Notes under the pieces: model-generated
Told to the model about the DNA's origin: nothing
Databases searched by the model: none
What the model saw: only the letters and a program-made list of their open reading frames with translations
Translations under genes and position numbers: made by a program
Assembly: GCA_049303905.1 (NCBI GenBank)
Contig: JBAQNP010000039.1
Coordinates: 36,682 to 100,681 of the forward strand
Reading direction: 5' to 3'
Source: Candidatus Moraniibacteriota bacterium
GTDB lineage: Bacteria > Patescibacteriota > Minisyncoccia > Moranbacterales > UBA2206
Length of the DNA: 64,000 nt
Shown here: one piece after another, positions 1-64,000 of the stretch
Layout: each line of letters starts with the position of its first letter
Position numbering within the stretch: position 1 is the first letter of the stretch

Positions 1-385
1 GCTTTGGAATGATATCATGCACTATCATAATATGTTTTACTTCCTTATATGGTTGAATGGAAGTAGGACATTGATACATGCTAATAAAAACATCACACTC
101 GTCTTTTTTGACCCGCCTTGGCAAAAGAAATTTTTCCCACCAAATTTTTCGAATCAAATCATCTCTTCTATACATCGGCAAAAATATTTTCTTGGTAAAA
201 TTATCAGGAATCTCAAAATCCTTTGAAATATCTTCTTCCAAATACAAAATAAACTCCAAATCATTTTGTTTGTATCTTGCCAAGTTTTTTAAAAAGTTGG
301 CTGTCACCTGCCCGATGCCGGTATTCGGCTTCCTAAGATATGAAGCGTTGATACCTATTTTCAGTCTGTTATTTTTTTTCTTCAT
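1..385 (-). CDS. GT4 family glycosyltransferase, N-terminal part (C-terminus lies beyond window start)
   Basis: Minus-strand translation from ATG at 383-385: MKKKNNRLKIGINASYLRKPNTGIGQVTANFL...KHIMIVHDIIP. This is the typical GT4/GT1 N-terminal Rossmann region and HD-I-I-P motif. The ORF runs off the window edge, so it is absent from the ORF track. Confidence 0.65.
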   Translation of the reverse strand, partial: MKKKNNRLKIGINASYLRKPNTGIGQVTANFLKNLARYKQNDLEFILYLEEDISKDFEIPDNFTKKIFLPMYRRDDLIRKIWWEKFLLPRRVKKDECDVFISMYQCPTSIQPYKEVKHIMIVHDIIPK

Positions 386-398
386 TTAATTTCTATTA

Positions 399-433
399 CA
401 TGTTTTATGTTATATGTTTCATGTTTCATGACT
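399..433. repeat. Heptad (CATGAAA)n-like element, copy 1, immediately 5' of the GT4 start codon
   Basis: Minus strand reads GTCATGAAACATGAAACATATAACATAAAACATG (7-nt period). It is about 85% identical to the copy at 24064-24126. Confidence 0.55.
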
Positions 434-549
434 TCATTGTAAAGCCAAAATCAAATTATGTCATGCACGCAAAATATGCATTGCCAGATAATCCTTTTTA
501 GGCTATAATCAATTCATAATAAAAGTTAATTTTTAAGCCTATAATACTT

Positions 550-780
550 ATGTTTAGTATTGTTAAATTTGCCATTTGGATTGTTCTTTTTTTAGCCGCA
601 ACCTATTTTGTGCTCAGTTTTTTCGGCTATGATGTCAATCGAGAATATTTTTCCGGTACCAGAAAACAATGCAAAGAGAAGTTAAGAGAATGCACTAATA
701 ATGTATACCACAAAGGCATCGACAATCTTGAGTGTAATCTTGATTGCGTTGACCCTAAATTAATAATTAAAAAGAAGTAA
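550..780 (+). CDS. small hypothetical membrane/exported protein (76 aa), Cys-containing C-terminal part
   Basis: ORF with an N-terminal hydrophobic helix (FAIWIVLFLAATYFVLSFF) ending 1 nt before the next gene. No recognisable family. Confidence 0.3.
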   Translation: MFSIVKFAIWIVLFLAATYFVLSFFGYDVNREYFSGTRKQCKEKLRECTNNVYHKGIDNLECNLDCVDPKLIIKKK

Positions 781-781
781 C

Positions 782-1765
782 ATGAAACTAATCATAAACA
801 TACCCGCTTATAATGAAGAGAAGGATCTTGGAAAAACAATTGAGCGAATCAAGGAAAGTTTTTCAAATGATTTCTATTCTAAAGAAGGCGCGCGCATTAC
901 TGAAAAATTAATTCAAGTAGTGGATGACGGCTCAAGCGACAATACCGCCGAAGTGGCCAGAGAAGCTGGAGCTGATATTGTTATTTCCTATAAACCTAAT
1001 CGAAGATTGGCCTATTCATTCAAACAAGCTGTGGAAAGTTCTCTTAAAAACGGTGCGGATTTCATGGTAAACATTGATGCGGATGGACAATTTGACCCCA
1101 ATGATATTCCTCAGTTGCTTTCGCCAGTTTTGAAAGGCGAGGCTGACATAGCAATTGCTAATCGCTTTGGTGAGTATAAGGCTAAAAACATTCCTTGGGT
1201 ACGAAGCTTTTTTAATCGTTTCGCCGCTTCTTTCATAGGATTTTTTCTAAATTACAAAACTAATGATCTGACTTGCGGATTTCGTGCTCACTCTCGAGAG
1301 GCAATGCTTCGACTAAATCTCACCAATGTTTATTTCACCTATACTCAAGAAACGATCATTGATGCCATTGGAAAAAATTTGAAATTAAAATGGGTTCCAA
1401 TCACAGTCACCTATTTTGACAATCGCGAAGCCAAAATAACAAAATCAATTTTCAAATTTATCAATAATTCTGGAAAAATAATTTTGAAAGCTGTTCGTGA
1501 TGTGAGACCACTAAAGTTTTTTGGCTGGCCAGGAGTATTTTTGGTGACTGTCGGACTTGTTGGTTTTTCTATCTTTCTTTTTCACTATTTCCAAGGTTTT
1601 AAAATTTCTCCCTATTTAAATTACATTATTTTTTCCGCCATCTCAATGCTTCTGGGAATTCAACTTATCGTTTTCGCTTTGATTGCTGATATGATCAAAT
1701 CTTCTCGCCAACTAACTGAAGAACTTTTCTACCAATGGAAGAAAGATAAATACAATAAATCATAA
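782..1765 (+). CDS. GT2 family polyprenol-phosphate glycosyltransferase (GtrB/DPM1-like) with C-terminal TM helices
   Basis: N-terminal IINIPAYNEE...VVDDGSSDNT...NIDADGQ (GT2 DXD region); two hydrophobic helices near the C-terminus, as in the GtrB/ArnC/DPM1 family. Confidence 0.8.
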   Translation: MKLIINIPAYNEEKDLGKTIERIKESFSNDFYSKEGARITEKLIQVVDDGSSDNTAEVAREAGADIVISYKPNRRLAYSFKQAVESSLKNGADFMVNIDADGQFDPNDIPQLLSPVLKGEADIAIANRFGEYKAKNIPWVRSFFNRFAASFIGFFLNYKTNDLTCGFRAHSREAMLRLNLTNVYFTYTQETIIDAIGKNLKLKWVPITVTYFDNREAKITKSIFKFINNSGKIILKAVRDVRPLKFFGWPGVFLVTVGLVGFSIFLFHYFQGFKISPYLNYIIFSAISMLLGIQLIVFALIADMIKSSRQLTEELFYQWKKDKYNKS

Positions 1766-1770
1766 AGTCA

Positions 1771-2889
1771 ATGAAAATATTATTCATCTCTCACTCCTAT
1801 CCCCCAATTCTTGGCGGAGTGGAAAGTCAAAACTATAATTTAGCCCAGGGACTTTCAAAAATTTCTCAAGTTAAAATTATCGCCAATGGTCGTGGTAAAT
1901 GGTGGCTTCCAGTTTTTGTGCCGATAACTTTCCTGCGCGCCTTTTTTTTGATGATGAACTGCGACGCTTGTCTTTTGGGCAATGGAGTTCTGGCGCCAAT
2001 AGGGATAGCTTTGAAATTTTTTCATCCCAAGAAAAAGTTTTTTTCTGTTGTGCATGGACTTGATATAACTTTCGCTAATAAGAAAGGAATTTTACCAAAA
2101 ATTTATAAAGCTATTAATATTCCTTCAATCAAAAAAATTGATAAGCTTTTTATGGTAGGAAATTTCACAATTGAAGCCGCCGTCAAAGCTGGGGTGCCTA
2201 AGGAAAATTGTGTTTTTATTCCTAATGGAGTTTTTATTGAAAACTTCAGAAAAGAATTTTCCCGAAAAGATTTGTCCACACTATGGGCAAAAGACACTGC
2301 TGACAAAAAAGTTATTTTACGCCTTGGACGATTTGTTCCGCATAAAGGCACAGCTTGGTTTATCAAAAATATAATGCCGCGTTTACCGGAAAATGTAATT
2401 CTGTTTGCTGTAGGAGGTCGCGTTGACAAAAATACCGCTGGCGATCCGGATAATTTTGAAGATTGTGAAAAAGAAATAACAGACAATAATCTAGAAGATC
2501 GAGTGAAGCTTATCCCCAATATTCCACAAAGGGATTTAGAGGTCTTATTAAACACTGCTGATTTAGTTGTCGCTCCCAACATTCATTATAAAAGTTCTTC
2601 AGAAGGATTCGGTATCAACGCTATTGAGGCCGCAGCTTGCGAAAGAGTTGTAATTGCTTCAAATATGCAAGGTTTAGCTGATGCAATCAAAGACGGTAAG
2701 AATGGTTTCTTAGTTGAGAGCGAAAACATCGAACAATGGGTCAAAAAAATCAACGCTATTTTTTCCGCCGGACCGGAATTTGCTAAAAATTTTGGGACTA
2801 TGGCGGGAAAATATGTAGAAGAAAATTTCACTTGGAAAAATATTTCAAAAAGATATTTGGAAGAGATGGAGAAAGCAAGTAGAAAGTAG
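1771..2889 (+). CDS. GT4 family glycosyltransferase
   Basis: MKILFISHSYPPILGGVE N-terminus; C-terminal EGFGINAIEAAACERVVIAS...GKNGFLVE (GT4 E-x7-E region). Confidence 0.8.
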   Translation: MKILFISHSYPPILGGVESQNYNLAQGLSKISQVKIIANGRGKWWLPVFVPITFLRAFFLMMNCDACLLGNGVLAPIGIALKFFHPKKKFFSVVHGLDITFANKKGILPKIYKAINIPSIKKIDKLFMVGNFTIEAAVKAGVPKENCVFIPNGVFIENFRKEFSRKDLSTLWAKDTADKKVILRLGRFVPHKGTAWFIKNIMPRLPENVILFAVGGRVDKNTAGDPDNFEDCEKEITDNNLEDRVKLIPNIPQRDLEVLLNTADLVVAPNIHYKSSSEGFGINAIEAAACERVVIASNMQGLADAIKDGKNGFLVESENIEQWVKKINAIFSAGPEFAKNFGTMAGKYVEENFTWKNISKRYLEEMEKASRK

Positions 2890-2971
2890 CAAGTAGTAAG
2901 CAGAAGACTTGCCCGCCGTTTATCTGCCGATGAGGCAGGATGAGGCGTGGTAGAAAGTATTAAGCAGAAAA

Positions 2972-4897
2972 ATGTTAAATTTTATCTACAATCAAATTTT
3001 ATTTTATATTTCCATCGCCGTAATATTATTTATTCCGGGATATTTTTTGCTTTTGGCAATTTTTGGAAAATCCAAAATATTAACTTCTCTGGAAAGATTT
3101 GTACTTTCTTTTAGCCTGAGTATAATTTTTATTGATTTGGCCTTGATTCTTTTGGATAAATTTAATCTACTCATTGATGCAAAATTCATCCTGATTTCTA
3201 TTTTGTTTTTAATTATTATTTGCTACATAATATTTGTAATTAAAAAAGAAAAACAAACAGAAAATTTAGAGAATATTGCCTATTCTAAAAAACAAAACTT
3301 TCTAATAATTTCGATTGTCCTTTTCAGTATTCTAATTCGCGCTTTTTTTCTTTCCTACACTATCGCTCCAACCGGAACTGATCTCGGTCATCATATGTAT
3401 TGGACCAAAAAAATAATGACGACCGGAGAAATTCCTAATTATGAAAAAATAGAGATAGTCCAAAAAGACGGCGCCTATGCTATAAGCGAACCGTCGGCCA
3501 TCGATGATTTCATAATCGGCGAGCATTTAATTTTTGCCTCTATCGGACTTGTCTCAAAAAATGATGTCACTTCCGCTTTTCCACCAATCATATTATTCGC
3601 CATCAATATAATGGGGATGCTAGCTCTTTTTGTTTTATCCGAAAGAATTTTTTCTTCTCTGCCCTATGGAAAAAATATCTCCATCACTGTTTTGTTTTTT
3701 GTGGGCGCCCTTTTTGCTCTTTCTGGTTCGCAGGGAAATTTCATTAGTGGAGGTGTAATTGGAAATCTTCTTGGTAATCTACTCATCCCCTTGATTTTCT
3801 ATTTTTTCTTCCGAGGCATACTTGAAAAAAATTCTGCTTTTTTCTCCCTCGGACTCATCACCTCCTTTGGCCTCGCCTACACTCATCACCTCAGTACTTT
3901 TATTTTTGCCTTTTCTCTTATTTTCGTCCTATTTTTTATCTTACTTTTCCAGGGCAAAGAATTTTTTTCTGAGATAAAAAAATGGTTGGCCTTAATTTTT
4001 TCTCCTAGTGCTTTGGCAATCATTTTTTTTGGAATTGCTTTTTTCTTTTTTGTGCGAATGCCGGGGTACATTGAAAACCAAGCCGTCAAAACAATCGTTG
4101 GCGAGCCATCCCGCTCAACCAAAGCCGGACTAAGTATGGTGCAAATCTTTGCCACTGTCGGAGAAAGTCGCGCTACACTTGGGATAATCGGGATAATTTT
4201 GCTTTTTGTTTTTTTCAAAAAAAATAAGTATCAAAGCGCTCTTTTGGTCGGCTGGTTTCTTTCGATTTTCATTATGTCTTGGAAACCAACTCTCCTTCAT
4301 ATCGATATCCCATCTTCCCGCATCGGGAATTATCTCATTCTTCCTCTCATTCTCGCCGGAGCTTTCGCGCTAAATTGGATTTTTTTTGATTATCTGAAAA
4401 ACAAAGAAGGTGAATATCATTTGGATAAGAATTGGAAATCATCAGCTTTTTTGATTTTAGCTTTATACGTTTCTGTCGGCGGATTTATGTCCCAAGCCCA
4501 ATCAATTAATCCAGCAAAAGCCAATTCAAAATTTATCGAAACCTTTGCCGTTTCAAGATACCTCTCCCAAAAAACAACCACTGCGGATATCGTCCTAAAA
4601 GATCATAATTATGTTTCGGCCGATTCTTGGATGAAAGTTTTTTTGATGCGAGATTATAATTATCCGTTCACTCGAAGTTTTTTATTTCGCTATGACAGTC
4701 CAACTCGTGAACAATGCACTCTTCGCATGATATCTGAACCAAAATCATCTGAAGCGAAAAAATGTTTCAAAGAAACCGGTATCAATTTTGTGGTAGTTAA
4801 TCCTCATTATGATAGTTCGCAATTTAGCGATTCCAAAGAATTTTGGAAAATATATTCCTCTGATTTAATTGGAACTTATTATAAAACGAAAAAATAA
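2972..4897 (+). CDS. polytopic membrane protein with C-terminal extracytoplasmic domain; possible GT-C fold glycosyltransferase
   Basis: 641 aa with more than 10 predicted hydrophobic helices across the first about 480 aa, then a soluble C-terminal domain. Family not recognised with certainty. Confidence 0.4.
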   Translation: MLNFIYNQILFYISIAVILFIPGYFLLLAIFGKSKILTSLERFVLSFSLSIIFIDLALILLDKFNLLIDAKFILISILFLIIICYIIFVIKKEKQTENLENIAYSKKQNFLIISIVLFSILIRAFFLSYTIAPTGTDLGHHMYWTKKIMTTGEIPNYEKIEIVQKDGAYAISEPSAIDDFIIGEHLIFASIGLVSKNDVTSAFPPIILFAINIMGMLALFVLSERIFSSLPYGKNISITVLFFVGALFALSGSQGNFISGGVIGNLLGNLLIPLIFYFFFRGILEKNSAFFSLGLITSFGLAYTHHLSTFIFAFSLIFVLFFILLFQGKEFFSEIKKWLALIFSPSALAIIFFGIAFFFFVRMPGYIENQAVKTIVGEPSRSTKAGLSMVQIFATVGESRATLGIIGIILLFVFFKKNKYQSALLVGWFLSIFIMSWKPTLLHIDIPSSRIGNYLILPLILAGAFALNWIFFDYLKNKEGEYHLDKNWKSSAFLILALYVSVGGFMSQAQSINPAKANSKFIETFAVSRYLSQKTTTADIVLKDHNYVSADSWMKVFLMRDYNYPFTRSFLFRYDSPTREQCTLRMISEPKSSEAKKCFKETGINFVVVNPHYDSSQFSDSKEFWKIYSSDLIGTYYKTKK

Positions 4898-4902
4898 TAC
4901 CC

Positions 4903-5262
4903 ATGAAAAATAAAATAATAATTTTAGCAACAATACTCTTTTTTATCCTTAGTGCATCTTCTTTGGCGTGGATTGAAAAAAAACAATCCGATGAAAATGA
5001 AGGCAAAAATTGGTGGGCGCTATATTTCGCCGAACCCAAATCTGATAGTTTAAATTTTGTGATTGAAAATCATAGCAATGAAAATAATTTTCATTGGGAG
5101 ATATCTTATGGAGGAAATAAAATTAAGGAAGGAAATACTACAATAGAAAAAGGAGCCTCTTTACAACTAAATTCCCACTTAAATATTACTCCTGAAAACA
5201 AAAAAATTATCATTCAGGTGACTTCAGGAGATAAGAAAAAGGAGATTTATAAAAACTTATGA
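4903..5262 (+). CDS. hypothetical secreted protein (119 aa)
   Basis: Signal-peptide-like N-terminus IIILATILFFILSASSLA; no recognisable family. Confidence 0.35.
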   Translation: MKNKIIILATILFFILSASSLAWIEKKQSDENEGKNWWALYFAEPKSDSLNFVIENHSNENNFHWEISYGGNKIKEGNTTIEKGASLQLNSHLNITPENKKIIIQVTSGDKKKEIYKNL

Positions 5263-6383
5263 AAAAAATACTTTTAGTAACAAGACCAATTGCCCCACCC
5301 TGGGACGAAGGTTCGAAAAATTTTGCTTTTTATTTGGCAAAAAATATTCAAAACGAAAATTTGGAAATTAATTTAATGGGGAAGAACGATTTATCTGATT
5401 TGCCAGAAAATGTCCGCCTTCATAAAGTCTATACAACTTCTGAAATTTACCAATTTAATTTTTTGCAAAAACTTCGCGCCCTTCTTTTTCAATTCAAAAC
5501 CAAGGGCCAGTTTGATATTAATCACTATTTTTTCACTCCGACAAAACTCAATTCATTTCTCATTAAATATTTTCTGAAATCTAAAAAAACCAAAACTGTC
5601 CAAACTATCGCCTCTCTTCGTGATGATCTTTGGTCATCGGATGATATCAAAAAACTTATGTTTGCCGATCTCATCATCACCTATTCTGATTATGCTAAAA
5701 ATAAACTCGGGCTTTTGGGATTTCAAAATGTCAAAAGAGTTTACCCGGGAATTGATTTGAAAAAATATCAACCGCAAGAAAAAAACCTTGAACTTATGCA
5801 AAAAAATAATATCTCAAAGGATGACTTTGTGATAAATTTTTCCGGCGAATATGTGCGCCTCGGGGCAATTGATTTGATTATTGATAGTTTTATTGAAATT
5901 TCTAAAAAAATTCCCGAGGCTAAATTAGCTTTAGCAGTCAGAATTAAAAACGAAAAAGACGCTCAGAAAAAAGAAGCGGTCATGGAAAAAATCAAGAAAA
6001 ATAATCTTCTGGAGAAAGTTTCCTTTTTTGATGATGGGAAATATAATATACTGGAAGTCTACAATCTCTGCGACATCAGTCTTTTTCCAGTGCAAAATAT
6101 GCACGGAAAATTTGACATTCCCCTAGCAGTCATTGAAGCAATGGCCTGTGAAAAACCAGTCATTTTTTCAGACCTAGAAATTTTAAAAGAATTGGGAAAG
6201 AATGATAATTCTGTTATAATTGAAAAAGATAATCAAAAACAATTAACTAATGCGATTTTTGATTTATATCAAGACAAAGAAAAGCGCGAAAGATTAGGAA
6301 AGAATGCCAGGAAATATGTCCAAGAAAATTTCGATATTCAAAAAATCGCTGGAATTTATGAAGAAATTTATAAAACTTTATGA
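5259..6383 (+). CDS. GT4 family glycosyltransferase
   Basis: C-terminal LAVIEAMACEKPVIFSD...NARKYVQENFD, typical GT4. The start overlaps the previous stop by 4 nt. Confidence 0.75.
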   Translation: MKKILLVTRPIAPPWDEGSKNFAFYLAKNIQNENLEINLMGKNDLSDLPENVRLHKVYTTSEIYQFNFLQKLRALLFQFKTKGQFDINHYFFTPTKLNSFLIKYFLKSKKTKTVQTIASLRDDLWSSDDIKKLMFADLIITYSDYAKNKLGLLGFQNVKRVYPGIDLKKYQPQEKNLELMQKNNISKDDFVINFSGEYVRLGAIDLIIDSFIEISKKIPEAKLALAVRIKNEKDAQKKEAVMEKIKKNNLLEKVSFFDDGKYNILEVYNLCDISLFPVQNMHGKFDIPLAVIEAMACEKPVIFSDLEILKELGKNDNSVIIEKDNQKQLTNAIFDLYQDKEKRERLGKNARKYVQENFDIQKIAGIYEEIYKTL

Positions 6384-7708
6384 AAAAATATACCCTAGAA
6401 AATATTTCGCCTAACAAAAAAAGTTTTCAAACGGAAAAAATGAAAGTGCCGGCTATTTTGTTTTCCGGTGAAAGAGATTTTTCGCAGAGCGATGTTTTGG
6501 AAAAAGTTGAAGCCATAGCAGAGAGAAAAAATGTTTTTGAAAATATTGCCGTTCTTAGTGAAGCGCACACTAAACCAAATATTGAAAACCCGACTGGTTC
6601 CGTGGTCGCTTCAGAAAACATAATTCCGGAGATGATTGATGCCGCCACTAATTGCGGAATGCGAATTATTTTGACCGATCTAAGTGAAAATGAATTAACC
6701 GCACACAACATAGAAAATCTTTTCTCAGAATTCAAGAAGAATATTCCCTCAAAAAAAATAATCGGTACAAAAATTTCCAAACAGATGGTAGCAGATATTT
6801 TTCAATTCGGTAGCAAAGCTCTGGAAAAAGTTTTCTTAATTAACACAAAAAATGAATTTGAAAATACTTTTTCTCAGGGTAATTTTTTTGCGGACAAAGA
6901 GATATCCTCAGAAGAAATATCCGGCGCTGTTCCAAGGATTGTTTCTTGGATTGCCAAATTTCGATTGGGACTCCTTGGAGCAACCAATAGCCATTTTATT
7001 TATCTTATGAAAGTTTCTTCTATTGAAGATGAAAATTTAGCTAAATTACTTGGAGTTAAAAAAGATCAATATTTATTTTTTATGCACACCGGCTCAAGTA
7101 TTGTCGGACGATACACTGCTTCGCTTTATACCAAAAGAAAAATCAAAAGCTTTTCCCAAAAAATAATTCTCTTTTTGATAAGATTATTCTCCACTTCAAT
7201 TGAAAAAGATAACCGCCAGAAAATTACTACCGCCTTTCGTGCTACAGGAAACTATGGCTTTGCTAATCGAACGCTAATAACTTGCGAGATCCACACGGCT
7301 TTGGAAAAAATATTTGCTAGAACAGTTTCAACTGAACTTCTCTATGACGCTCCCCATGTCTATTTTGAAAAAGAATCACATTTTGGAAAAGAAGTCATTA
7401 TTCATCGAAATGGCGCTAATCGAGCCCTTGGGCCTTCAAAAATGGCTCTTCATGCGGTTTTTTCTCAAACTGGCGAACCAGTGCTGATTGCCCCCTTTGC
7501 CAAGAAAATTGCCTACATTGGAGTTGGGACCGATCAAAATGAAGAAACGTTTTTTTCCGCTAATCATGAAATTGGAAAAATAAAAGAATTGCAAATTCCA
7601 GAAGAAAAATCCCTCGAATACGCTGAAAAAATAGTTAGTGAAATGGAAAGAAATAAAATAATAAAATTAGTGGCAAAATTAGAAACGGTAGAAATTTTAA
7701 CATACTAA
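6380..7708 (+). CDS. rtcB: RtcB-family protein (RNA 3'-phosphate ligase family), divergent active-site motifs
   Basis: Motifs align to RtcB: ATNCGMR (cf. DI/NCGxR), GATNSHFIY (cf. GSGNHF), FMHTGSS (cf. HSGSRG), GNYGFANR (cf. NYAxANR), YDAPHVYFEKE...IIHRNGANRA (cf. YDxxHN...VHRKGATRA), and a C-terminal IIKLVAKLE tail. The canonical STCHGAGR reads SANHEIGK. Confidence 0.65.
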   Translation: MKKYTLENISPNKKSFQTEKMKVPAILFSGERDFSQSDVLEKVEAIAERKNVFENIAVLSEAHTKPNIENPTGSVVASENIIPEMIDAATNCGMRIILTDLSENELTAHNIENLFSEFKKNIPSKKIIGTKISKQMVADIFQFGSKALEKVFLINTKNEFENTFSQGNFFADKEISSEEISGAVPRIVSWIAKFRLGLLGATNSHFIYLMKVSSIEDENLAKLLGVKKDQYLFFMHTGSSIVGRYTASLYTKRKIKSFSQKIILFLIRLFSTSIEKDNRQKITTAFRATGNYGFANRTLITCEIHTALEKIFARTVSTELLYDAPHVYFEKESHFGKEVIIHRNGANRALGPSKMALHAVFSQTGEPVLIAPFAKKIAYIGVGTDQNEETFFSANHEIGKIKELQIPEEKSLEYAEKIVSEMERNKIIKLVAKLETVEILTY

Positions 7709-7713
7709 AAATA

Positions 7714-7862
7714 GGACTTACACATTTGATTGTGGAAAAGATATTAACGCAGTCGCCAGAAAAATATTTTCATGTAAACAATCTCTAATTACTGGCAAAT
7801 TATTAAATTTTATAATTACTTTCGCGACGAGCATATCTTGACGCAAGCAAATGTGTGAGTCC
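7714..7862. mobile_element. 149-bp MITE-like element with 15-bp terminal inverted repeats
   Basis: GGACTTACACATTTG (7714-7728) against CAAATGTGTGAGTCC (7848-7862), 14 of 15 complementary. Flanked by a TAAAATA-like direct repeat (7706-7713 and 7863-7870); AT-rich interior. Confidence 0.4.
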
Positions 7863-7871
7863 TAAAATAAC

Positions 7872-8504
7872 ATGAAATTAATCACGATCTCCGGCCTGGA
7901 TGGCTCTGGAAAATCCACCCAAATAAATCTGCTAAAAAATTATCTCGAATCGCAAAATAAGCGGGTCTTTTATTTTCATGCCATAGAATTTGGCATTGCC
8001 AAAAAAATTGTCAATTTTCGAAATAAGTATTGCCTGATTTGCCGCTTAACTGGAAAATGCAAAGTTTACAAAGAGAAAAGCGTCACTCATGCCAATTGGT
8101 TTCAAATATTTCTAAGAAAGATATTTTTAAAAATTGACATTTATCGTTTTGAAAAATTATATAAGAAATTAGAAAAAGAAGGTTTTGATTACATATTGAG
8201 CGATAGGTTTTTTCATGATTCAATTATAAATATTTGGTATTTAGAAAATTCTAAAATTGAAAATTATGAATTAATTGAAAATTTAAAATTGAAAATTGAA
8301 AATTCTAGATTATTTTATCTCCAAACTGATCCAGCGACTATAATGTCTCGCGAGCGAAAACCCGATCAAGGAATTGCATATCTTAAGAAGAAAAAAGAAT
8401 TATACGAAACAAAAATCTCTGCTTGGAATATAAAAACCATTAATGGCAACAGAAACAAGGAAGAAATTTTTGAAGAGATAAAAAAAATGATAGACCACTT
8501 ATGA
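7872..8504 (+). CDS. thymidylate-kinase-like P-loop nucleotide kinase
   Basis: ISGLDGSGKSTQ P-loop of the Tmk type and an LSDRFFHDS (DRY-like) motif; 210 aa. Confidence 0.55.
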   Translation: MKLITISGLDGSGKSTQINLLKNYLESQNKRVFYFHAIEFGIAKKIVNFRNKYCLICRLTGKCKVYKEKSVTHANWFQIFLRKIFLKIDIYRFEKLYKKLEKEGFDYILSDRFFHDSIINIWYLENSKIENYELIENLKLKIENSRLFYLQTDPATIMSRERKPDQGIAYLKKKKELYETKISAWNIKTINGNRNKEEIFEEIKKMIDHL

Positions 8505-9991
8505 CTAATGATAAATTTGCCAAAATTGGCGAGAAAAAACAATCTGTAGTCTCTTCAATTCTCTGGTTGGCTATCGCGGAGATATTTTTCAATTTTTCCG
8601 GCTATATAATCCACGCCTTCCTCGGTAGAATGCTGGGGCCGGCGGATTATGGACGCTATGGCCTAGTTGTCACGCTCACCACCATGATTATAATGCTCAT
8701 TGGAAATGGCATCCCAACAGCTATGAGTAAATATATTAGTGGTTTTTTTGAAAGCCAACCAGGGCTCGTGCTAAGTGTCAAAAAAAAGGCAGCTATTTTG
8801 CAATTTATCCTGATTGGATCTATCACTATAATATTTTTCCTCTTGGCTCCTGTGCTATCTTTTGTTTTGCGTGATCCGACACTTACTCCGCTTTTTCGCA
8901 TTTCTTCCTTGATTATCCCCTCTTTTGCCGCCGCTTCTTTCTATCTCTACTATTATATCGGCATTCATCGCTTCAGCTTACAATCCACACTAAAAATAGT
9001 CCGCTCTTTTGCTAGAATAATTTTTGTTGTTGGACTAGCTTATTTTTTCGGCCTGAAAGGCTCAATTTCTGGATATATTCTGGCGCCAGCAACAGTTTTT
9101 TTGACTGCCTATCTGATTGATAAATTTTTCATCAACCGACACTTTCCCAAAGACAATACTGATTTTTTCGATTGGAAAAAACTAGTCAATTATGCTTGGC
9201 CAGTCACGCTATTTATGATTTTTTATGAACTTCTAATTTCCTTGGATCTATATTTAGTCAAAGGAATACTTGCCAATGATCATTTAACCGGAATTTATAA
9301 CGCCTCACTCACTGTCGGTCGAATCCCCTATTATTTGTTCTATGCCCTCACACTCGTCATGCTTCCGTCAATTTCCCGAACAACTTCTCAAAATAAACAC
9401 GAGGAAACAAAAAAAATAATGACCGAGACTTTCCGGTTGATGTTTATGATTTTAATTCCAATCATAATTCTTATGGTTGTTTATGCTGAACCTCTCATTA
9501 AGTTATTTTTCGGCTCACATTATGCTGATTCAGTTATCCCAATGCAAATTTTGGCGCCAGGAGTTGGATTTCTCACAATTTTCTATATCCTAAGTTTTGC
9601 TTTAAATGGAGCTGGGAAAGTCAAAATTCCAATGTATATTGCGCTTTTTGGAATGATATTGAACGGCGGACTAAATTATGTTATGATTTTGAAGCTTGGA
9701 ATTTCTGGCTCAGCCACCGCCACCTCTATTGTTTCAGTTATAATTACCGCGATAATTTTGCTCTACGCACTGAAATATTTCGGCCGATTCATTCAGATAA
9801 AAAGCGTAACGAAGATACTTCTTGCCGGAATTGCCATGTTTTTTGCCTCGAATTTTTTCCTTCCGCAAGAATGGATTTTCATCCTTTGGGGCGCTATCCT
9901 TTGTGCCATCTATCTTCTTGTTCTGATTATCCTCAAGGAATTTACTATAAATGATTTTAATTTTTTCAAAAAAATACTACTCAAAAAATAA
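8501..9991 (+). CDS. polysaccharide/oligosaccharide flippase (Wzx-like, MOP superfamily)
   Basis: 496 aa, about 14 hydrophobic helices. The N-terminal pattern ...AIAEIFFNFSGYIIHAFLGRMLGPADYGRYGLV is typical of Wzx/polysaccharide biosynthesis protein family. Confidence 0.7.
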   Translation: MTNDKFAKIGEKKQSVVSSILWLAIAEIFFNFSGYIIHAFLGRMLGPADYGRYGLVVTLTTMIIMLIGNGIPTAMSKYISGFFESQPGLVLSVKKKAAILQFILIGSITIIFFLLAPVLSFVLRDPTLTPLFRISSLIIPSFAAASFYLYYYIGIHRFSLQSTLKIVRSFARIIFVVGLAYFFGLKGSISGYILAPATVFLTAYLIDKFFINRHFPKDNTDFFDWKKLVNYAWPVTLFMIFYELLISLDLYLVKGILANDHLTGIYNASLTVGRIPYYLFYALTLVMLPSISRTTSQNKHEETKKIMTETFRLMFMILIPIIILMVVYAEPLIKLFFGSHYADSVIPMQILAPGVGFLTIFYILSFALNGAGKVKIPMYIALFGMILNGGLNYVMILKLGISGSATATSIVSVIITAIILLYALKYFGRFIQIKSVTKILLAGIAMFFASNFFLPQEWIFILWGAILCAIYLLVLIILKEFTINDFNFFKKILLKK

Positions 9992-9996
9992 ATTAT

Positions 9997-11034
9997 ATGA
10001 GTGAACTGGAGGAAATAAAAATAAAATCCAAGAAAAATCACCTGTGGCCTGTTTTTTTGATTATGGCGGTGCTTTTTTTGATTTTTTTCTCACAATATCC
10101 AATCAATTTGAAAACATTTTTCAGCGCCGGATCAACAGAAAATCAAACTGAAATTAAACAAGAACAACCCAAGATAACTTTGGAAGAAATTTCGGAAATA
10201 ACTAATACTACTCCAACAGAGGAAGCTCAAGGCGCGGGAAATAGTGAAGAAAATATTGTTTCAGAAGAAGTTATAAAAGAAGATTCTCCAAAGGAAGATG
10301 AAGAAAAAGAAGAAATTCCTAGGGCAGATTTAGTAATCGGACTTATCGCCGATGCGCATACTGGACAAAATAATGGCTTCTCTCATCTAAGCTATGTTCT
10401 TTTATCACTCAAAAAATATTCGGCGCCGGATATTGTTGTCGATCTAGGAGATCTCATTGAAAGTCGAAATGACGGATTTATTTCCAAGAAGAAAGCTATA
10501 GCTGATTACAAAAAAGCCAATTCTATGATTACTGCTTCTTTTCCAGTTTATCATGTCCTTGGCAACCATGAACTTCTTAGCCTAAGTAAAGACGACGTCA
10601 ATGATTTAAGGGGACGAAAAAATTATTACGCAGTCACTGTCAAGAATGGATATCGACTGATTGTTCTAGACGCAAATTATACTGACACAGAAGAACATAT
10701 TGACGCTAAGCACGCCGATGACTTCATCTATACCGGCACTCTTTCAAACAGACAGCTCAGTTTATTAGAAAGTGAATTGAAAAAAAATGAAAAAAATTTG
10801 ATTTTCATTCATCACCCTCTTTGGAATTTGACTAACAAAAATGAAGTTTCCAGAATTCTCAAAAAATATAAAGACAAAATAGTTATGACTGCCAACGGAC
10901 ACAAACATCCCTTGGAAATACAAGTAATTGATTTTGGTGGAGTAAAAAACTACAATATCCCTTCAGCCTTCCATCAAAAGGCCTACGCCGTAGCCAGAAT
11001 AAACGGTCTTGAGGTTCAGGTGAGTAATAAATAG
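9997..11034 (+). CDS. membrane-anchored calcineurin-like metallophosphoesterase
   Basis: N-terminal TM helix plus acidic linker, then MPE motifs DAH, GDLIE, GNHE, IHHP, GHKH. Confidence 0.8.
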   Translation: MSELEEIKIKSKKNHLWPVFLIMAVLFLIFFSQYPINLKTFFSAGSTENQTEIKQEQPKITLEEISEITNTTPTEEAQGAGNSEENIVSEEVIKEDSPKEDEEKEEIPRADLVIGLIADAHTGQNNGFSHLSYVLLSLKKYSAPDIVVDLGDLIESRNDGFISKKKAIADYKKANSMITASFPVYHVLGNHELLSLSKDDVNDLRGRKNYYAVTVKNGYRLIVLDANYTDTEEHIDAKHADDFIYTGTLSNRQLSLLESELKKNEKNLIFIHHPLWNLTNKNEVSRILKKYKDKIVMTANGHKHPLEIQVIDFGGVKNYNIPSAFHQKAYAVARINGLEVQVSNK

Positions 11035-11037
11035 TTT

Positions 11038-13212
11038 TTATTCAAGTGTCAGTATATCATAAGTTTTTTCATCCATATCTAACTGCAAAAGAACTCTATA
11101 GTCTACATTATCTATTTTTGTCCTAAAATCACCAGTATGCCAATGCCCAGAATAAACATAAGCCACTCCATTGTTATTAAATAATTCAACAAGCTCCTTA
11201 TTCCTTTCACGTATTTCCTTTTTTCCATTGTCGTTTTTAAAAACTGGACAATGCAAAAATACAATCTTTTTCTTGCTTGTTTCTAAAGATTTTTTAAGCC
11301 AATTCATTTGTTCTTCATCAACTTCCACGCATTCGTAATCATAACCATCACTGTCTCCAATTTTTAGATTATACAGAGCAATCATTCTCCAATTTCCATA
11401 ATCTGTATAAAAATATTTTTGATCTTCCAAGTATATATTTCCGTCATGATTTCCATTGACCCAAATAAAATCTTTTCCTGATTGCTTTTCATATTCTTTT
11501 AATAAGTTAGACATTTCATAGCTTGGTCGTTGTTGATTGTCCCCTGTCATTATTATAAATTTAGAGTTGATTGATTTCCCAACTAAATAATCGAGTTTTT
11601 CTTTCCATTTTCTCGGGTCATATTCCTCTCCCTCTGCAAGTTCTTTTCCAGCATGTAAATCAGTCGCAATGGTTATTTGAAATTTTCTATCTCCCCATCG
11701 ATAAACACTCCCATTCCCTATTCCCTCAATTTCTATTTTTTCTAAATTACTCTCTATGTATTTCAAGGCACCTTTTTTTATATTCTTCTTGTCGTCTTCA
11801 GAAAAAACAATCCATCCGCCTGGATTAGTTGAAATAATTTCCTGAAGTTTTTCCAATGACAAGGGGGTTCTTTTTGTATCGGTCGCAATAGGATACACTT
11901 TTATATTCTGCCCTCTCCAGTAATAGTTCCGCCCTCTTCGGGTTATAAGGGCATCATCCTTGTTTCTATTCTGAACAACATAACCATATATTTTTTTATA
12001 ATCCATTTCATCTTTTAGATAATTCCTATATAAACCATCGACACTAAAAAAATAAAAATAATTAGGAATCAAAAGAAGTAAAAGAATAAATGGCACAATA
12101 AAAGATTTCTTATCTCCCTTAAATCTATTTTTAATAAAACTTGAAAAATAATAAACTCCTGAGGAAAGTAAGATTATTTCAAAAGGTTTTATCAGATACA
12201 GATAGCGAACATTGGGTCTATGAGTCCAAAGAAAAACTGCCGCCAAAAGAATAACAAAGTATGAAAGTCCGACCCAAGTCATTTTTTTTCTTAAATTTTC
12301 CTCCCTTAATGAAAAATATAATCCAAAAATAATAAACAACAAAGATATCCAGTAAGAATTATAATCTATGGCTATTTTCTCAAAATATGAGAAATTATCC
12401 ATAAAAAATTCAATGTGTCCCAAACCTTTTATTATTATTTTATTTTCAAAAAATAAATAAGAGACAATGACCGAAACAGCACCGCTTGCTAGTATTATAA
12501 AATATTTATTTAAAAAATATTCCTTATCCTTAATAGAAAAATATAATTGAACAACCAAATAAGAAATAACTACTGGCGCAATATTAAGTGCGATTGCATG
12601 AATCTTTAGACTCACTAAGCCCAAAGTAATCACCGGAATAAACCATAAAATATTTAAGCCAGTTTGAGTATTTATTTTTTTTAAAATACTATTATTTCCC
12701 TTGTATTTCTCTTCTAAAAATCTAAATAAGGAGAATGAGAAAAGAAGAAAAATTGGAATAAACATAGCATACATTCGAAAAGTTCGATCAGCCTGAATTG
12801 AACAAATGTTAACTGCCAAGAAAAAAGCACTTAGAACTCCAATTATTTTTTTTCCGGAAAAATATGAACCGACAAAATAAATTGAAATAATTGAAATCAT
12901 CCCCCAGAAAATACTAATCAGACGCACTGACATTTCATTTAGTGGAAATACTTTCAATAATTGAGCAGTTTGCCAACGATAAACTATTGTGCGGTTATCT
13001 CGAGTTTTTTTTATATCCTCTACACTTGGAGCTTCAATATTGAAATCCCAAGCATGCCAATTTCCGGTTTTATGATATCCATAAGTTGCGTTAATATCTA
13101 AAAATTCATCAATCGCCAGAGTTGTCTCTCCTATTTTATGAAAACGTAAAAAAAATCCTAACGCCAATATAAGAACTATTGCAAAAATTATAATTTTTTT
13201 TTCTTTTTTCAT
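11038..13212 (-). CDS. fusion protein: GT-C-like polytopic membrane domain (DE motif) + C-terminal calcineurin-like metallophosphoesterase domain
   Basis: N-terminal ...AIDEFLDINATYGYHKTGNWHAWDF plus more than 10 TM helices, paralogous to the two downstream genes. C-terminal DLH, MTGDN, GNHDG, LHCP, GHWH motifs. Confidence 0.7.
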   Translation of the reverse strand: MKKEKKIIIFAIVLILALGFFLRFHKIGETTLAIDEFLDINATYGYHKTGNWHAWDFNIEAPSVEDIKKTRDNRTIVYRWQTAQLLKVFPLNEMSVRLISIFWGMISIISIYFVGSYFSGKKIIGVLSAFFLAVNICSIQADRTFRMYAMFIPIFLLFSFSLFRFLEEKYKGNNSILKKINTQTGLNILWFIPVITLGLVSLKIHAIALNIAPVVISYLVVQLYFSIKDKEYFLNKYFIILASGAVSVIVSYLFFENKIIIKGLGHIEFFMDNFSYFEKIAIDYNSYWISLLFIIFGLYFSLREENLRKKMTWVGLSYFVILLAAVFLWTHRPNVRYLYLIKPFEIILLSSGVYYFSSFIKNRFKGDKKSFIVPFILLLLLIPNYFYFFSVDGLYRNYLKDEMDYKKIYGYVVQNRNKDDALITRRGRNYYWRGQNIKVYPIATDTKRTPLSLEKLQEIISTNPGGWIVFSEDDKKNIKKGALKYIESNLEKIEIEGIGNGSVYRWGDRKFQITIATDLHAGKELAEGEEYDPRKWKEKLDYLVGKSINSKFIIMTGDNQQRPSYEMSNLLKEYEKQSGKDFIWVNGNHDGNIYLEDQKYFYTDYGNWRMIALYNLKIGDSDGYDYECVEVDEEQMNWLKKSLETSKKKIVFLHCPVFKNDNGKKEIRERNKELVELFNNNGVAYVYSGHWHTGDFRTKIDNVDYRVLLQLDMDEKTYDILTLE

Positions 13213-13230
13213 TTTATTATTATGCTTTAA

Positions 13231-14754
13231 TTATTTTCCCCAATGATAAATTGAAATGGAAGTAGGAATTTTTTTACTTTCAATCTTTTCAAGATTTTCT
13301 TTCAGATAATCCCGACCATCCTTACAAACAAAAACCTCGTCAATTTTCGGCAGAATAAATAGACCGCTTGGATTTTCAGCAATTGTTTTTTTCACAAATT
13401 CCAAACAATCTTTCTTCTCAAACGGCAATGTTTGCAGATCCAAAACTTTCACATCATCTCCGCGCCAATAATAACTGCGATAGGCTCGAGTGACAAGCAC
13501 GTCTCCATCTTTTTTGCTTTCCAAAATATGCGGAAAAATATTTTTAAAATCAGGATAATATGAATTTTTAGTATGAACATAGACATTGTTTTCTTTTTTG
13601 AAATAGGAAAAATCAAAAAGAGCCAAAAAAGCCATCAGAAAAACAATCGTCGCGATCATTCCTTTTTTCCCAAAACAACTTCGAATATAAATAGCCATTG
13701 CGTATACTCCGCCAGCAATCAGAATTGCTCCAAAAGATTGAATAAAATAAATATAGCGCTCAGAAGGAGTTCTAACCCAAGTAAAAATCGCAAACGTCAG
13801 CGGAACGAAAGCGGAAACAAAAAGAAAAACAGCTTCTTTTTTTCTCTCTAATTTTTTGAATAAATACCATGCTCCAATAAGCGCGAGAATAAAGGCGACA
13901 ATTGGCAAGTGAAAATCATTAAAATAATCAAAAAAATAGCGGGGATTAAATTCGAACAAAGCTACTTGTTTCTTGAAAGATTTGTAGAATTTAGCCAGAC
14001 TTGGCAATTGACTCACCGCGAGATACGTGGCAAGAATAAGCGCCAGAGTAATTGAGTATTTATTTATCTTATTTTTTTTCTCCCAAATAACCCAACCCGA
14101 AAAAGAAAAGGCTACTATGGTAAAAATAATATTAGCTGTGAGCATATGGACATTATAGCTAATAAATCCTGCCATAAGTGTCGGCAAAAAATAGAAAAAA
14201 TTGACATTAAATTTTTCAGAAATAAATTTGAACAATTTATTTTTCCCGACATATTTCGCTTCATAAAATTGATAGACTAACCAAGAAAAAATCAAATAGA
14301 CCGGAAAGAGCATTGAATACATTCGCAGACGCCGGCTATAAATTATTCCAGATTCTCCAATCGAAACCAGAAGTGCCGAAAGAAGTGCAATCCAATAATT
14401 ACCGGTAAAATATAGAGCGATAAAATAAACCGCCAAAATACTCAGTAGCCCCCAAAAAACACTCACGACGCGACTTGAGCTTTCGGTCGGTTCAAAAAAT
14501 TGGTAAATCTTTGCCAATTGCCAACGATAAATTTCTGCCCGTTCAGTGCTGGTTTCATCTTGAAGTTTTCCGCTAAAAGGTTTTTCACTTCCAAAGTCCC
14601 ATGCCACCCAATTGCCGGTTTTGAAATATCCATACGACGCATTAAGTTCAAAAAATTCATCCCGATCAAAAGAAGTATTTCCTAGATTATAAATCCGCAG
14701 TCCCGCGCCTAAAAAGATAATTAAAAATAACAATGCCAGTGATTTTTTTTTCAT
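13231..14754 (-). CDS. GT-C-like polytopic membrane protein (paralog 2 of tandem triplet)
   Basis: FDRDEFFELNASYGYFKTGNWVAWDF; the same architecture and conserved blocks as the 11038-13212 and 14774-16318 proteins; C-terminal soluble domain ending IYHWGK. Confidence 0.6.
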   Translation of the reverse strand: MKKKSLALLFLIIFLGAGLRIYNLGNTSFDRDEFFELNASYGYFKTGNWVAWDFGSEKPFSGKLQDETSTERAEIYRWQLAKIYQFFEPTESSSRVVSVFWGLLSILAVYFIALYFTGNYWIALLSALLVSIGESGIIYSRRLRMYSMLFPVYLIFSWLVYQFYEAKYVGKNKLFKFISEKFNVNFFYFLPTLMAGFISYNVHMLTANIIFTIVAFSFSGWVIWEKKNKINKYSITLALILATYLAVSQLPSLAKFYKSFKKQVALFEFNPRYFFDYFNDFHLPIVAFILALIGAWYLFKKLERKKEAVFLFVSAFVPLTFAIFTWVRTPSERYIYFIQSFGAILIAGGVYAMAIYIRSCFGKKGMIATIVFLMAFLALFDFSYFKKENNVYVHTKNSYYPDFKNIFPHILESKKDGDVLVTRAYRSYYWRGDDVKVLDLQTLPFEKKDCLEFVKKTIAENPSGLFILPKIDEVFVCKDGRDYLKENLEKIESKKIPTSISIYHWGK

Positions 14755-14773
14755 ATTTTTTTACCTTTAATTA

Positions 14774-16318
14774 TTACCAGCGATAAATATTCACGCCTCT
14801 CACCTGTGAATCTATTTTTTCCAAGTTTTCTTCCAGATATATTCGACCATTTTTGCAAACTGAGAGATGGTCAATCTCCGGCAAAACCACCATCCCACTT
14901 TCATTTTCAGAAATTATCTTGGCAAATGTTTCATCACAATTTTGTTTTTCCAACGGCAAAACTTTCACATCCAAAACCTTAACTTTCCAATCGGAAAAAT
15001 AGAAACTGCGATAAGCTCTTGTCACTAAAACATCCTCTGGTTTCAAATTATCCTTCACAACCGCAAAAACTTCTCTAAAATCAATGAAATTTGAAGATTG
15101 TCTTTGCTGATACAAATTATTATTACCGATAATATGTGAGTAATCAAGCGAGAAAAACATCAAAGTCGAAACGATCAGTGCAATTATCTTTTTATGGTTT
15201 TTGAATTTTTTAGCTAAAAAATAATAAAGCGCATAAATTCCAACGGCAGAAAAGATAATCCCGAATGATTGGATAAAATAGATATAGCGTGAAGCCGGTT
15301 CCCTTACCCAGGAAAAAACTGCATAGAAAAGCGGGACCATTGCCGAAAGGAAAATAAACAAAGCTTCCTTTTTGCGCTCAAGCCTAAACGCCAAGAACCA
15401 CCCACCTAAAAAGAAAAGCGCTATTCCTACGACGAGATATCTAAAATCAGTAAAAAAATATTCGATACTTCTGTAGTTGTCTTGCCAAAAACTTACCGCC
15501 TTATCAAAATCCTTATAGACTCCCCTAAAAAATATTTTCAAGAAAATAACGCCCGCTATCGCACCAAAAATAGTCAAAAAATATTTATTCAAAAAAATAT
15601 TTTTTTCTTTTTTCCAACTAAGCATCGCCCAAATGAAACAATATGCAATCAAAGAAAAAGCGATATGCACACTTAGCTCTTGAATTTCATAACTCACAAA
15701 ACCAACCAATGCCGTTGGCAAAATAAAATTTGGGTTGACTTTGAATTTTTGGTAAATTTTTTGGAAAAAAATTATCTTGCCCCTATAGGCAGATTCATAA
15801 AACTTAAATAGGCACCAAGAAAAAATGAGATAGATTGGAAATAGCATTGAATACATTCGAAGTCGTCGGCCAAAAATAATTTCCGACTCTCCAATAGCCA
15901 CCAGAAGTGCCGCCAGAAGTGCCACATAAAAATTTCCGGTAAAAGACAAAGTCACAAAATATATCGCGATAATACTCACGATCCCCCAAAAAACACTGAT
16001 AAGACGCGCGTTGCCTTCGGTTGGATGCATGACATTATACGACAATGCTAATGGAATTCGGAAAAGCTGGGCGCGAGTGTTACTATAATCTTTCTGTAAA
16101 GACGGTTCCAAGGGTTGATCTAAATTAAAATCCCACGCCAACCACTCCCCTGTTTTGAAATATCCATATGAGGTGTTGATATCAAAAAATTCATCGCGAG
16201 CAAAAGCTTCATCGTTCAATTTATATAAACGCAAAAAACATCCTATCAAAATAATAAGAAACAACACCGCAAGAAATCCATTTTTTTTTCTGCCTTTTAT
16301 AAACAATGCTTTTGACAA
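14774..16318 (-). CDS. GT-C-like polytopic membrane protein (paralog 3 of tandem triplet)
   Basis: FARDEFFDINTSYGYFKTGEWLAWDF; shared blocks RLRMYSMLFP, YIYFIQSFG and LVTRAYRS with its neighbours. Confidence 0.6.
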   Translation of the reverse strand: MSKALFIKGRKKNGFLAVLFLIILIGCFLRLYKLNDEAFARDEFFDINTSYGYFKTGEWLAWDFNLDQPLEPSLQKDYSNTRAQLFRIPLALSYNVMHPTEGNARLISVFWGIVSIIAIYFVTLSFTGNFYVALLAALLVAIGESEIIFGRRLRMYSMLFPIYLIFSWCLFKFYESAYRGKIIFFQKIYQKFKVNPNFILPTALVGFVSYEIQELSVHIAFSLIAYCFIWAMLSWKKEKNIFLNKYFLTIFGAIAGVIFLKIFFRGVYKDFDKAVSFWQDNYRSIEYFFTDFRYLVVGIALFFLGGWFLAFRLERKKEALFIFLSAMVPLFYAVFSWVREPASRYIYFIQSFGIIFSAVGIYALYYFLAKKFKNHKKIIALIVSTLMFFSLDYSHIIGNNNLYQQRQSSNFIDFREVFAVVKDNLKPEDVLVTRAYRSFYFSDWKVKVLDVKVLPLEKQNCDETFAKIISENESGMVVLPEIDHLSVCKNGRIYLEENLEKIDSQVRGVNIYRW

Positions 16319-16372
16319 TAGCCCTTAAATTCAATACTATATAATTATAAATAAAAATTTAAATATAATCAA

Positions 16373-18205
16373 ATGCTAAAAATCACCGCAAAAAACAAAG
16401 CCTACAAAAACATAAAATTTGCTTTTTTGTTTCTAATCGTCTATGCAATTTATTTTTCTTTTGGGTTTCACCACCTATCTCAATTTCAAACTGCCGATGA
16501 ACATTTGTGGATAGGAGAAAGAGTTTACACCTATTGGCATAGCCTCAATCCTAAAAATTGGTCCGACACAGTATTAAGCGACAAACCAGGTATATCGACA
16601 GCTCTAGTATCAGGAATTACGCTTTTTTGGGAAAAAAATCCGCAAAAAGATATTAGCAATATATTGAAAGTTGAATCTCTATATAAATCTTTTCGCCTGC
16701 CTTTTCTTTTCTTTAACGCTTTTTTTATGCTTTTTATTTTTTGGCTGATAAAAAAAATAACCCAAAATTTCTGGATTTCCTTTTGGTCTTTTTCTTTAAT
16801 GCTTCTTTCTCCTATTCTTTTAGGAATTTCACAAATTATTAATCCTGATTCATTATTCTGGCTTTTTTCGACAGCCACGCTCTTGAGTTTTATAGCTTAT
16901 TTAGAAACAGAAGAAAAAAAATTCATAGTTTTAGCGCCAATTTTTCTTGGATTGTCTCTTTTGACTAAATTTGTAAGTGTTATATTTTTCCCCTTTCTTT
17001 TTATCACTACTCTTATTTTTTGTCTATTAAATATTCCGAAATGGAAAGCGGATAAAACACCAATCAATAAGAAAATAATAAGAATTTCTATTTTTTATCT
17101 AACAACAATCATTGGATCACTCGCGGTTTTTTCCCTTTTTATGCCAGCGGTTTTTCTTGATAAACAACTTTTTTTTGATTATACAATTGGATATTCTTCG
17201 ATGAAAAAAATATTGCCACTCATACTTATTTTGCAATTTTTTCTCATTTTTGATGCTGTCAAATTAAAAAGTGAGATATCTCTCAAAATAATAAACTTTA
17301 TTCCTAAAAAATTCGAGGATATTTTTAGATTTCTTCCTCTACTATTATCACTAACTTTTATAGCAGTTATCATAAACTGGAACACGAATTTATTATTCTT
17401 AAATCCTGAGAATATCGTGAAGTATGCCACTCGCTCATCTGACTTTACCAAAGATTCTTTATTTTTAGAAAAATTACTATATCAATTTTATTCTTTCGTT
17501 TTTTCTCTTACTCCGCTTGTCATTATATTTCTACTATTTATTTGGATAAAACAAATATTCAAGAAAATAGATCTGATTTTTACCTCAATTATTCTTCAGT
17601 TATTTATAGTCGTTTTTTATTTCGCTTTAATTGCCGAAAAACTTCCCTCCACTGTTCGCTATAGCATCATTCTCTACCCACTCGCCTCAATTTTAGCTTC
17701 TTTTGGTATTTTTGAATTTTTTTCTCATAATAAACTAAAAAACATTAATAAAATTTATGTTTCACTAGCTATTATTGCCATAAGTTTTCTGAGTCTTTGG
17801 CAAATCAAACCTTTTTATTTCAGCTATATAAATTCCTTGCTTCCGGAGAAATACATTCTTTCGGGCGCTTGGGGCTATGGCGGATATGAAGCGGCTCAAT
17901 ATCTAAATTCATTACCAGACGCAAAAAATTTAGTAGTGTGGTCAGACTATGGCGGTTTTTCCAAATTTTTTCAAGGCACCACATATAGAGATTATATTTT
18001 AAAAAAAGATTTTAAGCCTGTGGAATATTATGTAATCTCTCAACAAGGAAAAATGATGTACGATTATTGGTGTAATAAAAGAAAAAGTACGTGTCAAAGA
18101 AAATATATTCCGCTGAATAATTTCCTGGAAACAAAAACTCCCGTTTGGGAAATGTATATCGGCGGAAGGCCGGATAATTTTATAAAAATATATAAAGCGG
18201 AATAG
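16373..18205 (+). CDS. GT-C fold membrane glycosyltransferase candidate (ArnT/PMT-like)
   Basis: 610 aa, polytopic; TADEHLW (DE) motif in the first extracytoplasmic loop, followed by a soluble C-terminal domain. Confidence 0.5.
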   Translation: MLKITAKNKAYKNIKFAFLFLIVYAIYFSFGFHHLSQFQTADEHLWIGERVYTYWHSLNPKNWSDTVLSDKPGISTALVSGITLFWEKNPQKDISNILKVESLYKSFRLPFLFFNAFFMLFIFWLIKKITQNFWISFWSFSLMLLSPILLGISQIINPDSLFWLFSTATLLSFIAYLETEEKKFIVLAPIFLGLSLLTKFVSVIFFPFLFITTLIFCLLNIPKWKADKTPINKKIIRISIFYLTTIIGSLAVFSLFMPAVFLDKQLFFDYTIGYSSMKKILPLILILQFFLIFDAVKLKSEISLKIINFIPKKFEDIFRFLPLLLSLTFIAVIINWNTNLLFLNPENIVKYATRSSDFTKDSLFLEKLLYQFYSFVFSLTPLVIIFLLFIWIKQIFKKIDLIFTSIILQLFIVVFYFALIAEKLPSTVRYSIILYPLASILASFGIFEFFSHNKLKNINKIYVSLAIIAISFLSLWQIKPFYFSYINSLLPEKYILSGAWGYGGYEAAQYLNSLPDAKNLVVWSDYGGFSKFFQGTTYRDYILKKDFKPVEYYVISQQGKMMYDYWCNKRKSTCQRKYIPLNNFLETKTPVWEMYIGGRPDNFIKIYKAE

Positions 18206-18227
18206 ATAAATTATTAAGTTCTAAAAA

Positions 18228-20309
18228 TTATTTCCTATTCTTCTCTTTCAAGTAGTACGGCACTGCAAAAAAACTCACCAGCATTTGCAAAAATCTTCCA
18301 AAGATTGCGATGGAAATGGCTGCTTCACCATCCACGCCAAAAATTCCAAAAAAAGCAATAAAGGACCATTCCTTAATACCGATATTACCAATACTCACAG
18401 GAATTGAAGAAGCAATGCTAATAATTGAGATGGCAATCATGAAATTAACAAAACTGATTGGGATATGCAGATCTAAAAATAGCATCCAAGTCGCTAAGCT
18501 CACTCCGACAAAATTAAAAATCATTCCCCAGGCCAAAGATTTTGTCAAAATTTCATTTCGTTGATAGGATAATATCTCCTGAATAATTTTGACTATTTTT
18601 TCCGGCAAGAATTTTTTCACTCCTTGCCAAATTGTCAATCGACGAATGATTATGAGCAAAAAATTAGCCACAAAAAAAAGAATGATTCCAATGTTTATCC
18701 CCAAAAGAAGATTACTCTCAAAAACAGTTTTTAAATTAAAAAGACTGAAAATTAGAATCAGCATCATTACACCAGCAAAACCTGTGATGCGATCAACTAA
18801 GACGGTCGAAGTGGCTTCTAAATATTTTCCACCTTCTGACTTACCAAGGGTATAGGAACGATAGGTGTCTCCGCCGATGATAGACGGAAAAAAATTATTT
18901 ATAAAAGCCCCGGTTAGATAAATTTTGAAAAGATCTTGGAATTTCATCTTAAATCCCTTAAAGTCAGCCAGAATTTTCCATTTATAGGAAGAAATTGCAA
19001 TTCCAAAAGCATAAATCAAAACAAAAGCTCCCATCCACCAAATATCCATTTTTTCAAAATATCCCAAAACCTCTTGCCAATCAACCTTGAAAAAAATCCA
19101 AGTCAAGAAAGCCGTCATAAAAACAAGCTTGAAAATAAATTTAATTTTGCTTTTATTTTGCTTTGGCGTTTCTTTTTTCTTTGAAACTTCTTCTAGAATT
19201 TCAAAATATTTTTTGGCGTTTTCACTCCAAGACATTTCTTCTGCCAACTTCCGACTCTTCCCAGACATTTCTTGGCGCAAATTTTCATCACTGATAATTT
19301 TCTCCAGAGAATCATAAATATCCTGGGAATTTTTTTTTCTTATGATAAAACCATTTCCACTCATTAGCTCAGCCGCTCCCGTATCAGTGGTTATAATTGG
19401 AAGTCCTGAGGCAAGGGCTTCTTGCGTCACATTGCCCAAGGCTTCACTTAATGACGGAAGTAGAAATATATGGGATTTTTGATAAATCCCAGCAATTTCA
19501 TCATGATTCACAATTCCCAAAAAAACAACTTTTTCTGACAAATTATTTTTTCTGACAAATTTTTCATATTCATCCTTCATTGGCCCTTCGCCCACAATAA
19601 GCAATCTAGCATTTGGATATTTTTTTGACAAATCTCGAAAAGCCGACAATGCATAGATTGCTCCTTTTCTTTCAATCAACCTTCCCACAAAAAGAATATT
19701 GAAAGTTTCTTCTTTTTTCAAAATTTCTTCATTTGGACAAAATTCTTTCGTATTTATTCCATTCCTAATGATTATTATTTCTTGATCGCCGGAGGTTTTT
19801 TTCGCTAAATTCGAAAGATCATTGCTTAGCGCCACTACTTTTTCTGCCTCCTTCCATATTTTTTTGCTCATCCGCCGAAAAAAAAGTTTATCCAAAAAAT
19901 TGAATCGTTCATTGTAGAATGGCACATCGCTTCCGCGAAGACTCACAATATACGGCAAGTCCAATTTTTTGGCAATATATCCACAAGGAATTCCAAAAAA
20001 AGCTAATGTAGCGTCAAATTTTTCTTTTTTATTCAATTTTTTAGAAAACCAATAGGCTTTCCAAGAATACACCAGTAAATCCCTATTTGTTTGAAAATGC
20101 ATTTTAGAATTACTTTTTCCAATTGGCAATTTATGAATTCGAATATTCTCCCCTATTTTTTCCAAATGATATTTCCTATCAGCCGATGACGTGACTAAAT
20201 CTACCCGGAGATCGGGAATTTTAGAAAATTCTTGCAGAAGATAGAACACGGCATTGCCCGCTCCTCCACCGAGTGGCGGATATTCATAATTCAAAATTAG
20301 TATTCTCAT
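18228..20309 (-). CDS. fusion: GT4 glycosyltransferase + C-terminal lysylphosphatidylglycerol-synthase-TM / UPF0104 flippase-like membrane domain
   Basis: N-terminal MRILILNYEYPPLGGGAGN...GNVTQEALASGLPIITTDTG (GT4); C-terminal 300 aa polytopic, with FFPSIIGGDTYRSYTL typical of PF03706-like domains. Confidence 0.65.
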   Translation of the reverse strand: MRILILNYEYPPLGGGAGNAVFYLLQEFSKIPDLRVDLVTSSADRKYHLEKIGENIRIHKLPIGKSNSKMHFQTNRDLLVYSWKAYWFSKKLNKKEKFDATLAFFGIPCGYIAKKLDLPYIVSLRGSDVPFYNERFNFLDKLFFRRMSKKIWKEAEKVVALSNDLSNLAKKTSGDQEIIIIRNGINTKEFCPNEEILKKEETFNILFVGRLIERKGAIYALSAFRDLSKKYPNARLLIVGEGPMKDEYEKFVRKNNLSEKVVFLGIVNHDEIAGIYQKSHIFLLPSLSEALGNVTQEALASGLPIITTDTGAAELMSGNGFIIRKKNSQDIYDSLEKIISDENLRQEMSGKSRKLAEEMSWSENAKKYFEILEEVSKKKETPKQNKSKIKFIFKLVFMTAFLTWIFFKVDWQEVLGYFEKMDIWWMGAFVLIYAFGIAISSYKWKILADFKGFKMKFQDLFKIYLTGAFINNFFPSIIGGDTYRSYTLGKSEGGKYLEATSTVLVDRITGFAGVMMLILIFSLFNLKTVFESNLLLGINIGIILFFVANFLLIIIRRLTIWQGVKKFLPEKIVKIIQEILSYQRNEILTKSLAWGMIFNFVGVSLATWMLFLDLHIPISFVNFMIAISIISIASSIPVSIGNIGIKEWSFIAFFGIFGVDGEAAISIAIFGRFLQMLVSFFAVPYYLKEKNRK

Positions 20310-20315
20310 AGTTTA

Positions 20316-21302
20316 TTATAAATTGATAAAAGAAGTCATTGATTTCTGGCCTTTAATTTTGATTATCGCGTATTGTTTTTTAATATTAAGCGATGGCATG
20401 TCAATATAATCAATACCAGCGAAGGTCGAACTTTTAGCCGTATGTTTATGACCGCTCGCAATCAAAATCACTTTATCCTTGTATTTTGTAAGCAATTCTT
20501 CAATTTCAATACTGTTTAACAGGCCGTATAAAGGATGATGAATAAAAATTATGTTCTGATTATTTTCTTGGAGTTTTTCTTCTAACCATTTTTTTTCTTT
20601 TTCCGGAATAAATCCGGCGTAAGCTCCCGGTTTTTCTCTGTCTCTTTCAACATCTTCACCTGTAGGAAACCAATAATTGGCATCTAAGACTATAATTTGA
20701 TAATTTTTTGCCATGAAAGAATAGTAACTGTCAGAACCAATAAGTTTTTCATAATCCTTTTTGCGCAAACTAAACATTTCATGATTTCCCGCTACATGAT
20801 AGCGCGGCTCAAAACCCAATAGACTTTCATCAGCCCTTTTCCATTCAGCAATACCTTCCGCTATTGGCTGTTTGCCATTTCCATCAACATTCCTATTCTC
20901 AATAAAATCACCCAGCTCAATGATAAAATCCGGTTTTTCTGGATTAGCTTCTCCTTTTTCTTGTATATGCACTTCTTTGGCAAATTTCGCTATCATTGAA
21001 TAGATACTTCCTTCAGCATGAGAATCTGACATCACTCCAATGACAAGATCCGATCTTCTCTTTGTCATATTTTCACTAACAAAATTTTCATCTACTCCAC
21101 TTGAAATATCAATATTGTTTTGAAATTGATTTGGATAAGTTTTTTTCGAATTAAAACTAAAACTAAAAATTGCAACTACAAGAGCAATTGCAATAATAAG
21201 AATAAGTAATATTATCTTTGCTTTTTTTCTATTTTTTAAGATAAATTCTTTGAAATTTTTAATTTTCAGATTCTTAATTTTATCAATTATTTTTTTCTTC
21301 AT
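20316..21302 (-). CDS. membrane-anchored calcineurin-like metallophosphoesterase
   Basis: TM anchor; motifs MSDSHAEG, GDFIE, GNHEM, IHHP, GHKH all intact. Confidence 0.8.
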   Translation of the reverse strand: MKKKIIDKIKNLKIKNFKEFILKNRKKAKIILLILIIAIALVVAIFSFSFNSKKTYPNQFQNNIDISSGVDENFVSENMTKRRSDLVIGVMSDSHAEGSIYSMIAKFAKEVHIQEKGEANPEKPDFIIELGDFIENRNVDGNGKQPIAEGIAEWKRADESLLGFEPRYHVAGNHEMFSLRKKDYEKLIGSDSYYSFMAKNYQIIVLDANYWFPTGEDVERDREKPGAYAGFIPEKEKKWLEEKLQENNQNIIFIHHPLYGLLNSIEIEELLTKYKDKVILIASGHKHTAKSSTFAGIDYIDMPSLNIKKQYAIIKIKGQKSMTSFINL

Positions 21303-21332
21303 AAAAAATTTAATTACTAATTAGATATTCCA

Positions 21333-22304
21333 TCAATTATATAAATTTAAAAATTCCACCTCAGATACATTTCTTTTTACGCTAATTATCATATATTGTT
21401 TTTGATGATATAAGGAAGGAATATCGGCATAGTGACTTCCAGCAAAATTAAAAGTTCTAGCTCTATTTTTATGACCATTAGAAATCAAAATAATGCTTTC
21501 TTGGTATTTTTTTAGTAACTTTTCAATTTCGACACTGTTTGTCAAATTATATATTGGGTGATGGATGAAGATAATATTACGATTACTTTCCTTAAGTTTT
21601 CCCTCCAACCATGTTTTTTCTTTTGATGGGATATATCCAGTATAAGCCCCTGGTTTCTGTTTTTCTGGATCGACATCCCCCTCAGAACCTTGCCAATACA
21701 TCGCGTCTAAAACTATTATCTGATACCCTTTTACATTAAAGGAATAATATGAATCAAAACCAGTTAGATCTTTATAATCTTTTTTGTTGAGACTAAGCAT
21801 TTCATGATTACCAATCACATGATAACGAGGCTCATAAGCCAAAAGAGCATCGGCTTTTCTGAAATCTGCTACGCCGTCCTCTCTGGGTTGCCTCCCGCCT
21901 CCCGTTTTAGTTCTATTTTCGATAAAATCCCCCACTTCAATCACAAAATCAGGTCTTATCTCATGTTCTTGCAATTTTTTAGCAAAATCTCCAATTAACT
22001 TAAACCTGTCGTCAATAGCTTGAGAATCCGCCATAACGCCAATTACCAAATCTGGTGCTACCTTATAATAGTTCTCGCTCACAAATTCTTCATCTTTAAT
22101 ATCATCTTCATTTGCACCTTCGTTTTGAACCGCAGTATTCTGACAAATTTTTTCAATCGAAAAATTATAAAAGCTTTTCCCAAAAGAACTGAAACTAAAA
22201 ATTACAATAGCAATTATAACTAAAAAAACCAGCAATGTTATTTTTGCTTTCTTTTTGTCTTTCCAAAAAATATTTTTTATCTTATCCACTATCTTTTTTT
22301 TCAT
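21333..22304 (-). CDS. metallophosphoesterase paralog with substituted metal-ligand histidines (possibly inactive)
   Basis: Tandem paralog of 20316-21302. Motif I reads MADSQAID (His to Gln) and the last motif reads GHKNRA (His to Asn); GDFIE, GNHEM and IHHP are retained. Confidence 0.7.
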   Translation of the reverse strand: MKKKIVDKIKNIFWKDKKKAKITLLVFLVIIAIVIFSFSSFGKSFYNFSIEKICQNTAVQNEGANEDDIKDEEFVSENYYKVAPDLVIGVMADSQAIDDRFKLIGDFAKKLQEHEIRPDFVIEVGDFIENRTKTGGGRQPREDGVADFRKADALLAYEPRYHVIGNHEMLSLNKKDYKDLTGFDSYYSFNVKGYQIIVLDAMYWQGSEGDVDPEKQKPGAYTGYIPSKEKTWLEGKLKESNRNIIFIHHPIYNLTNSVEIEKLLKKYQESIILISNGHKNRARTFNFAGSHYADIPSLYHQKQYMIISVKRNVSEVEFLNLYN

Positions 22305-22322
22305 AAGAAAATTAATTTTTTA

Positions 22323-23660
22323 TTATTTATTAAACGGCCGGCCGATTGAGTGATATTCAAAACCAAGCTCTTGCATTTTTTTCGGGTCATAGAGAAGACG
22401 CCCATCAAAAATCAGTGGCTGTTTCAATCTTTTTTTCATTTCAGAAAAATCCGGGGTGCGAAAATCTTTCCATTCGGTGATGATGAGCAGGGCGTCAGTT
22501 CCGCTAAGCGCCTCGTATTTGTTCTCAAAATAACTAATGGCCGGATTATCGCCAAAATATTCCGGGGTTTTTGCCATCTTCATCGCTTCCGGATCATGGG
22601 CTTGAATTTTTGCACCTTTTTCAATTAATTTATTTATAATAGTAATGGCCGAAGATTCGCGCATATCATCTGTCCCAGCCTTAAACGCCAAACCCCAAAC
22701 GGAAAAAATCTTATCTGCCAAATTTTCTCCTAAATTTTCCAAAACCATATCAGCCAAAACATGTTTTTGTTTTTCATTAGTTTTTAAAGTTTGTAAAAAC
22801 ATCTCTGCTTCATAACCAAAATCTTTGGCAATCTTCACTAAAGCTTTCACGTCTTTCGGAAAACAACTTCCACCAAACCCAGGACCGGCATACATAAACG
22901 GCTCGCCAATTCTTGGATCAGCGCCAATAGCTTTTCTCACTAAATCAAAATCCGCCCCTACTCGCACACAAATGTTGGCTAATTCATTATTCACTGAAAT
23001 TTTCGCCGCTAAGAAACTATTGGCCGCATATTTGACTGTTTCTGCTGTTTTTGGATCCATGGCGTAAAAACGGCCCTCCCGACGCATAAAAGGCGCGTAC
23101 AGCTCTTCCATGGTTTTTAGCACCTTCTCATCATCTGCCCCCACTACAATGCGACTAGGCTCTAGAAAATCTTTCACCGCCGTTCCTTGTGCCAAAAACT
23201 CTGGATTACTCACTACATGAAAAGAAATATCTACTCCTCTTTTTTCTAGCTCTTCAGAAATAGTTTTTTTGACTAGCTCAGCCGTTCCTACAGGCACCGT
23301 TGATTTATCCACGATAATGAGTTCGTGTTCCATCATTTGCCCGATCGATCTTGCCACTGAAATTACATGACTAAGATCGGCGCTTCCATCTTCATTAGGT
23401 GGAGTGCCAACAGCAATAAAAACTATTCCGCTGGAATCCAACGCATCTTTCAAATCGGTGGTAAAATGCAAAGTTTCATTTTTCAAATTTCGCGCCACTA
23501 ATTCGTCCAATCCTTTTTCATGCAATGGAACTTTTCCACTCTTAAATTGTTCCACTTTTTCCAGATTATTATCCACACAAATCACGCTGTTGCCCATTTC
23601 AGCAAAACAAGCACCCGTGACTGATCCGACATATCCAGTTCCAATAATTGCTATCTTCAT
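22323..23660 (-). CDS. ugd: UDP-glucose 6-dehydrogenase (nucleotide-sugar dehydrogenase family)
   Basis: MKIAIIGTGYVGSVTGACFAEMGN...GGSCFPKDV...family signature. The start is taken at the internal Met (CAT at 23658-23660) because the upstream 10 codons of the track ORF are the heptad repeat element. Confidence 0.9.
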   Translation of the reverse strand: MKIAIIGTGYVGSVTGACFAEMGNSVICVDNNLEKVEQFKSGKVPLHEKGLDELVARNLKNETLHFTTDLKDALDSSGIVFIAVGTPPNEDGSADLSHVISVARSIGQMMEHELIIVDKSTVPVGTAELVKKTISEELEKRGVDISFHVVSNPEFLAQGTAVKDFLEPSRIVVGADDEKVLKTMEELYAPFMRREGRFYAMDPKTAETVKYAANSFLAAKISVNNELANICVRVGADFDLVRKAIGADPRIGEPFMYAGPGFGGSCFPKDVKALVKIAKDFGYEAEMFLQTLKTNEKQKHVLADMVLENLGENLADKIFSVWGLAFKAGTDDMRESSAITIINKLIEKGAKIQAHDPEAMKMAKTPEYFGDNPAISYFENKYEALSGTDALLIITEWKDFRTPDFSEMKKRLKQPLIFDGRLLYDPKKMQELGFEYHSIGRPFNK

Positions 23661-23690
23661 GACATTCATGAAACATGAAACATGTAGCAT
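23658..23690. repeat. Heptad CATGAAA element, copy 2 (opposite orientation to copies 1, 3 and 4)
   Basis: Plus strand reads CATGACATTCATGAAACATGAAACATGTAGCAT. It lies between the ugd start and the stop of the four-helix-bundle gene. Confidence 0.55.
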
Positions 23691-23700
23691 ACAACAATAA

Positions 23701-24069
23701 TTAGGATTTATCTTCTATTCCCTTAATTGTTGTCCACAACATCGCTCCAATTTCTTCAGCTAAATTAATTAATTTTTTATAATCTTCTTCCTTAATATAC
23801 CCTTCTCTTTCTGAAAAATATAATAAATATTTTGTTTCCTTTAGTGATCCATAAGACATCTGTAAAAAATATTTCAACTGATTATCCCCTAGTCTTGCAT
23901 AACCTTCGATATAATTCAACACTACCGATAAAGATGCTCTGCGTAATTGAGAAGTAATCCCGTAAATTTCTTCTTTTGGAAAAGTTTTCGTAACTCTGTA
24001 TGAGAGATAGGCAAACTCATCTAATTTCTTTTTTAATATTTTATGAAAAGTTTCCTTATCCTGTTTCAT
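23701..24069 (-). CDS. four-helix-bundle protein (23S rRNA intervening-sequence protein family, PF05635-like)
   Basis: 122 aa; SYRVTKTFPKEE...QLRRASLSVVLNYIEGYAR...fits the TIGR02436/PF05635 pattern. Confidence 0.7.
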   Translation of the reverse strand: MKQDKETFHKILKKKLDEFAYLSYRVTKTFPKEEIYGITSQLRRASLSVVLNYIEGYARLGDNQLKYFLQMSYGSLKETKYLLYFSEREGYIKEEDYKKLINLAEEIGAMLWTTIKGIEDKS

Positions 24070-24126
24070 GTTTTTGTATTTTGTATTTTGTCTTATGCTT
24101 CATGTTATATGTTTCATGCTTCATGA
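24064..24126. repeat. Heptad CATGAAA element, copy 3
   Basis: Minus strand reads TTCATGAAGCATGAAACATATAACATGAAGCATAAGACAAAATACAAAATACAAAAACATGAAA (7-nt period). It overlaps the last codons (HEA stop) of the GT2 gene and sits directly 5' of the four-helix-bundle gene ATG. Confidence 0.55.
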
Positions 24127-25049
24127 ATCTCCTTTATCGAGTAGTTCATTCTATTTTGGCTTTTGAAATAGTTCTTGATTAGGATATCTGCCAAAAGTCC
24201 GAAAATGAAAAGCTGGATGCCGATCATAATGAAAAAAACACCTATAAGTGGCCAGATTTTATCGGAAATCGATCCGCCCATGATTTTTTCCACCACCATC
24301 CAAATTAAAATTAAAAATCCCAAGAAAGACAAGAATATTCCTGATCCGCCAAAAAGATGCAGGGGTCGGTTGGCATATTTTCCCCAAAACCAAATGGACA
24401 CCATATCCACAAAACCTTTCATTCCGCGTTTCCAATTATATTTCGTCACTCCACTAGTACGCGGATGATGTGAAACCTTCACCTCTCCGACTTTATAGCC
24501 TTGAAGTTCCAAAAGCGCCGGAATGAAGCGATGCATCTCACCAAAAAGATCCACATCTTTGAAACATTCTCGTCTATAGGCCTTGAGTGAACAGCCGGAA
24601 TCATGAATTTTGTCATGAATCAGAATTTTTCGCAATAAATTAGCGGTGCGAGAAAATATTTTTTTGCTCAAAGAATCTTTTCTTTGCCATCTCCAGCCGG
24701 AAACTATATCATAGCCCTTTTCTATTTCCGCCAAAAGCAAAGGGATATCCGCCGGATCATTTTGCAGGTCCCCGTCCATCATCACAATAATCTCACCCAG
24801 TGAATTTTTCACACCAGCATCAAAAGCAGCGGTCTGTCCAAAATTTCTTCTAAATTTGATGAGTTTGAGTGGTGTGAGTCCTTGGCAATTCTCCACGGTC
24901 TTGTCGCGTGAACCATCATCGATAAAAATAATTTCAAAACTTTTCTCTAATTTTTCACAAGCTTCTTTGATTTTTCTATGAAGCTCGCGAACATTCCCCT
25001 CTTCATTGTACAGCGGAACCACCACTGAGATTTTTTTGTTTTCTTGCAT
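24114..25049 (-). CDS. GT2 family polyprenol-phosphate glycosyltransferase (GtrB/DPM1-like) with C-terminal TM helices
   Basis: ISVVVPLYNEEGN...IFIDDGSRDKT...MMDGDLQNDP; two C-terminal hydrophobic helices. Confidence 0.8.
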   Translation of the reverse strand: MQENKKISVVVPLYNEEGNVRELHRKIKEACEKLEKSFEIIFIDDGSRDKTVENCQGLTPLKLIKFRRNFGQTAAFDAGVKNSLGEIIVMMDGDLQNDPADIPLLLAEIEKGYDIVSGWRWQRKDSLSKKIFSRTANLLRKILIHDKIHDSGCSLKAYRRECFKDVDLFGEMHRFIPALLELQGYKVGEVKVSHHPRTSGVTKYNWKRGMKGFVDMVSIWFWGKYANRPLHLFGGSGIFLSFLGFLILIWMVVEKIMGGSISDKIWPLIGVFFIMIGIQLFIFGLLADILIKNYFKSQNRMNYSIKEIHEA

Positions 25050-25153
25050 AAAAATAAAATTAAGATATTACTTATCCTCTTATGATTCAATAATACTATA
25101 ACTTTCAAAAAACGGCAATTTATCAAAATTTGCTTTTATGATATACTAAAAAA

Positions 25154-25831
25154 ATGAAAATATATATCGTTATTCCTGCTTTCAATGAAGGGAATATAAT
25201 CCAAGAGGTCATTAGAGAAATTCAAAAAGCCGGCTATGAAAAAATAGTCGTGGTTGATGATGGCAGTAGTGATGATACCTTTTCCAAGGCTCAAGAACTT
25301 TTGCCAAATACAGTTTTTCGTCATCGTCTAAATCGCGGAAAAGGCGCCGCTACTAAAACCGGCATCGAAGCGGCCAAAATTCTGGACGCTGATATTATCG
25401 TCACGCTTGACGGCGATGGCCAGCATGATCCATCTGACATTGTCAAATTGACCGCTCCGATTGAATTTGATAATTTTGATGTAGTACTCGGAACAAGACT
25501 CCTAAATCCAGAAGGTATGCCGAAACACAAAATCCTGGCTAATAAAATTGGAAATTTTTTCACTTGGTATTTCTATGGTCTTTGGGTAACCGATTCTCAG
25601 TCGGGCTTTCGCGCCTATTCAAAACGCGCCTCTGAAATAATCGACACGAAATCTGATCGTTATGAATATGAATCTGAAGTAATTCGTGAAATAAAAAAAC
25701 ATAAACTAAAATACATCGAAGTTCCCATCACTGTGCGCTACACCGAATATTCAATGGGCAAAGTCCAAAAACAAAGTTTCCTAAACGGCCTCAAAACATT
25801 ATATAAAATGGTTTGGAATATAATAAGTTAA
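25154..25831 (+). CDS. GT2 family glycosyltransferase, soluble DPM1-like (225 aa)
   Basis: MKIYIVIPAFNEGNII...VVVDDGSSDDT...LDGDGQHDP. Confidence 0.8.
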   Translation: MKIYIVIPAFNEGNIIQEVIREIQKAGYEKIVVVDDGSSDDTFSKAQELLPNTVFRHRLNRGKGAATKTGIEAAKILDADIIVTLDGDGQHDPSDIVKLTAPIEFDNFDVVLGTRLLNPEGMPKHKILANKIGNFFTWYFYGLWVTDSQSGFRAYSKRASEIIDTKSDRYEYESEVIREIKKHKLKYIEVPITVRYTEYSMGKVQKQSFLNGLKTLYKMVWNIIS

Positions 25832-25839
25832 ACTAATCG

Positions 25840-25872
25840 CAATTTTCAACTTTCAATTATCAATTTTCAACC
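25840..25872. repeat. Direct repeats (CAATTTTCAAC x2) forming the left arm of inverted repeats flanking the second four-helix-bundle gene
   Basis: AATTTTCAACC at 25862-25872 is the exact reverse complement of GGTTGAAAATT at 26383-26393. A second unit TCAACTTTCAA is mirrored by TTGAAAGTTGA at 26370-26380. Confidence 0.5.
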
Positions 25873-25902
25873 AATAATCAATTTTAAAATTATAATTTAT
25901 CC

Positions 25903-26271
25903 ATGAGCAATCAACGAGAGTATAATCTAGAAGAAAGATTGGCAGTTTTCGCTGAAAAAGTTATCGACCTCATGAAAAAACTTCCTAATAATCCCATAAA
26001 CCTCCGCATGATTCCTCAAGAAACAGCAGCAGCCGGTTCATCAGGTGCGAATTATTGCGAAGCGACGGAAGCTGAAAGCAAGAAAGATTTTATTCATAAA
26101 ATTGGGATTGTAAAAAAAGAATTAAAAGAAAGTAAACACTGGCTAAGACTATTAGCTCGAGCAAATCCAGAATTTGCAGAAGAATTCAGAGAATTATGGA
26201 AAGAAAATCAAGAATTAATTCTAATATTTTCTAAAACCCTGAAAACTTGCAGGGAAGGAAAAGAAAAATAA
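25903..26271 (+). CDS. four-helix-bundle protein (PF05635-like), second copy
   Basis: 122 aa; GANYCEATEAESKKDFIHKIGIVKKELKESKHWLRLL, typical of the family. Confidence 0.7.
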   Translation: MSNQREYNLEERLAVFAEKVIDLMKKLPNNPINLRMIPQETAAAGSSGANYCEATEAESKKDFIHKIGIVKKELKESKHWLRLLARANPEFAEEFRELWKENQELILIFSKTLKTCREGKEK

Positions 26272-26366
26272 AAGTTTCAATATTCAACCGAACAATGATC
26301 AATTAATTTTCAAGTAAAAAAACTTTCAATGATCATTGAGAATTTAAAAATTAAAAATTAATTGAA

Positions 26367-26395
26367 CGGTTGAAAGTTGAGCGGTTGAAAATTAG
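26367..26395. repeat. Right arm of inverted repeats flanking the four-helix-bundle gene; also part of a local long hairpin (26284-26375)
   Basis: CGGTTGAAAGTTGAGCGGTTGAAAATTAG. Additionally, TTCAACCGAAC (26284-26294) against GAACGGTTGAA (26365-26375) forms an 11-bp inverted repeat. Confidence 0.5.
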
Positions 26396-26430
26396 CAATC
26401 TCATTATAATAATTTAATTAAAAAAACCAT

Positions 26431-26775
26431 ATGCCTTCTATTCATCTCTACCAAATCGCCGTTATTATCGTTTCTTCCTTGATGATCTATCAAGGACTGG
26501 ATCGATATTTCAAAAAACAAAAAAATCAGTCTTTTTTGAAACTTCTCATTCGCCTGATTGTTTGGGGCGGAATGATTGCAATTGTCGTCTATCCTAAGAT
26601 AAGCATGAGCCTAGCAGAACTCATTGGCATCGAAGGCAACATCAACGCTGTGATTTTAGTCGGCTTTATCCTGATTTTCCTAATAATTTTCAAACTTTTA
26701 AATGCCATAGAAAAACTAGAACAGCAAATGACGGAACTAACTAGAAAAGATAGTTTAGAAGAGATTAAAAAGTAG
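26431..26775 (+). CDS. small 4-TM membrane protein, DUF2304-like (GT2-associated)
   Basis: 114 aa, 3-4 hydrophobic helices and a charged C-terminal tail, positioned between two GT2 genes; the family call is from memory, not from a search. Confidence 0.35.
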   Translation: MPSIHLYQIAVIIVSSLMIYQGLDRYFKKQKNQSFLKLLIRLIVWGGMIAIVVYPKISMSLAELIGIEGNINAVILVGFILIFLIIFKLLNAIEKLEQQMTELTRKDSLEEIKK

Positions 26776-26809
26776 AGAAGTTTTTAAAGTTATAAAGTTT
26801 TTAAAGTTC

Positions 26810-27580
26810 ATGAAAATATCAATAATTACTCCCAGCTTCAACCAAGCGCAATTTATTGAGCGGACAATTAAAAGTGTGTTGGAGCAAAATTATCCGGATT
26901 TGGAATATATTGTGATGGATGGCGGATCAACTGACGGCACTGTGGAAATTCTCAAAAAATATTCTGATCGCATTATTTGGAAATCAGAAAAAGACCGAGG
27001 ACAATCCGATGCGATAAACAAGGGTTTGAAAATTGCCACTGGTGACATTGTCGCCTATCTAAATTCAGATGATACTTATGAACCGAAAGCTCTGCAAAAA
27101 GTGGCCGATTATTTTTCGCGCAATCCAAACTCAAAATGGGCATACGGAAAATGCAAAATTATCAATGCTAATGATCAAGAAATTAGAAAACCTATCACTT
27201 GGTATAAAAATTTTCTGTTAAAAAAATATAGCTATTCTAAACTACTCTGCGAAAACTTCATCTCCCAGCCTGCGGTCTTCTGGAAGCGCGAAATTCATTC
27301 TGAGTTGGGTTTTTTCAATGAAAGCGAGCACTTTTGTATGGACTATGAATTTTGGCTTAGGATCGGCCGAAAATATCCTGCCGGAGTCATTAATGACTAT
27401 CTCGCAAATTTCAGGTATTATTCAAACAGTAAGTCTGGCAGTGTCAACAAAAAACAATTTCAAGATGAACTCAGATTGGCCAAAAAATTCGGCGCTGGTT
27501 ATCCCCTCTTAATTTTTTTGCATAAAATTAATTATTATAAAATAACAGGAATATATCGAATCTTGAATTTATTTCAATAG
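26810..27580 (+). CDS. GT2 family glycosyltransferase
   Basis: ISIITPSFNQAQFIERTIKSVLEQNYPDLEYIVMDGGSTDGT...GQSDAINKG...LNSDD. Confidence 0.8.
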   Translation: MKISIITPSFNQAQFIERTIKSVLEQNYPDLEYIVMDGGSTDGTVEILKKYSDRIIWKSEKDRGQSDAINKGLKIATGDIVAYLNSDDTYEPKALQKVADYFSRNPNSKWAYGKCKIINANDQEIRKPITWYKNFLLKKYSYSKLLCENFISQPAVFWKREIHSELGFFNESEHFCMDYEFWLRIGRKYPAGVINDYLANFRYYSNSKSGSVNKKQFQDELRLAKKFGAGYPLLIFLHKINYYKITGIYRILNLFQ

Positions 27581-27588
27581 TTATCTTA

Positions 27589-28713
27589 TTAGGCTATAAA
27601 ATCCAAGTAGTTTTCCTTAGTTATCACTTCAAAAGAAGCGGTCGGATAATTTTCCTTCCATTGAGATGGAGCTTTAGTATTTTTATCGGAATATTTTATT
27701 TCATATCCAAAAAGTTTTCCTTCTCTTTCTTCGACAATATCAACCTCTTGTTGTTGCCAGGTTCTCCAGAAATAAACATTAGCGGATATATCCTCATAGG
27801 AGCGTTTTTTCAATCGCTCCATAAAAACAAAATTTTCCCAAAGAGCGCCAATGTCATTTCTAAGTGGCAACTCATTAAAATTCGCGATGATGGCATTACG
27901 GATACCATTATCATAAAAATAATATTTGCTTTTCTGTGTTATCTCATCGCGCAAATTTCCACTATATCCACGCACATTCAAAAGAACAAATGATTTTTCA
28001 AAAAGATCAAGATAGCGCGCCACGGTTTTCGTGTTAATGCCAACCTTTTGCGCAAGTTCCGACAGTGAAACTTCATTTCCAATTTGGAAAGCAAGTAGAC
28101 GCAAAAGATCTAGAAGAATTTTTGAACTTTTTACTTTTTCTAATTCCAAAATATCTTTGAGTAAATAAGAATGAGCTATTTCTTCAGCCATTTTACGCTT
28201 AAGATCGTTGGTTGCCCTAGTCATTACCTTAGGATAATTTCCATAAATCAATTGTTGTTCCAATTTTTCCTTTAGATCGAAATTATTCAAGGTTTTTTTG
28301 AGCTCAAGTTGAGAAATTGGAAAAAGTGAAAGAGTTTGTTTTCTGCCTGTGAGGGGTTCGCCTATTTGACCGGCTAGTTCGAAAGATGAAGATCCAGTAG
28401 CGATAAGGCGGATACCAGGAATATTATCCACAATTATTTTAAGCACCATACCTATATTAGGAATGCGCTGAGCTTCATCGAAAGCGATAACATCATAACC
28501 CTTAGCAAATTCTTTTATTGTTTCAAAATCAGCCGATCCCAATTCTTGAATGCGAGTATTATCTCCATTTTCATAACGCCATTTCAGTTGAGTGCGAGCT
28601 AGAAAATTTTTCACTAAAGTCGTTTTTCCTACTTGGCGAGGACCATAGATAACTAATACTTGATTGGGTTCAAGCATTTTTTCGATTTCATCATAGATTC
28701 TTGCGATTTTCAT
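27589..28713 (-). CDS. AAA family ATPase (AAA_14 + DUF4143-type)
   Basis: VIYGPRQVGKTTL Walker A and VIAFDEAQRIP Walker B; the C-terminal region is typical of the DUF4143 ATPase family. Confidence 0.7.
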   Translation of the reverse strand: MKIARIYDEIEKMLEPNQVLVIYGPRQVGKTTLVKNFLARTQLKWRYENGDNTRIQELGSADFETIKEFAKGYDVIAFDEAQRIPNIGMVLKIIVDNIPGIRLIATGSSSFELAGQIGEPLTGRKQTLSLFPISQLELKKTLNNFDLKEKLEQQLIYGNYPKVMTRATNDLKRKMAEEIAHSYLLKDILELEKVKSSKILLDLLRLLAFQIGNEVSLSELAQKVGINTKTVARYLDLFEKSFVLLNVRGYSGNLRDEITQKSKYYFYDNGIRNAIIANFNELPLRNDIGALWENFVFMERLKKRSYEDISANVYFWRTWQQQEVDIVEEREGKLFGYEIKYSDKNTKAPSQWKENYPTASFEVITKENYLDFIA

Positions 28714-28872
28714 ATATTTTTACTATTAGATATTTTATGGCTAAATATTAGCATAATACTCAAAATTTGTCAATTATGGGTAGTCCCGATACCCAAAATA
28801 GTTATTCTTTGGGTATTCATAGTACAATTATTAGTTTGCCATTTGATTTTAGCTTTGCTATTATGAATTACA

Positions 28873-30015
28873 ATGAAACAAAAAATACTGATTATTATCC
28901 ACCCTCATTTTACCCTTCCTGGAGGAGCGGGGAAAGTTATGCTGGAACTAGGCAAGCAACTCTCCAAAGAAATGCGCATTGTGATAATTGCGCAAAAAAT
29001 AAATCGGAATTATATCGATGAATATCCCGAACTTGAATTTGAGAGTATCAATGGACCAATTACTAGCAGTTTTTTCTTCTGGTTCCTTTTCCCTTGGTGG
29101 TACCAAAAAACTGCGAAAGCGATAGATTCGCTAAGGAAAAAAGGCGAAGTATCGATTCTTTGTAATGTTTTTCCGGCTAATTGGATCGGGCTTTTGTATA
29201 AATCTTTTCACAAAGAAATTCATTGCAGTTGGTTTTGTCATGAACCAAGCGCTTTTATTCATGTTAGAAAATGGCGAAACGCAATAGCCAATCCTATAAA
29301 AAAAGATTTAGCTAATTTTTTCTTCCCTCTTTTTTCAATAATCGACAAAAAATTGACCGGTCTCGCCGATGAAATTTTTGCCAATTCAAACTATTCTAAA
29401 GGGATAATTAAAAAATACTATCAAAGAGATTCGATTGTGATTTATCCCGGAATAAATCCTTTGTCTTATACTCCAATTCCATTTGAGCAAAAGAAAAACT
29501 ATATACTAACAGTAGGTAGACTCACAAAATTCAAAAATAATGATATGATAATCACCGCCCTATCAAAAATAGAAAACGATGAAATTTCACTTTACATCGT
29601 CGGCGACGGAGAAGAAAAAGAAAATTTGCAAAAGTTGGCAAAAAAACTTAACATAGAAAATAGGGTTAGAATTTTTGCCAATATTTCTGATCGTGAAATT
29701 ATTCAATTTTACGCCCAGGCAAAAATATTCATATTGGGCTCAAAAAATGAACCGTTCGGAATTGTGCCAATTGAAGCAATGTCATGCGGGACTGCGGTTA
29801 TTGTGGATAATTCAGGAGGACCAAGCGAAACTATTTTGAACGGAAAATCAGGAAGATGTATTGATTTTGAAGTTGAAAACCTCACAAAAACAATCAATGA
29901 ATTACTGCGCGATGAAAAAACCCTGGAAGAAATGTCTGTTTTTGCCAGAAAATATGCTCAAGAAAATTTCAGCTGGGAAAAATCAGCGGAAAAAATAAAA
30001 AGGAGTTTTCAATAA
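28873..30015 (+). CDS. GT4 family glycosyltransferase
   Basis: C-terminal EPFGIVPIEAMSCGTAVIVDNSGGPSETI...GRCI, typical GT4. Confidence 0.8.
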   Translation: MKQKILIIIHPHFTLPGGAGKVMLELGKQLSKEMRIVIIAQKINRNYIDEYPELEFESINGPITSSFFFWFLFPWWYQKTAKAIDSLRKKGEVSILCNVFPANWIGLLYKSFHKEIHCSWFCHEPSAFIHVRKWRNAIANPIKKDLANFFFPLFSIIDKKLTGLADEIFANSNYSKGIIKKYYQRDSIVIYPGINPLSYTPIPFEQKKNYILTVGRLTKFKNNDMIITALSKIENDEISLYIVGDGEEKENLQKLAKKLNIENRVRIFANISDREIIQFYAQAKIFILGSKNEPFGIVPIEAMSCGTAVIVDNSGGPSETILNGKSGRCIDFEVENLTKTINELLRDEKTLEEMSVFARKYAQENFSWEKSAEKIKRSFQ

Positions 30016-30020
30016 AATAT

Positions 30021-30809
30021 ATGAAACTATCAATAATTACTCCGAGCTATAATCAGGGAAAATTCATCAGAGACACTTTCAATAGCATCCTCAATCAGGA
30101 TATTAATTTTAAATTGGAATATATCTTGGTTGATGCAGTTTCAAAAGATGAAACATCAAAAATTGTTGAAGAATTTTCTCCGAAATTTAAGACTAGAGGA
30201 ATTGATTTTATCTATATTTGCGAAAAAGACAGCGGTCAATCTGATGCCATTAATAAAGGTTTCCGTTTAGCTACGGGAGATATTATAACTTATCTCAATT
30301 CGGATGATTTTTATGAACCGAATTCCCTGCAAGAAGTAATTGAATATTTTGACAATAATCCAAAAATAAAATGGGCCTACGGTGGATGGAATCTTGTCAC
30401 GAAAAATTCCATGATATTTCGTATTCTAAGCCCGCAAAAATATAGCAAGGATACTCTTTTGAACTATTGCAATATCGGACAACCTAGTTGCTTTTTTAGA
30501 AAAGAATTATTAAATGAAGTTGGTATGTTGGACGAAAATTTGCATCTAGCTATGGACTATGATCTATGGCTACGTTTTGCATCGAAATATGATGCTGGAA
30601 TTATAGGAAAAATCATTTCCAATATGCGCTATTACAGTGAAGCAAAAAGTTCCGCTAAAGCGACAGCTCAACTTCTAGAAACCTTACGGATTGGAAAAAA
30701 ACACACTAAATTATTTAGCTTTAGAAGATTTGCTCAATATTTTTTTTATCTGAGAGGGTTGATTGCTATTATGCTCAAGGTTTCAAAAATTCAAAGAAAT
30801 ATTTCATGA
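30021..30809 (+). CDS. GT2 family glycosyltransferase (paralog of 26810-27580)
   Basis: LSIITPSYNQGKFIRDT...GQSDAINKGFRLATGDIITYLNSDDFYEP. Confidence 0.8.
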   Translation: MKLSIITPSYNQGKFIRDTFNSILNQDINFKLEYILVDAVSKDETSKIVEEFSPKFKTRGIDFIYICEKDSGQSDAINKGFRLATGDIITYLNSDDFYEPNSLQEVIEYFDNNPKIKWAYGGWNLVTKNSMIFRILSPQKYSKDTLLNYCNIGQPSCFFRKELLNEVGMLDENLHLAMDYDLWLRFASKYDAGIIGKIISNMRYYSEAKSSAKATAQLLETLRIGKKHTKLFSFRRFAQYFFYLRGLIAIMLKVSKIQRNIS

Positions 30810-30832
30810 TGCTACTATTTTTTTTGCCTAAA

Positions 30833-31837
30833 TCAACTGCTTAGATAGAGCTTTTTCAGATATGCATTAACCCTGTTGGGCAAAAAAAGCCTAGTGAACA
30901 AAAAAAGTGATTCCCGAAAATCAAGCATGAGATTTCTTGGATATTTTCTACTGTAATAAAAAAATTCAAGCCAGGATTTCTTCTTTGAGCCATTTTCAAT
31001 ATAATAAAGTATTTTAAAATAGTGGGTTTTTCCCCGCATATATTTTATCGCTTTTTGCATTTTTTCATTACCCGCATACTCTTTTGCATAACTATCCAAA
31101 ATTATTTCCAGTTGATTGCAAACCTTAAATATGTCTGCTGAATTATTATTGGGATGTTTTCTATATTGCAAAAGAATTTCGTCGATATAATAAATTTCAT
31201 TTTTTGTTGAGACAAGAAAATTAAAATCCCAATCCGATGGTAGAAATATTTTTTCTTCAAGAGCAAAGCTTCTTGGATAACCCGAAATAGCTATAACATT
31301 TTTCCGTATCATTATCTGACTATAGGTAGAAAATGGTAAAAGCTTCGAATATAAATATTCGGCCGGTTGTATCATTTGGTTTCTGTAAGTAGAAATCCCA
31401 AGTTTTTTGTAATAATCGTGAATAAGAATGTTTCCTTTGGCACCAATAGCGCAGAAATTGCAATACACCATTCCTATTTTTGGATATTGCTCAAATATCC
31501 TCATCTTGCTTTTCAAATTTTCCGGATAAAAAACATCATCACCCTCCAAAAAAGCAATGTAATCCCCTTTTGAATTGTCAATCAAAAACTTCCAATTAGG
31601 AATAAGCCCTTTGTTTTCATTGTTACGAAAAGCTTTGATTCTGGAATCTTTTTTGGCCCACTCTTGAATAATGCTCCAGCTTCCATCCTTTGAACAATCG
31701 TCCACAATCAACATTTCCCAATTTTGATAGGTTTGATCCAAAACACCTTGAATGGTCTTTGCTATGAATTTTTCGTGATTATAGAAAGGAGTAATCACCG
31801 AAACAAGTGGTTTTTTTTCTGAGACTGTTTCTGACAT
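30833..31837 (-). CDS. GT2 family glycosyltransferase
   Basis: LVSVITPFYNHEKFIAKTIQGVLDQTYQNWEMLIVDDCSKDGS. Confidence 0.8.
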   Translation of the reverse strand: MSETVSEKKPLVSVITPFYNHEKFIAKTIQGVLDQTYQNWEMLIVDDCSKDGSWSIIQEWAKKDSRIKAFRNNENKGLIPNWKFLIDNSKGDYIAFLEGDDVFYPENLKSKMRIFEQYPKIGMVYCNFCAIGAKGNILIHDYYKKLGISTYRNQMIQPAEYLYSKLLPFSTYSQIMIRKNVIAISGYPRSFALEEKIFLPSDWDFNFLVSTKNEIYYIDEILLQYRKHPNNNSADIFKVCNQLEIILDSYAKEYAGNEKMQKAIKYMRGKTHYFKILYYIENGSKKKSWLEFFYYSRKYPRNLMLDFRESLFLFTRLFLPNRVNAYLKKLYLSS

Positions 31838-31978
31838 ACTAATATGTTTGATTTTACTATAACATGGCTATAACATGGTTTTGCTTTTTAGTTATTTTTA
31901 TAAATTAACTATACTATAATTTTATAAATAAAATTTAATACTTATATTAATACTTTGCGATATCCCATGAGCAATGAT

Positions 31979-32752
31979 TTATTTAATACCAACAAAATAA
32001 ACTCCGGCTGACATTATATATTGTTTGTTTTGTGGAATATATTGATTAAATTGGTTAAAATCAATAAGAAATTTATCTTCAAATTCTCTTTTAATTTTAT
32101 CATCACTTAGTAAATCGCGATAAGTTCTGAGAAGAATATTAAGAGTATACGAGGCTGTTTGATAACTTTCAACTCCGGCATCAATTTCCTTGAAACTCTT
32201 AAACACTTCTCTCAGGCCCTCCAAGGTCATGTTGAAATAATGATATGGGTCAGCATGAACGGGCTGCAAAAAAGCGGTATCAATTAAAACCTTTCCGCCA
32301 GGTTTCAAAACACGATAGATCTCTTTTGCATAATAGAATGGGTCCTTCACATGCTCAAATACAGACTCACTTATTACAAAATCAAAAATATCATCCCCGA
32401 AAGGTAAATTCCCTTCAGTTGAAACAATGTCCGTAGATTTGTAATGCACAAATTCCATTTTCAAAATATTATCAAAAAGTTCTTCCTTGGCTGGATTTCC
32501 TGCGCCGAAATCTAAAATTTTTGCATCTGGATTATTTTTTATTATCTCTAATGATTTTGATGAGTAAGGATTAGTGCTATTTGTTTCATTAAGTTTATTA
32601 ATATATATCGTTTCATCAGCCAGAAACACTGGAACATTTTCTTTGATCTGAAATTTATACCCACATTTTTGGCAATTTTCTTTTTTTAATTCAATCTTGT
32701 TGCGACACCTTGGGCAAGCTAGATTGTTCGCAATTAGTTCTATTTTGTTCAT
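31979..32752 (-). CDS. class I SAM-dependent methyltransferase with N-terminal zinc-ribbon
   Basis: CPRCRN...CQKCGY zinc ribbon; LDFGAGN (motif I) and LKPGGKVLI (post-I). Confidence 0.7.
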   Translation of the reverse strand: MNKIELIANNLACPRCRNKIELKKENCQKCGYKFQIKENVPVFLADETIYINKLNETNSTNPYSSKSLEIIKNNPDAKILDFGAGNPAKEELFDNILKMEFVHYKSTDIVSTEGNLPFGDDIFDFVISESVFEHVKDPFYYAKEIYRVLKPGGKVLIDTAFLQPVHADPYHYFNMTLEGLREVFKSFKEIDAGVESYQTASYTLNILLRTYRDLLSDDKIKREFEDKFLIDFNQFNQYIPQNKQYIMSAGVYFVGIK

Positions 32753-32759
32753 TTTTTTA

Positions 32760-34559
32760 TTATTTTAAATTTTTATACCATAATCTGTAAACCAATATAC
32801 TATATAATAATCGTCCACGATCCTCTTTTCCTGATAAATGATTGTCAATTAATATTTTGTAATAGTTATTATTAATTAGATCATTTTGAATAAAATCAGA
32901 GCTTTCTATTAATTTTTCTTTTAGTATTCCCCTTAACCATTCCGACATCGGCAAATTAAATCCTTGTTTTTTTCTAGAAAAAATTTCTTTTGGTAATAAA
33001 TCAACACAAGCCTCTCTCAATATATACTTACTCACACCTCCTTTCCATTTATATTTTTTTGGTAAATTATAACCATATTCAACTAGTTTTGAATCTAAAT
33101 ATGGAGCTCGTCCCTCAAGTGAAGCTGCCATCCCCATTCGATCATATTTTATGAGTAAGTCATCCACTAGCCAACTATAGATATCAGAGTGCTGAGCTTT
33201 TTTCATTCGATCTTTTATGCTTTGAGAATCCTTTATGAATCCTTTTTCATTAATACTTTTTTCAAAATCAATCTCATCTTCTCTAGCATTTTTTCCCATA
33301 AGTATCAATCGATCAAATTTATTTGTTATAAGCGGAAAACCACTTGTAGTCTGGCAAAGAATTTCATTTAAAAAAGATTTTTTATTGCTAAATAAACTTT
33401 TTATTATGTCTTTTAAATTATCATTTTTCACAAAAGGAGCATAATATTCATAACCACCAAAAACTTCGTCTGCACCCTCTCCGCCCAACACAACCGTTAC
33501 ATATTTCTTAGCTTCTCGAGAAAGCAATAGAACGGGCAGTAATGCTTGATCACCGATTGGTTCATCCATATATTTTACAACCTCGGGTAACATATTAACA
33601 ACATCTTTTTCTGTAAATACAAAGTGATGATGATCTGTTTTATAATGTTTCGCGACTGCCTTTGAAAAATTCGATTCATCAAATTTCGGATTTTCAAAAC
33701 CAATCGAAAAAGTCTTGAGATTTTTAGTATGTTTTGACATAATTCCCACCATTATCGAAGAATCTATTCCGCCACTCAGAAAAGCCCCCACAGGAACATC
33801 GGCAACCATGCGATCCCTGATACTTTTTTCAATATACATTCGAATATTTTTTTTAGCTTGGCTAAAAGAATCCTTTATTATCCTTTCATTTAATTTCCAA
33901 TATTTTTTCATATTAAATTCCAATGTTTCAATATCTAAAACTAAATAATGACCTGCTTTCAAACGAACAATGTCTTTCAAAATAGTTTTTTCCTCTGGAA
34001 CAAAATGCAAAGCTAAAAATTTATATAAGGATTCCGGCTCGATTTCTTTTGGTGTGTTTTTATCAACTAAAATCGCTCTTAATTCGGAAGAGAATATAAA
34101 TTTCTTACCATCCGTATGATAATAAAGCGGTTTTTCTCCGAATCTATCTCTTGCTATAAAAATCTTATTTTTTCGCTTATCATAAATTGCAAAAACAAAC
34201 ATTCCTTCAATTTTTTCAAGAAGACCGTCTATGCCCCATTCTTCGTATCCATGTACTAAAACCTCTGTATCTGATTTTGTTCCAAAAATATGACCACCTC
34301 TAAACAACTCCTCCCGCACATTCTTAAAATTATATATTTCACCATTAAAAAAAACGATGATATTTCCGTTTTCATTGTAAATTGGTTGATCTCCTCCAGA
34401 GATATCTATAATTTTTAATCTCCTCATCGCTAAAGCAATTTTATCTTCAACAAAAAAACCCGCGCTATCAGGACCGCGATGAAATATTTCATCATTCATT
34501 TTTTCTATTTCACTTTTTTCTATTTTATTCTTACTAACAATCCCAACTATTCCACACAT
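32760..34559 (-). CDS. asnB: asparagine synthase (glutamine-hydrolysing) family amidotransferase
   Basis: MCGIVGIV N-terminal nucleophile; SGGIDSS PP-loop; 599 aa. Confidence 0.9.
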   Translation of the reverse strand: MCGIVGIVSKNKIEKSEIEKMNDEIFHRGPDSAGFFVEDKIALAMRRLKIIDISGGDQPIYNENGNIIVFFNGEIYNFKNVREELFRGGHIFGTKSDTEVLVHGYEEWGIDGLLEKIEGMFVFAIYDKRKNKIFIARDRFGEKPLYYHTDGKKFIFSSELRAILVDKNTPKEIEPESLYKFLALHFVPEEKTILKDIVRLKAGHYLVLDIETLEFNMKKYWKLNERIIKDSFSQAKKNIRMYIEKSIRDRMVADVPVGAFLSGGIDSSIMVGIMSKHTKNLKTFSIGFENPKFDESNFSKAVAKHYKTDHHHFVFTEKDVVNMLPEVVKYMDEPIGDQALLPVLLLSREAKKYVTVVLGGEGADEVFGGYEYYAPFVKNDNLKDIIKSLFSNKKSFLNEILCQTTSGFPLITNKFDRLILMGKNAREDEIDFEKSINEKGFIKDSQSIKDRMKKAQHSDIYSWLVDDLLIKYDRMGMAASLEGRAPYLDSKLVEYGYNLPKKYKWKGGVSKYILREACVDLLPKEIFSRKKQGFNLPMSEWLRGILKEKLIESSDFIQNDLINNNYYKILIDNHLSGKEDRGRLLYSILVYRLWYKNLK

Positions 34560-35662
34560 ATATTTTTTATTAATGTTTCATATTTTTCTAACATAATTTC
34601 AAAAGAAAAATCTTTTTCCACTTTTTTTCTAGCATTATTAGCTAGTTCATTCGCATTGTTCTTATTCTCAAGCATCCATTTCATTTTTTGAAACAGTTCT
34701 GCCACATCCCCCGCCATTATTAAAATTCCTTCCTTTTTATTTTCTATTTGTTCAGAAATTCCATAAACATCAGTTGCGATTATTGGCAGATTAAATGCCA
34801 TCGCTTCTAGAACTACTCTTGGGAAAGATTCAATGTAGGAATTACAAACAAAAAAATCACTCATCAAAAAATATTCATATGCTCCAAGAGATTCCTTGAT
34901 GATTTTAATATTCTCAGCGTAACCACTCTCTTGAATTATTTCATTAATTCTTCTTTCATACAAACTGTCTCTCCCTCCAATGATAAGGAACTTGAGCTTT
35001 CTATTTCTTGTTTTATTAAGTAGTTTTATAGCAGCTTGAGTAAATTCTAATTGCCCTTTACGCAAGCATACTGCACCCACAATACAAAAAATTAAATCAG
35101 TATCTGCAATTCCATATTTTCTTCTCATGCCCTGCTTAGAATTTTTTTTAATAAAAGCGTTAATTTTCCCTAAATCAAGCCCATTATATATTGTCACAAA
35201 ATTATTTCTTTCCATATCTCCATATATTTCCATAGTACTTTTTGCAACAAAAACAACTCGAGCAACTTCCGAAAAAAATTCTTTTTTTAAATCAGCATAT
35301 TTATTGAAATATACCTCCCTCTCACTTTCCCTTATGCACCAAACTATTTTATTTTTTTCGACATTTAGATTTTTTATAAATTTATATCCGAGAATAGTGT
35401 TAACAAAAAAAACATCCACATCCATTAATAATTGTCTCGGGCAAGTTCTCGAAAAAAAATCAAAAACAGACACATCAACACCTTCATTTTTATAAAAGTC
35501 AGTAAGTGGTCCGTCTTGCGGAGATATTACACTCACTTCATAGCCCAACCTTTTAAAACCTTTGACCAAATAAAAAAGCGACCATGTTGCACCCTCTGGC
35601 TCCAAATTGTGTGAAACAAATAAAATTCTTTTAGTTTTCTTCTTTAATTCTAAATTGTTCAT
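34547..35662 (-). CDS. GT4 family glycosyltransferase
   Basis: RILFVSHNLEPEGATWSL...ESFPRVVLEAMAFNLPIIATDVYGISEQI. Confidence 0.8.
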   Translation of the reverse strand: MNNLELKKKTKRILFVSHNLEPEGATWSLFYLVKGFKRLGYEVSVISPQDGPLTDFYKNEGVDVSVFDFFSRTCPRQLLMDVDVFFVNTILGYKFIKNLNVEKNKIVWCIRESEREVYFNKYADLKKEFFSEVARVVFVAKSTMEIYGDMERNNFVTIYNGLDLGKINAFIKKNSKQGMRRKYGIADTDLIFCIVGAVCLRKGQLEFTQAAIKLLNKTRNRKLKFLIIGGRDSLYERRINEIIQESGYAENIKIIKESLGAYEYFLMSDFFVCNSYIESFPRVVLEAMAFNLPIIATDVYGISEQIENKKEGILIMAGDVAELFQKMKWMLENKNNANELANNARKKVEKDFSFEIMLEKYETLIKNICVE

Positions 35663-38528
35663 TACTTAGTGATAAATTTATATTATAATATGGATCGCTT
35701 TTAATATATTTTTTCCATGTATTTTTGAAATAATTTAGTTCATTTAAATTATCTCCAAATCCTCGCGTTTTTCCCTCGTGATGGTAAAGAATTGCGCTTG
35801 GATTATATACTATCCTACTTCCAATCTCCAAAATTTTCAAACAATAATCAACATCTCCATATGAAACTGCTAAATCTTTTTCATTAAATCCGTCAACTGT
35901 CTTAAAAAGACTTTTTTTAGTCAATAAACATGCGGCTGTAACAGCAGAATAATTCTTTAGAACAAGAGCATAACTTAAATACCCAGAATCGTTTCTATTC
36001 ATCAGCTTATGAGCATGTCCAGCAGAATTATCATTAAGTCCAAGCACAACACCAGCGTGCTGGATTCTATTATCAGCATAAATTAATTTTGCCCCTATAG
36101 CTCCAATTTTTTTATCCACCGAGATTGATCCGACCATTTCTAAAAGCCAATTTGAAGAGATAATTTCTGTATCATTATTAAGAAATAGAATAAGCTCTGA
36201 ATTTATTTTGTCAACCGCCAGATTATTTATTTTGGAAAAATTAAATTTATATGTTTTAATATCAATAACAGAAATTTTTTCATTTTTAAAATATTGAAAT
36301 GTTTCCTTTTCAATACTATTATTATTAATAACTAAAATCTCGTAATTGGAATAGTTCGTCTTTTCTTTTATACTGTCAATGCATCTTTTTAATAATGGGA
36401 TATTATCCTTTGTCGGAATAATAATTGTAACTTTTTCTTGATAATCTTTCGGGTTAAATTTAAGTTTATATACGCCAATTCGGGATTTTTCAGCAAAATC
36501 AGGAATTACTGCAGTTGCCTTAATGCCTCTGCGATCTAACGCTTCCTGAACCGCCACTTGTCCTAGTCTTATGCTTGCAGGTTTTTCAATAGTAGAATAC
36601 GCCACCGAACCAGGAATGCTTCGCCAATGATACAATATTTTTGGGATATGCCCAATTTTTTCAGTTACCTCAGCCAATCTAAGTAAAAAATCAAAATCTT
36701 GAGAACCATCAAATTCGCTTCTAAATCCTTTCAAATCTATAAATATTGATTTTCGCAAAAACTTAAAGTGACTTATATAACAATACGACAATAACAATTC
36801 CGGACTCCAATCAGGTTTAAATTGCGGATCATAACGAAAACCATTTTCATCAATTTTGTCATCATCGCTATATATCAAATCAAGCTCTTTATTTTTATTT
36901 AGCAATTTAATATTTTCATATAGAGCTTCTGGCTCCAGCTCATCATCATGATCGAGAAAAGCAATAAATTCTCCCGTTGCCATTTCCACACCTTTATTTG
37001 TCGCTCCAGATATACCCAAGTTATCATCTAAATACAGAACCTTAACTCTATGATCTCTATTTTTAAATTCGTTAAGAATTTTCTTGATTATTATTTTGTC
37101 AGATTTGTCATCAATAATACACAACTCCCAATTCTCATAATATTGATAAAGTACAGAAAATATTGCCTTTCTTAGAAAAATTTCATCCGTATTATAAACA
37201 GGCAAAATAATTGAGACTTTAGGTTTATAACTTAAATATTTTATTTCCTTTTCAATATTTCTATAATCAATTATTTTTTTCTCTCTTTCTATATTACTTA
37301 TCCATTTTTTATAAGGTATATCATTATTTTCAAAATCTTTCTTTTTTTCTAAAAATCCTTCCCCATAAAAAATGTAATTCCATATCCTCAGTGTTACATT
37401 TCTGAAGCCTTCTGTCCTAAATGAAATGACCGCTTGCTGATATAAAACTCTTATTTTTCTAAGAAATCCCAATACTCGATCAATCATTCTAAAAATCGGT
37501 TGAGGAATTTGTTTTTGAATATTGTTTATATAGAAACAATAGAAAAAATTGGGAATTCTCCATTGTAAAGATTTTTTGATCGCGTTAAGTTCGAAATGTT
37601 GCTGTTGCAATATATTCTCTTTATTTTCAAGTTCTTGATTTTTTATTCCTATTTCTTGATCTTTTTGTTGAATTTCTTGATCCTTTTGCTGAATAGATTG
37701 ATCTTTTCGCTGAATTTCTTGGTTCTTTTCTTGGATAATTTGATCTTTTTGCTGAATTTCTTGGTTCTTTAAATATTCTTTATACTTTTCATATAATGGA
37801 TTTATTCTTCCGTCATACAAAATTTTGTGCTTCAAAAAAATGTATTCATATACTCCCTCCACTCCTTTATCGTCTGCATATAATTTTTTATTCCTTGATT
37901 TTTTCCTAATTCTGTAAAAAAAATGAACTTTTGGAATTTGGTAAACAATATCATTTTCTTTTAAAAATGACAACCAAAAATCCCAATCCTCAAGACCATC
38001 TTTCATTTTTTCATCATAACCACTTGTGCTATCATAATCTAATCTTCTAAACATTGCTGTACAAAAAATCATATTTCCAAATAATATTTTTTCATAAGAA
38101 TATTCTGGAAGATTCCAAATACCCAAAGCATCTCCAAATAATTCAACCTTACAATATACTAACTTTATTTTTGGTTTGTTTTCTAAAATTCCTACCGCTT
38201 CCTGCAAATAATCTTTTGATATAAGATCATCTGAATCCAAAGGAAGAATATATTTACCACTACTATTTAATATGCCATTATTGCGGGCTACTGATGGTCC
38301 TTGATTTTCTTGTTTGATATATTCAAAACGCTTATCTTGATTGCAATATTTTTGAGCAATATCTTTTGTGTTATCAGTAGAACCATCGTCTATGATTATA
38401 CATTCCCAATTTTTATAATCCTGCTCCAAAACCGAATCTAAAGTTTCAGATAAAAAAATCGCCTGATTATAAGAAGGAATAATAACAGAAACTAATGGAT
38501 CATTATTTTTATCACTTATCTCAAACAT
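35631..38528 (-). CDS. multi-domain protein with three GT2 glycosyltransferase domains and a central Q/K/D/E heptad coiled-coil repeat
   Basis: Domain 1 VSVIIPSYNQ...IIIDDGSTDNT; domain 2 VSIILPVYNTDE...CIIDDKS; domain 3 VTIIIPTKDN...LVINNNS. Between domains 1 and 2 lies QEIQQKDQIIQEKNQEIQRKDQSIQQKDQEIQQKDQEI. Confidence 0.8.
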   Translation of the reverse strand: MFEISDKNNDPLVSVIIPSYNQAIFLSETLDSVLEQDYKNWECIIIDDGSTDNTKDIAQKYCNQDKRFEYIKQENQGPSVARNNGILNSSGKYILPLDSDDLISKDYLQEAVGILENKPKIKLVYCKVELFGDALGIWNLPEYSYEKILFGNMIFCTAMFRRLDYDSTSGYDEKMKDGLEDWDFWLSFLKENDIVYQIPKVHFFYRIRKKSRNKKLYADDKGVEGVYEYIFLKHKILYDGRINPLYEKYKEYLKNQEIQQKDQIIQEKNQEIQRKDQSIQQKDQEIQQKDQEIGIKNQELENKENILQQQHFELNAIKKSLQWRIPNFFYCFYINNIQKQIPQPIFRMIDRVLGFLRKIRVLYQQAVISFRTEGFRNVTLRIWNYIFYGEGFLEKKKDFENNDIPYKKWISNIEREKKIIDYRNIEKEIKYLSYKPKVSIILPVYNTDEIFLRKAIFSVLYQYYENWELCIIDDKSDKIIIKKILNEFKNRDHRVKVLYLDDNLGISGATNKGVEMATGEFIAFLDHDDELEPEALYENIKLLNKNKELDLIYSDDDKIDENGFRYDPQFKPDWSPELLLSYCYISHFKFLRKSIFIDLKGFRSEFDGSQDFDFLLRLAEVTEKIGHIPKILYHWRSIPGSVAYSTIEKPASIRLGQVAVQEALDRRGIKATAVIPDFAEKSRIGVYKLKFNPKDYQEKVTIIIPTKDNIPLLKRCIDSIKEKTNYSNYEILVINNNSIEKETFQYFKNEKISVIDIKTYKFNFSKINNLAVDKINSELILFLNNDTEIISSNWLLEMVGSISVDKKIGAIGAKLIYADNRIQHAGVVLGLNDNSAGHAHKLMNRNDSGYLSYALVLKNYSAVTAACLLTKKSLFKTVDGFNEKDLAVSYGDVDYCLKILEIGSRIVYNPSAILYHHEGKTRGFGDNLNELNYFKNTWKKYIKSDPYYNINLSLSNEQFRIKEEN
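37636..37770. repeat. 21-bp tandem DNA repeat encoding the QKDQEIQ coiled-coil heptads
   Basis: Plus strand carries repeated units ...TTGCTGAATTTCTTGATCCTT... with about 6 visible copies. Confidence 0.6.
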
Positions 38529-38532
38529 TGAT

Positions 38533-40998
38533 TTATGAATTATTTTTTAGTTTATTATAAATTTTTAAAATTTTATAATAACCAATCTTTAAGTATCTAT
38601 TTGTAAAATTTTTGATTAGAAAAATTAAATTTAAAAGAGAAGTTGTCCTCATTATGATTTGTTTTTTGTGAGAAATATGAACTATTTCAATTTTACCTTG
38701 AATATTTTTATATAGCTTTTCATCTTTTTTATTACTTAAATACCCTGTCACAAGATCGAATTTGTTTTTTTCAAGTAAACCAAAAAATTCAAATCTTTCC
38801 TTATTTAAGACAACTGAATCCTTTAAGCATGTATTATATTTATATATTTGTTCAACCTTGACTGTCTTAAAAATTATGCCGTCTCTAATTTTTTCAAATA
38901 TTTCAAGCCCTTTTTCTGAATTAACAATAACAGCAGAAACTCCCCTATCATCATCAAAATTTTTGTCTTCAATATCTATTCCCCAGAAATCACCTAAAAT
39001 AATATCCGCTGTACTCTTTTTGGAAAGTCTATATTCACAATCATAGCATGATTGTCTTAAATAATAATTTTTTAAAAATCCAATCATAAATGAATCTTCC
39101 CATATTTTTTTCTTTACTGACTTGTTTTTGAATATATACTCTACCTGATAATTTTTCCATCCTTTTTCTTTATTTCTAAAATTGATTTCAATTAAAATAT
39201 CATTTTGCTGTTTTTCTAATTCTTTTATATTTTTCAGAAAGACCTTTTTACTTGGTACACCATGGCATACAACAGAAACACAATACAAATTAGAATAATC
39301 TTTCCCTAAAAAAGCTCTCAGTCCTTCTATCTGACAAGGGGTTCCAGAAAATAATACTTTTTTTTCACTTTCCAATTCCTGCTTTACTTTATTATAACAA
39401 TCACCAATAATACTTTGTACATATTTCGAACCCCTCAATTTACTTAAATCTTTTTCATTATCTATTTTAATATGTTTCACTTCATAATCAAAATAAGTAG
39501 CACCAAAAACACACCCACCTTGTTTTAATATATTCCTTGCTAATAAACTGAAGACTCCCCCCGATGAACTTTTAAGTCTTTCGTTTTTTGAAATATTTTT
39601 GCAAGCATAAGCAAGCAAATTATCGTATTCATATGCATAGTTTTTATTATTTGGACAAATATTTCTACAAATATTACATTCAATACATTTTTGTTTATTT
39701 ATATTTGGAAACAAAAAACCCTCATTATCCTCTTTCATCTCTATTGCTTTTTGTGGACAAGAATTTGCGCAGGCCCCACAGCCAGAACACCCTTCTTTTT
39801 TTGTTACATTTTCACTATCTAATTTTTCTAATTTTTCTAATGTCACTTCAAATAATTTATCTGATTCCTTTTCAAAAATTGGCATTTTTTTCTCCAAAAC
39901 GTTTTTTATTTTTTCTTCATTTTCCACTAAGCATTTAAATTTTTCAATCAATTTTTTTTCGCTCATTTCTTCTATAGGTAACACATAGTCCTCATAATTT
40001 CCAAATATATCTTTTGCGATACCTTTCGATTTTATGCTATATCCTAAAACTAAAGTCGGCACGTAAGTTGAATATCCAGCGATACTAGCATGTGTTCGTG
40101 CTGCGATAAGAAATCTGCATTTTGAAATTATATATTTCAATTCATTACAATTGTAAATTCTTTCCTTTAAAACAAAGACTCTTTCATCATTAGAATACAT
40201 TTCTTTTATTTTCTCAAGAGTATCAAGATCATTCCCATCTTCTATGTAAACATGAGGAATTAAAGCAATTTTATATTTATGATTACTTAAAATATAATCA
40301 ATTAATTTTTTAACACTTGCGATTATGTCGGTTTTATCACTTTGATAATTTAATATCATTGGACTTATGTTCAAACCAACAATACCCTCCTTAGAATTAA
40401 ATTTTTCAGGAAGATTAATTTTTTGAATTTCCAATGAAAAAGCAATATCTGGACCTAATATTATTTTTTTTTCATCAATAAATTTTGATAACAAGCCGTA
40501 TGTCAAAGATTCTCTAACTAAAACAATATCGAATTCCCTGATATCTTTTATAAATTTTTCATCTATTGCTTCAGCATTGACCGAAGCTCCCCAAAGGATA
40601 AGTTTTTTATTTTTTTCTTTTATTTTTTTATCAATAAAATAAAGCCAATTTGAAACATTATAGCAGTAGTTATCTCCACCAACAGATATAAACAGATCAT
40701 TTCTTTCTATTTCTTTTACTACATCCTTATGTGCCATCTCTTCTATATCCACTTTTTTTTCATCACATAATGCTATTTTTTCTCTATCAAATTTATGTGC
40801 CCATTCATGAATAACATATTTATCTATAATATCATTATAATATTTTTTATCATTTTCAATATCAAAAGTAGCAACAGTTAACTTATTGCTTCGATTAAAT
40901 TCTTTTATAGTTTTGGAAGTATTGGTTACAATAGCCTCGCACCCCTTGTTCAGATAAGACCCATGACCAAATAGTAAAATATTATATTTTTTGTTCAT
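38533..40998 (-). CDS. fusion: polysaccharide pyruvyl transferase domain + 2x[4Fe-4S] ferredoxin domain + coenzyme F420 hydrogenase beta-subunit (FrhB)-like domain
   Basis: N-terminal ILLFGHGSYLNKGCEAIV (PS_pyruv_trans-like). CSGCGACANSCP and CIECNICRNICP are two CxxCxxCxxxCP clusters. C-terminal SSSGGVFSLLA...GTPCQIEGLRAF...VVCHGVPS...DIILGDFWG matches the FrhB N- and C-terminal domains. Confidence 0.7.
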   Translation of the reverse strand: MNKKYNILLFGHGSYLNKGCEAIVTNTSKTIKEFNRSNKLTVATFDIENDKKYYNDIIDKYVIHEWAHKFDREKIALCDEKKVDIEEMAHKDVVKEIERNDLFISVGGDNYCYNVSNWLYFIDKKIKEKNKKLILWGASVNAEAIDEKFIKDIREFDIVLVRESLTYGLLSKFIDEKKIILGPDIAFSLEIQKINLPEKFNSKEGIVGLNISPMILNYQSDKTDIIASVKKLIDYILSNHKYKIALIPHVYIEDGNDLDTLEKIKEMYSNDERVFVLKERIYNCNELKYIISKCRFLIAARTHASIAGYSTYVPTLVLGYSIKSKGIAKDIFGNYEDYVLPIEEMSEKKLIEKFKCLVENEEKIKNVLEKKMPIFEKESDKLFEVTLEKLEKLDSENVTKKEGCSGCGACANSCPQKAIEMKEDNEGFLFPNINKQKCIECNICRNICPNNKNYAYEYDNLLAYACKNISKNERLKSSSGGVFSLLARNILKQGGCVFGATYFDYEVKHIKIDNEKDLSKLRGSKYVQSIIGDCYNKVKQELESEKKVLFSGTPCQIEGLRAFLGKDYSNLYCVSVVCHGVPSKKVFLKNIKELEKQQNDILIEINFRNKEKGWKNYQVEYIFKNKSVKKKIWEDSFMIGFLKNYYLRQSCYDCEYRLSKKSTADIILGDFWGIDIEDKNFDDDRGVSAVIVNSEKGLEIFEKIRDGIIFKTVKVEQIYKYNTCLKDSVVLNKERFEFFGLLEKNKFDLVTGYLSNKKDEKLYKNIQGKIEIVHISHKKQIIMRTTSLLNLIFLIKNFTNRYLKIGYYKILKIYNKLKNNS

Positions 40999-41006
40999 AT
41001 TTGTCT

Positions 41007-42314
41007 TTAATTACTTTGATTCCTCCATTCATGTTCAAAATCACATAAGCCCCTATAATTTCCTTTTAAGCCAGGAGTGAATATTTTTAGTTTTTTATAT
41101 TTTTGTTTTATATCATAATAAACAATTTCTTCTTTACCGAAACAAGCAGCATTTAAATAATAATCTCCTTTTAAAATAGAAAGTTTGTTGAAATGCAAAA
41201 TTAAATTATTGTTATCTTCTTTTATTTTAAAATTATCCATCTGCGTATTATAACTAAAAATCCTTTCATCTTTTTCAGATCCATAAATCCCAACACCTAT
41301 ATTTAATCCGTCTATCTTTTTATAAATTTTAAAACTAATTTTAATATCAATACTTTCTCCTGTTTCGAAAACATTTTTCTTCTTACCATTATTATCTAAA
41401 AATTCAACATCAGTTATTTCTACCATCTTATTTTTCCTTTCTTCTTCCTGCTTTTTTTTCTCCTCTGCAATCCTCTTTTTTTCATTTTCCAATTCCTTGC
41501 CTTTCATCTTCTCCATCGCTTTTTTTGCCCATAATGCTTTTTCCTTTTCCTCTTTTAATATTCTCTTTTCTTCATCGCTCATATTATCATAAACGTAAGC
41601 ATTTGCTATTTCACTGGCTTTGCCGATTTTTTTGATCTTTCCGTTGCGAAGAAGCATTGCTCGATCGCAATATCTTTCCACCACCGAAATATCGTGCGTC
41701 ACGATGATAACAGTCCGTCCTAAATTTCTATAGCGATTAAATTCCGTGATGCATTTTGATTGAAAATTTGAGTCCCCTACGGCCAAAACTTCATCCATCA
41801 AAAGAATATCTCGGTTGGCGTGAATGGAAACTGAAAAAGCCAACCGCACTTGCATACCAGAAGAATAGTTTTTTAGTTTTTGATCGATAAATCTTTCTAG
41901 TTCTGAAAAAGCTACTATGGAATCAAATTTTTTGTCAATTTGTTTTTTAGTCATTCCAAGTACGGTAGCGTTGAGATAGATATTGTCGCGCCCCGAAAGC
42001 TCAGGATTGAAACCAATTCCCAACTCCAAAAATGGCGAAATCATCCCATTTATTCTAATTTTCCCCTTATCTGTTTGATATATTCCGGCCAAAATTTTGA
42101 GCAAAGTTGACTTTCCGCTTCCGTTTCGCCCGATAATGCCAAAAAATTCACCTTTTTTTACTTCAAAAGAAACATCGTTCAGTGCTTTGAATTCTTCACA
42201 AGCTTTTTCTCTGAAAGTATTTTGAACCGCACCCAAGACTGAATTAGTTTTTTCATGCGGAATACGGAAAGTTTTGGAAATATTTTCAACTTTTATCGCA
42301 ATTTTTTTGTTCAT
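41007..42314 (-). CDS. wzt: ABC transporter ATP-binding protein, Wzt/TagH-like, with about 200-aa C-terminal extension
   Basis: GRNGSGKST Walker A, LSGGMQ-like YSSGMQVRLAF signature, LLMDE Walker B; K/E-rich linker, then a beta-rich C-terminal domain. Confidence 0.85.
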   Translation of the reverse strand: MNKKIAIKVENISKTFRIPHEKTNSVLGAVQNTFREKACEEFKALNDVSFEVKKGEFFGIIGRNGSGKSTLLKILAGIYQTDKGKIRINGMISPFLELGIGFNPELSGRDNIYLNATVLGMTKKQIDKKFDSIVAFSELERFIDQKLKNYSSGMQVRLAFSVSIHANRDILLMDEVLAVGDSNFQSKCITEFNRYRNLGRTVIIVTHDISVVERYCDRAMLLRNGKIKKIGKASEIANAYVYDNMSDEEKRILKEEKEKALWAKKAMEKMKGKELENEKKRIAEEKKKQEEERKNKMVEITDVEFLDNNGKKKNVFETGESIDIKISFKIYKKIDGLNIGVGIYGSEKDERIFSYNTQMDNFKIKEDNNNLILHFNKLSILKGDYYLNAACFGKEEIVYYDIKQKYKKLKIFTPGLKGNYRGLCDFEHEWRNQSN

Positions 42315-42403
42315 AATTTTTTTACATAAAAATGCTAAAAATAAGCATTTTTTGCATGTTTTAATTCTATACTATTTTCAAACATCTTTCAAGGATAATA
42401 GTT

Positions 42404-44329
42404 TTGGCAAAAGGATTAAAATATGCTAAAATTAAACATATGGAAATAAAAAAATTAAAAAAGAGACTTTTCTTTCTTTCGTTTTTTGTTTTTAATTTGG
42501 TTTTTTTATTTGGAAGTCAATTTTTAAAAGTAGAAGCGACTTACTCTTCTGAAGGGATTGGTTTTTATGCGCAAACAAATTCTTTTGGATATACTGCTGA
42601 GGGCATTGCATTTTATACTTACACATCCCAAGTGGATGAAACATTGCCGGTATATAGATTTGTTAATTCAACTAGCGGAGACCATTTTTATACTGCATCG
42701 GAAAATGAAAAAACAGCCGTATTAAATAATCCTCAATGGGGATATACAGCAGAAGGAATTGCGTTTTATGTTTACACATCCCAAGTGAATGAAACATTGC
42801 CGGTATATAGATTTGTTAATTCAACTAGCGGAGACCATTTTTATACTGCATCGGAAAATGAAAGAAATTCTTTAAACAACAATCCTCAGTGGGGATATAC
42901 GGGAGAAGGAATTGCATTTTATGTATTTGACACACAGTTAGCAACAACATCTCCCGTTTATAGATTTTATGCTCCATCTACCGGAGATCATTTCTATACT
43001 GCTTCAGAAAGCGAAAAAAATAAATTAACTCTGTCTCCTGTTTATAGATTTTATGCTCCATCTACCGGAGATCATTTCTATACTGCTTCAGAAAATGAAA
43101 AAAGCATCGTAACAAACACATCCCAAAGCGGATATTTGCCTGAAGGTATAGCGTTTTATGCGTATACCACACAATTCAATGGGACTGTTCCAGTTTATAG
43201 ATTTTATGCTTCATCTACAGGAGATCATTTCTATACTACTTCGGAAAGCGAAAGAGATTCCCTAAATAATAATCCTCAATGGGGATATACCGCCGAAGGT
43301 ATAGAGTTTTATGCATATACCACACAAGCTGACGGAACCGTTCCGGTTTATAGATTTTATGCTCCATCTACCGGAGATCATTTCTATACTGCTTCAGAAA
43401 ATGAAAAAAATAATCTACTACTCTCTGAGTTAGGACCAGAAATTCCCGTTGGACTTTGGAACTATGGGTCCAGAACAGCTTTAAAGGATGATCCTTTCAA
43501 AATCAGTGCCAACAAAGCATACAATATAAAAAATAGAGATGGAAATATAGTTGCTCAAATAGATGGAGGCACACAAACTAGAGTGACTTATGACAGCGAT
43601 TCATATCTCAAAGCTTATGGTTCAGTTTCTGAAACAAGATCCAAAAATGTTTTCTATTTTGACGCAGTTGACGGTGACAATTCAACTTTGATTTTTGATG
43701 TCAATCGTCCAAGCTCCACCTATGACCAATATCGCGGAAAAATAAAAATCCAATATACCGACAGTGCCAACCTTTGGGTCATTAATACCCTACCATTAGA
43801 ACACTATGCTTGGGGCGCAGGAGAATTTACTGGAACCGGACCAGCGGAGCATAGCAAAGTAATGTCAACTATCTTTAGAACCTACGGCTACCAATATATA
43901 TCCTGGACTTCAACCATCTATGTTCCCTATGGATTTAGAATTAAAAGCGATTCCGGCAATCAAATTTATCGCGGTTATGATTGGGAAACGACCTATCCCA
44001 ATGTGAAAGTTGCCGCTCAAGCCACGCGCGGAGTTATTGCGACCTATAACGGTGATGTCGCTCTCACTCCATACAGTTCTTGGAGTGATGGCAGAACCAG
44101 AAGTTTTGAAGAAAGATGGGGATCGAAGGATTATCCTTGGTGTCGATCAGTTTCTGATCCCTACGGAAAAAACTCAACCATGACCACAAAGCAATTGGAA
44201 GATGCTGGTAATCATATGGTTGGACTCATTGCCAATGGATCTTTGAATCTCGCTAATAATCATAATTGGGATTGGCAAAGAATAATGAAATATTACTATA
44301 CCGGAATTTCCCTTAACACGGCCTACTAA
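42404..44329 (+). CDS. secreted protein: about 7 tandem 50-aa YRF...GDHFYT repeats + C-terminal SpoIID/LytB domain
   Basis: Repeats GYTAEGIAFYVYTSQVNETLPVYRFVNSTSGDHFYTASENE. The C-terminus LEHYAWGAGE...FRTYGYQY...QIYRGYDWE...YSSWSDGRT fits SpoIID/LytB. The likely true start is the internal Met at 42440 (signal peptide). Confidence 0.65.
   Translation: MAKGLKYAKIKHMEIKKLKKRLFFLSFFVFNLVFLFGSQFLKVEATYSSEGIGFYAQTNSFGYTAEGIAFYTYTSQVDETLPVYRFVNSTSGDHFYTASENEKTAVLNNPQWGYTAEGIAFYVYTSQVNETLPVYRFVNSTSGDHFYTASENERNSLNNNPQWGYTGEGIAFYVFDTQLATTSPVYRFYAPSTGDHFYTASESEKNKLTLSPVYRFYAPSTGDHFYTASENEKSIVTNTSQSGYLPEGIAFYAYTTQFNGTVPVYRFYASSTGDHFYTTSESERDSLNNNPQWGYTAEGIEFYAYTTQADGTVPVYRFYAPSTGDHFYTASENEKNNLLLSELGPEIPVGLWNYGSRTALKDDPFKISANKAYNIKNRDGNIVAQIDGGTQTRVTYDSDSYLKAYGSVSETRSKNVFYFDAVDGDNSTLIFDVNRPSSTYDQYRGKIKIQYTDSANLWVINTLPLEHYAWGAGEFTGTGPAEHSKVMSTIFRTYGYQYISWTSTIYVPYGFRIKSDSGNQIYRGYDWETTYPNVKVAAQATRGVIATYNGDVALTPYSSWSDGRTRSFEERWGSKDYPWCRSVSDPYGKNSTMTTKQLEDAGNHMVGLIANGSLNLANNHNWDWQRIMKYYYTGISLNTAY
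42575..43420. repeat. approximately 150-bp tandem DNA repeats (about 7 copies) inside the repeat-protein gene
   Basis: For example, 42640-42715 and 42790-42865 are nearly identical at the nucleotide level (TGAAACATTGCCGGTATATAGATTTGTTAATTCAACTAGCGGAGACCATTTTTATACTGCATCGGAAAATGAAA). Confidence 0.7.
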
Positions 44330-44337
44330 AAAAATAT

Positions 44338-44904
44338 ATGAAAAAAATATTCATTGTTTTGTTTCTAATACTTTCGGTTGCTAGCGTATATTATTCCTAT
44401 CCGATAATCAAAAACCGCTATTTTCCAGCTGTTTCCAAATCCGATCAAACGGAAAATCAGAATCAGTCTCAAGAAAATGACAAACAGCCAGACTCTTTTG
44501 AAAGCAATCCTTCCAGTGCCGAAAATAATCCTGAATCGACAGAAGAATCTTTGACGGACAATGATGAAATCGAACCTATTTCAATTAATGCTAATAATCA
44601 AAATAACGCCAGTGAAGATGTCTTAGCTAATATTACCCATGAGCATTGCGATTCTGAGTGTAAAGCATTCGCTAATAATTTTGAACATTTGGAATATTGC
44701 CAGCAAGTCTGTGGCATCTCTCCCGCAAAGAAAGTTTCCACTTCAGATTGCAAAGAGAAAAAAGATTTAGCCAAAGATTATTGCTTCAAGGATTTGGCTA
44801 TCAGCGAAAAAGATTTTTCCATTTGTGACAAGATAGAAGATTCAAATATCAAAAACTCTTGTAAAGATAGGATTACGCAAGATATTATTGAGCAAGCTAA
44901 GTAA
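44338..44904 (+). CDS. hypothetical secreted protein with low-complexity N/Q/E/S-rich region and Cys-rich C-terminus
   Basis: Signal-anchor N-terminus; 10 Cys in the last 80 aa; no recognisable family. Confidence 0.35.
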   Translation: MKKIFIVLFLILSVASVYYSYPIIKNRYFPAVSKSDQTENQNQSQENDKQPDSFESNPSSAENNPESTEESLTDNDEIEPISINANNQNNASEDVLANITHEHCDSECKAFANNFEHLEYCQQVCGISPAKKVSTSDCKEKKDLAKDYCFKDLAISEKDFSICDKIEDSNIKNSCKDRITQDIIEQAK

Positions 44905-44940
44905 TTTGAAATTTAAAATTTAAAATTCCAACCTCGTTGG

Positions 44941-45714
44941 TTATATGTTTTCCGCTACCTTAGGTATAAGTTTTCGATAAGAATACATTCCCAAAGCAAA
45001 GACAGAAATTACAATAGCGAAAAAAACCAAAACATAGTGAGTTGAAATTACAGATTGATTATAAATCAATGCTTGCTTGGTAAAATGCACAATGAAGGCC
45101 AACGGGTTTAGGAGAAAAATAACATGGTATTTTGCTGGAATAATAGATAAGGGATAAATTATCGGCGAGGCATACATCAAAATCATCAAAAGAACTTCCC
45201 AAATCATCGCTAAATCGCGAAATTTAACATACAGCGGAGCGGTTATAAGCGAAAAAGATAGGATTAGAATATACATGAAAATCGAAAAGATAAAAAAAAT
45301 CAAAATTGATCCAATGCTTGGCATAAATCCTTTGATAGCAAAAAATAAAGCAATCACAACGAGATTCATCAAAAAAATCATAGTCGCATTAATGGTTGAG
45401 GCAACTATTATTGTCCAGCGTGGAACATAAATCTTTGTTACTAATTGCGCTTTAGATAGGAGCGAACCCATGCCGGCAGTAGTACCCTCAGAGAAAAAAA
45501 AGAAAAGCATTAGTCCAACCAAAAGTTCCAGAGAATAAGTGCCACTAGCTCCGAACATAGCAGAAAAAACAAAATTCAAGACAGCAAAAATACAAAGAGG
45601 CTTCAAGAGAACCCACAGATAACCCAAAACAGAACCGTGATAGCGAAGTTTGAAGTCTGTTTTCGCCAGCATCCAGATTAGTTCACGATAATTTTCATGT
45701 TTTCTATTTTCCAT
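44941..45714 (-). CDS. wzm: ABC-2 type polysaccharide export permease (Wzm/TagG-like)
   Basis: 257 aa, 6 TM helices; N-terminal RELIWMLAKTDFKLRYHGSVLGYLWVLLKP, typical of ABC-2 permeases. Confidence 0.8.
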   Translation of the reverse strand: MENRKHENYRELIWMLAKTDFKLRYHGSVLGYLWVLLKPLCIFAVLNFVFSAMFGASGTYSLELLVGLMLFFFFSEGTTAGMGSLLSKAQLVTKIYVPRWTIIVASTINATMIFLMNLVVIALFFAIKGFMPSIGSILIFFIFSIFMYILILSFSLITAPLYVKFRDLAMIWEVLLMILMYASPIIYPLSIIPAKYHVIFLLNPLAFIVHFTKQALIYNQSVISTHYVLVFFAIVISVFALGMYSYRKLIPKVAENI

Positions 45715-46996
45715 AACTTCTTCTAATTATAAGTACATTAACGATATTATACAAACAATATAGCAAAACAAAATATGTGAGCGTTTCCACCTTGGCTATG
45801 AATAAAAGGCCATACATTATGAAAAAAATAAAAAGCATTACATAGGACACTTTTTTCAAGGCTAGATAATTTTTTTCTTCGCAAGATATTATGCTTTTAT
45901 ATAAGCTACTCACAAGCTGTAAGAATGCCATAGCTGAAAATGCCATTATATAAAAAACATTCAAATGATATTCCTTTCCGAATATGTTCATTATAGCATA
46001 GGAAAACAAAAACAACACAAAGGTTCCGGGAATCAAACCTAAGAATAATAATTTATCCACCTTTTTCATTATCACACCCTTGTCCTCAACTTGATTCACG
46101 ATTGGAAAGAACACATTATTGAATATCAAAATAATCTGGCCAACGAAGATGGCGGTGGAAACGAGATAGGCGCTATAGATTCCGATTTGCTCAATCCCCA
46201 ATGTTTTTCCGATAAAAAGCTTGTCCATCGATGCCATTATCGTCCCTATTATCGACAAGATGACGGTTATTTTGGAATACTGGATAATCTCCAAAAATTT
46301 TTGCTTGTTCCAAGCGACTAGCTTATGTCTTATTTTTAGGAAAAATATCAGGCCTAAAACAAAATATCCCGCCATTAGGGATATAAGATAATACTCATAG
46401 TCGTTGAATTTTAGAATAAAAAACAACAGAATAAATGTTGAGAGAATGACAATCCCCTCGACAATTTTGAAAAGTGATTGAAATTTGAAAAAATTGAAAC
46501 TTTTGATGAAACTGTCCAACAGTGTCCGCAGATTCGCCACAATGGCAAAAACAACTGCTAACAAAAATATTTTTTGATCAAAATTTAATAAGTGCACTAT
46601 CCGGAAATAAAAAGGAATAGAAAAAACAATCAAAAGAAAACTTGAGGATAAGATAATATAGAAAGAATTGGAGAGATATTGTTTTTTGTCTTCTTCTTTC
46701 TGACTGGATGAAATATATTTTATCGAAGTCATATCCAGACCTAGCAAGACAAAAATAGAAAGAATGTTCGCCACTACAAGCACCAGATTATATTTCCCAT
46801 ACCCCTCGGGACCCAAAATTCTTCCCGCCAAAACATTTACGATGAAAAGCACAATTCCATTGAAAAATATCCCGAAAAAAGACCAGGACAATTGTCTTAG
46901 AAAATCTTTCATCGTCGGACTGATTTCATGCCCAAAAACCCAAAGGTGTACGATTTCAACCACTGCGATTATTTTTTTCTTCCAAATTTCCAGCAT
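45704..46996 (-). CDS. Wzx-like flippase / MOP-family polysaccharide biosynthesis membrane protein
   Basis: About 12 TM helices; NVLAGRILGPEGYGKYNLV motif as in Wzx. A more likely start is the internal Met at about 46912 (MKDFLRQ). Confidence 0.65.
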   Translation of the reverse strand: MLEIWKKKIIAVVEIVHLWVFGHEISPTMKDFLRQLSWSFFGIFFNGIVLFIVNVLAGRILGPEGYGKYNLVLVVANILSIFVLLGLDMTSIKYISSSQKEEDKKQYLSNSFYIILSSSFLLIVFSIPFYFRIVHLLNFDQKIFLLAVVFAIVANLRTLLDSFIKSFNFFKFQSLFKIVEGIVILSTFILLFFILKFNDYEYYLISLMAGYFVLGLIFFLKIRHKLVAWNKQKFLEIIQYSKITVILSIIGTIMASMDKLFIGKTLGIEQIGIYSAYLVSTAIFVGQIILIFNNVFFPIVNQVEDKGVIMKKVDKLLFLGLIPGTFVLFLFSYAIMNIFGKEYHLNVFYIMAFSAMAFLQLVSSLYKSIISCEEKNYLALKKVSYVMLFIFFIMYGLLFIAKVETLTYFVLLYCLYNIVNVLIIRRSYGK

Positions 46997-47044
46997 AAAT
47001 TACATAATAACCAAATCACAAACTAATTATAATCTAATTATAAT

Positions 47045-47300
47045 CTAATTCTGAATTATTTCCCAATATCCACCCTTGTTAGGACTAATTCTCTTGAGGA
47101 GGCCTTTTTTAAGCCAAAATATCTCGCTATTGACATATTTTCAATTTCTGGTAGTATTACATTACATAAGGATCCCGGCCAGAAGTTTATACACTTCACA
47201 TAGGCGGGGTTTTTATTTTATTCTGGTGGAAAGCAAGACATAAAATACTTTCTTTTTCTTTAGATTTATAATAAGCTATTTTTCATTTTACCCTAGTCCT
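47045..47300 (-). pseudogene. decayed paralog of the winged-helix gene at 51101-51364
   Basis: Minus-strand frames give SKEKESILCLAFHQNKIKTPPM-stop, then (after a frame shift) KYVNSEIFWLKKGLLKRISPNKGGYWEIIQN-stop. These match SKNQKEILFEINRNKAITQ and VRNNIAELKEKGLLERIGPDKGGHWKIVKK of the intact gene. Confidence 0.55.
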
Positions 47301-47330
47301 ATTTTAGACGATTATTAGACGATTGAATAT

Positions 47331-47744
47331 TTATTTCTTCCTTCGATAGGCCAGAGCGATTTTTGCCAGACTCAAGATAACAAAAAGCGCGCCCATCCAG
47401 ATGGAAACCAATTCCTTGCTAGGACCTCCGAAAGACAATATCCCTTGGGAATGGCTTGGGGTTATGGTGATGGCAAGAATGGAAAGAACTATCCAAACTC
47501 CGGCAAAGCGAATCCATTTGAGGAAAATTTTATCGTTGATGAAGAAAAGAAAAGGAGAGATGATAATCATAAACAAAGAATAAAATGCTATTTGATCAAT
47601 ATATTTTGCATATTGAAAAAAACAGTAGCTATTCTTATGGCATATATTCAATTCGTATGCGTTAGTAACTAGATAGCTCCATCCAAAAAGAATAGTCCCT
47701 AGCAATGCTACTAAAATTCTCCACCAATAAGTTTTTTTATTCAT
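47331..47744 (-). CDS. small 4-TM membrane protein, hypothetical
   Basis: 137 aa, four hydrophobic helices and a basic C-terminus RRKK. Confidence 0.4.
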   Translation of the reverse strand: MNKKTYWWRILVALLGTILFGWSYLVTNAYELNICHKNSYCFFQYAKYIDQIAFYSLFMIIISPFLFFINDKIFLKWIRFAGVWIVLSILAITITPSHSQGILSFGGPSKELVSIWMGALFVILSLAKIALAYRRKK

Positions 47745-47761
47745 CTTTTTTTCTTAATTTA

Positions 47762-50700
47762 TTATAAACTATTTTTTATCCACCTTAAGTCTTCAATGAT
47801 AATATTTTTTATCGCCAAGTCATAATTCTTTTTGTCTTTTTGAATTCTTCTGATCATAGCATCAATTTGCCGGTCTATCTCCCGTTCAATCAGTATTATC
47901 AAGAGATTCTTTGTTTTTTTGTTCAAAAATGGATTGATTTTGATCATTTGCAAAAGCTTGCTTTCATTTTGAATCAGTTTAGTTTCCGCCAGCAATTTGT
48001 TTTTCTCAGCTTTATTTTTGATCAGTCTTGCTTGATAATATTTTTCTACATTGCTTTGGAAAATAGCCAGATTCATTCCGACTGAAAATTCTGTTTCTTT
48101 TTCCGATTCATTACCAGCTTCATCCACCGCGGATATCTTGAGCTTATGCTTCCCTGGGACAAGCCTTGAAAGATCAATAATTTTGGAAGAAATTTTTTCA
48201 TTGTCCAAATATATTTCCGTTATAATTTTTTCCGGCGCTGAAATATTATCACTAACTGAAAAATCAATTTCCAAATTCAAATTTCCTGAATAAGTTTTGC
48301 TTTGAGGGCTCGTTATGACAATTTCCGGCGAAATTTCATCCGTGCTCAAAGTCGCCTCGCCATTTAGAACGGGCGCCACCACATAGTCAATTTGCTCATC
48401 TCCGTCAAAATCAGCCTTTAGATCTGACAAATCAGCTAGTCCCGCTTCAGGAACTTCCAATGCCACGCTGGTGTCTTTAGAAACTGGCAAATTAGCAAAG
48501 GCGGTATGGGAAACAATTTCTTCGCCTGTCTGCAAGAGAGTCACCTCTTCCAGCTTCAGTGTATACGCTCCGTCATCATATCCTTTCATTTCAATGCGAA
48601 TTTTTTCTCCTTCCGAAAAACCGACATATTTTCTTTCTCCAAATTGCCAATAATAACTATTAGGGATACTTTCTTCGAAAATGATTTTTTTGTTGCCATT
48701 TTCATCAGTGATTTCCTTTGGTCCGGTATGATTGCCATTTTCATCATACAGATGAACATCCAATGGGGAGTGAAGCGACATTCGAATACGCGGTTTGGCA
48801 TTGTCATAATCTTCCGGTCGAGAAATGTGGATATAATCAGGCAGTGAAGATGAATAATCTTTATTTTCAATAATATTTGAAATAAATTGTTGAAGAGAAC
48901 TTGTTTCGAGAATATTTCCGTGATTTCTATCAATATTTAATCCTTTATTATTTGACCACAAATCCACCCAATATTTTTCCACCTTATTTTCTTTTTTTGG
49001 TATCATCAGCGCGCTGGGAACAGTCACCACCTCATCACCATCCACTGTCCAGCTTGGCTCATAAATCGGTTCATACTCACCTGCTCCGGTACAAGATGGC
49101 AATTTTCCGTCTGCCGGATAGCAAGTGACTTTTTCTCTTTGGGAATATTTGACTCCGTTTATAGTGTCTAATCCCCAACCGGCGATTTGAATCACCTTTA
49201 CATTTTCCGGTGGTTCCCAAGAATCTAAACTTTCGTGAGACCACACTGCCTGTTCCAAAAGATTCTCCCGAAGAATATTTTCCTTTTCGATGTCTTCCTC
49301 GGCTGGATCTTCTCGTTCGTCAAGCTTGCCGGTCAAAAAATTCTGAAATTTTTCAAATTCCCCTTTTCCAATACTTTCGCCATATACTTCTTTGAAAATT
49401 TTATAAGGCGTATCAAGGGATGAATCCACGGCCGAAAAATCAATCAGCGGTTTTTCCAAGCGATTAAGATATTCTTCTGATGGCAAAAGCCCATAAGCTC
49501 CCGGCATATTTTCCACTAATTTTCTGGCTTCCGCGCGACTCATAAGTGATCCTAGTGCTAACTCTTCATCATATCCATATAGCAAAGAAAGAATTGACAT
49601 TGGAGTGCCCATCTGAGGCGAACCGACAAAAATAATCTTATCCACCGCTTCCTCCATGCCTATTTCTTCTAATTTTTGCATTATATTTTTAGCCAAAAGA
49701 CCGCCATTTGAATGTGCAATGATCGTTATTTTTCTGTTTTGAGAAGTCATCACTAGATTTTCAACTTCCTGCATAACTTCGACATCTGCCACATTTTTCC
49801 GCCAATCATAAGCCAGGAGGCGATAGTCATTAATATTCCGATTTTCCTTAAGGTCTTCCAGCTTTTCCGCTAAAGATTTATAGATATTCTCACCAGTAAA
49901 TGGAAGTTCTTCAATGACTCCTTTGGCATAGACATCTTCAACACTATCTCCATCTTCATCCAGAGCCAATTCCGACACATCATCTCCAAAATAATTCGGT
50001 GGCCATAATTGATCTTCACCCGAATCTCCATTTTTATACAAATAGCTGGCTTTTATTCCTGGCAAAAACAAAACATTGGCATTCTCATCAGGAAATAGTG
50101 CCCAGCGAGTAGAACTAAAACGATCAAAAAAGCAACTGATCAACATTTCTCCTTCTTTACCATCATAGAGGCTTAATTTCGGACCATCTGGTCTGCCGTA
50201 CCAATTATTTTTCAAAATAAGCATATCCAGAAGATTGGGATTGAAATTTATCTGCGGACCATAGATGCTGGAAACAACTGCTATATTATTGAGATTATTT
50301 TCAAAATTTGAATTGATAATTTTCAAGCTGTCGTCTTGATTTTCATTCTCCACCCTCAAATCAACTTCCACATCCATTCCGAAATTATATGAAAACTGGC
50401 AGTTTTCCATCCGCAGTTTTCCACCCTTGAAACTTAGCGCCGGCTCTCCATAGTCATCGGCATAGACGGTATTTATAAAAGAACGGAAAATATTTTTAAA
50501 AACTTGGCAATTACCATCCTCACATCCTCCACTACTGGATGGACTCGCTCCGCCATCAGATAATTTCACATAATTAAAAATTGATTCAGGAGTAGAAACT
50601 TTTCCATTTTCATCGTAAATATTATTTCCGAAATAAATCAAATTATTTCCGAAACCATCTCGGCGCGAAATATATATTGGATTTTCTTTTGTTCCATCGG

Positions 50701-51022
50701 CGATAATCCGACCGCCAAAAACAGAAATTTGCGTGGATTCCCCTTGACAACTGGTTACGAATTCAATTTTCGCTCCTGGTTTAATAGTAAGAGTTCCTCC
50801 TTCATATATATGCACTGACCTATTCAGAACATGTACGCCTTTTTCCAACACGGCGCCATCTCTGATTTCCCACCTATAATCACTCTCCTCACATTCGACA
50901 TATTCTTCTTCATCAATTTCATCCGCCGTTGTCAAACGATATGTGCCGAAAGACAACACTATTATCGCCAATAAACCAAGAATCAAAACAAGGGAATTCC
51001 TAAATATTTTGTTTTTTGACAT
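47762..51022 (-). CDS. large secreted multidomain protein with LCAT/PGAP1-like alpha/beta-hydrolase (lipase/acyltransferase) domain and C-terminal coiled coil
   Basis: Signal anchor; LLAYDWR motif and nucleophile elbow IIAHSNGG (A/G-H-S-x-G), characteristic of the LCAT-like family; Ig-like beta region KLKISAVDEAGNESE; 1086 aa. Confidence 0.55.
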   Translation of the reverse strand: MSKNKIFRNSLVLILGLLAIIVLSFGTYRLTTADEIDEEEYVECEESDYRWEIRDGAVLEKGVHVLNRSVHIYEGGTLTIKPGAKIEFVTSCQGESTQISVFGGRIIADGTKENPIYISRRDGFGNNLIYFGNNIYDENGKVSTPESIFNYVKLSDGGASPSSSGGCEDGNCQVFKNIFRSFINTVYADDYGEPALSFKGGKLRMENCQFSYNFGMDVEVDLRVENENQDDSLKIINSNFENNLNNIAVVSSIYGPQINFNPNLLDMLILKNNWYGRPDGPKLSLYDGKEGEMLISCFFDRFSSTRWALFPDENANVLFLPGIKASYLYKNGDSGEDQLWPPNYFGDDVSELALDEDGDSVEDVYAKGVIEELPFTGENIYKSLAEKLEDLKENRNINDYRLLAYDWRKNVADVEVMQEVENLVMTSQNRKITIIAHSNGGLLAKNIMQKLEEIGMEEAVDKIIFVGSPQMGTPMSILSLLYGYDEELALGSLMSRAEARKLVENMPGAYGLLPSEEYLNRLEKPLIDFSAVDSSLDTPYKIFKEVYGESIGKGEFEKFQNFLTGKLDEREDPAEEDIEKENILRENLLEQAVWSHESLDSWEPPENVKVIQIAGWGLDTINGVKYSQREKVTCYPADGKLPSCTGAGEYEPIYEPSWTVDGDEVVTVPSALMIPKKENKVEKYWVDLWSNNKGLNIDRNHGNILETSSLQQFISNIIENKDYSSSLPDYIHISRPEDYDNAKPRIRMSLHSPLDVHLYDENGNHTGPKEITDENGNKKIIFEESIPNSYYWQFGERKYVGFSEGEKIRIEMKGYDDGAYTLKLEEVTLLQTGEEIVSHTAFANLPVSKDTSVALEVPEAGLADLSDLKADFDGDEQIDYVVAPVLNGEATLSTDEISPEIVITSPQSKTYSGNLNLEIDFSVSDNISAPEKIITEIYLDNEKISSKIIDLSRLVPGKHKLKISAVDEAGNESEKETEFSVGMNLAIFQSNVEKYYQARLIKNKAEKNKLLAETKLIQNESKLLQMIKINPFLNKKTKNLLIILIEREIDRQIDAMIRRIQKDKKNYDLAIKNIIIEDLRWIKNSL

Positions 51023-51100
51023 ATTTTTTTGTTTTTAATTTTTATTAATTATTAAGATTATTTTTTTACTTCAAAGCTTCTGGTATTAATTTACTATGCC

Positions 51101-51364
51101 TTATTTCTTAACTATTTTCCAATGCCCGCCCTTGTCCGGACCGATTCTCTCAAGTAGTCCTTTTTCCTTAAGTTCAGCTATATTATTTCTCACATTCTTC
51201 TCGTTGATACTTACTTTCAGACTTAATTCTCTTTGAGTAATAGCTTTATTTCTATTTATTTCAAAAAGTATTTCTTTTTGATTTTTAGAAAGCCCTAAGT
51301 TTTCTAGGTCTTTTTCTAGGTCTTTAATCTCTCTTATTACAACACAATATAAAAAAAGACGCAA
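51101..51364 (-). CDS. small winged-helix DNA-binding protein (putative regulator); start codon uncertain
   Basis: ...SKNQKEILFEINRNKAITQRELSLKVSINEKNVRNNIAELKEKGLLERIG resembles the wHTH of MarR/PadR/Lrp-like proteins. The only in-frame ATG lies inside the metK terminator stem. Confidence 0.45.
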   Translation of the reverse strand: MRLFLYCVVIREIKDLEKDLENLGLSKNQKEILFEINRNKAITQRELSLKVSINEKNVRNNIAELKEKGLLERIGPDKGGHWKIVKK

Positions 51365-51380
51365 CTATTTTGCGTCTTTT
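51351..51380 (-). terminator. rho-independent terminator downstream of metK
   Basis: Minus strand AAAAGACGCAAAATAGTTGCGTCTTTTTTTA: 9-bp perfect stem, 5-nt loop, T7 tract. Confidence 0.7.
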
Positions 51381-51387
51381 ATAATCA

Positions 51388-52566
51388 TTATTTGCATTTC
51401 CCCATCTCCCTCTTCAATTTCCCCGCCACATCCGTTTTTTCCCAAGTGAAATCTTTATCGTCTCGGCCGAAATGACCGTAGGCGGAAGTTTTTCGGTAGA
51501 TTGGGCGCTTTAGTTTTAGGGTGTCGGCAATAGCTTTTGGCTTGAAATCGAAATATTTTTTGATAAGTTCAATAATTTTTGTTTCATCAATTTTCTCGGT
51601 GCCGAAAGTATCGATGTAGATTCCCACTGGCTCGGCCACTCCAATCGCATAGGCAACTTGCAGTTGGCATTTTTTGGCTAGGCCAGATGCCACCACATTT
51701 TTGGCCACGTAGCGCGCCATATAGGCACCGCTTCGATCAACTTTGGAAGAATCTTTTCCAGAAAATGCGCCACCACCATGCGGAGCTACTCCACCATAAG
51801 TGTCCACGATAATTTTTCTGCCCGTAAGTCCGGCGTCTCCTGGAGGTCCGCCAATCACAAATCTTCCGGTTGGGTTGATGAAAATTTTGGTTTTTTTGTC
51901 GAGCAAATTTTCCAAAATCGGTTCGATTACTTGCTCTCGAATGTCCGCTCGCAGTTTTTTCAAACTTACCTTGTCGCTGTGATGGGCTGAAATTACCACC
52001 GTTTCCACTCGCTTGGCAATGCCATTTTCATATTCAATCGTCACTTGGCTTTTGCCGTCTGGTCGCAGATAGGGCAAGATGCCTTCTTTCCTAACTTGCG
52101 TGAGACGCTTGGTCAATTTATGCGCCAGAAGAATTGGCAGTGGCATAAGTTCTGGAGTTTCGTCAGTCGCATAACCAATCATAAGACCTTGGTCTCCCGC
52201 GCCCTGCTCCTTATATTCCCCCGCTTCCTCATCCACGCCCTGCGCAATGTCTGGACTTTGTTCATGGAGTGTGATGACCACTCCCACATCATCTGCAGAA
52301 AAACCATATTCCGGTTTGTCATAGCCAATGTCACAAAGCACTTCTCGCACCACTTGATCAATATTGACATATGCCTTAGTCCTTGCCTCTCCACCCACCA
52401 AAACCAAACCGGTAGTGCAAAAGCATTCGATCCCCGCGTGACTATCCTTGTCTTGTTTGAGCATCTCATCCAAAATGCCATCTGAAATGCGATCACAAAC
52501 TTTGTCCGGATGACCTTCTGTTACTGACTCTGAAGTAATAAGTCTGATATTTTTTTTCGTTTCCAT
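51388..52566 (-). CDS. metK: S-adenosylmethionine synthetase
   Basis: [28 protein letters not shown], and the full-length MAT signature. Confidence 0.95.
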
Positions 52567-52584
52567 TTTTCAAATTTTAATTAA

Positions 52585-53541
52585 TTATTTTACCTTGTAA
52601 TATTCCTTATACCAAGCGACAAAATTTTTGATTCCTTCTTCGATTCGAGTTGAAGGCGCCCAGCCAAGTTTGCGAAGTTTTTTGATGTCAGCCACGGTCG
52701 CTGGAACATCTCCTGGTTGCATTGGCATAAGTTTCTTTTTAGCTTTCTTTCTAAGACATTCTTCCAAAACTTCAATGTAGCGGAGGAGTTTTTCTTCACG
52801 GTCTCCTCCAATATTCATCACGCCATAATCTAAATTAGCATCCAACACCGTGATGGTGCCAGAAACGATATCATCAATATAGGTGAAGTTTCGCGACATT
52901 TTTCCACGGTTATATACTTCAATTGGTTTGCCAGCGAGGGTATTTTTTGTGAATTTGAAAAGCGCCATATCCGGTCGTCCCCATGGGCCATAGACGGTGA
53001 AAAATCGCAGTCCCGTCGTTTTTAGACCATAGATGTGAGAAAAAACATGCGCCATTAGTTCTGTGGCTTTTTTAGAAGCGGCGTATGGAGAGATCGGAGT
53101 GTCGACATTGTCAGTTTCCGAAAATGGTTGCTTTTTATTATTGCCATAAACCGAAGATGAAGAAGCATAAATGAAATTTTTGATTTTATACTTCGCGCTT
53201 AAATTCAACAAATTAGTTGTGCCAAGAATATTGACATCAGCATAAAGAAGCGGGTGTTCAATGGCATAACGCACTCCCGCCATCGCGGCTAGATGAATCA
53301 CTTTGTCAATTTTTTCAGTCTTGAAAATTTTCTCCGTTAATTTCTCGTCGCGAATATCTCCACGATACAGCTTGAATTTGTAGCCTTTCAAAAATATCTT
53401 AATTCTCGCCTCTTTCAGGCTTGGGTCATAATAGTCATTAAAATTATCAATCAAAACTACCTGGTCTCCTCTATCCATCAATTTTTTGGCAATAGCACTG
53501 CCGATAAATCCTGCTCCTCCCGTGATTAGAACTTTTGTCAT
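52585..53541 (-). CDS. NAD-dependent sugar-nucleotide epimerase, UDP-glucuronate 4-epimerase-like
   Basis: MTKVLITGGAGFIGS...DNFNDYYDPSLKEARI (block typical of UDP-GlcA 4-epimerases)...YASSSSVYG...YAASK. The start is taken at the internal Met (CAT at 53539-53541). Confidence 0.7.
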   Translation of the reverse strand: MTKVLITGGAGFIGSAIAKKLMDRGDQVVLIDNFNDYYDPSLKEARIKIFLKGYKFKLYRGDIRDEKLTEKIFKTEKIDKVIHLAAMAGVRYAIEHPLLYADVNILGTTNLLNLSAKYKIKNFIYASSSSVYGNNKKQPFSETDNVDTPISPYAASKKATELMAHVFSHIYGLKTTGLRFFTVYGPWGRPDMALFKFTKNTLAGKPIEVYNRGKMSRNFTYIDDIVSGTITVLDANLDYGVMNIGGDREEKLLRYIEVLEECLRKKAKKKLMPMQPGDVPATVADIKKLRKLGWAPSTRIEEGIKNFVAWYKEYYKVK

Positions 53542-53590
53542 ATGTTTTATTGTTTCATGTTTCATGCTTCATGTTTCATGATACATGATT
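53539..53590. repeat. Heptad CATGAAA element, copy 4, spanning a GT4 stop / epimerase start junction
   Basis: Minus strand reads ATCATGAAACATGAAGCATGAAACATGAAACAATAAAACATATG. It encodes the GT4 C-terminus ...IMKHEA-stop and ends in the epimerase ATG. Confidence 0.55.
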
Positions 53591-54752
53591 TTAAATAATT
53601 ATAATATTCTTCGTTATGACTGTTTTTATTAGTATAATCAAGTAAGACTTTTTTTCGCGCTTTCTTTCCTATATCTTGTCTTAATTTTTCATCTTCAACC
53701 AGTCGGCTTATTTTTTCCACCCACTCGGAAGTTTTATCCGCTAAAAATCCATCCACGCCATCAGAAATTGCTTCGCTAAAAGTTTGATTTCTCACCGCCA
53801 CAGTCGGAATTTCAAGAATTCCCGCTTCAAAAAATTTGAGTTCCGATCTTGATTCACAAAAAGGATTACCAATTTCCAAAGGCACTATGTTAATATCACA
53901 TTTAAAAATATTATTGTAATATTCTTCTCGTGGCACTCTCGGCAAAATTTCAATGCGATCTTTGAATCTATTAAGTTTATTTTCGATATCTAGCGGTCCT
54001 GCTAAAAGCAATTTGACATTTTTATTTTTTTCTAAAATTTCTAAAAGCGCATCATTTATTGTGGCAAAATCCCTATTATGCGAATAAGTTCCAGAAAAAT
54101 ATCCTATCCGCAAAAATCCATCCTGTTTTTTTCTTTCTGATAATATTTTATCAGCAATTTCCAATTCATTATTGGAAATTTTATTCGGCACTATAAAAAC
54201 TTTTTTATTCTTTTCTCTAATTTTCTGCGCTAAATATGAAACAGTGGTGGTGCATACCTTAACATATTCGTCATTTATAATTTCTGCGCCAATTCCTTTT
54301 TCATATTCTTTTTTTTCCGAGTCCGAAATAAGTGAAAAATAGTCCATATATTTCAAATATTGCGGATCGTAGTCCAAATCATCCGTGTCAAAAATAATTT
54401 CTTTGTTTTGTTTTTTTATCTCGGAAATTAATTTAGCTATTTTTTCGTTATAAGTCACTTTATGCAAAACAAAAATCTTAAACTTATTGGCAAATTTTAT
54501 CAAATTAACATTATCTGCCACGGTCACGGCACATTTGAAATCATGGATCATTAATTCTTCCGCTACGCCAAAAGCTCGAAAATGAGCTTTGTCGCCTATT
54601 CCTCCTGTGATGAATAAGATTTCTCCTGAATTCACGAAAAAAGATTTGGCATAATCTTTGACATATCCCAAAACTATTTTTCCGCCAATTCTAATTCCGC
54701 TTTTCTCCATCATCCGGCACGCTTTATTCAATTTTATCAAAAAAGATTTCAT
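53562..54752 (-). CDS. GT4 family glycosyltransferase
   Basis: Rossmann N-terminal domain plus C-terminal GNPFCESRSELKFFEAGILEIPTVAV...DGVDGFL, typical GT4. Confidence 0.7.
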   Translation of the reverse strand: MKSFLIKLNKACRMMEKSGIRIGGKIVLGYVKDYAKSFFVNSGEILFITGGIGDKAHFRAFGVAEELMIHDFKCAVTVADNVNLIKFANKFKIFVLHKVTYNEKIAKLISEIKKQNKEIIFDTDDLDYDPQYLKYMDYFSLISDSEKKEYEKGIGAEIINDEYVKVCTTTVSYLAQKIREKNKKVFIVPNKISNNELEIADKILSERKKQDGFLRIGYFSGTYSHNRDFATINDALLEILEKNKNVKLLLAGPLDIENKLNRFKDRIEILPRVPREEYYNNIFKCDINIVPLEIGNPFCESRSELKFFEAGILEIPTVAVRNQTFSEAISDGVDGFLADKTSEWVEKISRLVEDEKLRQDIGKKARKKVLLDYTNKNSHNEEYYNYLKSCIMKHEA

Positions 54753-54760
54753 ATTCCCAA

Positions 54761-56152
54761 CTAATCCCCCTTTTGAAATTCAAATTTCAAATCCTTGTCT
54801 AATGTTTGCTCTTGATTATATTCTCCGTCCTTAGTTTTTAGATGAACCTTGAAAGGAATATTCCCCACTCCGGATTGTTTTTGAATTAATAGATTATAAT
54901 CATCAATATTGAAACCAGCCGGCAATTCATATTTGATTGTGGCATTAGTTTCTCGACCAATCAAAACGTGACAGATAAAACCGAAATATGTTTTTTCAAA
55001 ATCCTCTCCCTTGTTCGCTAAACTCACCATTTTACTTTCTAAGAAAGTTGAACCTTTTGGAACATAGACGCGCAGATATGAATGATAGTCGGAGGTGCGC
55101 CAATCACCATAAGTAGCAGTGTTTTTATATAAAATATTAAGTGTCACGGTCGGTTTTTCGAGTGTCAAATCAACGTCATAAGAAACATCTCGTTTGATAT
55201 AGTGATCGGTTTTTAGGGCGCCCATATTAGCATCCACCATCATCAGATAATCAGAATTCCAGCCCTTAGCTACCTTTCCGTCCCAATAAACACTTTCCAC
55301 AAGACCTTGAAGATATGGGTCTTTGAAATTTATCATCACATTTCTATTTTGCAATTCTTTGTGTCCAAGTTCGGCAATCTTAGTGATATTTCCTAAGCTA
55401 AATAATTTTTCAATCATCATCGGTGCCATCTTTTTCATAATTTCCTTTCTGTTTTGCGTGTCTATTTCTGGATTCATAATATAGCGTTTTTCCACATATT
55501 CTTCCAATTTCAAAGCTCCATCCGTGCTGTTAAATGTGACGCCGTATCCTGGAACAGTGATCGGACCAGTTAGTTCCAAAACATCGTTGAAAACTTCAGC
55601 GTTAACTGCAATCACTCCATCGAAATCAGAATTTCTTCCCGCTAGGCGATAGAAATATTTGGCTTTTTCCACATTAGTTGGAAAATCTGGTGAAAAATTT
55701 GAATCGCGAAATTTCCACTTCTTTATATCCATCATCCGAGTGAAAGGATATGGTGGCGCAATTTTAGCATCAATTCTTTGATCTAAAAGATTAGCATCTT
55801 CAAAGAAAGTAGAAATCACTTCGCCGTCCTTGACCTTCAAAATCGCATACTGACCCAAAAATCCTCCCCCAGGACGGAGCTCCATATTATTTTGAAGCAT
55901 CAACATAAAAGTCCGCGTCACGCCATCTTTTTTGGTGAAATATTCTACTAGCTTATTTATCACATCCAGCTCTTTTTTTTCATCATCAGGAATAGGCAAA
56001 AGGCCGGAAAATTTGTTAATCACCGCTAGCGATTTTATAGCAAGGTCTCTTTTGTTGATTTTAGAAAAATTGAATAAATATACTCCGCCCGCCAGAAGAA
56101 CCAGAGCAATCCCAATTAAAATCATCCTTCTTCTAGTGAAAAAATTTTTCAT
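54761..56152 (-). CDS. membrane-anchored extracytoplasmic protein, DUF4012-like
   Basis: N-terminal TM helix; LRPGGGFLGQYAILKVKDGEV block; 463 aa; the family call is from memory. Confidence 0.4.
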   Translation of the reverse strand: MKNFFTRRRMILIGIALVLLAGGVYLFNFSKINKRDLAIKSLAVINKFSGLLPIPDDEKKELDVINKLVEYFTKKDGVTRTFMLMLQNNMELRPGGGFLGQYAILKVKDGEVISTFFEDANLLDQRIDAKIAPPYPFTRMMDIKKWKFRDSNFSPDFPTNVEKAKYFYRLAGRNSDFDGVIAVNAEVFNDVLELTGPITVPGYGVTFNSTDGALKLEEYVEKRYIMNPEIDTQNRKEIMKKMAPMMIEKLFSLGNITKIAELGHKELQNRNVMINFKDPYLQGLVESVYWDGKVAKGWNSDYLMMVDANMGALKTDHYIKRDVSYDVDLTLEKPTVTLNILYKNTATYGDWRTSDYHSYLRVYVPKGSTFLESKMVSLANKGEDFEKTYFGFICHVLIGRETNATIKYELPAGFNIDDYNLLIQKQSGVGNIPFKVHLKTKDGEYNQEQTLDKDLKFEFQKGD

Positions 56153-56279
56153 TTATTTTTTTGTTTATTATTAAATTAATTTGTCGGCAAAAACAAAAAG
56201 TATTTCGCAATACTTGCTTTCCCCTACTGTTTAATTCTAACTCAAATATTAAATATTGGCAAAACTGATTTTTTTGGTT

Positions 56280-56294
56280 ATAATAGAACATATG
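56280..56294 (+). promoter_or_regulatory. candidate -10 box (TATAAT) 6 nt upstream of a probable leaderless/short-leader start
   Basis: GGTTATAATAGAACATATG; the ATG at 56292 begins MKNFQQF... Confidence 0.3.
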
Positions 56295-57761
56295 AAAAAC
56301 TTCCAACAATTTAAGGATTTTTGCAAAAAATCACACTTTCTATTATTCCTAATCTTGACTATTTTCTTTTTGAAGGGACTGGTGCTTATCGCTGTTATTC
56401 CAATTTTTAATGGTTATGATGAAGCTCGCCATTATAACACCATTCAATACCTAGCCGAATCAAAAGAAAAAAATTGGCCAAAAATTGAAAAAGACAAAAC
56501 TGATGAGGGCGATTTAGTTCAACGCTTCAACTATAGTGAAGAGATAAAAAAAACGGCTGAAAAAATCCGCTGTGTTGGTGGGGAAGATAAATGCAACCTA
56601 TATGAAAATAATCTTTTTATTCAAGGTTTCTATGGTCAAAATGAAAAAGAAATCAATAGCCGACCATGGAAACAATATAATGATGAATATCCGGTAAATA
56701 TAGCTTCTTCTGGAAAAAGCTTGTACCATAAACTTGGCGCCATAATTGAAAAATTGCTTAGTGAAAAAAGTATCCTGACTAGATTTTATACTCTTCGAGT
56801 CTTTTCAGTTCTATTTGGAACAATAACTATTCTCATTTTCTATCTAATTTTGAAAAATATCGGTTTTGCAAAAAAACACAGTTTGATTCTTACTGCCATC
56901 ATTTCTTTTCAACCTCACTTTTCTTTTTACTATACTTATATAAATTATGACTGCCTATTGATTTTATTTTTTGCTACTTTTGTTTTGGGCACAATTCTTT
57001 CTCTTAAAGACGGAATTAATTGGAAAAACTTAGCACTAATGATAGCATCTATTTTCTTTGGAATTTGGGTTAAGGGAACCGCCTACATACTCCTAGCTGT
57101 TTTTGTTTTTCTAATTTCTTTCCTTGTTTATAAAAAATTATCCAAAAAAACTAACGTCAAAGCCGTCTTTTGGTTATATTTTTTTCTCGCCATTTCTCTT
57201 TTCATTATAATGATAACCCTTGCAAAATATTTGCCCCTAATAGGAAATTTCAATGAAATCGCTGGAAGTTTTTTCCGCTATTTCATGAAAAATGCTGATT
57301 TTGGACTTATTCTTTTATCATCAAAGACTTATTGGGGAACCTTGCCTTTTGGCAATTGGATTTCCAATAACCTCATTAATATTATTTGGTTCATTCAATC
57401 CATTTCAATTATCGGCCTATTCCTTTTTATTTTTTCAAAAAAGAAACCCGAATTTTTACCAGAAAAAAAATATGTTATTTTTTTTATTTTAATGATCATT
57501 GCCCTTCAAATCGGTATTCGTTTAGCTGACTGGCAGTATTTCACTCTTTATGGAAGATTAGAATTGCAAACTCCAGGGAGATATTTCTTTCCTAATATCG
57601 CTCTCCATATCACACTCGTCTTTATCGGCCTAGGTATGATTTCAAAAATCCTAAAAAAAGAAAACTATTTCGACTTTATTTTATCCTCTGGGCTAGTTTT
57701 TATGTTTATTCTTTTTATGCATAATTTATTCAATTTGTTATTATTAGATTTTTATTTATGA
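56292..57761 (+). CDS. polytopic membrane protein, possible GT-C-like glycosyltransferase (YDEARHY motif)
   Basis: About 12 TM helices; a DE-containing motif GYDEARHY in the first predicted external loop. The start is chosen at the internal Met, since the upstream 12 codons overlap a -10-like TATAAT. Confidence 0.4.
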   Translation: MKNFQQFKDFCKKSHFLLFLILTIFFLKGLVLIAVIPIFNGYDEARHYNTIQYLAESKEKNWPKIEKDKTDEGDLVQRFNYSEEIKKTAEKIRCVGGEDKCNLYENNLFIQGFYGQNEKEINSRPWKQYNDEYPVNIASSGKSLYHKLGAIIEKLLSEKSILTRFYTLRVFSVLFGTITILIFYLILKNIGFAKKHSLILTAIISFQPHFSFYYTYINYDCLLILFFATFVLGTILSLKDGINWKNLALMIASIFFGIWVKGTAYILLAVFVFLISFLVYKKLSKKTNVKAVFWLYFFLAISLFIIMITLAKYLPLIGNFNEIAGSFFRYFMKNADFGLILLSSKTYWGTLPFGNWISNNLINIIWFIQSISIIGLFLFIFSKKKPEFLPEKKYVIFFILMIIALQIGIRLADWQYFTLYGRLELQTPGRYFFPNIALHITLVFIGLGMISKILKKENYFDFILSSGLVFMFILFMHNLFNLLLLDFYL

Positions 57762-58387
57762 AAATAACCAGATTTAAATTTTCCAAAAAAATATTCCTAT
57801 TGCTAATTTTGGCAATATTTCTACTTTTCATCTTTCTTAGATTTGAAAAGGAATTGATTTTTTTTGAAAACAGCCTCCAAAAAAATTCTTCGATAAAAAT
57901 CTCAAAAGACCAAAAACTTTCCGGAAAATTTGAATCCACCCGCGCAAATCTCACCCAAGTTGAGATATTACTAGGTGGAGGAAAAAAACTAACCAATCCC
58001 ACAGCAGTTAAAATTAAACTAGCTGATGAAAATTGCTCCAAAATTATCCGCGAAGGATCAGTTGAACCTTCCTATTTAAAAAGAAAAGATATCTATGAAT
58101 TCAGATTTTCCAAAATTGCCGATTCAAAAGACAAAAAATATTGCCTTATTTTAGGATATGAACCCCAAAAATTGGATGCAAAAAATCTTCAGGTATATAC
58201 TTCAGGTGATCAGCCGGCCATGCGAGCAGTCTATGTAAATGATAATACGTGGCAAAACATCAACGAGCTTAGTCAAAGAATGTCTCAGTATAAACCCCTT
58301 TTCTTGAAACACTATTTTCTTTGGGCCATTTTTCTCAGTTTTATCTTTTTTTCAATTTTCTTGATTGTTGTATTAATTCTAATTTAA
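57758..58387 (+). CDS. hypothetical bitopic membrane protein (N- and C-terminal TM helices)
   Basis: 209 aa; overlaps the upstream stop by 4 nt (ATGA), suggesting translational coupling. Confidence 0.4.
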   Translation: MKITRFKFSKKIFLLLILAIFLLFIFLRFEKELIFFENSLQKNSSIKISKDQKLSGKFESTRANLTQVEILLGGGKKLTNPTAVKIKLADENCSKIIREGSVEPSYLKRKDIYEFRFSKIADSKDKKYCLILGYEPQKLDAKNLQVYTSGDQPAMRAVYVNDNTWQNINELSQRMSQYKPLFLKHYFLWAIFLSFIFFSIFLIVVLILI

Positions 58388-58405
58388 TCTATACTATAAA
58401 GGATT

Positions 58406-60157
58406 ATGTTTGAAACACCGCTAAATAAAAAAGAACTATTCTCCGTTTTTATCTTACTTTTTTTGGGTCAAATTTGGCTTTCCTTAATTTTGGCTTTTTT
58501 GGGCATTTTTTATCCGATTATTATTTTGCTTTATATGTTAGGCGCCGTTTTGTTTTTGAGTTATCTAATTTGGAAAAATTTTTCTCAAATTAAGCCAGCC
58601 AAAAGTGAAATATTTTTCCTATTTTTAGTTTTATCTTTCATCATCCTTTTTTCTTTTTTTTCTCAACCGACAATTTTTTCTGGCCGAGATCAAGGCTCAC
58701 TTAGCGAAGCAGCTATCCGACTTTCCCAAAACCATCGATTAACTTTTTCTTCCCCCGCAACAAGAGAATTTTTTGAAATTTACGGACCAGGTCAAGCTTT
58801 GAATTTTCCCGGTTTTAGCTACAAAGAAAATGGCAACCTAATCACCCACTTCCCGCTTGGCTACATCGCCTGGCTAGCTTCGTTTTTTTCTCTTTTTGGC
58901 CTTTTTGGTCTAACAATCGCCAACGGAGTTTCCTTTTTTATTTTTTCTTGCGCTTTTTATCTCCTAGCCAAAAAGTTACTATCGCCTTTTTCCGCTCTCC
59001 TGACTTGGGTTTTGTCCATTACTGTTTTCACTTCTTTTTGGTTTTTCAAATTTACTCTAAGTGAAAATTTAGCCTTAGCCTTGGTTTGGCTCAGCATCTA
59101 TTTTTTTGTTCTTTTTTGGGATAATCCGAAAAAATCATATTTCATTCTTTCTTTTTTGACATTCGGCCTTTTAATCTTTACCCGCATCGAAGGTTTGGCT
59201 TTTCTTTTAGTCGCCATAATTCTATTTTTCTTGAAATTTAAAAATCATCATCCATTTAGAATTTTATTGGATAAAAAAATTATCTTTTTGTTTCTTGCTA
59301 TTATTGCTCTTTACACTCTAAACATCTTCATTGACCGACAATTTTTCATCTCCATTGCCAAAGCCATTATCAAGCCTTTTTTTGAATCTTCAAATAGCTC
59401 CTTCTTGCCATCCAATCCTTTCTTTTCAATTTGGCAGATTATGAAAATATTTTATCTTTATGGACTGCTACTATTTTTTCTCTTGGGCTTGGCCGGATTT
59501 GCATTGTCTTTGCGAGAAAGAAAAATCAGAATACTCATCCCCTTTTTGATAATTTTGCCGGCCTTTATATATATCATCTATCCAAACATTTCTGGCGATC
59601 ATCCTTGGATGCTTCGACGCTTTATGTTCGCTATAATTCCCGTTAGCATTCTTTATTCAGTTATTTTTTTGGAAAAATTTTTTCGCCGAAAAATAATTAT
59701 TTATGCTTTTTTAGTTTTATTTTTAGCTGGAAATTCACTGATGCTATTCTATTTTTTGAGATCAATTCCAAACCAAAATCTACTTGCGCAAATTGAAAAA
59801 ATTAGCCATAATTTCAAAAAAGAGGATCTGGTTCTTATCGATCAAAAAGCTACAGGAGAGAATTGGGCAATGATGAGTGGGCCAATGAGTTTTCTCTATG
59901 GACTACAAGCAGTCTATTTTTTTAATCCGCAGGATTTGGAAAAAATTGATCTTAAAAAATTCAGCGCTGTTTATTTTATCATTCCTAATGACAATCTAGA
60001 TTTTTATTCAAAAAACAACCTTATCGACAGATTAGAACCAACTGGAAACTATTTCATAGAAAATAGAACAATAGGAAAAATTTCTTTGAGTGAAAAATTA
60101 GTTTTGCCGGAAACTGAAACACATCTAATTTTAGGCAAAATTTATTTGTTAAAATAA
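58406..60157 (+). CDS. GT-C fold membrane glycosyltransferase candidate (ArnT/PMT-like)
   Basis: 583 aa, about 11 TM helices, the motif SGRDQGSLSEAAIRL in the first loop, and a C-terminal soluble domain. Confidence 0.45.
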   Translation: MFETPLNKKELFSVFILLFLGQIWLSLILAFLGIFYPIIILLYMLGAVLFLSYLIWKNFSQIKPAKSEIFFLFLVLSFIILFSFFSQPTIFSGRDQGSLSEAAIRLSQNHRLTFSSPATREFFEIYGPGQALNFPGFSYKENGNLITHFPLGYIAWLASFFSLFGLFGLTIANGVSFFIFSCAFYLLAKKLLSPFSALLTWVLSITVFTSFWFFKFTLSENLALALVWLSIYFFVLFWDNPKKSYFILSFLTFGLLIFTRIEGLAFLLVAIILFFLKFKNHHPFRILLDKKIIFLFLAIIALYTLNIFIDRQFFISIAKAIIKPFFESSNSSFLPSNPFFSIWQIMKIFYLYGLLLFFLLGLAGFALSLRERKIRILIPFLIILPAFIYIIYPNISGDHPWMLRRFMFAIIPVSILYSVIFLEKFFRRKIIIYAFLVLFLAGNSLMLFYFLRSIPNQNLLAQIEKISHNFKKEDLVLIDQKATGENWAMMSGPMSFLYGLQAVYFFNPQDLEKIDLKKFSAVYFIIPNDNLDFYSKNNLIDRLEPTGNYFIENRTIGKISLSEKLVLPETETHLILGKIYLLK

Positions 60158-61467
60158 TGTTTAACCCAACCAAAAACATAGCTCTGGAACCAACCTGGCA
60201 AAAAATTTATTATGTTGGGCGCATTTTAGTTTTTATTTGTTTCTTTTTAATCATTTTGTATTTTACAAAAAATACCTTCTTCCCATCGGAAAAATTCGCT
60301 TTGAATTTTAACAATCAGAAAATAGAAGAAAGCTTGTTGGGTTTTGAAGATGCTTCCAGTTCAGAAAAAATTTTTAGCGCCTATTCTAAAGATAATTTTT
60401 CCTTTGCTAATTTCAAAATAACCGCCCAAAAAAACCAACCCGATTTAACAAATGAAGAAGTGTTGTTACGAAAAACCTATTCAGCTTTCGCCTACCCACT
60501 CTCAGATCAACTGGCAATTTTTCCTGACAGAACATTACTTCAAAATAACAATGATTTTTTTCTTGTTTCTAATGGAAAAATGAGAAAATTTTCCTCACTA
60601 AAGATTCTCGAGGCTCTGGGATATTCGCAAGATAATTTTCAAAAAATAACGGACGAGGAAATCAGCTATATGGAAAAGGGCGAAGAAATAACCGAAACCG
60701 AGAATTATCCTGACAACTCCCTATTTTTAATTGATGGAACTTATTTCGAACTCCTAACTGGTGTTTTGCGTCCATTCGTAAGTGAAAGAGCCTTCCTTTC
60801 TTATTGTGAAAAAAATCAGGCCCTATTAAAAGACAATAATTTTTTGAAAAAATATTCTGTTGATCAGGATCATCCAATTGGTTTTTCCAATGGAACGCTT
60901 TTGTCTTTTGACATCGGAGTGTTTTTAGTCGAAGAAGGAAAAGTGGTGCCATTTAATAATCCGGAGACTTTTCTGGCACTGGGCTATAACTGGGATGATA
61001 TAATCCCTGCTAACGAAGAAGAAATTGGCCTCTATCAACGCGATAAGGTTTTTTCCATCAGCCGACCACACCCATCAGGAACGATTTTTCAAGATCAAGA
61101 TAGCGGAAAATATTATTTAATTCTAGGAAAAGAAAAAAAGGAAATCCGAGGAGAAAATATCCAGCGCATCTATCTCAAAAGAAAACCCGTCCTGGCTAAT
61201 GAAAAAAGTCTGGATTTTAATATTTCTTGTAAGCTAGAAAAGAAATTGTGGCCACTAAACTCCTATGGTTGCCAAATGCCAACGGCGACTTTAGAAAAAA
61301 TAACTGGCAAGGATTATCAATTCAAATTAGCTACTGACTCTAGTGTGGATATTTCAAAAGTTAATATAATTTTTTCTCGAGAGATAAATTGGCTTAATAT
61401 GCGAGATATTTTCTCGGATATCAAACAGCGCCTCTTGGGAAGTTATGGTTATGGAGAAGAAAACTAA
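60157..61467 (+). CDS. hypothetical membrane-anchored exported protein
   Basis: N-terminal TM helix VGRILVFICFFLIILYF followed by a 400-aa soluble domain; no family recognised. Confidence 0.4.
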   Translation: MFNPTKNIALEPTWQKIYYVGRILVFICFFLIILYFTKNTFFPSEKFALNFNNQKIEESLLGFEDASSSEKIFSAYSKDNFSFANFKITAQKNQPDLTNEEVLLRKTYSAFAYPLSDQLAIFPDRTLLQNNNDFFLVSNGKMRKFSSLKILEALGYSQDNFQKITDEEISYMEKGEEITETENYPDNSLFLIDGTYFELLTGVLRPFVSERAFLSYCEKNQALLKDNNFLKKYSVDQDHPIGFSNGTLLSFDIGVFLVEEGKVVPFNNPETFLALGYNWDDIIPANEEEIGLYQRDKVFSISRPHPSGTIFQDQDSGKYYLILGKEKKEIRGENIQRIYLKRKPVLANEKSLDFNISCKLEKKLWPLNSYGCQMPTATLEKITGKDYQFKLATDSSVDISKVNIIFSREINWLNMRDIFSDIKQRLLGSYGYGEEN

Positions 61468-61852
61468 ACAACAAATAGAATTATTAACATACAAATTGCT
61501 CCACGACGTTCTTTTTTTGTGGCTTTTTGGAACTGCTTGCCTACTCACAGCACAAAATATTTTGCCTAATTATTTTTTCAGTGAATTTTCTTTAGCAAAA
61601 ATAATTTTTGGACTTTTTGCTATTCTATTTCTCATTGGATTTTTTGGTAAAAAACAAAATATTTCTACCTCTGAAAATCCAGAAAAAACAAAAAAACCAA
61701 GTAGGACTCTGGTTTTTCTGATTATTATTTCTTCTATTTTAATTATAAATTCATTTAGAACTTTGGAAATTTTTCCCCTCATTGCTTCCTGCGTTTTTGC
61801 TCTGTTTATCTTCTTTGCTTTTTTCCAAATTACTTCCAGAAGTCAAGAATGA
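61445..61852 (+). CDS. small membrane protein, hypothetical
   Basis: 135 aa, 3-4 hydrophobic helices. Confidence 0.3.
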   Translation: MVMEKKTKQQIELLTYKLLHDVLFLWLFGTACLLTAQNILPNYFFSEFSLAKIIFGLFAILFLIGFFGKKQNISTSENPEKTKKPSRTLVFLIIISSILIINSFRTLEIFPLIASCVFALFIFFAFFQITSRSQE

Positions 61853-61857
61853 AAAAA

Positions 61858-62973
61858 CTAACTTTTTAAATAGTCCAGAGTTTCCTGCGCGCATTTTTCC
61901 CAAGAAAATTTTTGTGCTTGCTTTATGCCTTTAGAAATCAAATCTTGCCTAAGTTCTGGATTGTCAAGAATTTTTTTAATTTGCAAAGACAATTGTGAAT
62001 AATCTTTTGGCTCAAAATATAGCGCTGCCTCCCCTGCCACCTCTGGAAGCGAAGAATTATTCGCACAAACCACTGGAACGCCTGAAATGAAGGCCTCGAG
62101 CACCGGAATACCAAATCCCTCATAGAGTGATGGAAAACAAAAAATCTCCGCTCCGCGCATCAGGTGCCCCAAATCAGCAAATTTGATTTTTCCGGGAGTT
62201 ATTATCTCGTTTCTCACTGGGCTGTTTTGAATTTGTTGAAAAATTTCTTTCCACAGCCAAGCTTTTTCTCCAGCTAAAACTAATTTCACATCCCTATACT
62301 GCTTTTCTTTTTTTAGTTCCTCAAAGGCACTGATTAATGTTTTTAAATTTTTTCTTGGCTGAAGAGCACCAACATAAAAAATATAACGTCCTTGAATGTT
62401 AAATTTATCTCTAATTTCCTGTTCTTTTTCCTGATTTCGTTCTTTTTCAAAAATTTCCTTATCAAAACCATGATTTATCACTTTGATTTTATCTGCTTTT
62501 ATTTCCGGATAAAATTTCAAAATATCTTTTTTGGTTGCCTGCGAAATGGCAATTATTCCATCACTTCTTCGCACCGCCCAACCAACCAGGAGATTAAGCT
62601 TTAATAAATCATACTTCCTGAAATGATCTGGAAAATATTTGAAGGCCAAATCATGAATTGTCACCACGGTTCTCATTTTTTTATTGCGGAAAAGTGGGAT
62701 ATTGTGCATTGGCATCCAAAGTACATCCGGCTTCTCCCAAAAAAGACTGAGACACAATCGAATTTGCGTCCAAAAAAATGGAAAAGGGATTTTCCGAATA
62801 TCATAATTAGAAAATTTATCCGGAGTAAGTTCCGGATTGAAATTTTTTTTGTGATAAATTAGAAATTGGCTTTTTAGATCAAGCTTCCCGAAATATTTGA
62901 GAAGATTCAAAATATAGACTCTGGTCCCATCAATTCTTTCCCAATCTAAATCCGCCGCCTGAATAGCAATTTT
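61858..62973 (-). CDS. GT4 family glycosyltransferase
   Basis: MKIAIQAADL... start (internal Met of the track ORF); C-terminal EGFGIPVLEAFISGVPVVCANNSSLPEVAGEAALYFEP. Confidence 0.8.
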   Translation of the reverse strand, partial: KIAIQAADLDWERIDGTRVYILNLLKYFGKLDLKSQFLIYHKKNFNPELTPDKFSNYDIRKIPFPFFWTQIRLCLSLFWEKPDVLWMPMHNIPLFRNKKMRTVVTIHDLAFKYFPDHFRKYDLLKLNLLVGWAVRRSDGIIAISQATKKDILKFYPEIKADKIKVINHGFDKEIFEKERNQEKEQEIRDKFNIQGRYIFYVGALQPRKNLKTLISAFEELKKEKQYRDVKLVLAGEKAWLWKEIFQQIQNSPVRNEIITPGKIKFADLGHLMRGAEIFCFPSLYEGFGIPVLEAFISGVPVVCANNSSLPEVAGEAALYFEPKDYSQLSLQIKKILDNPELRQDLISKGIKQAQKFSWEKCAQETLDYLKS

Positions 62974-63077
62974 CATACTTTGCGAATTACCCGCCTCGCA
63001 TCGACGAGCAATCGTCTTTGCGAGTCGAGGCGGGCGAATTTTGTACAAATATACAAATGTACAAAAATTTATATAAA

Positions 63078-63947
63078 TTATATTTTTAGAGTTTTTAGAT
63101 AAGCTCTTAGTTTATCTTTAATTTCTGGATGTTTTAAGCCTAAATAAATACTTACTCGGAGAAGATTAAAAGGATCTCCTGTATCCAGCCATGTTCCTTC
63201 TAGAATTTTTCCATAAATCGGCTTTCCTTCTTTCATCATTATTTCAAAGGCATCAATCAAGCGAATTTCTCCAGAATTTCCATTTTCTATTGTAGATAAA
63301 ATATTAAGAACTTTTGGAGTTATTATATATGCACCAATCGCTACTGTCAGAGCTGGAGCTTCTTCATTTTTTGGCTTCTCTATTAACTGTTTTATCTCCA
63401 TTGTATCTTTATCAAGAGAAATCCCTGTATAAACTCCGAATTTGTGCACTTCATCACGGGAAACTTCAGTAAGACCAACCACTGGATCATGATATTTTTC
63501 ATAAGTTTCGACTAATTGTTTCACTATCGGAACTTTGCTGTCATAAACAGTGTCCCCAAAAACAACTGCTACCGGTTCATCTCCGACTAGATGGGCTGCC
63601 TGAAGAATTGCATGTCCATCTCCTAGCTGATGAGATTGTCTGACATAAGAAAATTTAGCCAATCCTTGAATTTTTTTTAATTCCTCTAAAAGATCGGTTT
63701 TATTTTTTTCCGCCAACTTATCCTCCAATTCATAAGCGATGTCAAAATGATCTTCAATCGCACGTTTTCCCCGGCCTGTCACGAAAATTATTTCTTCGAT
63801 ACCAGCTGCTACCACGCTTTCTACTACATATTGCACTGCTGGCTTATTTAGAACCGGAAGCATTTCTTTTGGTTGAGCCTTAGTGGCTGGCAAAAATCTA
63901 GTTCCGAATCCAGCTACTGGTAAAATTGCTTTTCTAATTTTTTGCAT
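63078..63947 (-). CDS. galU: UTP--glucose-1-phosphate uridylyltransferase
   Basis: KAILPVAGFGTRFLPATKAQPKEMLPV is the GalU signature; 289 aa. Confidence 0.9.
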   Translation of the reverse strand: MQKIRKAILPVAGFGTRFLPATKAQPKEMLPVLNKPAVQYVVESVVAAGIEEIIFVTGRGKRAIEDHFDIAYELEDKLAEKNKTDLLEELKKIQGLAKFSYVRQSHQLGDGHAILQAAHLVGDEPVAVVFGDTVYDSKVPIVKQLVETYEKYHDPVVGLTEVSRDEVHKFGVYTGISLDKDTMEIKQLIEKPKNEEAPALTVAIGAYIITPKVLNILSTIENGNSGEIRLIDAFEIMMKEGKPIYGKILEGTWLDTGDPFNLLRVSIYLGLKHPEIKDKLRAYLKTLKI

Positions 63948-63968
63948 AAATTTTTGTAAATTGTTTTT

Positions 63969-63995
63969 ACTACAGTATACTGTAATACTGTAGTG
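63969..63995. promoter_or_regulatory. nested perfect palindromes upstream of galU (candidate operator)
   Basis: TACAGTATACTGTA (63971-63984) is a 14-bp perfect palindrome. CTACAGTAT/ATACTGTAG forms a second inverted repeat around it. It lies 24 bp upstream of the galU ATG, at the window edge. Confidence 0.3.
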
Positions 63996-64000
63996 TTTTA

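What the first reader, a model, noticed from the sequence alone, without database searches (positions are those of the whole stretch)
9997..22304. Array of four membrane-anchored calcineurin-like metallophosphoesterases interleaved with GT-C-type membrane glycosyltransferase paralogs
Within 12 kb there are a stand-alone TM-anchored MPE (9997-11034), a GT-C-like membrane protein with an MPE domain fused to its C-terminus (11038-13212), two further GT-C-like paralogs in tandem (13231-16318), a fourth GT-C candidate (16373-18205), a GT4/flippase-like fusion, and a tandem MPE pair (20316-22304). The MPE domains all sit after signal-anchor helices or after the last TM of the GT-C domain, so they are predicted to be outside the membrane, next to the GT-C catalytic loops. 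I know of no described glycan pathway that couples extracytoplasmic GT-C transferases with calcineurin-like phosphoesterases. The arrangement suggests a phosphodiester-forming or phosphodiester-trimming step on a surface glycan, analogous in logic (not in fold) to LtaS/EptA-type membrane + alkaline-phosphatase-fold enzymes.
Basis: partly seen in the sequence, partly recalled or inferred. Interest (0 to 1): 0.8.

Follow-up and report, generated by a model that had tools for sequence, protein, structure and literature searches.

The report
Outer-face phosphodiesterases partnered with GT-C glycosyltransferases
In an uncultivated Moranbacteria (CPR) genome, a conserved surface-sugar gene cluster carries four membrane-tethered phosphate-ester-cleaving enzymes, predicted to lie outside the cell, and one is fused to a sugar-transferring membrane enzyme; related species repeat this pairing, it has not been described in bacteria, and its substrate is unknown.

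Summary
Four proteins carry Pfam Metallophos domains. One of these domains is the C-terminal domain of a 724-aa membrane protein.

- **Topology:** The positive-inside rule holds in all 66 family members. Four orthologs carry lipoboxes. Both place the MPE domains outside the membrane.
- **Source and locus:** The window comes from a Candidatus Moraniibacteriota MAG. The genes are the variable part of a glycan locus with the same gene order in about 80 species.
- **Recurrence:** MPE genes occur inside that locus in 24 of 80 species and fall into about 8-11 sequence clusters. They are fused to three different GT-C lineages, and about 30 protein clusters belong to a second, PMT_2+MPE type.
- **MPE type:** The MPEs resemble diesterases (Rv0805, GpdQ, ADPRibase-Mn). 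One copy has lost both His ligands of metal site 1.
- **Best guess at function:** The MPEs are outer-face phosphodiesterases that edit a phosphate-linked group on the nascent glycan or glycolipid, in step with GT-C glycosylation. Release of the carrier lipid is the main rival.

The pairing is not wholly unprecedented. GPI-anchor assembly uses PGAP5/Cdc1/Ted1, and B. subtilis has UpsH. The bacterial extracytoplasmic fusion does appear to be undescribed.

The parts
782..1765 (+). GT2, polyprenyl-phosphate sugar synthase-like (AglJ/PpgS/ArnC-like). First gene of the conserved locus.
   Evidence: Pfam Glycos_transf_2. NCBIfam AglJ 121 bits, PpgS and ArnC hits, all below equivalog cut-offs. Conserved as gene 'A' in related loci.
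1771..2889 (+). GT4 glycosyltransferase (cytoplasmic).
   Evidence: Pfam Glycos_transf_1 104.5 bits. Gene 'B' in the synteny map.
2972..4897 (+). Large polytopic membrane protein with DUF6541/DUF1616. Possible further GT-C-like or polymerase-type enzyme.
   Evidence: Pfam DUF1616 34.6 bits and DUF6541 33.3 bits. Multiple hydrophobic segments. Gene 'C', conserved. Function not tested.
5259..6383 (+). GT4 glycosyltransferase.
   Evidence: Pfam Glycos_transf_1 73.1 bits.
6380..7708 (+). RtcB-family ligase embedded in the operon. Its role in the pathway is unknown.
   Evidence: Pfam RtcB 166.8 bits. Keeps this position in most of the 80 species loci.
7872..8504 (+). P-loop, dTMP-kinase-like protein (weak match).
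   Evidence: Pfam Thymidylate_kin on residues 6-35 only. TIGR00041 35.6 bits, below its cut-off of 83. Conserved position.
8501..9991 (+). Wzx/MOP-family flippase.
   Evidence: Pfam Polysacc_synt, MurJ and MatE. NCBIfam MOP flippase hits.
9997..11034 (+). MPE1: N-terminal TM anchor, about 75-aa acidic linker, then an MPE domain with all five motifs (DAH, GD, GNHE, HH, GHKH). Last gene of the + operon, 5 bp after Wzx.
   Evidence: Pfam Metallophos 42.6 bits. TM 16-34 with the N-flank more positive than the C-flank. Motifs. Orthologs sit in the same slot in L005, L006, L015, L017, L027 and L082.
11038..13212 (-). 724-aa fusion. An 11-TM GT-C fold domain (residues 1-395) carries the invariant DE motif (D35, E36) in the first outer loop. 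It is followed by an outer alpha/beta domain (395-505) and an MPE domain (512-693) with intact motifs (DLH, GD, GNHD, H, GHWH).
13231..14754 (-). GT-C-fold paralog (507 aa) without an MPE domain.
   Evidence: 32% identical to the fusion's N-terminal part and 47% to the next paralog over about 500 aa. Member of alignment A1. No Pfam hit.
14774..16318 (-). GT-C-fold paralog (514 aa) without an MPE domain here. Its 76%-identical ortholog in a related genome (L001:6257-8452, 731 aa) does carry a C-terminal MPE.
   Evidence: Gene table of L001.
16373..18205 (+). PMT-family (GT39-like) GT-C glycosyltransferase, 610 aa. Orthologs in other species (L045 970 aa, L048 916 aa) have a C-terminal MPE-like extension.
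   Evidence: Pfam PMT 43.9 bits and PMT_2 27 bits. L045 and L048 are 31-36% identical over 610 aa and have an added MPE-like tail.
18228..20309 (-). GT4 glycosyltransferase fused to an LPG_synthase_TM (flippase-like) membrane domain.
   Evidence: Pfam Glycos_transf_1 125.6 bits and LPG_synthase_TM 133.6 bits. TIGR00374 flippase-like domain. In most other species these are two separate genes.
20316..21302 (-). MPE3: TM-anchored MPE with canonical motifs (DSH, GD, GNHE, HH, GHKH).
   Evidence: Pfam Metallophos 54.8 bits. AF2 model pLDDT 85. Foldseek Rv0805 E 1e-14, ADPRibase-Mn 2e-13, GpdQ 2e-12. N-flank net charge +6 against +2 for the C-flank.
21333..22304 (-). MPE4: TM-anchored tandem paralog of MPE3 (57% identical in the domain). 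Both His ligands of metal site 1 are replaced (DSQ, GHKN). It may be a non-catalytic or altered-metal partner.
   Evidence: Pfam Metallophos 33.6 bits. The substitutions are conserved in P0071, P0072 and P0073 (P0076 shares only the GHxN change in motif V) and in L015:47-1141, which lies next to a canonical copy.
22323..23690 (-). UDP-glucose 6-dehydrogenase, which supplies UDP-glucuronate.
   Evidence: Pfam UDPG_MGDP_dh N, central and C domains. NCBIfam nucleotide-sugar dehydrogenase 442 bits, above its cut-off of 189.8.
24114..25049 (-). GT2, ArnC/PgfS-like polyprenyl-phosphate sugar synthase.
   Evidence: Pfam Glycos_transf_2 108.3 bits. NCBIfam ArnC 176.5 bits and PgfS 160.5 bits, both below equivalog cut-offs.
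25154..25831 (+). GT2, PpgS/AglJ-like polyprenyl-phosphate sugar synthase.
   Evidence: NCBIfam PpgS 143.3 bits and AglJ 111.9 bits, both below cut-offs.

Best explanation
SHOWN
- The region is the outer-face half of a surface-glycan locus conserved across Candidatus Moraniibacteriota.
- Cytoplasmic GT2 enzymes of the Dpm1/ArnC type are predicted to load sugars onto polyprenyl phosphate. One of those sugars is probably a uronic acid, supplied through the UDP-glucose dehydrogenase.
- A Wzx flippase and an LPG_synthase_TM-type flippase-like domain are present to move lipid-linked intermediates outward.
- Four GT-C-fold enzymes lie in the flagged region: three sequence-orphan paralogs and one PMT-type. 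They are expected to transfer sugars at the outer face.
- In one clade of species, four membrane-tethered extracytoplasmic metallophosphoesterases of the diesterase type have been inserted among these genes. One is covalently fused behind the outer domain of a GT-C. One has lost both His ligands of metal site 1.
- Related species repeat the partnership with different MPE subfamilies and with fusions to three different GT-C lineages. The two activities are therefore functionally coupled.

INFERRED (most likely mechanism)
- The MPEs hydrolyse a phosphodiester- or phosphomonoester-linked group on the nascent surface glycan or glycolipid. Hydrolysis either exposes or tidies the position that the partner GT-C glycosylates, or trims the product.
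- This is the same logic as PGAP5/Cdc1/Ted1 removing ethanolamine-phosphate during GPI-anchor assembly.
- The degenerate copy may act as a non-catalytic partner of its tandem neighbour.
- The module is optional glycan-variation equipment, not core machinery.
For: Domains and fold.

Outside location:
- 11 TM helices with K/R-rich odd-numbered loops in 66 of 66 family members.
- All 21 stand-alone relatives have a more positive N-flank, and four have a lipobox, LLSGC.
- Long acidic linkers follow the anchors.

Coupling:
- MPE genes lie inside the locus in 24 of 80 species, in about 8-11 clusters at 40% identity.
- Fusion type 1 joins the orphan GT-C family to an MPE: the window protein, P0002, P0005, P0006 and two proteins in L001/L005.
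- Fusion type 2 joins PMT_2 to Metallophos in proteins of about 800 aa. There are about 30 protein clusters, found in L024, L030 and L085.
- Fusion type 3 adds an MPE-like tail to orthologs of 16373-18205: L045 and L048, and probably L020, assigned by MPE-domain clustering only.
- Each fused cluster also has stand-alone members. Orthologs differ in whether the domain is present.

Arguments for glycan editing over a lipid substrate:
- The nearest structures are soluble-substrate diesterases: Rv0805, GpdQ and ADPRibase-Mn.
- Tethers of 35-110 aa would let the domain reach away from the membrane.
- Several diverged MPE types occur per locus, with different active-site variants: GHxH, GHxE, GHxN and GDHD.
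- In species without an MPE, the same slot holds other secreted polymer-active enzymes: beta-helix NosD-like proteins and a TM-anchored metallo-beta-lactamase-fold protein. The pneumococcal teichoic-acid phosphorylcholine esterase has the latter fold (PMC10704324).

Precedent: PGAP5/Cdc1/Ted1 (PMC10704324, PMC4214784).
Against: - No recognisable enzyme that would install a phosphodiester substituent was found in the 64-kb window: no LicD, EptA/LtaS, TagF or Stealth types. The proposed substrate is hypothetical.
- Fusion to three different GT-C lineages could equally point to what all GT-Cs share, the polyprenyl-phosphate carrier.
- The MPE part of the fusion model is of low confidence (pLDDT 50-70), so the relative positions of the two active sites are unknown.
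- Topology rests on the positive-inside rule and lipoboxes, not on a dedicated predictor or an experiment. B. subtilis UpsH, also a single-TM MPE, was shown to face the cytoplasm (PMC11898649).
- The co-occurrence of MPEs with the GT-C triplication is confined to one clade and is confounded by phylogeny.
- All data come from MAGs. No glycan structure is known for any Moranbacterium.
Confidence: 0.4

Rival explanations
1. Carrier-lipid release at the outer face. The MPEs hydrolyse polyprenyl-diphosphate, or polyprenyl-(di)phosphate-linked sugars or glycans, next to the GT-C. Polyprenyl phosphate is regenerated as the GT-C turns over, or when intermediates stall. This would be an extracytoplasmic counterpart of B. 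subtilis UpsH, or a non-PAP2, non-BacA UndPP phosphatase.
For: - UpsH (YpbG) is a single-TM MPE that liberates UndP from UndPP-linked teichoic and teichuronic acid precursors. Its two conserved His residues are essential (PMC11898649).
- LpxH, an MPE that cleaves a lipid-proximal pyrophosphate, is among the structural neighbours.
- Fusion to three different GT-C lineages fits a substrate common to all GT-Cs.
- In the fusion, the MPE follows the outer domain with only a short linker.
- No UppP/BacA or PAP2 gene is present in the window.
Against: - GT-Cs fed by Dpm1-type GT2 enzymes release polyprenyl monophosphate, which needs no hydrolysis (context).
- A core recycling function would not be expected to be absent from 56 of 80 sister species with the same locus, or to need four diverged copies in one locus.
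- Long flexible tethers on the stand-alone copies do not suit a substrate embedded in the bilayer.
- UpsH acts on the cytoplasmic face (PMC11898649).
- The rest of the genome could not be inspected for BacA/PAP2.
Confidence: 0.25
2. Phosphotransfer rather than hydrolysis. The MPE domain uses an acceptor hydroxyl instead of water. It attaches a polyprenyl-diphosphate-linked glycan to the wall or to another glycan through a phosphodiester, as LCP enzymes do, or it builds phosphodiester-linked repeats.
For: - The MPE domains lie next to GT-C enzymes and a Wzx flippase on the outer face.
- No LCP-family gene was seen in the window.
- Active-site variants at metal site 1 (GHxE, DxQ/GHxN) could in principle change the chemistry.
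Against: - To my knowledge, no MPE is known to act physiologically as a glycan phosphotransferase.
- The nearest structures are all hydrolases.
- The variable presence of the genes argues against an essential attachment step.
Confidence: 0.1
3. Scavenging enzymes that merely reside in the locus. They would be surface-anchored phosphodiesterases or nucleotidases that harvest phosphate, nucleotides or lipid head groups from the environment or host. This fits the auxotrophic lifestyle of CPR bacteria, with no mechanistic link to glycosylation.
For: - The closest NCBIfam and PDB relatives are nucleotide and glycerophospho-diesterases: SpdA, CpdA, Rv0805 and GpdQ.
- One relative is source-annotated as CpdA.
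- The predicted location is extracellular.
Against: - Repeated covalent fusion to three GT-C lineages, with about 35 fused protein clusters.
- The genes consistently sit between GT-C and flippase genes, inside tight operons with gaps of 5-30 bp.
- At least eight MPE clusters have been recruited independently to the same locus.
Confidence: 0.1
4. The MPE domains are non-catalytic binding or scaffolding modules, comparable to Vps29 or to the carbohydrate-binding modules on Emb and AftD. They would hold an anionic acceptor for the GT-C.
For: - MPE4 and its orthologs lack two metal ligands.
- Type-3 tails fall below the Pfam threshold and carry GDHD in place of GNHD.
- Other GT-Cs carry C-terminal binding domains (my own knowledge).
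Against: - Three of the four window MPEs retain every catalytic motif.
- All type-1 fusions also retain every catalytic motif, across 38-83% sequence divergence.
- Type-2 fusions retain them except for one substitution, GHxE in place of GHxH in motif V.
- This degree of retention indicates selection for catalysis.
Confidence: 0.05

Closest known systems
PGAP5 (MPPE1) / Cdc1 / Ted1 in eukaryotic GPI-anchor assembly
   Different: They are eukaryotic, separate polypeptides that are never fused to the GT-C, and they belong to a different MPE subfamily. The phospho-substituent and the enzymes that install it are known there. Here neither is identified. Sequence membership in that subfamily was not tested.
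UpsH (YpbG) of Bacillus subtilis
   Same: A single-TM metallophosphoesterase that acts on a lipid-linked secondary wall-polymer pathway. It releases UndP from UndPP-linked teichoic and teichuronic acid precursors, and its GHxH histidines are required (PMC11898649). The locus here also has teichuronic-acid-like components: TuaC- and TuaD-like hits below equivalog cut-offs.
   Different: UpsH faces the cytoplasm (protease protection, PMC11898649), is a stress-regulon gene rather than a locus member, and is not fused to a GT-C. The MPEs here are predicted to be outside. Orthology was not tested because I had no YpbG sequence.
Class III phosphodiesterases and GpdQ (Rv0805, CpdA/SpdA, GpdQ) and ADPRibase-Mn
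   Different: Sequence identity is only 15-20%. NCBIfam SpdA and CpdA score 18-25 bits against cut-offs of 400 and 225. Those enzymes are soluble or peripheral and act on nucleotides or small diesters. They have no TM anchor, no acidic tether and no GT-C partner.
Three-component extracytoplasmic glycosylation systems (GtrA/B/C, CsbB/GtcA/YfhO, ArnC/ArnEF/ArnT)
   Same: They combine a Dpm1-like GT2 that loads polyprenyl phosphate, a flippase, and a GT-C that transfers the sugar outside (PMC11127046, PMC8035078, PMC11898649). All three kinds of component are present here, several times over.
   Different: None of the described systems includes a metallophosphoesterase, fused or adjacent. Where phosphatases do participate in polyprenyl-phosphoribose pathways, they are of other folds and act on the donor's 5-phosphate: the HAD PRP domain (PMC11127046) and Rv3807c (function per PMC11127046; its PAP2 fold is from my own knowledge).
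LpxE/LpxF phosphatases with ArnT-like RgtD, or EptA, in lipid A remodelling (my own knowledge, not checked here)
   Same: An outer-face phosphatase removes a phosphate, and a GT-C or a phosphoethanolamine transferase then decorates the same position. The uronic-acid donor is made through UDP-glucose dehydrogenase and a Dpm1-like GT2.
   Different: Those phosphatases are integral PAP2 enzymes. The substrate is lipid A of a diderm, whereas CPR bacteria lack LPS. No fusions are known.
LtaS / EptA type enzymes
   Same: A polytopic membrane domain followed by an extracytoplasmic phosphoryl-transfer domain, acting on surface polymers.
   Different: The catalytic domain has an alkaline-phosphatase fold and transfers rather than hydrolyses. 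The membrane domain is not a GT-C. No such protein was found in the window.

Membership tests
Calcineurin-like metallophosphoesterase superfamily (Pfam PF00149) | Profile match above the curated gathering score. | tested here: met
   42.6, 50.1, 54.8 and 33.6 bits against a cut-off of 21.5 for the four proteins.
Calcineurin-like metallophosphoesterase superfamily (Pfam PF00149) | Five conserved motifs that supply the dinuclear metal ligands and catalytic His: DxH, GD, GNH[D/E], H, GHxH. | tested here: met
   All are present in 9997-11034, in the fused domain of 11038-13212 and in 20316-21302. They are NOT all present in 21333-22304, which has DSQ and GHKN.
Calcineurin-like metallophosphoesterase superfamily (Pfam PF00149) | Beta-alpha-beta-alpha-beta sandwich fold. 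| tested here: met
Calcineurin-like metallophosphoesterase superfamily (Pfam PF00149) | Metal-dependent phosphoester hydrolysis. | not testable with these tools
   Requires an enzyme assay.
GT-C fold glycosyltransferases (ArnT / PMT / STT3 class) | Polytopic membrane fold of the GT-C class. | tested here: met
GT-C fold glycosyltransferases (ArnT / PMT / STT3 class) | Conserved acidic catalytic motif in the first extracytoplasmic loop. | tested here: met
   D35 and E36 are invariant in 66 family members, directly after TM1. The loop is assigned to the outside by the positive-inside analysis. Equivalence to the PMT 'DE' motif is my inference and was not checked by superposition.
GT-C fold glycosyltransferases (ArnT / PMT / STT3 class) | Sequence-profile membership in a curated GT-C family (PMT, PMT_2, GT39, GT83). 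| tested here: not met
   For the three paralogs, PMT_2 scores 18.8 bits against a cut-off of 26.1 in one and nothing in the other two. A family profile finds no solved GT-C. The criterion is met only for 16373-18205: PMT 43.9 bits against 22.7. The paralogs are therefore a sequence-orphan family with a GT-C fold.
GT-C fold glycosyltransferases (ArnT / PMT / STT3 class) | Use of a polyprenyl-phosphate-linked sugar donor at the outer face. | not testable with these tools
   Only contextual evidence: three Dpm1/ArnC/PpgS-like GT2 genes and flippase-type genes lie in the same locus.
Class III cyclic-nucleotide phosphodiesterase (CpdA / Rv0805 / SpdA) | Equivalog-level profile score. | tested here: not met
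   SpdA 22.6-25.3 bits against a cut-off of 400. CpdA 17.7 bits against 225. PDB phmmer to Rv0805 gives E 0.017. The relationship is structural only.
UpsH (YpbG)-type carrier-lipid-releasing MPE | [quoted passage not shown] | tested here: not met
   Charge bias, lipoboxes and fusion after an 11-TM N-in domain all predict an outside location. This is a prediction only.
UpsH (YpbG)-type carrier-lipid-releasing MPE | Sequence orthology to YpbG (COG1408). | not tested
PGAP5 / Cdc1 / Ted1 (MPPE1) family | Sequence membership in the MPPE1 subfamily. | not tested
   No subfamily model exists in the libraries searched. None of these proteins appeared among the Pfam, NCBIfam or PDB hits.
PGAP5 / Cdc1 / Ted1 (MPPE1) family | Removal of a phosphodiester-linked substituent from a lipid-linked glycan on the non-cytoplasmic face. 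| not testable with these tools
   This is the proposed analogy and needs biochemistry.

The most novel reading that the evidence does not exclude
GT-C-MPE fusions are bifunctional outer-face enzymes that carry out a coupled 'phosphate out, sugar in' exchange, or a phosphotransfer, on a surface glycolipid or glycopolymer. This reaction class has not been described in bacteria. On this reading the sequence-orphan GT-C family, the tandem pair of a catalytic and a degenerate MPE, and perhaps the conserved RtcB-like ligase and P-loop kinase-like genes all belong to a phosphate-containing glycan pathway peculiar to Moranbacteria.
Probability: 0.2. Interest if true: 0.85.

Novelty: new variant of a known kind. 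Interest (0 to 1): 0.62.

Why it matters
- **Cell envelopes of CPR bacteria.** CPR/Patescibacteria make up a large share of bacterial diversity, yet the chemistry of their cell envelopes is essentially unknown. This locus is conserved across about 80 Moranbacteria species, so it probably specifies a major surface glycan.
- **A testable enzyme partnership.** A metallophosphoesterase has fused to GT-C glycosyltransferases repeatedly and independently. That is strong 'Rosetta-stone' evidence for a partnership with no described bacterial counterpart. The fused proteins are well-defined candidates for biochemical and structural study.
- **A link between two recent findings.** Bacterial MPEs that act on UndPP-linked polymers (UpsH) work on the cytoplasmic face. 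Eukaryotic MPEs that edit GPI glycans work on the luminal face. This module would connect them.
- **What each outcome would mean.** If the substrate is the carrier lipid, this is a new route for recycling undecaprenyl phosphate outside the cell. If the substrate is the glycan, phosphate-containing surface polymers and their remodelling exist in CPR bacteria.
- **A new GT-C family.** The analysis also defines a GT-C family of about 65 protein clusters that Pfam and NCBIfam do not detect.

Tried and rejected
1. I built a combined alignment of GT-C homologs and stand-alone MPEs to deepen the MSA for the fused MPE domain (A2). MAFFT placed the MPEs under the membrane domain, so I discarded A2 and used A1. 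The fused MPE domain is therefore modelled at only pLDDT 50-70, and I did not interpret the inter-domain geometry.
Fusions outside Moranbacteria therefore could not be surveyed by structure.
3. A sequence profile of the orphan GT-C family against PDB sequences found nothing relevant. An MPE family profile against PDB gave only a weak hit to 2nxf.
4. Literature searches returned nothing for metallophosphoesterase combined with GT-C, CPR, Patescibacteria, Moranbacteria or PMT. This is absence from the held library only.
5. The listing of cluster members gave no taxon names for the type-2 fusions. Their origin was instead shown by locus context and source names.
6. A crude hydropathy TM count for the type-3 fusion L045 gave an even number of helices and no clear charge bias. 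The topology of type-3 tails is left open.
7. I considered and rejected a cytoplasmic location for the stand-alone MPEs, as in UpsH, because of charge bias and lipoboxes.
8. I considered and rejected chance co-location of the MPE genes, because of the enrichment and the fusions.
9. My family-specific MPE HMMs missed a divergent 441-aa MPE in L002 at E<1e-5 (compare). I added a generic HMM built from 120 representatives. The counts may still be lower bounds.

Full report
**1. Source and observation**

The 724-aa product of 11038-13212(-) is 100% identical to an NCBI protein from a Candidatus Moraniibacteriota MAG (contig 118 kb).

Pfam finds Metallophos (PF00149) above its gathering score in four proteins:
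- 9997-11034(+)
- residues 512-693 of 11038-13212(-)
- 20316-21302(-)
- 21333-22304(-)

The other assignments also hold:
- 16373-18205(+) is a PMT-family protein.
- 18228-20309(-) is a fusion of GT4 with the flippase-like LPG_synthase_TM domain.
- 22323-23690(-) is UDP-glucose dehydrogenase.
- 8501-9991(+) is a Wzx/MOP flippase.

The genes lie in tight operons with gaps of 5-30 bp.

**2. The GT-C assignment**

The N-terminal 505 aa of the fusion and the two downstream genes are paralogs, 32-47% identical over about 500 aa. None of the three reaches a Pfam threshold, and none has an NCBIfam hit to its GT-C portion. A profile of 66 family members finds no solved GT-C by sequence.

An AlphaFold2 model built on that alignment has pLDDT above 90 through the membrane part. 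Its structural matches are clear:
- Foldseek: ArnT at E 2.7e-8.

D35 and E36 are invariant directly after TM1, along with several Trp and Arg residues in the outer loops. This is a sequence-orphan family with a GT-C fold. Its homologs are almost all of about 500 aa and come from Moranbacteria.

**3. Topology**

The model has 11 TM helices. Across all 66 family members, the loops predicted to face inward carry on average 19.2 K+R, against 6.8 for the short outward loops. The bias holds in 66 of 66 sequences. The N-terminus is therefore inside, and the C-terminal alpha/beta domain and the MPE domain are outside.

All 21 stand-alone relatives of the three free MPEs have a single N-terminal hydrophobic segment whose N-flank is more positive than its C-flank. 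Four of them (P0077-P0080) instead carry a lipoprotein lipobox, LLSGC. All have an acidic, low-complexity tether of 35-110 aa before the catalytic domain. These are predictions. B. subtilis UpsH, a single-TM MPE, was shown experimentally to face the cytoplasm (PMC11898649), so an experimental check is warranted.

**4. What kind of MPE**

Three of the four copies keep all five motifs. The fourth, 21333-22304, has DSQ and GHKN. Both histidines that bind metal site 1 are replaced. The same pair of changes is conserved in orthologs P0071-P0073 (P0076 shares only the GHxN change). The variant lies next to a canonical copy in the window and in L015. This suggests a tandem duplicate that became a non-catalytic or altered-metal partner.

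An AF2 model of 20316-21302 (pLDDT 85) is closest to three enzymes:
- Rv0805, E 1e-14
- ADPRibase-Mn (2nxf), E 2e-13
- the glycerophosphodiesterase GpdQ, E 2e-12

Purple acid phosphatases, SMPDL3A/B, acid sphingomyelinase and LpxH follow. The fused domain gives the same neighbours at lower scores. NCBIfam equivalog scores for SpdA and CpdA fall far below their cut-offs, so these are not cyclic-nucleotide phosphodiesterases by membership. The fused domain is only 16-27% identical to the three free copies. Its nearest relatives in a 1.8-billion-protein library are anchored stand-alone MPEs of 220-290 aa at about 35% identity.

**5. The locus and recurrence**

Contigs encoding homologs show one conserved gene order:

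GT2, GT4, DUF6541/DUF1616 membrane protein, small ORF, GT4, RtcB, dTMP-kinase-like, Wzx, [variable slot], 1-4 orphan GT-Cs, 1-3 PMT/PMT_2 GT-Cs, LPG_synthase_TM, GT4, UDP-glucose dehydrogenase, GT2.

I fetched 80 species-representative loci from GTDB genomes and mapped them against the window's proteins and MPE HMMs. The findings were:
- The order holds throughout.
- MPE genes occur in 24 of 80 loci, always among the Wzx, GT-C, flippase, GT4 and Ugd genes.
- The MPE domains fall into about 8-11 clusters at 40% identity.
- A rough comparison gives 34 MPE domains in 1.37 Mb, against about 6 expected at B. subtilis density. These events are not phylogenetically independent.

The three GT2 enzymes of the window resemble polyprenyl-phosphate sugar synthases (AglJ, ArnC, PgfS, PpgS; all below equivalog cut-offs). 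That fits GT-C enzymes fed by lipid-phosphate sugars.

**6. Fusions**

Three different GT-C lineages are found fused to an MPE.

- **Type 1: orphan family plus MPE.** Members are the window protein, P0002, P0005, P0006 and two proteins in L001/L005. The 731-aa L001 protein is the 76%-identical ortholog of the unfused window gene 14774-16318. The domain has therefore been gained or lost between orthologs.
- **Type 2: PMT_2 plus Metallophos, about 800 aa.** Members include L024:1303-3744, L030:79-2505, P0177, P0181 and P0198. P0177 sits in the same locus type (L085). A homolog search lists about 30 clusters at 90% identity with both Pfam domains, down to 30% identity, and hundreds of unfused relatives of about 530 aa. 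Source names, where given, are Moranbacteria. Motif V in this type is GHxE.
- **Type 3: PMT-type plus MPE-like tail.** Orthologs of window 16373-18205 carry a C-terminal MPE-like tail of about 300 aa with GDHD: L045 and L048, and probably L020, whose N-terminal part gave no BLAST match to the window PMT. Pfam does not detect these tails at E<0.001.

Each fused MPE cluster also contains stand-alone members. The functional link between MPE and GT-C is therefore well supported. Among the 150 best hits of the MPE-domain search, the only non-self GT-C fusions were three type-2 proteins. The architecture appears largely confined to this lineage, within the limits of that search.

**7. The variable slot**

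In species without an MPE, the same positions hold other exported enzymes:
- beta-helix NosD-like proteins with signal peptides (L003:11503-12909, L085:1006-1977)
- a TM-anchored metallo-beta-lactamase-fold protein (L003:1037-2035)

These are documented. The module therefore looks like interchangeable outer-face processing equipment.

In the clade containing the window, three features co-occur: triplication of the orphan GT-C, the GT4-flippase fusion, and the M1/M3/M4 set of MPEs. This is a single clade, so the correlation is not independent evidence.

**8. Mechanism**

Shown: extracytoplasmic (predicted), diesterase-type MPEs are genetically and physically coupled to GT-C enzymes in a conserved glycan locus.

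Inferred: I favour, at about 0.4, hydrolytic editing of a phosphate-linked group on the nascent glycan or glycolipid in concert with GT-C glycosylation. The reasons are:
- The structural neighbours are diesterases that act on soluble substrates.
- The tethers are long.
- Several diverged active-site variants occur per locus.
- Other polymer-active enzymes can occupy the same slot.
- PGAP5/Cdc1/Ted1 provide a precedent (PMC10704324, PMC4214784).

The main weakness is that no enzyme that would install such a group was recognised in the window.

The chief rival, at about 0.25, is release or dephosphorylation of the polyprenyl carrier at the outer face. It is modelled on UpsH (PMC11898649) and LpxH. 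Fusion to three different GT-C lineages favours it. Three things count against it:
- GT-Cs fed by Dpm1-type enzymes should release a monophosphate product.
- The module is absent from most sister species.
- Multiple diverged copies occur per locus.

Phosphotransfer, scavenging and scaffold roles are less likely (about 0.1, 0.1 and 0.05).

**9. Novelty**

The parts are known folds. MPEs acting on lipid-linked glycans are known in eukaryotes (GPI) and, since 2025, on the cytoplasmic face in B. subtilis. An extracytoplasmic MPE module that is embedded in a bacterial GT-C glycosylation locus and repeatedly fused to its enzymes was not found in the searched literature. In databases these proteins are annotated only as 'metallophosphoesterase', 'hypothetical' or 'ArnT-like glycosyltransferase'. 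I rate it a new variant of a known kind, with interest about 0.6.

**Caveats**
- All sequences come from MAGs.
- Topology is predicted.
- The fused MPE domain is modelled at low confidence.
- No glycan chemistry is known for this lineage.

Noticed in passing
window 6380-7708 (+) and 7872-8504 (+): An RtcB-family ligase (Pfam 166.8 bits) and a weak dTMP-kinase-like P-loop protein (TIGR00041 35.6 bits, cut-off 83) sit inside the glycan operon between a GT4 and Wzx. They keep that position in most of the 80 species loci. An RNA-ligase-type enzyme is unexpected in a glycan locus. It could be a phosphate-handling step of the pathway or merely a syntenic housekeeping gene.
   Followed up: partly
window 21333-22304 (-); also L015:47-1141, P0071-P0073, P0076: This MPE paralog has both His ligands of metal site 1 replaced (DxH to DxQ, GHxH to GHxN). 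The changes are conserved in orthologs (both in P0071-P0073; P0076 shares only the GHxN change). In the window and L015 the variant lies next to a canonical copy. It may be a pseudo-enzyme partner in a heterodimer.
   Followed up: partly
L024:1303-3744, L030:79-2505, P0177/P0181/P0198; L020:3034-5754, L045:2935-5844, L048:2846-5593: Other active-site variants occur in MPEs recruited to the same locus. Motif V is GHxE in the PMT_2-fused type. Motif III is GDHD in the PMT-fused type, whose tails fall below the Pfam threshold.
   Followed up: partly
L003:11503-12909, L085:1006-1977, L003:1037-2035: In MPE-less species the variable slot holds signal-peptide-bearing beta-helix (NosD/Beta_helix) proteins and a TM-anchored Lactamase_B-fold protein. 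This suggests interchangeable extracytoplasmic glycan-processing enzymes.
   Followed up: partly
window 2972-4897 (+): A 641-aa polytopic membrane protein with DUF6541 and DUF1616 hits, conserved in nearly all loci. It is possibly a fifth GT-C-like enzyme or a polymerase or ligase. It was not modelled.
   Followed up: no
window 23701-24069 (-) and 25903-26271 (+): Two small four-helix-bundle genes of the '23S rRNA intervening-sequence protein' type (bAvd-like) are interspersed among the glycosyltransferase genes. The same family appears at similar places in several related loci (tag 'v').
   Followed up: no
window 26810-46996: A second polysaccharide locus lies here. It contains several GT2/GT4 genes, a 965-aa protein with three GT2 domains (35631-38528) and an 821-aa fusion of a polysaccharide pyruvyl transferase with ferredoxin and FrhB-like domains (38533-40998). 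It also has an asparagine synthase, a methyltransferase, a Wzt/Wzm ABC exporter (41007-42314, 44941-45714) and another Wzx-like flippase (45704-46996).
   Followed up: no
window 47762-51022 (-) and 42404-44329 (+): A 1086-aa protein has an LCAT/PGAP1-like alpha/beta-hydrolase (lipase) domain. A 641-aa protein has three DUF5648 repeats plus SpoIID. Both may be relevant to envelope or lipid scavenging in a CPR bacterium.
   Followed up: no
loci L007, L009, L016, L018 and many others: Many GTDB representative genomes carrying this Moranbacteria-type locus are titled 'uncultured Bdellovibrionales bacterium' in their TPA records. Gene content and synteny match Moranbacteria, so the titles look like mislabels.
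   Followed up: no

Follow-up and report, generated by a model that had tools for sequence, protein, structure and literature searches.

The window examined here, a stretch of 64,000 nucleotides from Candidatus Moraniibacteriota bacterium (GCA_049303905.1 JBAQNP010000039.1:36682-100681), contains three consecutive, intact ORFs on the minus strand, C, B and A in reading order, with intergenic gaps of 19 and 18 nt (ORF analysis of the window). The initial annotation had placed three adjacent minus-strand genes for paralogous polytopic proteins of about 500 aa at exactly these coordinates; the size applies to B and C, but not to A. Protein B is identical to P0001, a protein of an NCBI Moraniibacteriota MAG. 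The array consists of:

14774-16318, minus: paralogue C, 514 aa, TTG start, first in the operon-like C-B-A array, GT-C-like polytopic protein
16190-16195, minus: DE motif of C, D42-E43, loop 1 (motif search and alignment)
13231-14754, minus: paralogue B, 507 aa, GT-C-like, ~11 TM helices and a C-terminal alpha/beta domain (residues ~400-507)
14656-14661, minus: DE motif of B, D32-E33, loop 1 (motif search and alignment)
11038-13212, minus: gene A, whole, 724 aa, GT-C module and metallophosphoesterase (MPE) module
11689-13212, minus: GT-C module of A (aa 1-508), paralogue type A'
13105-13110, minus: DE motif of A, D35-E36, loop 1 (motif search and alignment)
11038-11688, minus: MPE module of A (aa 509-724 and stop), in-frame fusion, predicted extracytoplasmic (Pfam Metallophos E 6e-13)

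A, B and C are true, full-length, anciently duplicated paralogues. B and C share 47.5% identity over 509 aa (BLASTP, E 4e-155), and A is 32.3% identical to B over 493 aa (E 5e-85) and 33.1% to C over 513 aa (E 1e-77), while shuffled control sequences reach at most 33.5 bits. The multiple alignment that had been proposed as a check against mere membrane-protein composition yielded 116 columns without any variation, among them charged and aromatic motifs of the loops and of the soluble domain. On the family HMM the three proteins score 588-746 bits (C at 728), compared with at most 7 bits for the other ORFs of the window, five more polytopic membrane proteins among them, and the best non-family ORF reaches 8.8 bits on a broader family profile; the similarity is therefore not generic TM composition. 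A likeness due only to the hydrophobic composition common to polytopic proteins was considered as an explanation and is excluded by the E-values, the conserved columns, the shuffled controls and the low scores of other window membrane proteins on both profiles. Each of the three genes belongs to an orthologue group kept at 47-87% identity between genomes.

Fold and family assignment

The AF2 models of B (pLDDT 90.2, pTM 0.89) and A (pLDDT ~90 across the GT-C module) agree with the GT-C fold, a polytopic membrane domain marked by a conserved N-terminal TM module and a long first external loop with two helices. The first 34 PDB matches of the B model in Foldseek are GT-C enzymes without exception, with the same outcome for A. 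They include AglB, STT3, ArnT, PglB and PMT at overall TM scores of 0.52-0.60 (AglB E 4e-8; ArnT 5f15 E 1e-6, TM 0.52-0.55), compared with ~0.13 for transporter folds; 6p25 (Pmt1-Pmt2), 7bvf (EmbA-EmbB), AftA, AftB and AftD are also among the structural matches. As the best of these matches are oligosaccharyltransferases with diphosphate-linked donors, the fold leaves the donor class unfixed.

B and C have no match in Pfam or NCBIfam, and A, with 18.8 bits on PMT_2 where 26.1 would be needed, stays below the gathering threshold of Pfam PMT_2 (PF13231)/PMT (PF02366), so that the family assignment rests on fold and wider profiles. A wider profile search recovered Pmt1 (E 0.0058) and, marginally, ArnT (E 0.0037 over 57 residues), the latter with no NCBIfam equivalog match for ArnT (GT83) orthology. 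PMT_2 was matched at E<=0.01 by 15/50 family members (best 1.9e-6), distant full-length relatives exceed its Pfam threshold, and source names of homologues include “phospholipid carrier-dependent glycosyltransferase” and “glycosyltransferase family 39 protein”. Given these matches alongside the below-threshold scores, A, B and C are peripheral PMT_2/PMT relatives and not members by the curated Pfam criterion. The earlier GT-C-like reading thus holds at both fold and profile level. Our literature search found no paper on this GT-C family.

Conserved sites and topology

An acidic motif in the first extracytoplasmic loop is a hallmark of GT-C enzymes, and both the DE motif and R138 of Pmt1 are functionally essential in PMTs (PMC8698208). 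As had been noted initially, A, B and C all carry the DE pair in loop 1, in agreement with the acidic motif (DE/DxD) of GT-C class A. Across 95 homologues, D and E of this motif are each kept in 94, R72, R95, R144-M-Y and E165 in all, and D/E, R141 and D280 in 93-94. The invariant R95 aligns with Pmt1 R138 in the profile alignment, and every invariant family residue is retained in all three paralogues.

The topology is a manual assignment based on the helices of the AF2 models and on the positive-inside rule. The three proteins are predicted to have ~11 TM helices, the N-terminus inside, the C-terminus outside and the active-site face turned outward. The C-terminal soluble alpha/beta domain described earlier is real and conserved (~110-125 aa), ending in ...IYHWGK in B and ...IYRW in C; in A, however, the corresponding VYRWG is internal (residues 503-507). 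In the single-copy clade, sites conserved at >=90% lie outside or in the membrane, with none on the cytoplasmic side. Paralogue-specific replacements at otherwise conserved sites affect 43/75 positions in outward loops and the C-terminal domain versus 7/28 in the membrane (Fisher p 0.004), a pattern consistent with diverged specificities of A, B and C. Outward enrichment of replacements would also be expected if the paralogues had co-evolved as subunits of a complex.

Several features of characterised relatives were searched for. The MIR domain of eukaryote-type PMTs, a luminal beta-trefoil in the TM7-TM8 loop, gave no Pfam match, and the equivalent loop of the model has ~35 residues. Neither WWD of the oligosaccharyltransferase motif WWDxG nor any WW dipeptide occurs in A, B or C. 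Of the Arn pathway context (ArnA/B/C/D/E/F) that would mark ArnT (GT83) proper, domains of ArnA, ArnB and ArnD were not found in the scanned ORFs, whereas Ugd and one GT2 of GtrB/ArnC-like type are encoded in the locus. Patescibacteria are not known to have lipid A.

Distribution and origin of the paralogues

The family was found solely in Moraniibacteriota, where ~68 species loci hold a single copy. Phylogeny had been suggested as a check of lineage-specific expansion, and 2-4 tandem copies are indeed confined to the window and L001-L010, which form its sub-lineage. The expansion is also old, as had been supposed, with B, C and A-type copies forming separate orthologue groups over ~10 other genomes. 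Bootstrap values in the NJ tree, the root of which is not settled, are 100% for C, B+C and A' and 96% for A-main, but 47% for B as a clade and 38% for a clade uniting all multi-copy paralogues. Most multi-copy genomes keep C and B together with an A-like copy; A' and A are interchangeable, one or the other having been lost in different genomes.

Gene A differs in construction. Its VYRWG is followed by a 216-aa Metallophos (PF00149) domain (match at residues 512-693, 50.1 bits versus a Pfam cut-off of 21.5) with the metal motifs of calcineurin-like metallophosphoesterases (DxH, GD, GNH[DE], GHxH) intact as D518xH520, G557-D558, GNHD 587-590 and G689-H690-x-H692. The nearest structures of this module in Foldseek are GpdQ (2zo9, E 8e-6) and purple acid phosphatases. 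The GT-C module of A is 66% identical to L003_2513 and 80-87% to the unfused P0204/P0205, but just 40-41% to A-main orthologues, whereas its MPE module is 88% identical to that of P0206, a protein whose GT-C module is of the A-main type. By these identities, A is a mosaic of an A' GT-C module and the MPE module that belongs to the neighbouring A-type gene in relatives, and it probably arose via deletion-fusion. The “triplication” reported initially therefore stands as three tandem paralogues but was not a simple one, since four types of paralogue (C, B, A' and A) exist in the lineage and the third gene is a mosaic. An older split would have separated a BC-type from an A-like type, the latter giving rise to A' and A, with B and C parting in a younger split; in the window, an in-frame junction would then have linked the A' GT-C module with the MPE part of the neighbouring A::MPE gene, at the cost of the A-type GT-C module. 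For GT-C genes, a triplication as such is nothing unusual.

Birth and death of copies is evident from the A'/A losses, a split family gene in L074 and the deletion-fusion in the window, and it might be asked whether at least one copy is decaying or non-catalytic, a pseudoenzyme in an array that has no functional differentiation. With three intact ORFs, every invariant residue kept and orthologue groups conserved to the degree given above, we regard this as very improbable.

Alternatively, the paralogues might be subunits of one hetero-oligomeric GT-C machine, comparable to Pmt1-Pmt2 or EmbA-EmbB, their divergence reflecting interface co-evolution and division of labour. Known GT-C paralogues do act as heterodimers, including those among our structural matches, and the short spacing, the single direction of transcription and the co-retention of C, B and an A-like copy would suit such a machine. 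However, one copy suffices in most of the phylum, all copies retain the full catalytic motif set, and the variable copy number of 2-4 with A'/A interchangeability fits a fixed stoichiometric complex poorly, which makes a heteromer unlikely.

Genomic context and metallophosphoesterases

The surroundings of the array in the window contain:

782-1765, plus: second GtrB/DPM1-type GT2, two C-terminal TM helices (Pfam, TM analysis)
2972-4897, plus: DUF6541/DUF1616 polytopic protein, conserved locus member (Pfam, synteny)
8501-9991, plus: Wzx-type lipid-linked glycan flippase (Pfam Polysacc_synt E 9e-21), beside the family gene in 33/33 single-copy loci
9997-11034, plus: MPE1, single N-terminal TM anchor, all motifs (Pfam Metallophos E 1e-10), convergent with A, stop 3 nt from that of A
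16373-18205, plus, divergent: D, bona fide PMT/PMT_2 GT-C, 610 aa (Pfam PMT E 3e-11), next to the family gene in 31/33 single-copy loci
18228-20309, minus: GT4 glycosyltransferase fused to an LPG_synthase_TM (UPF0104) membrane domain (Pfam), kept in 25/33 loci
20316-21302, minus: MPE2, tandem membrane-anchored metallophosphoesterase (Pfam, TM and motif analysis)
21333-22304, minus: MPE3, tandem membrane-anchored metallophosphoesterase with degenerate metal ligands (Pfam, TM and motif analysis)
22323-23690, minus: UDP-glucose/GDP-mannose dehydrogenase (Pfam)
24114-25049, minus: GtrB/DPM1-type GT2, candidate polyprenyl-phosphate-sugar synthase (Glycos_transf_2 E 5e-31; TM 235-253, 268-286)

This organization is collinear across the phylum in the order GtrB-like GT2, Ugd, GT4/UPF0104, PMT-like GT-C, family gene, Wzx, Tmk-like, RtcB, GT4 and DUF6541, the family gene always occupying the same slot between the PMT-like gene and the Wzx flippase. 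D has no detectable sequence kinship with the A/B/C family profile (hhalign probability 1.3%). The position of MPE1 is kept in L002-L005, L007, L010, L081 and L082.

In 10 of the ~59 single-copy loci with enough downstream sequence, an MPE gene on the same strand lies directly beside the family gene; with adjacency in so few, the MPE is not an obligatory partner. Independent fusions exist elsewhere: P0079 and P0083 join an L060/L071-type GT-C to the adjacent MPE of that lineage, and L002 carries both C::MPE and A::MPE. Judged from gene order and domain architecture, adjacency or fusion of this GT-C family with MPEs is recurrent. It could be that these genes form a previously undescribed two-enzyme module, in which outer-face phosphoester cleavage is coupled to lipid-linked glycosyl transfer, with at least three independent fusions and adjacency elsewhere; we offer this as a tentative and rather doubtful proposal. 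If true, the polyprenyl carrier of PP-linked intermediates could be set free or recycled by the cleavage, which might alternatively edit phosphodiester substituents of an undescribed teichoic-acid- or GPI-like CPR lipoglycan. There is precedent in UpsH, a metallophosphoesterase acting on a polyprenyl-diphosphate-linked polymer, which releases UndP from UndPP-linked teichoic acid intermediates (PMC11898649).

The MPE association also bears on a reading of the array as oligosaccharyltransferases or ligases that transfer a Wzx-flipped polyprenyl-diphosphate glycan en bloc to protein or lipid, the MPE recycling polyprenyl-PP to polyprenyl-P or cleaving stalled PP-linked intermediates. Such a reading draws on AglB, STT3 and PglB as top structural matches, on the invariant Wzx neighbour, on the recurrent MPE adjacency and fusion and on the activity of UpsH (PMC11898649). 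Yet the WWDxG motif is absent, the C-terminal domain is far below oligosaccharyltransferase size, sequence links lead to ArnT/PMT with their monophosphate donors and not to oligosaccharyltransferases, the locus has GtrB-type P-sugar synthases, and the nearest MPE structures are phosphodiesterases and acid phosphatases with no known pyrophosphatase among them. We consider en bloc transfer quite improbable.

Proposed function and known systems

On balance we favour, with moderate confidence, A, B and C as catalytically intact, Moraniibacteriota-specific PMT/ArnT-like (GT-C class A) paralogues, duplicated in place and with A as a mosaic. They most likely work as transferases that face outward, depend on polyprenyl-phosphate sugars and have diverged in specificity. 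For donor, acceptor, individual specificities and MPE substrate, we infer the following scheme. The active site of this divergent PMT/ArnT-like branch would be formed on the outer face by the loop-1 Asp-Glu and conserved arginines. The GtrB-like GT2 enzymes of the locus would supply each paralogue with a sugar on a polyprenyl-phosphate carrier, and the paralogue would add it, on the outer face, to a differing position or acceptor of the Wzx-exported glycan or glycoconjugate. The fused and neighbouring extracytoplasmic MPEs may share this lipid-linked or polymer substrate and attack a phosphodiester or pyrophosphate in it. The GtrB-type GT2 and Wzx genes of the locus and the conserved arginines on the outer face would fit use of a polyprenyl-phosphate- or diphosphate-linked sugar donor there.

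Experimental knowledge of cell-surface glycans in CPR bacteria, which depend on contact with other cells, is near-absent; the present analysis defines a glycan locus that is collinear across the phylum, together with a family of GT-C enzymes missed by curated models. The presence of 3-4 paralogues in one slot of the locus in one sub-lineage points to diversification of surface structure, and the recurrent pairing or fusion with an outward-facing MPE could be a sign that glycan assembly on lipid carriers involves an accessory activity not seen before, such as recycling of the carrier or editing of phosphodiesters.

Among the closest known systems are the ArnT/PMT_2-type GT-Cs (PF13231/PF02366; GT83/GT39; including bacterial Pmt of Actinobacteria), with which the family shares the fold, the loop-1 DE, the arginine aligned with Pmt1 R138, ~11 TM helices in N-in/C-out orientation and weak but specific profile matches. 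It differs in the absence of MIR, its own ~110-aa C-terminal alpha/beta domain, restriction to one candidate phylum, MPE adjacency or fusion, and the position of B and C below all curated thresholds.

Three-component glycan modification systems combine a GtrB/CsbB-type GT2, a flippase and a GT-C (YfhO, YkcB, YkoS, GtrC), and the locus likewise has GtrB-type GT2s, Wzx/UPF0104 flippase candidates and several GT-Cs; a small flippase of the GtrA/GtcA type was not identified in it. B. subtilis has several paralogous GT2/GT-C pairs (PMC11898649). The locus, in contrast, has five or six GT-C-like genes per two GtrB-like synthases, and tandem paralogues instead of dispersed pairs. Tandem GT-C paralogues are also found in mycobacterial embCAB, which with the lipomannan/lipoarabinomannan set (EmbA/B/C, AftA-D, MptA-C, PimE) uses polyprenyl-phosphate sugars to assemble a single envelope glycan, each gene having its own linkage or acceptor role. 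However, Emb proteins are ~1,050-1,100 aa long with large carbohydrate-binding C-terminal domains, match much more weakly in Foldseek (E 0.009, TM 0.41/0.23) and have no sequence-level kinship with A/B/C.

For the MPEs, the nearest functional parallels are UpsH (YpbG, B. subtilis) and, from GPI remodelling in eukaryotes, PGAP5/MPPE1, both membrane-associated calcineurin-like phosphoesterases acting on products of lipid-carrier glycan pathways. The metallophosphoesterase PGAP5 removes ethanolamine-phosphate from GPI mannose added by GT-C mannosyltransferases. UpsH works on the cytoplasmic side and has no GT-C fused to it (PMC11898649), whereas the MPE modules described here are predicted to be extracytoplasmic and are nearest, by sequence and structure, to Rv0805/GpdQ-type phosphodiesterases.

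Three tandem paralogues

Three consecutive minus-strand genes, here called C, B and A, are intact open reading frames separated by gaps of 19 and 18 nt, a spacing consistent with one transcription unit:

14774-16318 (-): gene C, 514 aa, TTG start with AAGGG ahead
13231-14754 (-): gene B, 507 aa
11038-13212 (-): gene A, 724 aa

Their paralogy, proposed in the initial annotation, extends over nearly the full length in BLASTP, with 47.5% identity between B and C (509 aa, E 4e-155), 32.3% between A and B (493 aa, E 5e-85) and 33.1% between A and C (513 aa, E 1e-77), compared with at most 33.5 bits for shuffled-sequence controls. The three-way alignment holds 116 invariant columns, which include DEF, YGYxKTG, WDF, FWG, RMY and motifs of the soluble C-terminal domain. 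A, B and C reach 588-746 bits on the family HMM as against at most 7 bits for all remaining ORFs of the window, five other polytopic membrane proteins among them, and a broader family profile gave a maximum of 8.8 bits for any non-family ORF; the similarity therefore goes beyond generic transmembrane (TM) composition. The size of about 500 aa first assigned to all three fits B and C but not A, where the supposed terminal YRWG motif is internal (VYRWG, residues 503-507) and precedes a 216-aa metallophosphoesterase (MPE) domain.

Fold and family assignment

Neither B nor C matches any Pfam or NCBIfam model, the GT-C part of A matches PMT_2 (Pfam) only below threshold, no NCBIfam model matches the GT-C part of any of the three, and a PDB sequence search with the A/B/C three-sequence profile returned nothing, even at E 10. 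The predicted structure of B, built on a 54-sequence alignment (pLDDT 90.2, pTM 0.89), has about 11 TM helices, a long loop 1 with two helices and an alpha/beta C-terminal domain (residues ~400-507). When this model was compared with the PDB by Foldseek, ranks 1-34 were all GT-C enzymes (AglB, STT3, ArnT, PglB, AftA, Pmt4, DPY19, ALG9/12, AftD, EmbA-EmbB, AftB, Pmt1-Pmt2; E down to 4e-8, TM-scores 0.52-0.60), followed by unrelated transporters at a TM-score of ~0.13, and the first 508 residues of the model of A gave the same outcome. An exhaustive profile search found 4,171 relatives at E<=1e-3, with a core family of ~30 representatives at 50% identity (>400 bits) and a surrounding shell of full-length relatives (E 1e-40 to 1e-58). 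The shell relatives tested mostly passed the Pfam threshold of PMT_2 or PMT, and shell members carry source names such as 'ArnT-like' and 'phospholipid carrier-dependent glycosyltransferase'. Within the family, PMT_2 was matched at E<=0.01 by 15 of 50 members. Within the PDB, only a wider 62-sequence profile including distant relatives reached ArnT (E 0.0037), yeast Pmt1 (E 0.0058) and Pmt2 (E 0.024).

The profile alignment pairs the family's invariant R95 (B numbering throughout) with R138 of Pmt1, which, like the loop-1 DE motif, is an experimentally essential hallmark of PMT-type GT-C enzymes (PMC8698208). R72, R95, W101-G102, R144-M-Y and E165 are kept in 95/95 homologues, and D32/E33, R141, D280 and R423 in 93-94 of the 95. 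Judged by these residues, no copy in the window looks like a pseudoenzyme, and the view of A, B and C as decaying duplicates is disfavoured. The topology, assigned by hand from AF2 helices, places Lys/Arg-rich stretches in all predicted cytoplasmic short loops (N-terminal MKKK, KKNKINK, KKLERKKE, RSCFGKKG) and gives a predicted N-in, C-out orientation, as in ArnT and PMT. Under this predicted topology, the 103 positions that are at least 90% conserved in the single-copy clade fall outside (75) or in the membrane (28), and none is cytoplasmic. Taken together, the analyses show A, B and C as intact GT-C-fold paralogues with a PMT/ArnT-like, outward-facing catalytic motif set.

The description that fits the three proteins best is that of a divergent branch, restricted to one phylum, within the ArnT/PMT_2-type GT-C superfamily. 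They are presumed to act like ArnT/PMT_2-type enzymes but fall below the curated Pfam threshold; the MIR domain of PMT is missing, and so is the Arn pathway, the defining extra of ArnT, from their genomic context. An OST-type identity was rejected in view of the lack of the WWDxG motif of OST and the small C-terminal domain. Both features also speak against an OST-like en-bloc transfer in which the MPE would recycle polyprenyl-PP, and the sequence links point to monophosphate-donor enzymes instead, making this scenario quite improbable.

Two further GT-C-like genes lie in the same locus:

16373-18205 (+): gene D, PMT-like GT-C
2972-4897 (+): DUF6541 gene

The family profile aligned to either product with hhalign probabilities of 1.3-1.4%; A, B and C are therefore not recent relatives of these neighbours, and BLASTP agrees. 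Elsewhere in the window, a polytopic 583-aa protein (58406-60157, +) has a sub-threshold PMT_2 match (E 6e-5; 23.7 bits where the cut-off is 26.1) and is unrelated to the A/B/C family profile; it may represent a sixth GT-C-like gene. The ORFs on either side (56256-57761 and 60157-61467) have no Pfam match.

Distribution and copy history

Proteins identical to those of the window (P0001, P0059) occur together on a 118-kb contig of an NCBI MAG of Candidatus Moraniibacteriota (Patescibacteria/CPR). A census of one genome per GTDB species yielded 78 family loci, essentially all in Moraniibacteriota MAGs. Copy counts, taken with the family HMM over 10 kb on each side, assign a single copy to ~68 loci and limit tandem arrays of 2-4 copies to the window and ten relatives (L001-L010). 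The phylum shares a collinear gene order in which GtrB-like GT2, Ugd, GT4/UPF0104 and PMT-like GT-C precede the family gene, which is followed by (MPE), Wzx, Tmk-like, RtcB, GT4, DUF6541 and GT4. Single-copy loci with full flanks (n=33) retain Wzx in 33, Tmk-like in 32, the PMT-like D in 31, RtcB in 29 and GT4 in 28 cases. The expansion thus occurred in place, in one slot of a conserved locus. Some single-copy loci (L011 4019-8189, L024 1590-5845) have instead a tandem duplication of the neighbouring D homologue, so GT-C copy number varies in two slots. Fully collinear loci of this Moraniibacteriota type also occur in many third-party MAG records titled 'uncultured Bdellovibrionales bacterium' (L009, L014, L019, L020, L025-L029 and others), which is probably a taxonomic mislabel.

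Neighbour-joining trees, the only kind computed (150 bootstraps), separate four paralogue types, with support of 100% for C, 100% for B plus C plus the undivided BC-type gene of L009, 96% for the main A clade, 100% for a second A-like clade (A') and 97% for all A-like genes as one group. Monophyly of B (47%) and of all multi-copy paralogues (38%) has low support, and these trees do not fix the root position. A single gene each of the BC, A' and A types is present in L009; L003 carries all four types (C, B, A' and A), and the set in L001, L002, L004, L007 and L010 is C, B and A. The window genes thus appear to derive from two older splits (BC-type/A-like and A'/A) and a younger B/C split. The separate C, main A and A' clades and the single copy in ~68 loci bear out the old expansion that had been suspected. 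The initial annotation was essentially right, its finding being real and its tandem expansion genuine, but the genes form a birth-and-death family and not the product of a single triplication.

Gene A is a mosaic

The GT-C module of A shares 66% identity with the A' gene of L003 and 80-87% with the unfused A' proteins P0204 and P0205, but only 40-41% with the main A orthologues, for which the figure among themselves is 75-87%; A is therefore not an orthologue of the relatives' usual third gene. Its MPE module is 88% identical to that of P0206, a protein whose GT-C module is of the main A type (41%), and 75% to that of the A::MPE fusion of L002. P0205 (A', unfused) adjoins P0206 (A::MPE) on contig L081. 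The switch between modules in A lies exactly between ...VYRWG and DRKFQITIATDLH. On the simplest reading, the A-type GT-C module was lost through a deletion or through unequal recombination of tandem paralogues, which left A' fused in frame to the MPE. An assembly artefact is ruled out because the architecture C, B, A'::MPE, convergent MPE, Wzx recurs in two independent metagenome assemblies (L082, L083), where P0203 (83% identity) again has the A'::MPE architecture.

Metallophosphoesterase modules

The C-terminal module of A, a calcineurin-like MPE (PF00149, E 6e-13), carries the full set of metal-binding motifs. This part of the model has modest confidence (pLDDT 50-85), and its closest structures are the glycerophosphodiesterase GpdQ (E 8e-6, TM 0.53), together with a zebrafish dimetal phosphatase, purple acid phosphatases and SMPDL3A; the closest protein by sequence is Rv0805 (E 0.003). 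The locus contains three more MPE genes:

9997-11034 (+): MPE1
20316-21302 (-): MPE2
21333-22304 (-): MPE3

Each has a Lys-rich N-terminus followed by one N-terminal TM helix, from which an outward-facing domain is predicted; all four MPE domains and the GT-C C-terminus would thus face outward. MPE2 and MPE3, a tandem membrane-anchored pair, are 51% identical, and the upstream MPE3 has DSQ for DSH in motif I and GHKN for GHKH in motif V; having lost two metal-ligand histidines in this way, MPE3 may be a catalytically impaired paralogue.

The association of both domains is recurrent. Nearly every multi-copy locus has an MPE gene at the 3' end of its array, both C::MPE and A::MPE are present in L002 and in L005, and 10 single-copy loci have an MPE gene on the same strand that adjoins or overlaps the stop of the family gene, counts that may be too low given detection by jackhmmer seeded from window sequences. 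Jackhmmer 'FUSED' calls at residues ~426-505 of unfused A-type proteins were discarded as profile drift. P0079 and P0083 join an L060/L071-type GT-C (42-49% identity) to the adjacent MPE of that lineage (46-50%), an independent fusion. Such recurrence supports a functional link between GT-C and MPE. P0044 (725 aa, a B-type relative on an ENA contig) has a C-terminal extension of ~225 aa with no Pfam match and no BLAST similarity to any MPE module, so that in this protein the junction carries a different domain.

Tandem GT-C paralogues have familiar examples such as embCAB, and the A/B/C expansion as such is ordinary. The one unusual feature is that fusion to, or adjacency with, a predicted extracytoplasmic MPE recurs. 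UpsH and PGAP5, the latter also an MPE, set a precedent for MPE action on glycan intermediates linked to lipid carriers. Teichoic acid precursors linked to UndPP are the substrate from which UpsH frees UndP, at the cytoplasmic face (PMC11898649), unlike the predicted outward MPEs of the window, and PGAP5 takes ethanolamine-phosphate off GPI mannose (PMC8222316). Literature searches on GT-C with MPE, glycosyltransferases in Moranbacteria, GT-C in Patescibacteria and calcineurin-like phosphoesterase with ArnT fusion found neither the family nor the pairing described; the one precedent that they turned up was UpsH.

Proposed function

The locus around A, B and C encodes two GtrB/DPM1-type GT2 proteins (two C-terminal TM helices each), a Wzx flippase and a GT4-UPF0104 fusion. 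On the favoured reading, each paralogue would move a sugar off a polyprenyl-phosphate carrier and add it to an exported glycan or glycoconjugate, at a position or acceptor not shared with the other paralogues. Among sites at least 90% conserved in single-copy proteins, paralogue-fixed replacements affect 43/75 outward-facing but 7/28 membrane positions (Fisher p 0.004), clustering beside the DE motif, in loops 1, 2 and 5 and in the C-terminal domain. This concentration on outward-facing sites supports distinct acceptors or positions for the paralogues. A hetero-oligomeric complex of A, B and C, with precedents in Pmt1-Pmt2 and EmbA-EmbB, seems unlikely.

Other features of the glycan island

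Glycan-synthesis genes fill nearly the whole 64-kb window, which also contains:

6380-8504 (+): RtcB RNA ligase gene and thymidylate-kinase-like gene (Pfam match confined to the P-loop N-terminus) inside the glycan locus, kept in 29/33 and 32/33 related loci
23701-24069 (-) and 25903-26271 (+): two 122-aa four-helix-bundle '23S rRNA intervening sequence protein'/bAvd-like genes among GT2 genes, with homologues at the same place in L001 and L002
27589-28713 (-): AAA_14/DUF4143 ATPase gene amid glycosyltransferase genes, which looks like an unrelated insertion
35631-38528 (-): 965-aa protein with three tandem GT2 domains (three matched stretches, PF00535 E 8e-79)
38533-40998 (-): 821-aa fusion of polysaccharide pyruvyl transferase, 4Fe-4S dicluster and FrhB/FdhB C-terminal (F420 hydrogenase beta-like) domains
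47762-51022 (-): 1,086-aa protein with an LCAT-like (lecithin:cholesterol acyltransferase / lipase) domain at 379-632, the remainder unannotated

A second export route lies at 41007-46996 in the same island, comprising a Wzt-type ABC ATPase with a Wzt_C glycan-binding domain (41007-42314), an ABC-2 permease (44941-45714) and a second Wzx-like flippase (45704-46996).

Follow-up and report, generated by a model that had tools for sequence, protein, structure and literature searches.

For some thirty years, two features of bacterial genomes have remained puzzling: the open reading frames (ORFs) carried by intervening sequences (IVSs) of rRNA genes, together with the mobility of the IVSs themselves, and the purpose of the abundant heptanucleotide repeats that lie between genes. 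The ORF-containing IVSs of 23S rRNA described in Leptospira, Coxiella (where the protein is called S23p) and Azospirillum share a common design, in which terminal inverted repeats pair into a stem whose loop encodes a protein of the PF05635 family. In Coxiella, the IVS stem with the S23p ORF is cut out by RNase III (PMC4990558). Heptamer arrays between genes are likewise a published phenomenon (PMC4679880, PMC4692102, PMC2670836), having been described as STRR, TAACTGA, GGGAATC and hmw repeats, and among the long simple repeats of bacteria, heptamers are the most frequent (cited in PMC4679880). One of them, the heptamer hairpin in the 5'-UTR of hmw in Haemophilus influenzae, is cleaved by RNase III, and this cleavage alters the expression of the downstream gene (PMC12721329). 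The locus described here, from a Candidatus Moraniibacteriota bacterium, carries heptad arrays at the two ends of a small PF05635 gene inserted in a protein-coding operon.

Heptad arrays in the window

The window, meaning the whole stretch of 64,000 nucleotides that was analysed, belongs to an AT-rich genome (33% GC). The original prediction had named four degenerate (CATGAAA)n arrays in it, and all four are present at, or a few bases away from, the predicted positions. Two are solo arrays on the minus strand: c1 (396-433) runs forward and ends 10 nt 5' of the ATG of a minus-strand gene, and c4 (53546-53590) includes the TGA stop codon of a GT1 gene and ends 4 nt 5' of the ATG of an epimerase gene. 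The other two, which bracket a four-helix-bundle (4HB) gene, are c2 (23658-23700), where CATGAAA reads on the plus strand and its complement on the strand of the 4HB gene, and c3 (24064-24131, minus strand), of the same heptad type as c1, c2 and c4. All four have a period of 7 according to TRF and are degenerate, runs of identical units reaching 2.6 at most. Tandem arrays of period 7 whose unit recurs at several loci, the hallmark of intergenic heptamer repeats, are thus found here. The likeness of c1 to c3, put at about 28 of 32 positions and judged not to be due to chance, was read off as 28/32, and the 14-mer CATGAAACATGAAA with up to two mismatches has 15 matches in the window against 2.2 +/- 1.5 in shuffled sequence, with none of 100 shuffles reaching 15.

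The solo arrays resemble the arms of the 4HB gene in sequence, c1 having 66% and c4 73% of 7-mers in common with the cassette arms described below. c1 had been taken for an operon-internal junction but actually lies in a divergent intergenic region. At the junction that corresponds to c4, L012 and L016 carry ORF-less inverted array hairpins made of other repeat units. c1, c3 and c4 are all forward arrays that end a few nucleotides before start codons without a ribosome-binding site; this is uninformative as to a replacement of Shine-Dalgarno sequences by arrays, because such sequences are rare in this genome, even a loose one being present in only 7 of 53 genes. An Rfam scan of the entire window at gathering thresholds gave no match, and hence no rRNA.

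Two cassettes with four-helix-bundle genes

The arrays c3 and c2 form the upstream and downstream ends of a cassette (23661-24131) situated between a family-2 glycosyltransferase gene (GT2, 24114-25049, minus strand) and the gene for UDP-glucose 6-dehydrogenase (ugd, 22323-23660, minus strand). The cargo is a 4HB gene of 122 aa (23701-24069, minus strand), whose product scores 98.9 bits against PF05635 (E=2.4e-28, cutoff 33.8) and 101 bits against TIGR02436 (cutoff 24) and has 2GSC (XCC0516 of Xanthomonas) as its nearest solved structure. The upstream (5') arm (24064-24131, minus strand) consists of about nine heptads that are purine-rich on the gene strand, namely CATGAAG, CATGAAA, CATATAA, CATGAAG, CATAAGA, CAAAATA, CAAAATA, CAAAAA and CATGAAA. 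Its first heptads encode the last codons of GT2 (..IHEA and the stop) and include the TGA stop (24116-24114), and its last heptad contains the 4HB start codon, ATG. The downstream (3') arm (23661-23700, minus strand), about five pyrimidine-rich heptads (TTATTGT, TGTATGC, TACATGT, TTCATGT and TTCATGA), begins directly 3' of the 4HB stop codon, ends 5 nt ahead of the ugd ATG and makes up the leader of ugd, which has no Shine-Dalgarno sequence. The predicted bracketing of the 122-aa gene by inverted copies is therefore real: 23661-23690 and 24102-24131, the latter being the pairing part of the upstream arm, constitute an inverted repeat of 30 nt that is 87% complementary, with the two arms 411 nt apart. 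The minimum-free-energy and the centroid RNA fold are both closed by the arm-arm stem (z = -3.15), and a scan of the cassette found neither promoter-like nor terminator-like sites within it.

A second cassette (25835-26396) carries another 4HB gene of 122 aa (25903-26271, plus strand), with 47.3 bits against PF05635 (E=2.6e-12) and 65.5 bits against TIGR02436 (cutoffs 33.8 and 24); the two 4HB proteins are only 23% identical. Inverted repeats had been predicted around this gene as well, and they are borne out by inverted short-unit arrays of the CAAYTTT type at 25840-25872 and 26369-26393. The upstream arm (25835-25902, plus strand) is composed of CAATTTT, CAACTTT and CAATTAT units, and the downstream arm (26344-26396, plus strand; ..TTGAACGGTTGAAAGTTGAGCGGTTGAAAATTA) is complementary to it, with two 11-nt matches of 100% complementarity lying 510-513 nt apart. 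The proximal part of the upstream arm is kept in L215-L217, which have another gene context, and the downstream arm is kept in L212 and L215-L217.

Inverted arrays around four-helix-bundle genes in general

The 4HB genes of CPR genomes and cyanobacterial plasmids were compared with other small genes, inverted flanks being called from an inverted-repeat (IR) score of 30 upwards. Such flanks were present at 69 of the 96 4HB genes and at 5 of the 310 genes compared with them (Fisher p=4.6e-49), and inverted heptad arrays are seen at nearly every one of the 80 CPR loci that carry a relative of the first 4HB gene; about a quarter of the 4HB genes have no clear inverted flank. Among the five positives in the comparison group are a bAvd-like 4HB gene missed by the HMM, a PDDEXK_3/GxxExxY gene and a GIY-YIG gene, and eight of the ten top-scoring 'control' genes proved to belong to other PF05635 subfamilies and to have a repeat unit of their own in each case. 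The period is 7 in 113 of the 131 arrays that adjoin 4HB genes, arrays hold about 4-5 units, and of 63 upstream arrays 53 are purine-rich. The arrays are placed closely around the reading frame, ending a median of 6 nt before the ATG and beginning a median of 7 nt past the stop, and stop codons in all three frames occur within 45 nt upstream of 53 of 89 4HB genes. Cassettes are mostly co-oriented with both neighbours (71 of 77), with gaps of about 40 nt. The architecture is also present in GC-rich genomes and extends beyond CPR bacteria: of 13 4HB genes inspected on cyanobacterial plasmids, 9 are flanked by inverted heptad arms, including some that lie within cas operons, and L222 and L225, both non-CPR, have arrays that are direct, not inverted. 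The cassettes, initially placed at junctions of the glycan operon, are not specific to such operons, the cyanobacterial ones also being found in cas operons and plasmid backbones.

Whether the arms are maintained as an RNA stem was approached with the arm mismatches and duplex energies of 60 cassettes. No enrichment of G.U among mismatches on the sense strand was seen (46 G.U-compatible versus 78 A.C), and the arm duplex energy of -31.7 kcal/mol in the sense versus -33.4 kcal/mol in the antisense orientation amounts to a slight bias against the sense strand. Selection specific to a sense-RNA stem is thus unsupported by either measure, and as these tests give no strand-specific signature of an mRNA stem, the arms could act as DNA. 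The RNA stem proposed below is accordingly founded on geometry and precedent, since the strand-specific test lent it no support.

Distribution among relatives, selection and gene context

The comparison with relatives that had been called for was carried out, and it revealed presence and absence at the same junctions. In L001 (Ugd 95% identical) and L002-L005 (88%), GT2 adjoins ugd and GT2 adjoins DUF2304, and neither 4HB gene is there. Both empty sites of L001 hold array hairpins lacking an ORF, the unit of which is the 9-mer GTTCATAAA, unlike the arms of filled sites. The gene order GT2-4HB-ugd is common to the window, L006, L007, L008 and L010, with the identity of the 4HB genes following that of their neighbours. 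The cassette at the GT2-ugd site is thus old and vertically inherited, and behaves as a stable gene.

Protein and downstream arm have both been conserved. Identity of the first 4HB gene to its orthologues is 86-98, 91-98 and 58-75% at codon positions 1, 2 and 3, respectively, and the protein is therefore under purifying selection. When the five orthologous cassettes are compared, there is hardly any variation in the downstream arm, whose number of units is constant; the upstream arm differs by whole units, with 9 heptads in the window, 11 in L006, 14 in L007, 4 in L008 and 5 in L010. Identity of the downstream arm is 92-95% to L006 and L007 and 80% to L008 and L010. By this measure, purifying selection on the downstream arm is demonstrated as well, because these values exceed the identity at third codon positions of the flanking genes, which is only 53-76% to L006 and L007 and 35-43% to L008 and L010.

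Other cassettes are found in differing surroundings. Relatives of the second 4HB gene that are 88-91% identical occupy unrelated gene contexts, and their nucleotide homology comprises the arms and the ORF and ends at the arm ends. 4HB proteins at least 80% identical are found between unrelated neighbours, and two genomes differ in the orientation of one cassette at an unchanged site. Terminal inverted repeats and the occurrence of the unit in different genomic contexts are features of transposons and MITEs; two pairwise comparisons gave no convincing target-site duplication at the cassette ends, neither a transposase nor a recent near-identical copy was found, and the sole ORF of the cassette is the four-helix bundle. 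The idea that the 4HB genes are mobile cassettes thus holds in part, in that they are discrete units which end in inverted arrays and are polymorphic, but the copy at the GT2-ugd site is old and has been inherited vertically.

A proposed foldback cassette in an operon

The reading that we favour, and regard as fairly probable, is that a single IVS-type foldback cassette, bounded by the inverted (CATGAAA)n arrays, is lodged in the operon, and that its arms probably pair and are cut by RNase III. In such a cassette, a PF05635 four-helix-bundle gene would be preceded by a purine-rich heptad array and followed by a complementary pyrimidine-rich one, and the whole, having no promoter or terminator of its own, would be transcribed along with the operon. 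Were the arms to pair in the transcript, roughly 30 bp of stem would close a loop of some 400 nt that contains the 4HB reading frame. By analogy with rRNA IVSs and the hmw leader hairpin of H. influenzae, this stem would probably be a substrate for RNase III, and cleavage would segment the polycistronic RNA at the GT2-ugd junction, which may in turn affect the expression of GT2 and ugd. The upstream arm would provide stop codons in every frame and give the 4HB gene a leader that is rich in A and lacks a Shine-Dalgarno sequence, and the downstream arm would act as the leader of ugd. Arms and ORF would move as a unit between gene junctions and lineages, recombination between the arms could flip the cassette in place, and the ORF can apparently be lost, in which case array hairpins without an ORF, or single arrays that keep the heptad type, would remain.

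On a broader scale, PF05635 genes and inverted short-period (mostly heptad) arrays might make up a single, widely distributed family of foldback elements that propagate themselves, in which an oligomer of the 4HB protein recognises the heptad 'dialect' of its own element and promotes the copying or maintenance of arrays. This proposal, which is speculative, would account for rRNA IVSs with and without an ORF, for intergenic heptamer repeats (STRR, TAACTGA and GGGAATC) and for small genes in conserved operons such as glycan and cas operons.

Alternative explanations

The arrays could instead be junction elements of the host, of the STRR, TAACTGA or GGGAATC kind, with a role in translation initiation or coupling or in mRNA stability or processing, and the 4HB gene would then have landed in a pre-existing hairpin or be tolerated within it. 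We consider this unlikely. The solo arrays c1 and c4 run forward and stand directly before start codons with an upstream stop inside, as TAACTGA repeats do (PMC4679880), both empty sites of L001 have array hairpins without an ORF, and precedents for paired arrays exist in the hupS-hupL heptamer hairpins (PMC2670836) and in 70 convergent GGGAATC pairs in Xanthomonas (PMC4692102). Heptad arrays are, moreover, far more widespread than 4HB genes, and the gene may thus be secondary to the arrays. The density of short-period arrays in the remaining intergenic DNA is 1.3 per kb, 192 arrays in the CPR loci lie away from 4HB genes, and exact (CATGAAA)2.9 is found at no fewer than 120 loci in metagenome contigs. 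Among the matches listed, a 4HB ORF lies within 200 nt in 1 of 120, and many of the others are hairpins or arrays adjoining a stop codon, in genomes of 26-70% GC. Because of this 1 in 120 among the matches listed, arrays do not imply a 4HB gene, and a dispersed heptad element specific to 4HB genes is ruled out; an association between motif and gene is seen from the side of the gene, in the flanked majority reported above for CPR genomes and cyanobacterial plasmids, but not from the side of the motif, which commonly occurs without a 4HB gene. An origin of the arms in host junction elements is opposed by the fact that they travel with the ORF, homology across unrelated contexts extending over arms and ORF and no further. 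The hairpins at the empty sites of L001 use 9-mers rather than the unit of the filled sites, array density beside 4HB genes is four times that of other intergenic DNA, and the repeat unit follows the 4HB subfamily.

According to an alternative offered in the original prediction, the arrays may be putative binding sites for a regulator at operon-internal junctions. In a related proposal, the heptads would be putative sites for an oligomeric 4HB protein itself, serving autoregulation, action in trans on c1 and c4, or the propagation of arrays by the protein; this we find doubtful. It would agree with one heptad type at four sites in the window, with the variation of the unit by 4HB subfamily, with the number of units per array (about 4-5), and with the deposition of 2GSC, the nearest solved homologue, with five chains. 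Other arrays in a locus share 19% of 7-mers with the resident 4HB arms versus 4.2% with arms of other loci (p=6e-5), and the related protein Avd is an RNA/RT-binding accessory protein. Such sharing within a genome is, however, equally explained by ORF-less derivatives copied from a cassette. ORF-less hairpins and arrays are abundant far from 4HB genes, and arms of the same architecture flank the PDDEXK_3/GxxExxY gene, where there is no 4HB protein. TIGR02436 proteins are not known from biochemical work to bind nucleic acids.

Phase variation, in which slippage in heptad number would switch or tune the expression of the 4HB gene or ugd, is very improbable. The number of units in the upstream arm does range from 4 to 14 among orthologous cassettes, and heptamer number tunes hmw expression in H. 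influenzae via the RNase III hairpin (PMC12721329), but the unit-number differences lie between species, and the downstream arm is constant. Contingency loci have a long run of identical units and are heterogeneous in length within populations; the arrays here are poor substrates for slippage because they are degenerate, with no more than 2-3 identical units in a row.

Two further explanations hardly survive at all. Neutral slippage debris in AT-rich spacers with a chance inverted arrangement, however plausible in a genome of such low GC content and for a repeat class so common in bacteria, is next to impossible to reconcile with the enrichment of matches over shuffled sequence, the association with 4HB genes (p=5e-49), a downstream arm far more conserved than synonymous sites, and the same architecture in GC-rich genomes and in an rRNA IVS. 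That the first 4HB protein is the Avd of a diversity-generating retroelement (DGR), with the repeats as part of it, is equally implausible: Avd-like proteins fall within PF05635 (PMC10053308) and there is a weak bAvd Pfam match (35.9 bits, under the cutoff of 40), but the Avd equivalog NF033474 gives 28 bits where its cutoff is 80 and the neighbours are glycosyltransferases and ugd, grounds on which this identity is rejected, and neither a reverse transcriptase among the neighbouring genes scanned nor a template/variable repeat pair was found.

Comparison with known systems

Like the window arrays, the STRR, TAACTGA (Beggiatoaceae, Cyanobacteria and Bacteroidetes) and GGGAATC or GGGGAYT (Xanthomonas and Nostoc) repeats have a period of 7 and lie at gene junctions, often before starts without a ribosome-binding site. 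Forward arrays of the TAACTGA type overlap the upstream stop codon and provide stops in three frames (PMC4679880), a pattern that c1 and c4 fit, and convergent heptamer pairs give rise to hairpins between co-oriented genes (PMC4692102, PMC2670836), as the cassette arms would. They differ from the present arrays in unit (CATGAAA here, CAAYTTT in the second cassette) and in lineage, which here is CPR Moranbacteria, and in that the arrays here are the two ends of a gene cassette. Text searches of the STRR, TAACTGA and GGGAATC publications (PMC4679880, PMC4692102, PMC2670836) found no link of heptamer repeats to PF05635 genes.

The hmw 5'-UTR hairpin of H. influenzae is similar in that its leader folds into a long RNA hairpin with a heptamer array as one of the arms. 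It differs in having a G-rich, non-repeat partner arm, a loop without an ORF, and repeats that are perfect and phase-variable. In foldback elements, short tandem subrepeats of variable number make up the inverted ends. MITEs, REP/BIME elements and eukaryotic foldback transposons resemble the cassettes through terminal inverted repeats that bound a short intergenic element, and through ORF-less derivatives which share their ends with ORF-bearing copies. For the cassettes, in contrast, no transposase or clear target-site duplication was found, copy number per genome is low, and the arm sequence varies from one cassette lineage to another. Free-standing homing-endonuclease cassettes are likewise small genes slotted precisely between conserved, co-oriented genes and polymorphic among relatives, and PD-(D/E)XK (GxxExxY) and GIY-YIG genes with inverted-repeat flanks were found in this data set. 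Heptad arrays are not characteristic of homing-endonuclease cassettes, and the cargo here is a four-helix bundle without known nuclease activity. Cassettes of the kind described here break metagenome assemblies and interrupt otherwise conserved operons without polar damage, and they could mislead operon-based function prediction; 4HB genes, for example, have been counted as 'cas-associated'.

The closest counterparts are the ORF-containing IVSs of 23S rRNA. L226, from Azospirillum, is a 23S rRNA gene (Rfam 647 bits), and its IVS carries a PF05635 ORF between inverted heptad arrays, with the purine-rich arm first. Its geometry is nearly identical to that of the first cassette, the arms measuring 36 nt with 86% complementarity and a spacing of 397 nt, versus 30 nt, 87% and 411 nt. 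As in these IVSs, the ORF of the first cassette is enclosed by terminal inverted repeats able to form a long stem. The host differs, being an rRNA in one case and a protein-coding operon in the other: rRNA IVSs lie inside a helix of 16S or 23S rRNA, and the flanks of the first cassette are GT2 and ugd. The arms of an rRNA IVS replace the tip of an rRNA helix; those of the first cassette abut a stop codon and a start codon. Excision by RNase III has been demonstrated for rRNA IVSs (PMC4990558) and would apply to the first cassette by analogy. Coxiella S23p is reported as probably not made, whereas the protein of the first cassette is clearly under purifying selection. The two puzzles named at the outset are tied together by these data, PF05635 genes and inverted heptad arrays of the same geometry being found in a 23S rRNA IVS, at CPR operon junctions and in cyanobacterial plasmids, including cas operons. 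On the sequence evidence assembled here, the first cassette is best read as the same kind of element as the ORF-containing IVSs of 23S rRNA, lodged in a protein-coding operon.

Layout of the first cassette

The 122-aa ORF at 23701-24069 (minus strand), a four-helix-bundle (4HB) gene of PF05635/TIGR02436, lies between a family-2 glycosyltransferase (GT2) gene (24114-25049, minus strand) and ugd. As the original prediction held, it is bracketed by inverted heptad arrays: a repeat finder pairs 23661-23690 with 24102-24131, arms of 30 nt that are 87% complementary and 411 nt apart. Read on the minus strand, the GT2 gene ends ...ATT CAT GAA GCA TGA, and from this end runs the upstream arm of about nine heptads (CATGAAG CATGAAA CATATAA CATGAAG CATAAGA CAAAATA CAAAATA CAAAAA CATGAAA), the last containing the ATG of the 4HB ORF. 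The downstream arm, about five complementary heptads (minus strand, TTATTGT TGTATGC TACATGT TTCATGT TTCATGA), begins right behind the 4HB stop codon and stops 5 nt short of the ugd ATG at 23660. A 14-mer of the element, with at most two mismatches, has 15 matches in the window against 2.2 expected. The element was also rightly reported at two further sites, here 396-433 and 53546-53590, where arrays of the same type as the arms stand in forward orientation with a start codon immediately after each, the second enclosing the upstream gene's stop codon. Only 7 of the 53 window genes have so much as a loose Shine-Dalgarno motif within 25 nt ahead of the start codon, the leaders being A/T-rich throughout. 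Directly downstream of ugd lie two neighbouring metallophosphoesterase paralogues (328 and 323 aa, 20316-22304), where the related loci L001 and L006 have one copy.

The second gene, 25903-26271 (plus strand), also belongs to PF05635/TIGR02436, its protein being only 23% identical to the first. The inverted repeats ascribed to it earlier prove to be inverted arrays of a different short unit, CAAYTTT.

Inverted heptad flanks of PF05635 genes

The Ugd protein marks the window as part of a Candidatus Moranbacteria metagenome-assembled genome, within the CPR. A survey of the CPR with one genome per species and an alignment of close relatives as the probe gave 80 loci. Nearly all carry inverted heptad arrays, with units such as CATGAAA, CATGTAA, CATATAA, CATGGAA, CTTGAAA and CAGTTAA. 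When the 130 nt upstream of a gene were scored against the reverse complement of the 130 nt downstream, 4HB genes had a median of 33 and 276 other genes of the same loci a median of 17 (95th percentile 27). Among the ten top-scoring 'controls', eight belonged to other PF05635 subfamilies and had a unit of their own in each case (CGTACAA, TAGAAAG, CCAAAAT, TTGATAGC and others), and one was a PDDEXK_3/GxxExxY gene. In a recount, with all 4HB genes first marked by HMM and the remaining genes, up to 260 aa long, for comparison, a score of at least 30 was reached by 69/96 4HB genes versus 5/310 others (Fisher p=4.6e-49), one of these five being a bAvd-like 4HB gene overlooked by the HMM. Inverted heptad flanks are a property of the PF05635 gene family.

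Arrays adjoining 4HB genes have a period of 7 in 113 of 131 cases and of 8 in the remainder, with about 4.4 units each, upstream arrays being purine-rich (53/63) and downstream ones pyrimidine-rich (53/68). The median distance is 6 nt from array end to ATG and 7 nt from stop codon to array start. Most cassettes (71/77) run in the same direction as the genes on both sides, separated from them by gaps of about 40 nt, and 53 of 89 upstream flanks hold stops in all three frames. Since a foldback with the purine arm first is identical on either strand, the stop-rich arm is transcribed first whichever way the cassette is inserted. Two nuclease genes share the arrangement, a PDDEXK_3/GxxExxY gene in L066 (6956-7342) between inverted TACAAGAT-type arrays and a 99-aa GIY-YIG gene in L214 (6003-6302) between plain 20-nt inverted repeats, and the cassette habit would therefore be common to small nuclease genes.

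A tblastn search against plasmids returned 26 records, cyanobacterial nearly throughout. Inverted heptad arms flank 9 of the 13 cyanobacterial 4HB genes inspected (units GGGAAAA, TCAGGAG, GGGTGTA, GGCAGAA, GGGAACA, GGTGACA and GGAGATA). Among the four that remain, one is flanked on either side by direct heptad arrays, one has a one-sided array adjoining an ISL3 transposase and one has no array; the fourth, L210 from Nostoc, is orthologous to L207 and has the same arms. Direct rather than inverted arrays are seen in Pseudanabaena L222, (AAAGCTA)~14 and (AAAGCCA)~10 at 330-440 and 806-900, and in the Gemmatimonadota gene L225 (Gemmatirosa), with CTCCTGC-type arrays on both sides of 435-797. On the cyanobacterial plasmids L221, L222 and L224 the 4HB genes lie within CRISPR-cas operons (cas6-4HB-cas4 and cas10/cmr2-4HB-cmr3), which may explain the listing of PF05635 among cas-associated families.

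Inheritance and mobility

In L001, the closest relative found (Ugd 95% identical), and in L002-L005 (88%), ugd directly follows GT2 and DUF2304 directly follows the 225-aa GT2, with neither 4HB gene present, which bears out the predicted presence/absence variation among relatives. Each of the two matching L001 spacers contains an ORF-less hairpin of inverted tandem arrays of GTTCATAAA-type 9-mers. The order GT2-4HB-ugd recurs in L006, L007, L008 and L010, with 4HB proteins 83-94% identical; this identity parallels that of the neighbouring genes, and the cassette at this site is therefore of long standing and vertically inherited, though missing from some relatives. Its orthologues have 4 to 14 heptads in the upstream arm and constantly five units in the downstream arm. 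Over 40 nt, the window's downstream arm is 92-95% identical to L006/L007 and 80% to L008/L010, third codon positions of adjacent genes being 53-76% and 35-43% identical, respectively. The first 4HB ORF is 86-98% identical at codon positions 1 and 2 versus 58-75% at position 3. Neither the protein nor the downstream arm is in decay.

Elsewhere, first-subfamily proteins at least 80% identical occur in different lineages of the CPR with unrelated genes on either side. Relatives of the second gene (88-91% identical; L212, L215-L217) likewise have flanking genes unrelated to those of the window, and retain its arms (..TCAACCAATAATCAATTTT..ATG upstream, ..TTGAGCGGTTGAAAATTA downstream), similarity ending where the arms end. 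The unit that moves is the cassette, arms plus ORF. The Peregrinibacteria loci L047 and L065 carry a cassette at one site in opposite orientations relative to the flanking genes, with homology confined to arrays and ORF, an inversion such as recombination between the arms would be expected to produce. The same loci (L047 3983-4710, L065 3505-4360) hold two different 4HB genes side by side with common arrays, one bAvd-like. No transposase was found for the cassettes, nor a convincing target-site duplication at their ends. The original reading as mobile cassettes is partly supported, in a more general and more precise form: the arms-plus-ORF unit recurs in unrelated contexts and empty sites exist, but at the GT2-ugd site inheritance is vertical.

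Heptad arrays beyond 4HB genes

Short-period arrays are densest in 4HB flanks (5.3 per kb), against 1.3 per kb in the rest of the intergenic DNA and 0.22 per kb in coding DNA, and fifteen ORF-less inverted pairs occur in the CPR loci. The exact (CATGAAA)2.9 pattern occurs in at least 120 contigs from metagenomes, ranging from 26 to 70% GC; among the matches listed a single one has a 4HB ORF nearby, and many others are hairpins or arrays adjoining stop or start codons. Heptad arrays are more general than the 4HB gene.

Other repeats of the window include, at 2870-2975 in the junction of a GT4 gene with the gene after it, AGNAAGT-type heptads (AGCAAGT AGAAAGT AGCAAGT AGTAAGC) that frame a GC-rich hairpin (CTGCC GATGA GGCAG within GCCCGCC...GGCGTGG). 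The empty site of L002 (9880-9990) has the same layout with AATTCGT heptads. A further solo array, (AAGTTTTTA)x3.6 at 26778-26808 in the DUF2304-GT2 junction, whose unit differs from CATGAAA, stops one nucleotide short of the GT2 start codon (ATG) at 26810. Within genes, long 153-nt tandem repeats (84- and 390-nt periodicities, 77-95% matching) occupy 42587-43413 of a 641-aa gene (42404-44329), and 21- and 42-nt repeats 37618-37770 of a 965-aa gene (35631-38528). Many close 4HB homologues, including the whole locus L218, sit on short contigs (only 1-3 kb), and a Logan contig identical to 1070-2908 stops right at the heptad array 2877-2905; heptad arrays appear to break short-read assemblies.

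Possible action of the cassette

No promoter-like or terminator-like site was found in the first cassette, which would therefore be expected to be co-transcribed with its operon. In the predicted RNA fold, the two arms pair into the closing stem. RNase III cleavage of such a stem has been shown experimentally for rRNA intervening sequences (IVSs) with a PF05635-type ORF (PMC4990558), and a heptamer-repeat leader hairpin in H. influenzae is an RNase III target controlling expression (PMC12721329). With these precedents, processing of the junction by RNase III at the stem is the most likely action. The arm-arm mismatches show no G.U excess on the sense strand, and a role of the arms as DNA, in recombination or mobility, would therefore fit the sequence data equally. 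It is also attractive to suppose that a 4HB oligomer recognises its own heptads, as other arrays of a locus share 7-mers with the resident 4HB arms (19% versus 4.2%, p=6e-5), the solo arrays at 396-433 and 53546-53590 included, but the PDDEXK_3 cassette and the arrays without a nearby 4HB gene weaken this idea.

Comparison with known systems

Neither heptamer arrays nor rRNA IVSs are new. The widespread arrays at stop or start codons agree with published repeats, as described in the passages retrieved: TAACTGA repeats carry stops in three frames and lie shortly before start codons that lack a ribosome-binding site (PMC4679880); Xanthomonas has GGGAATC repeats, 70 convergent pairs among them, and Nostoc has GGGGAYT repeats (PMC4692102); and STRR hairpins stand between hupS and hupL (PMC2670836). 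Those passages do not mention PF05635, and literature under the names of the PF05635 family yielded nothing on flanking repeats. The systematic union of heptamer arrays with the IVS layout around PF05635 genes outside rRNA appears undescribed in the searchable literature.

For classification, the decisive case is Azospirillum L226, located inside a 23S rRNA gene (Rfam LSU, 647 bits). Its ORF 426-797 is PF05635 (E=2.4e-33), and its IVS ends are inverted heptad arrays, TCAGAGGACGGATGACAGAGGACGGAGGACAGAAAG and its complement, with alternative 7-nt registers. The arms (36 nt, 86% complementary, 397 nt apart) have almost the geometry of the first window cassette, which is best read as an IVS-type, heptad-armed foldback cassette within an operon.
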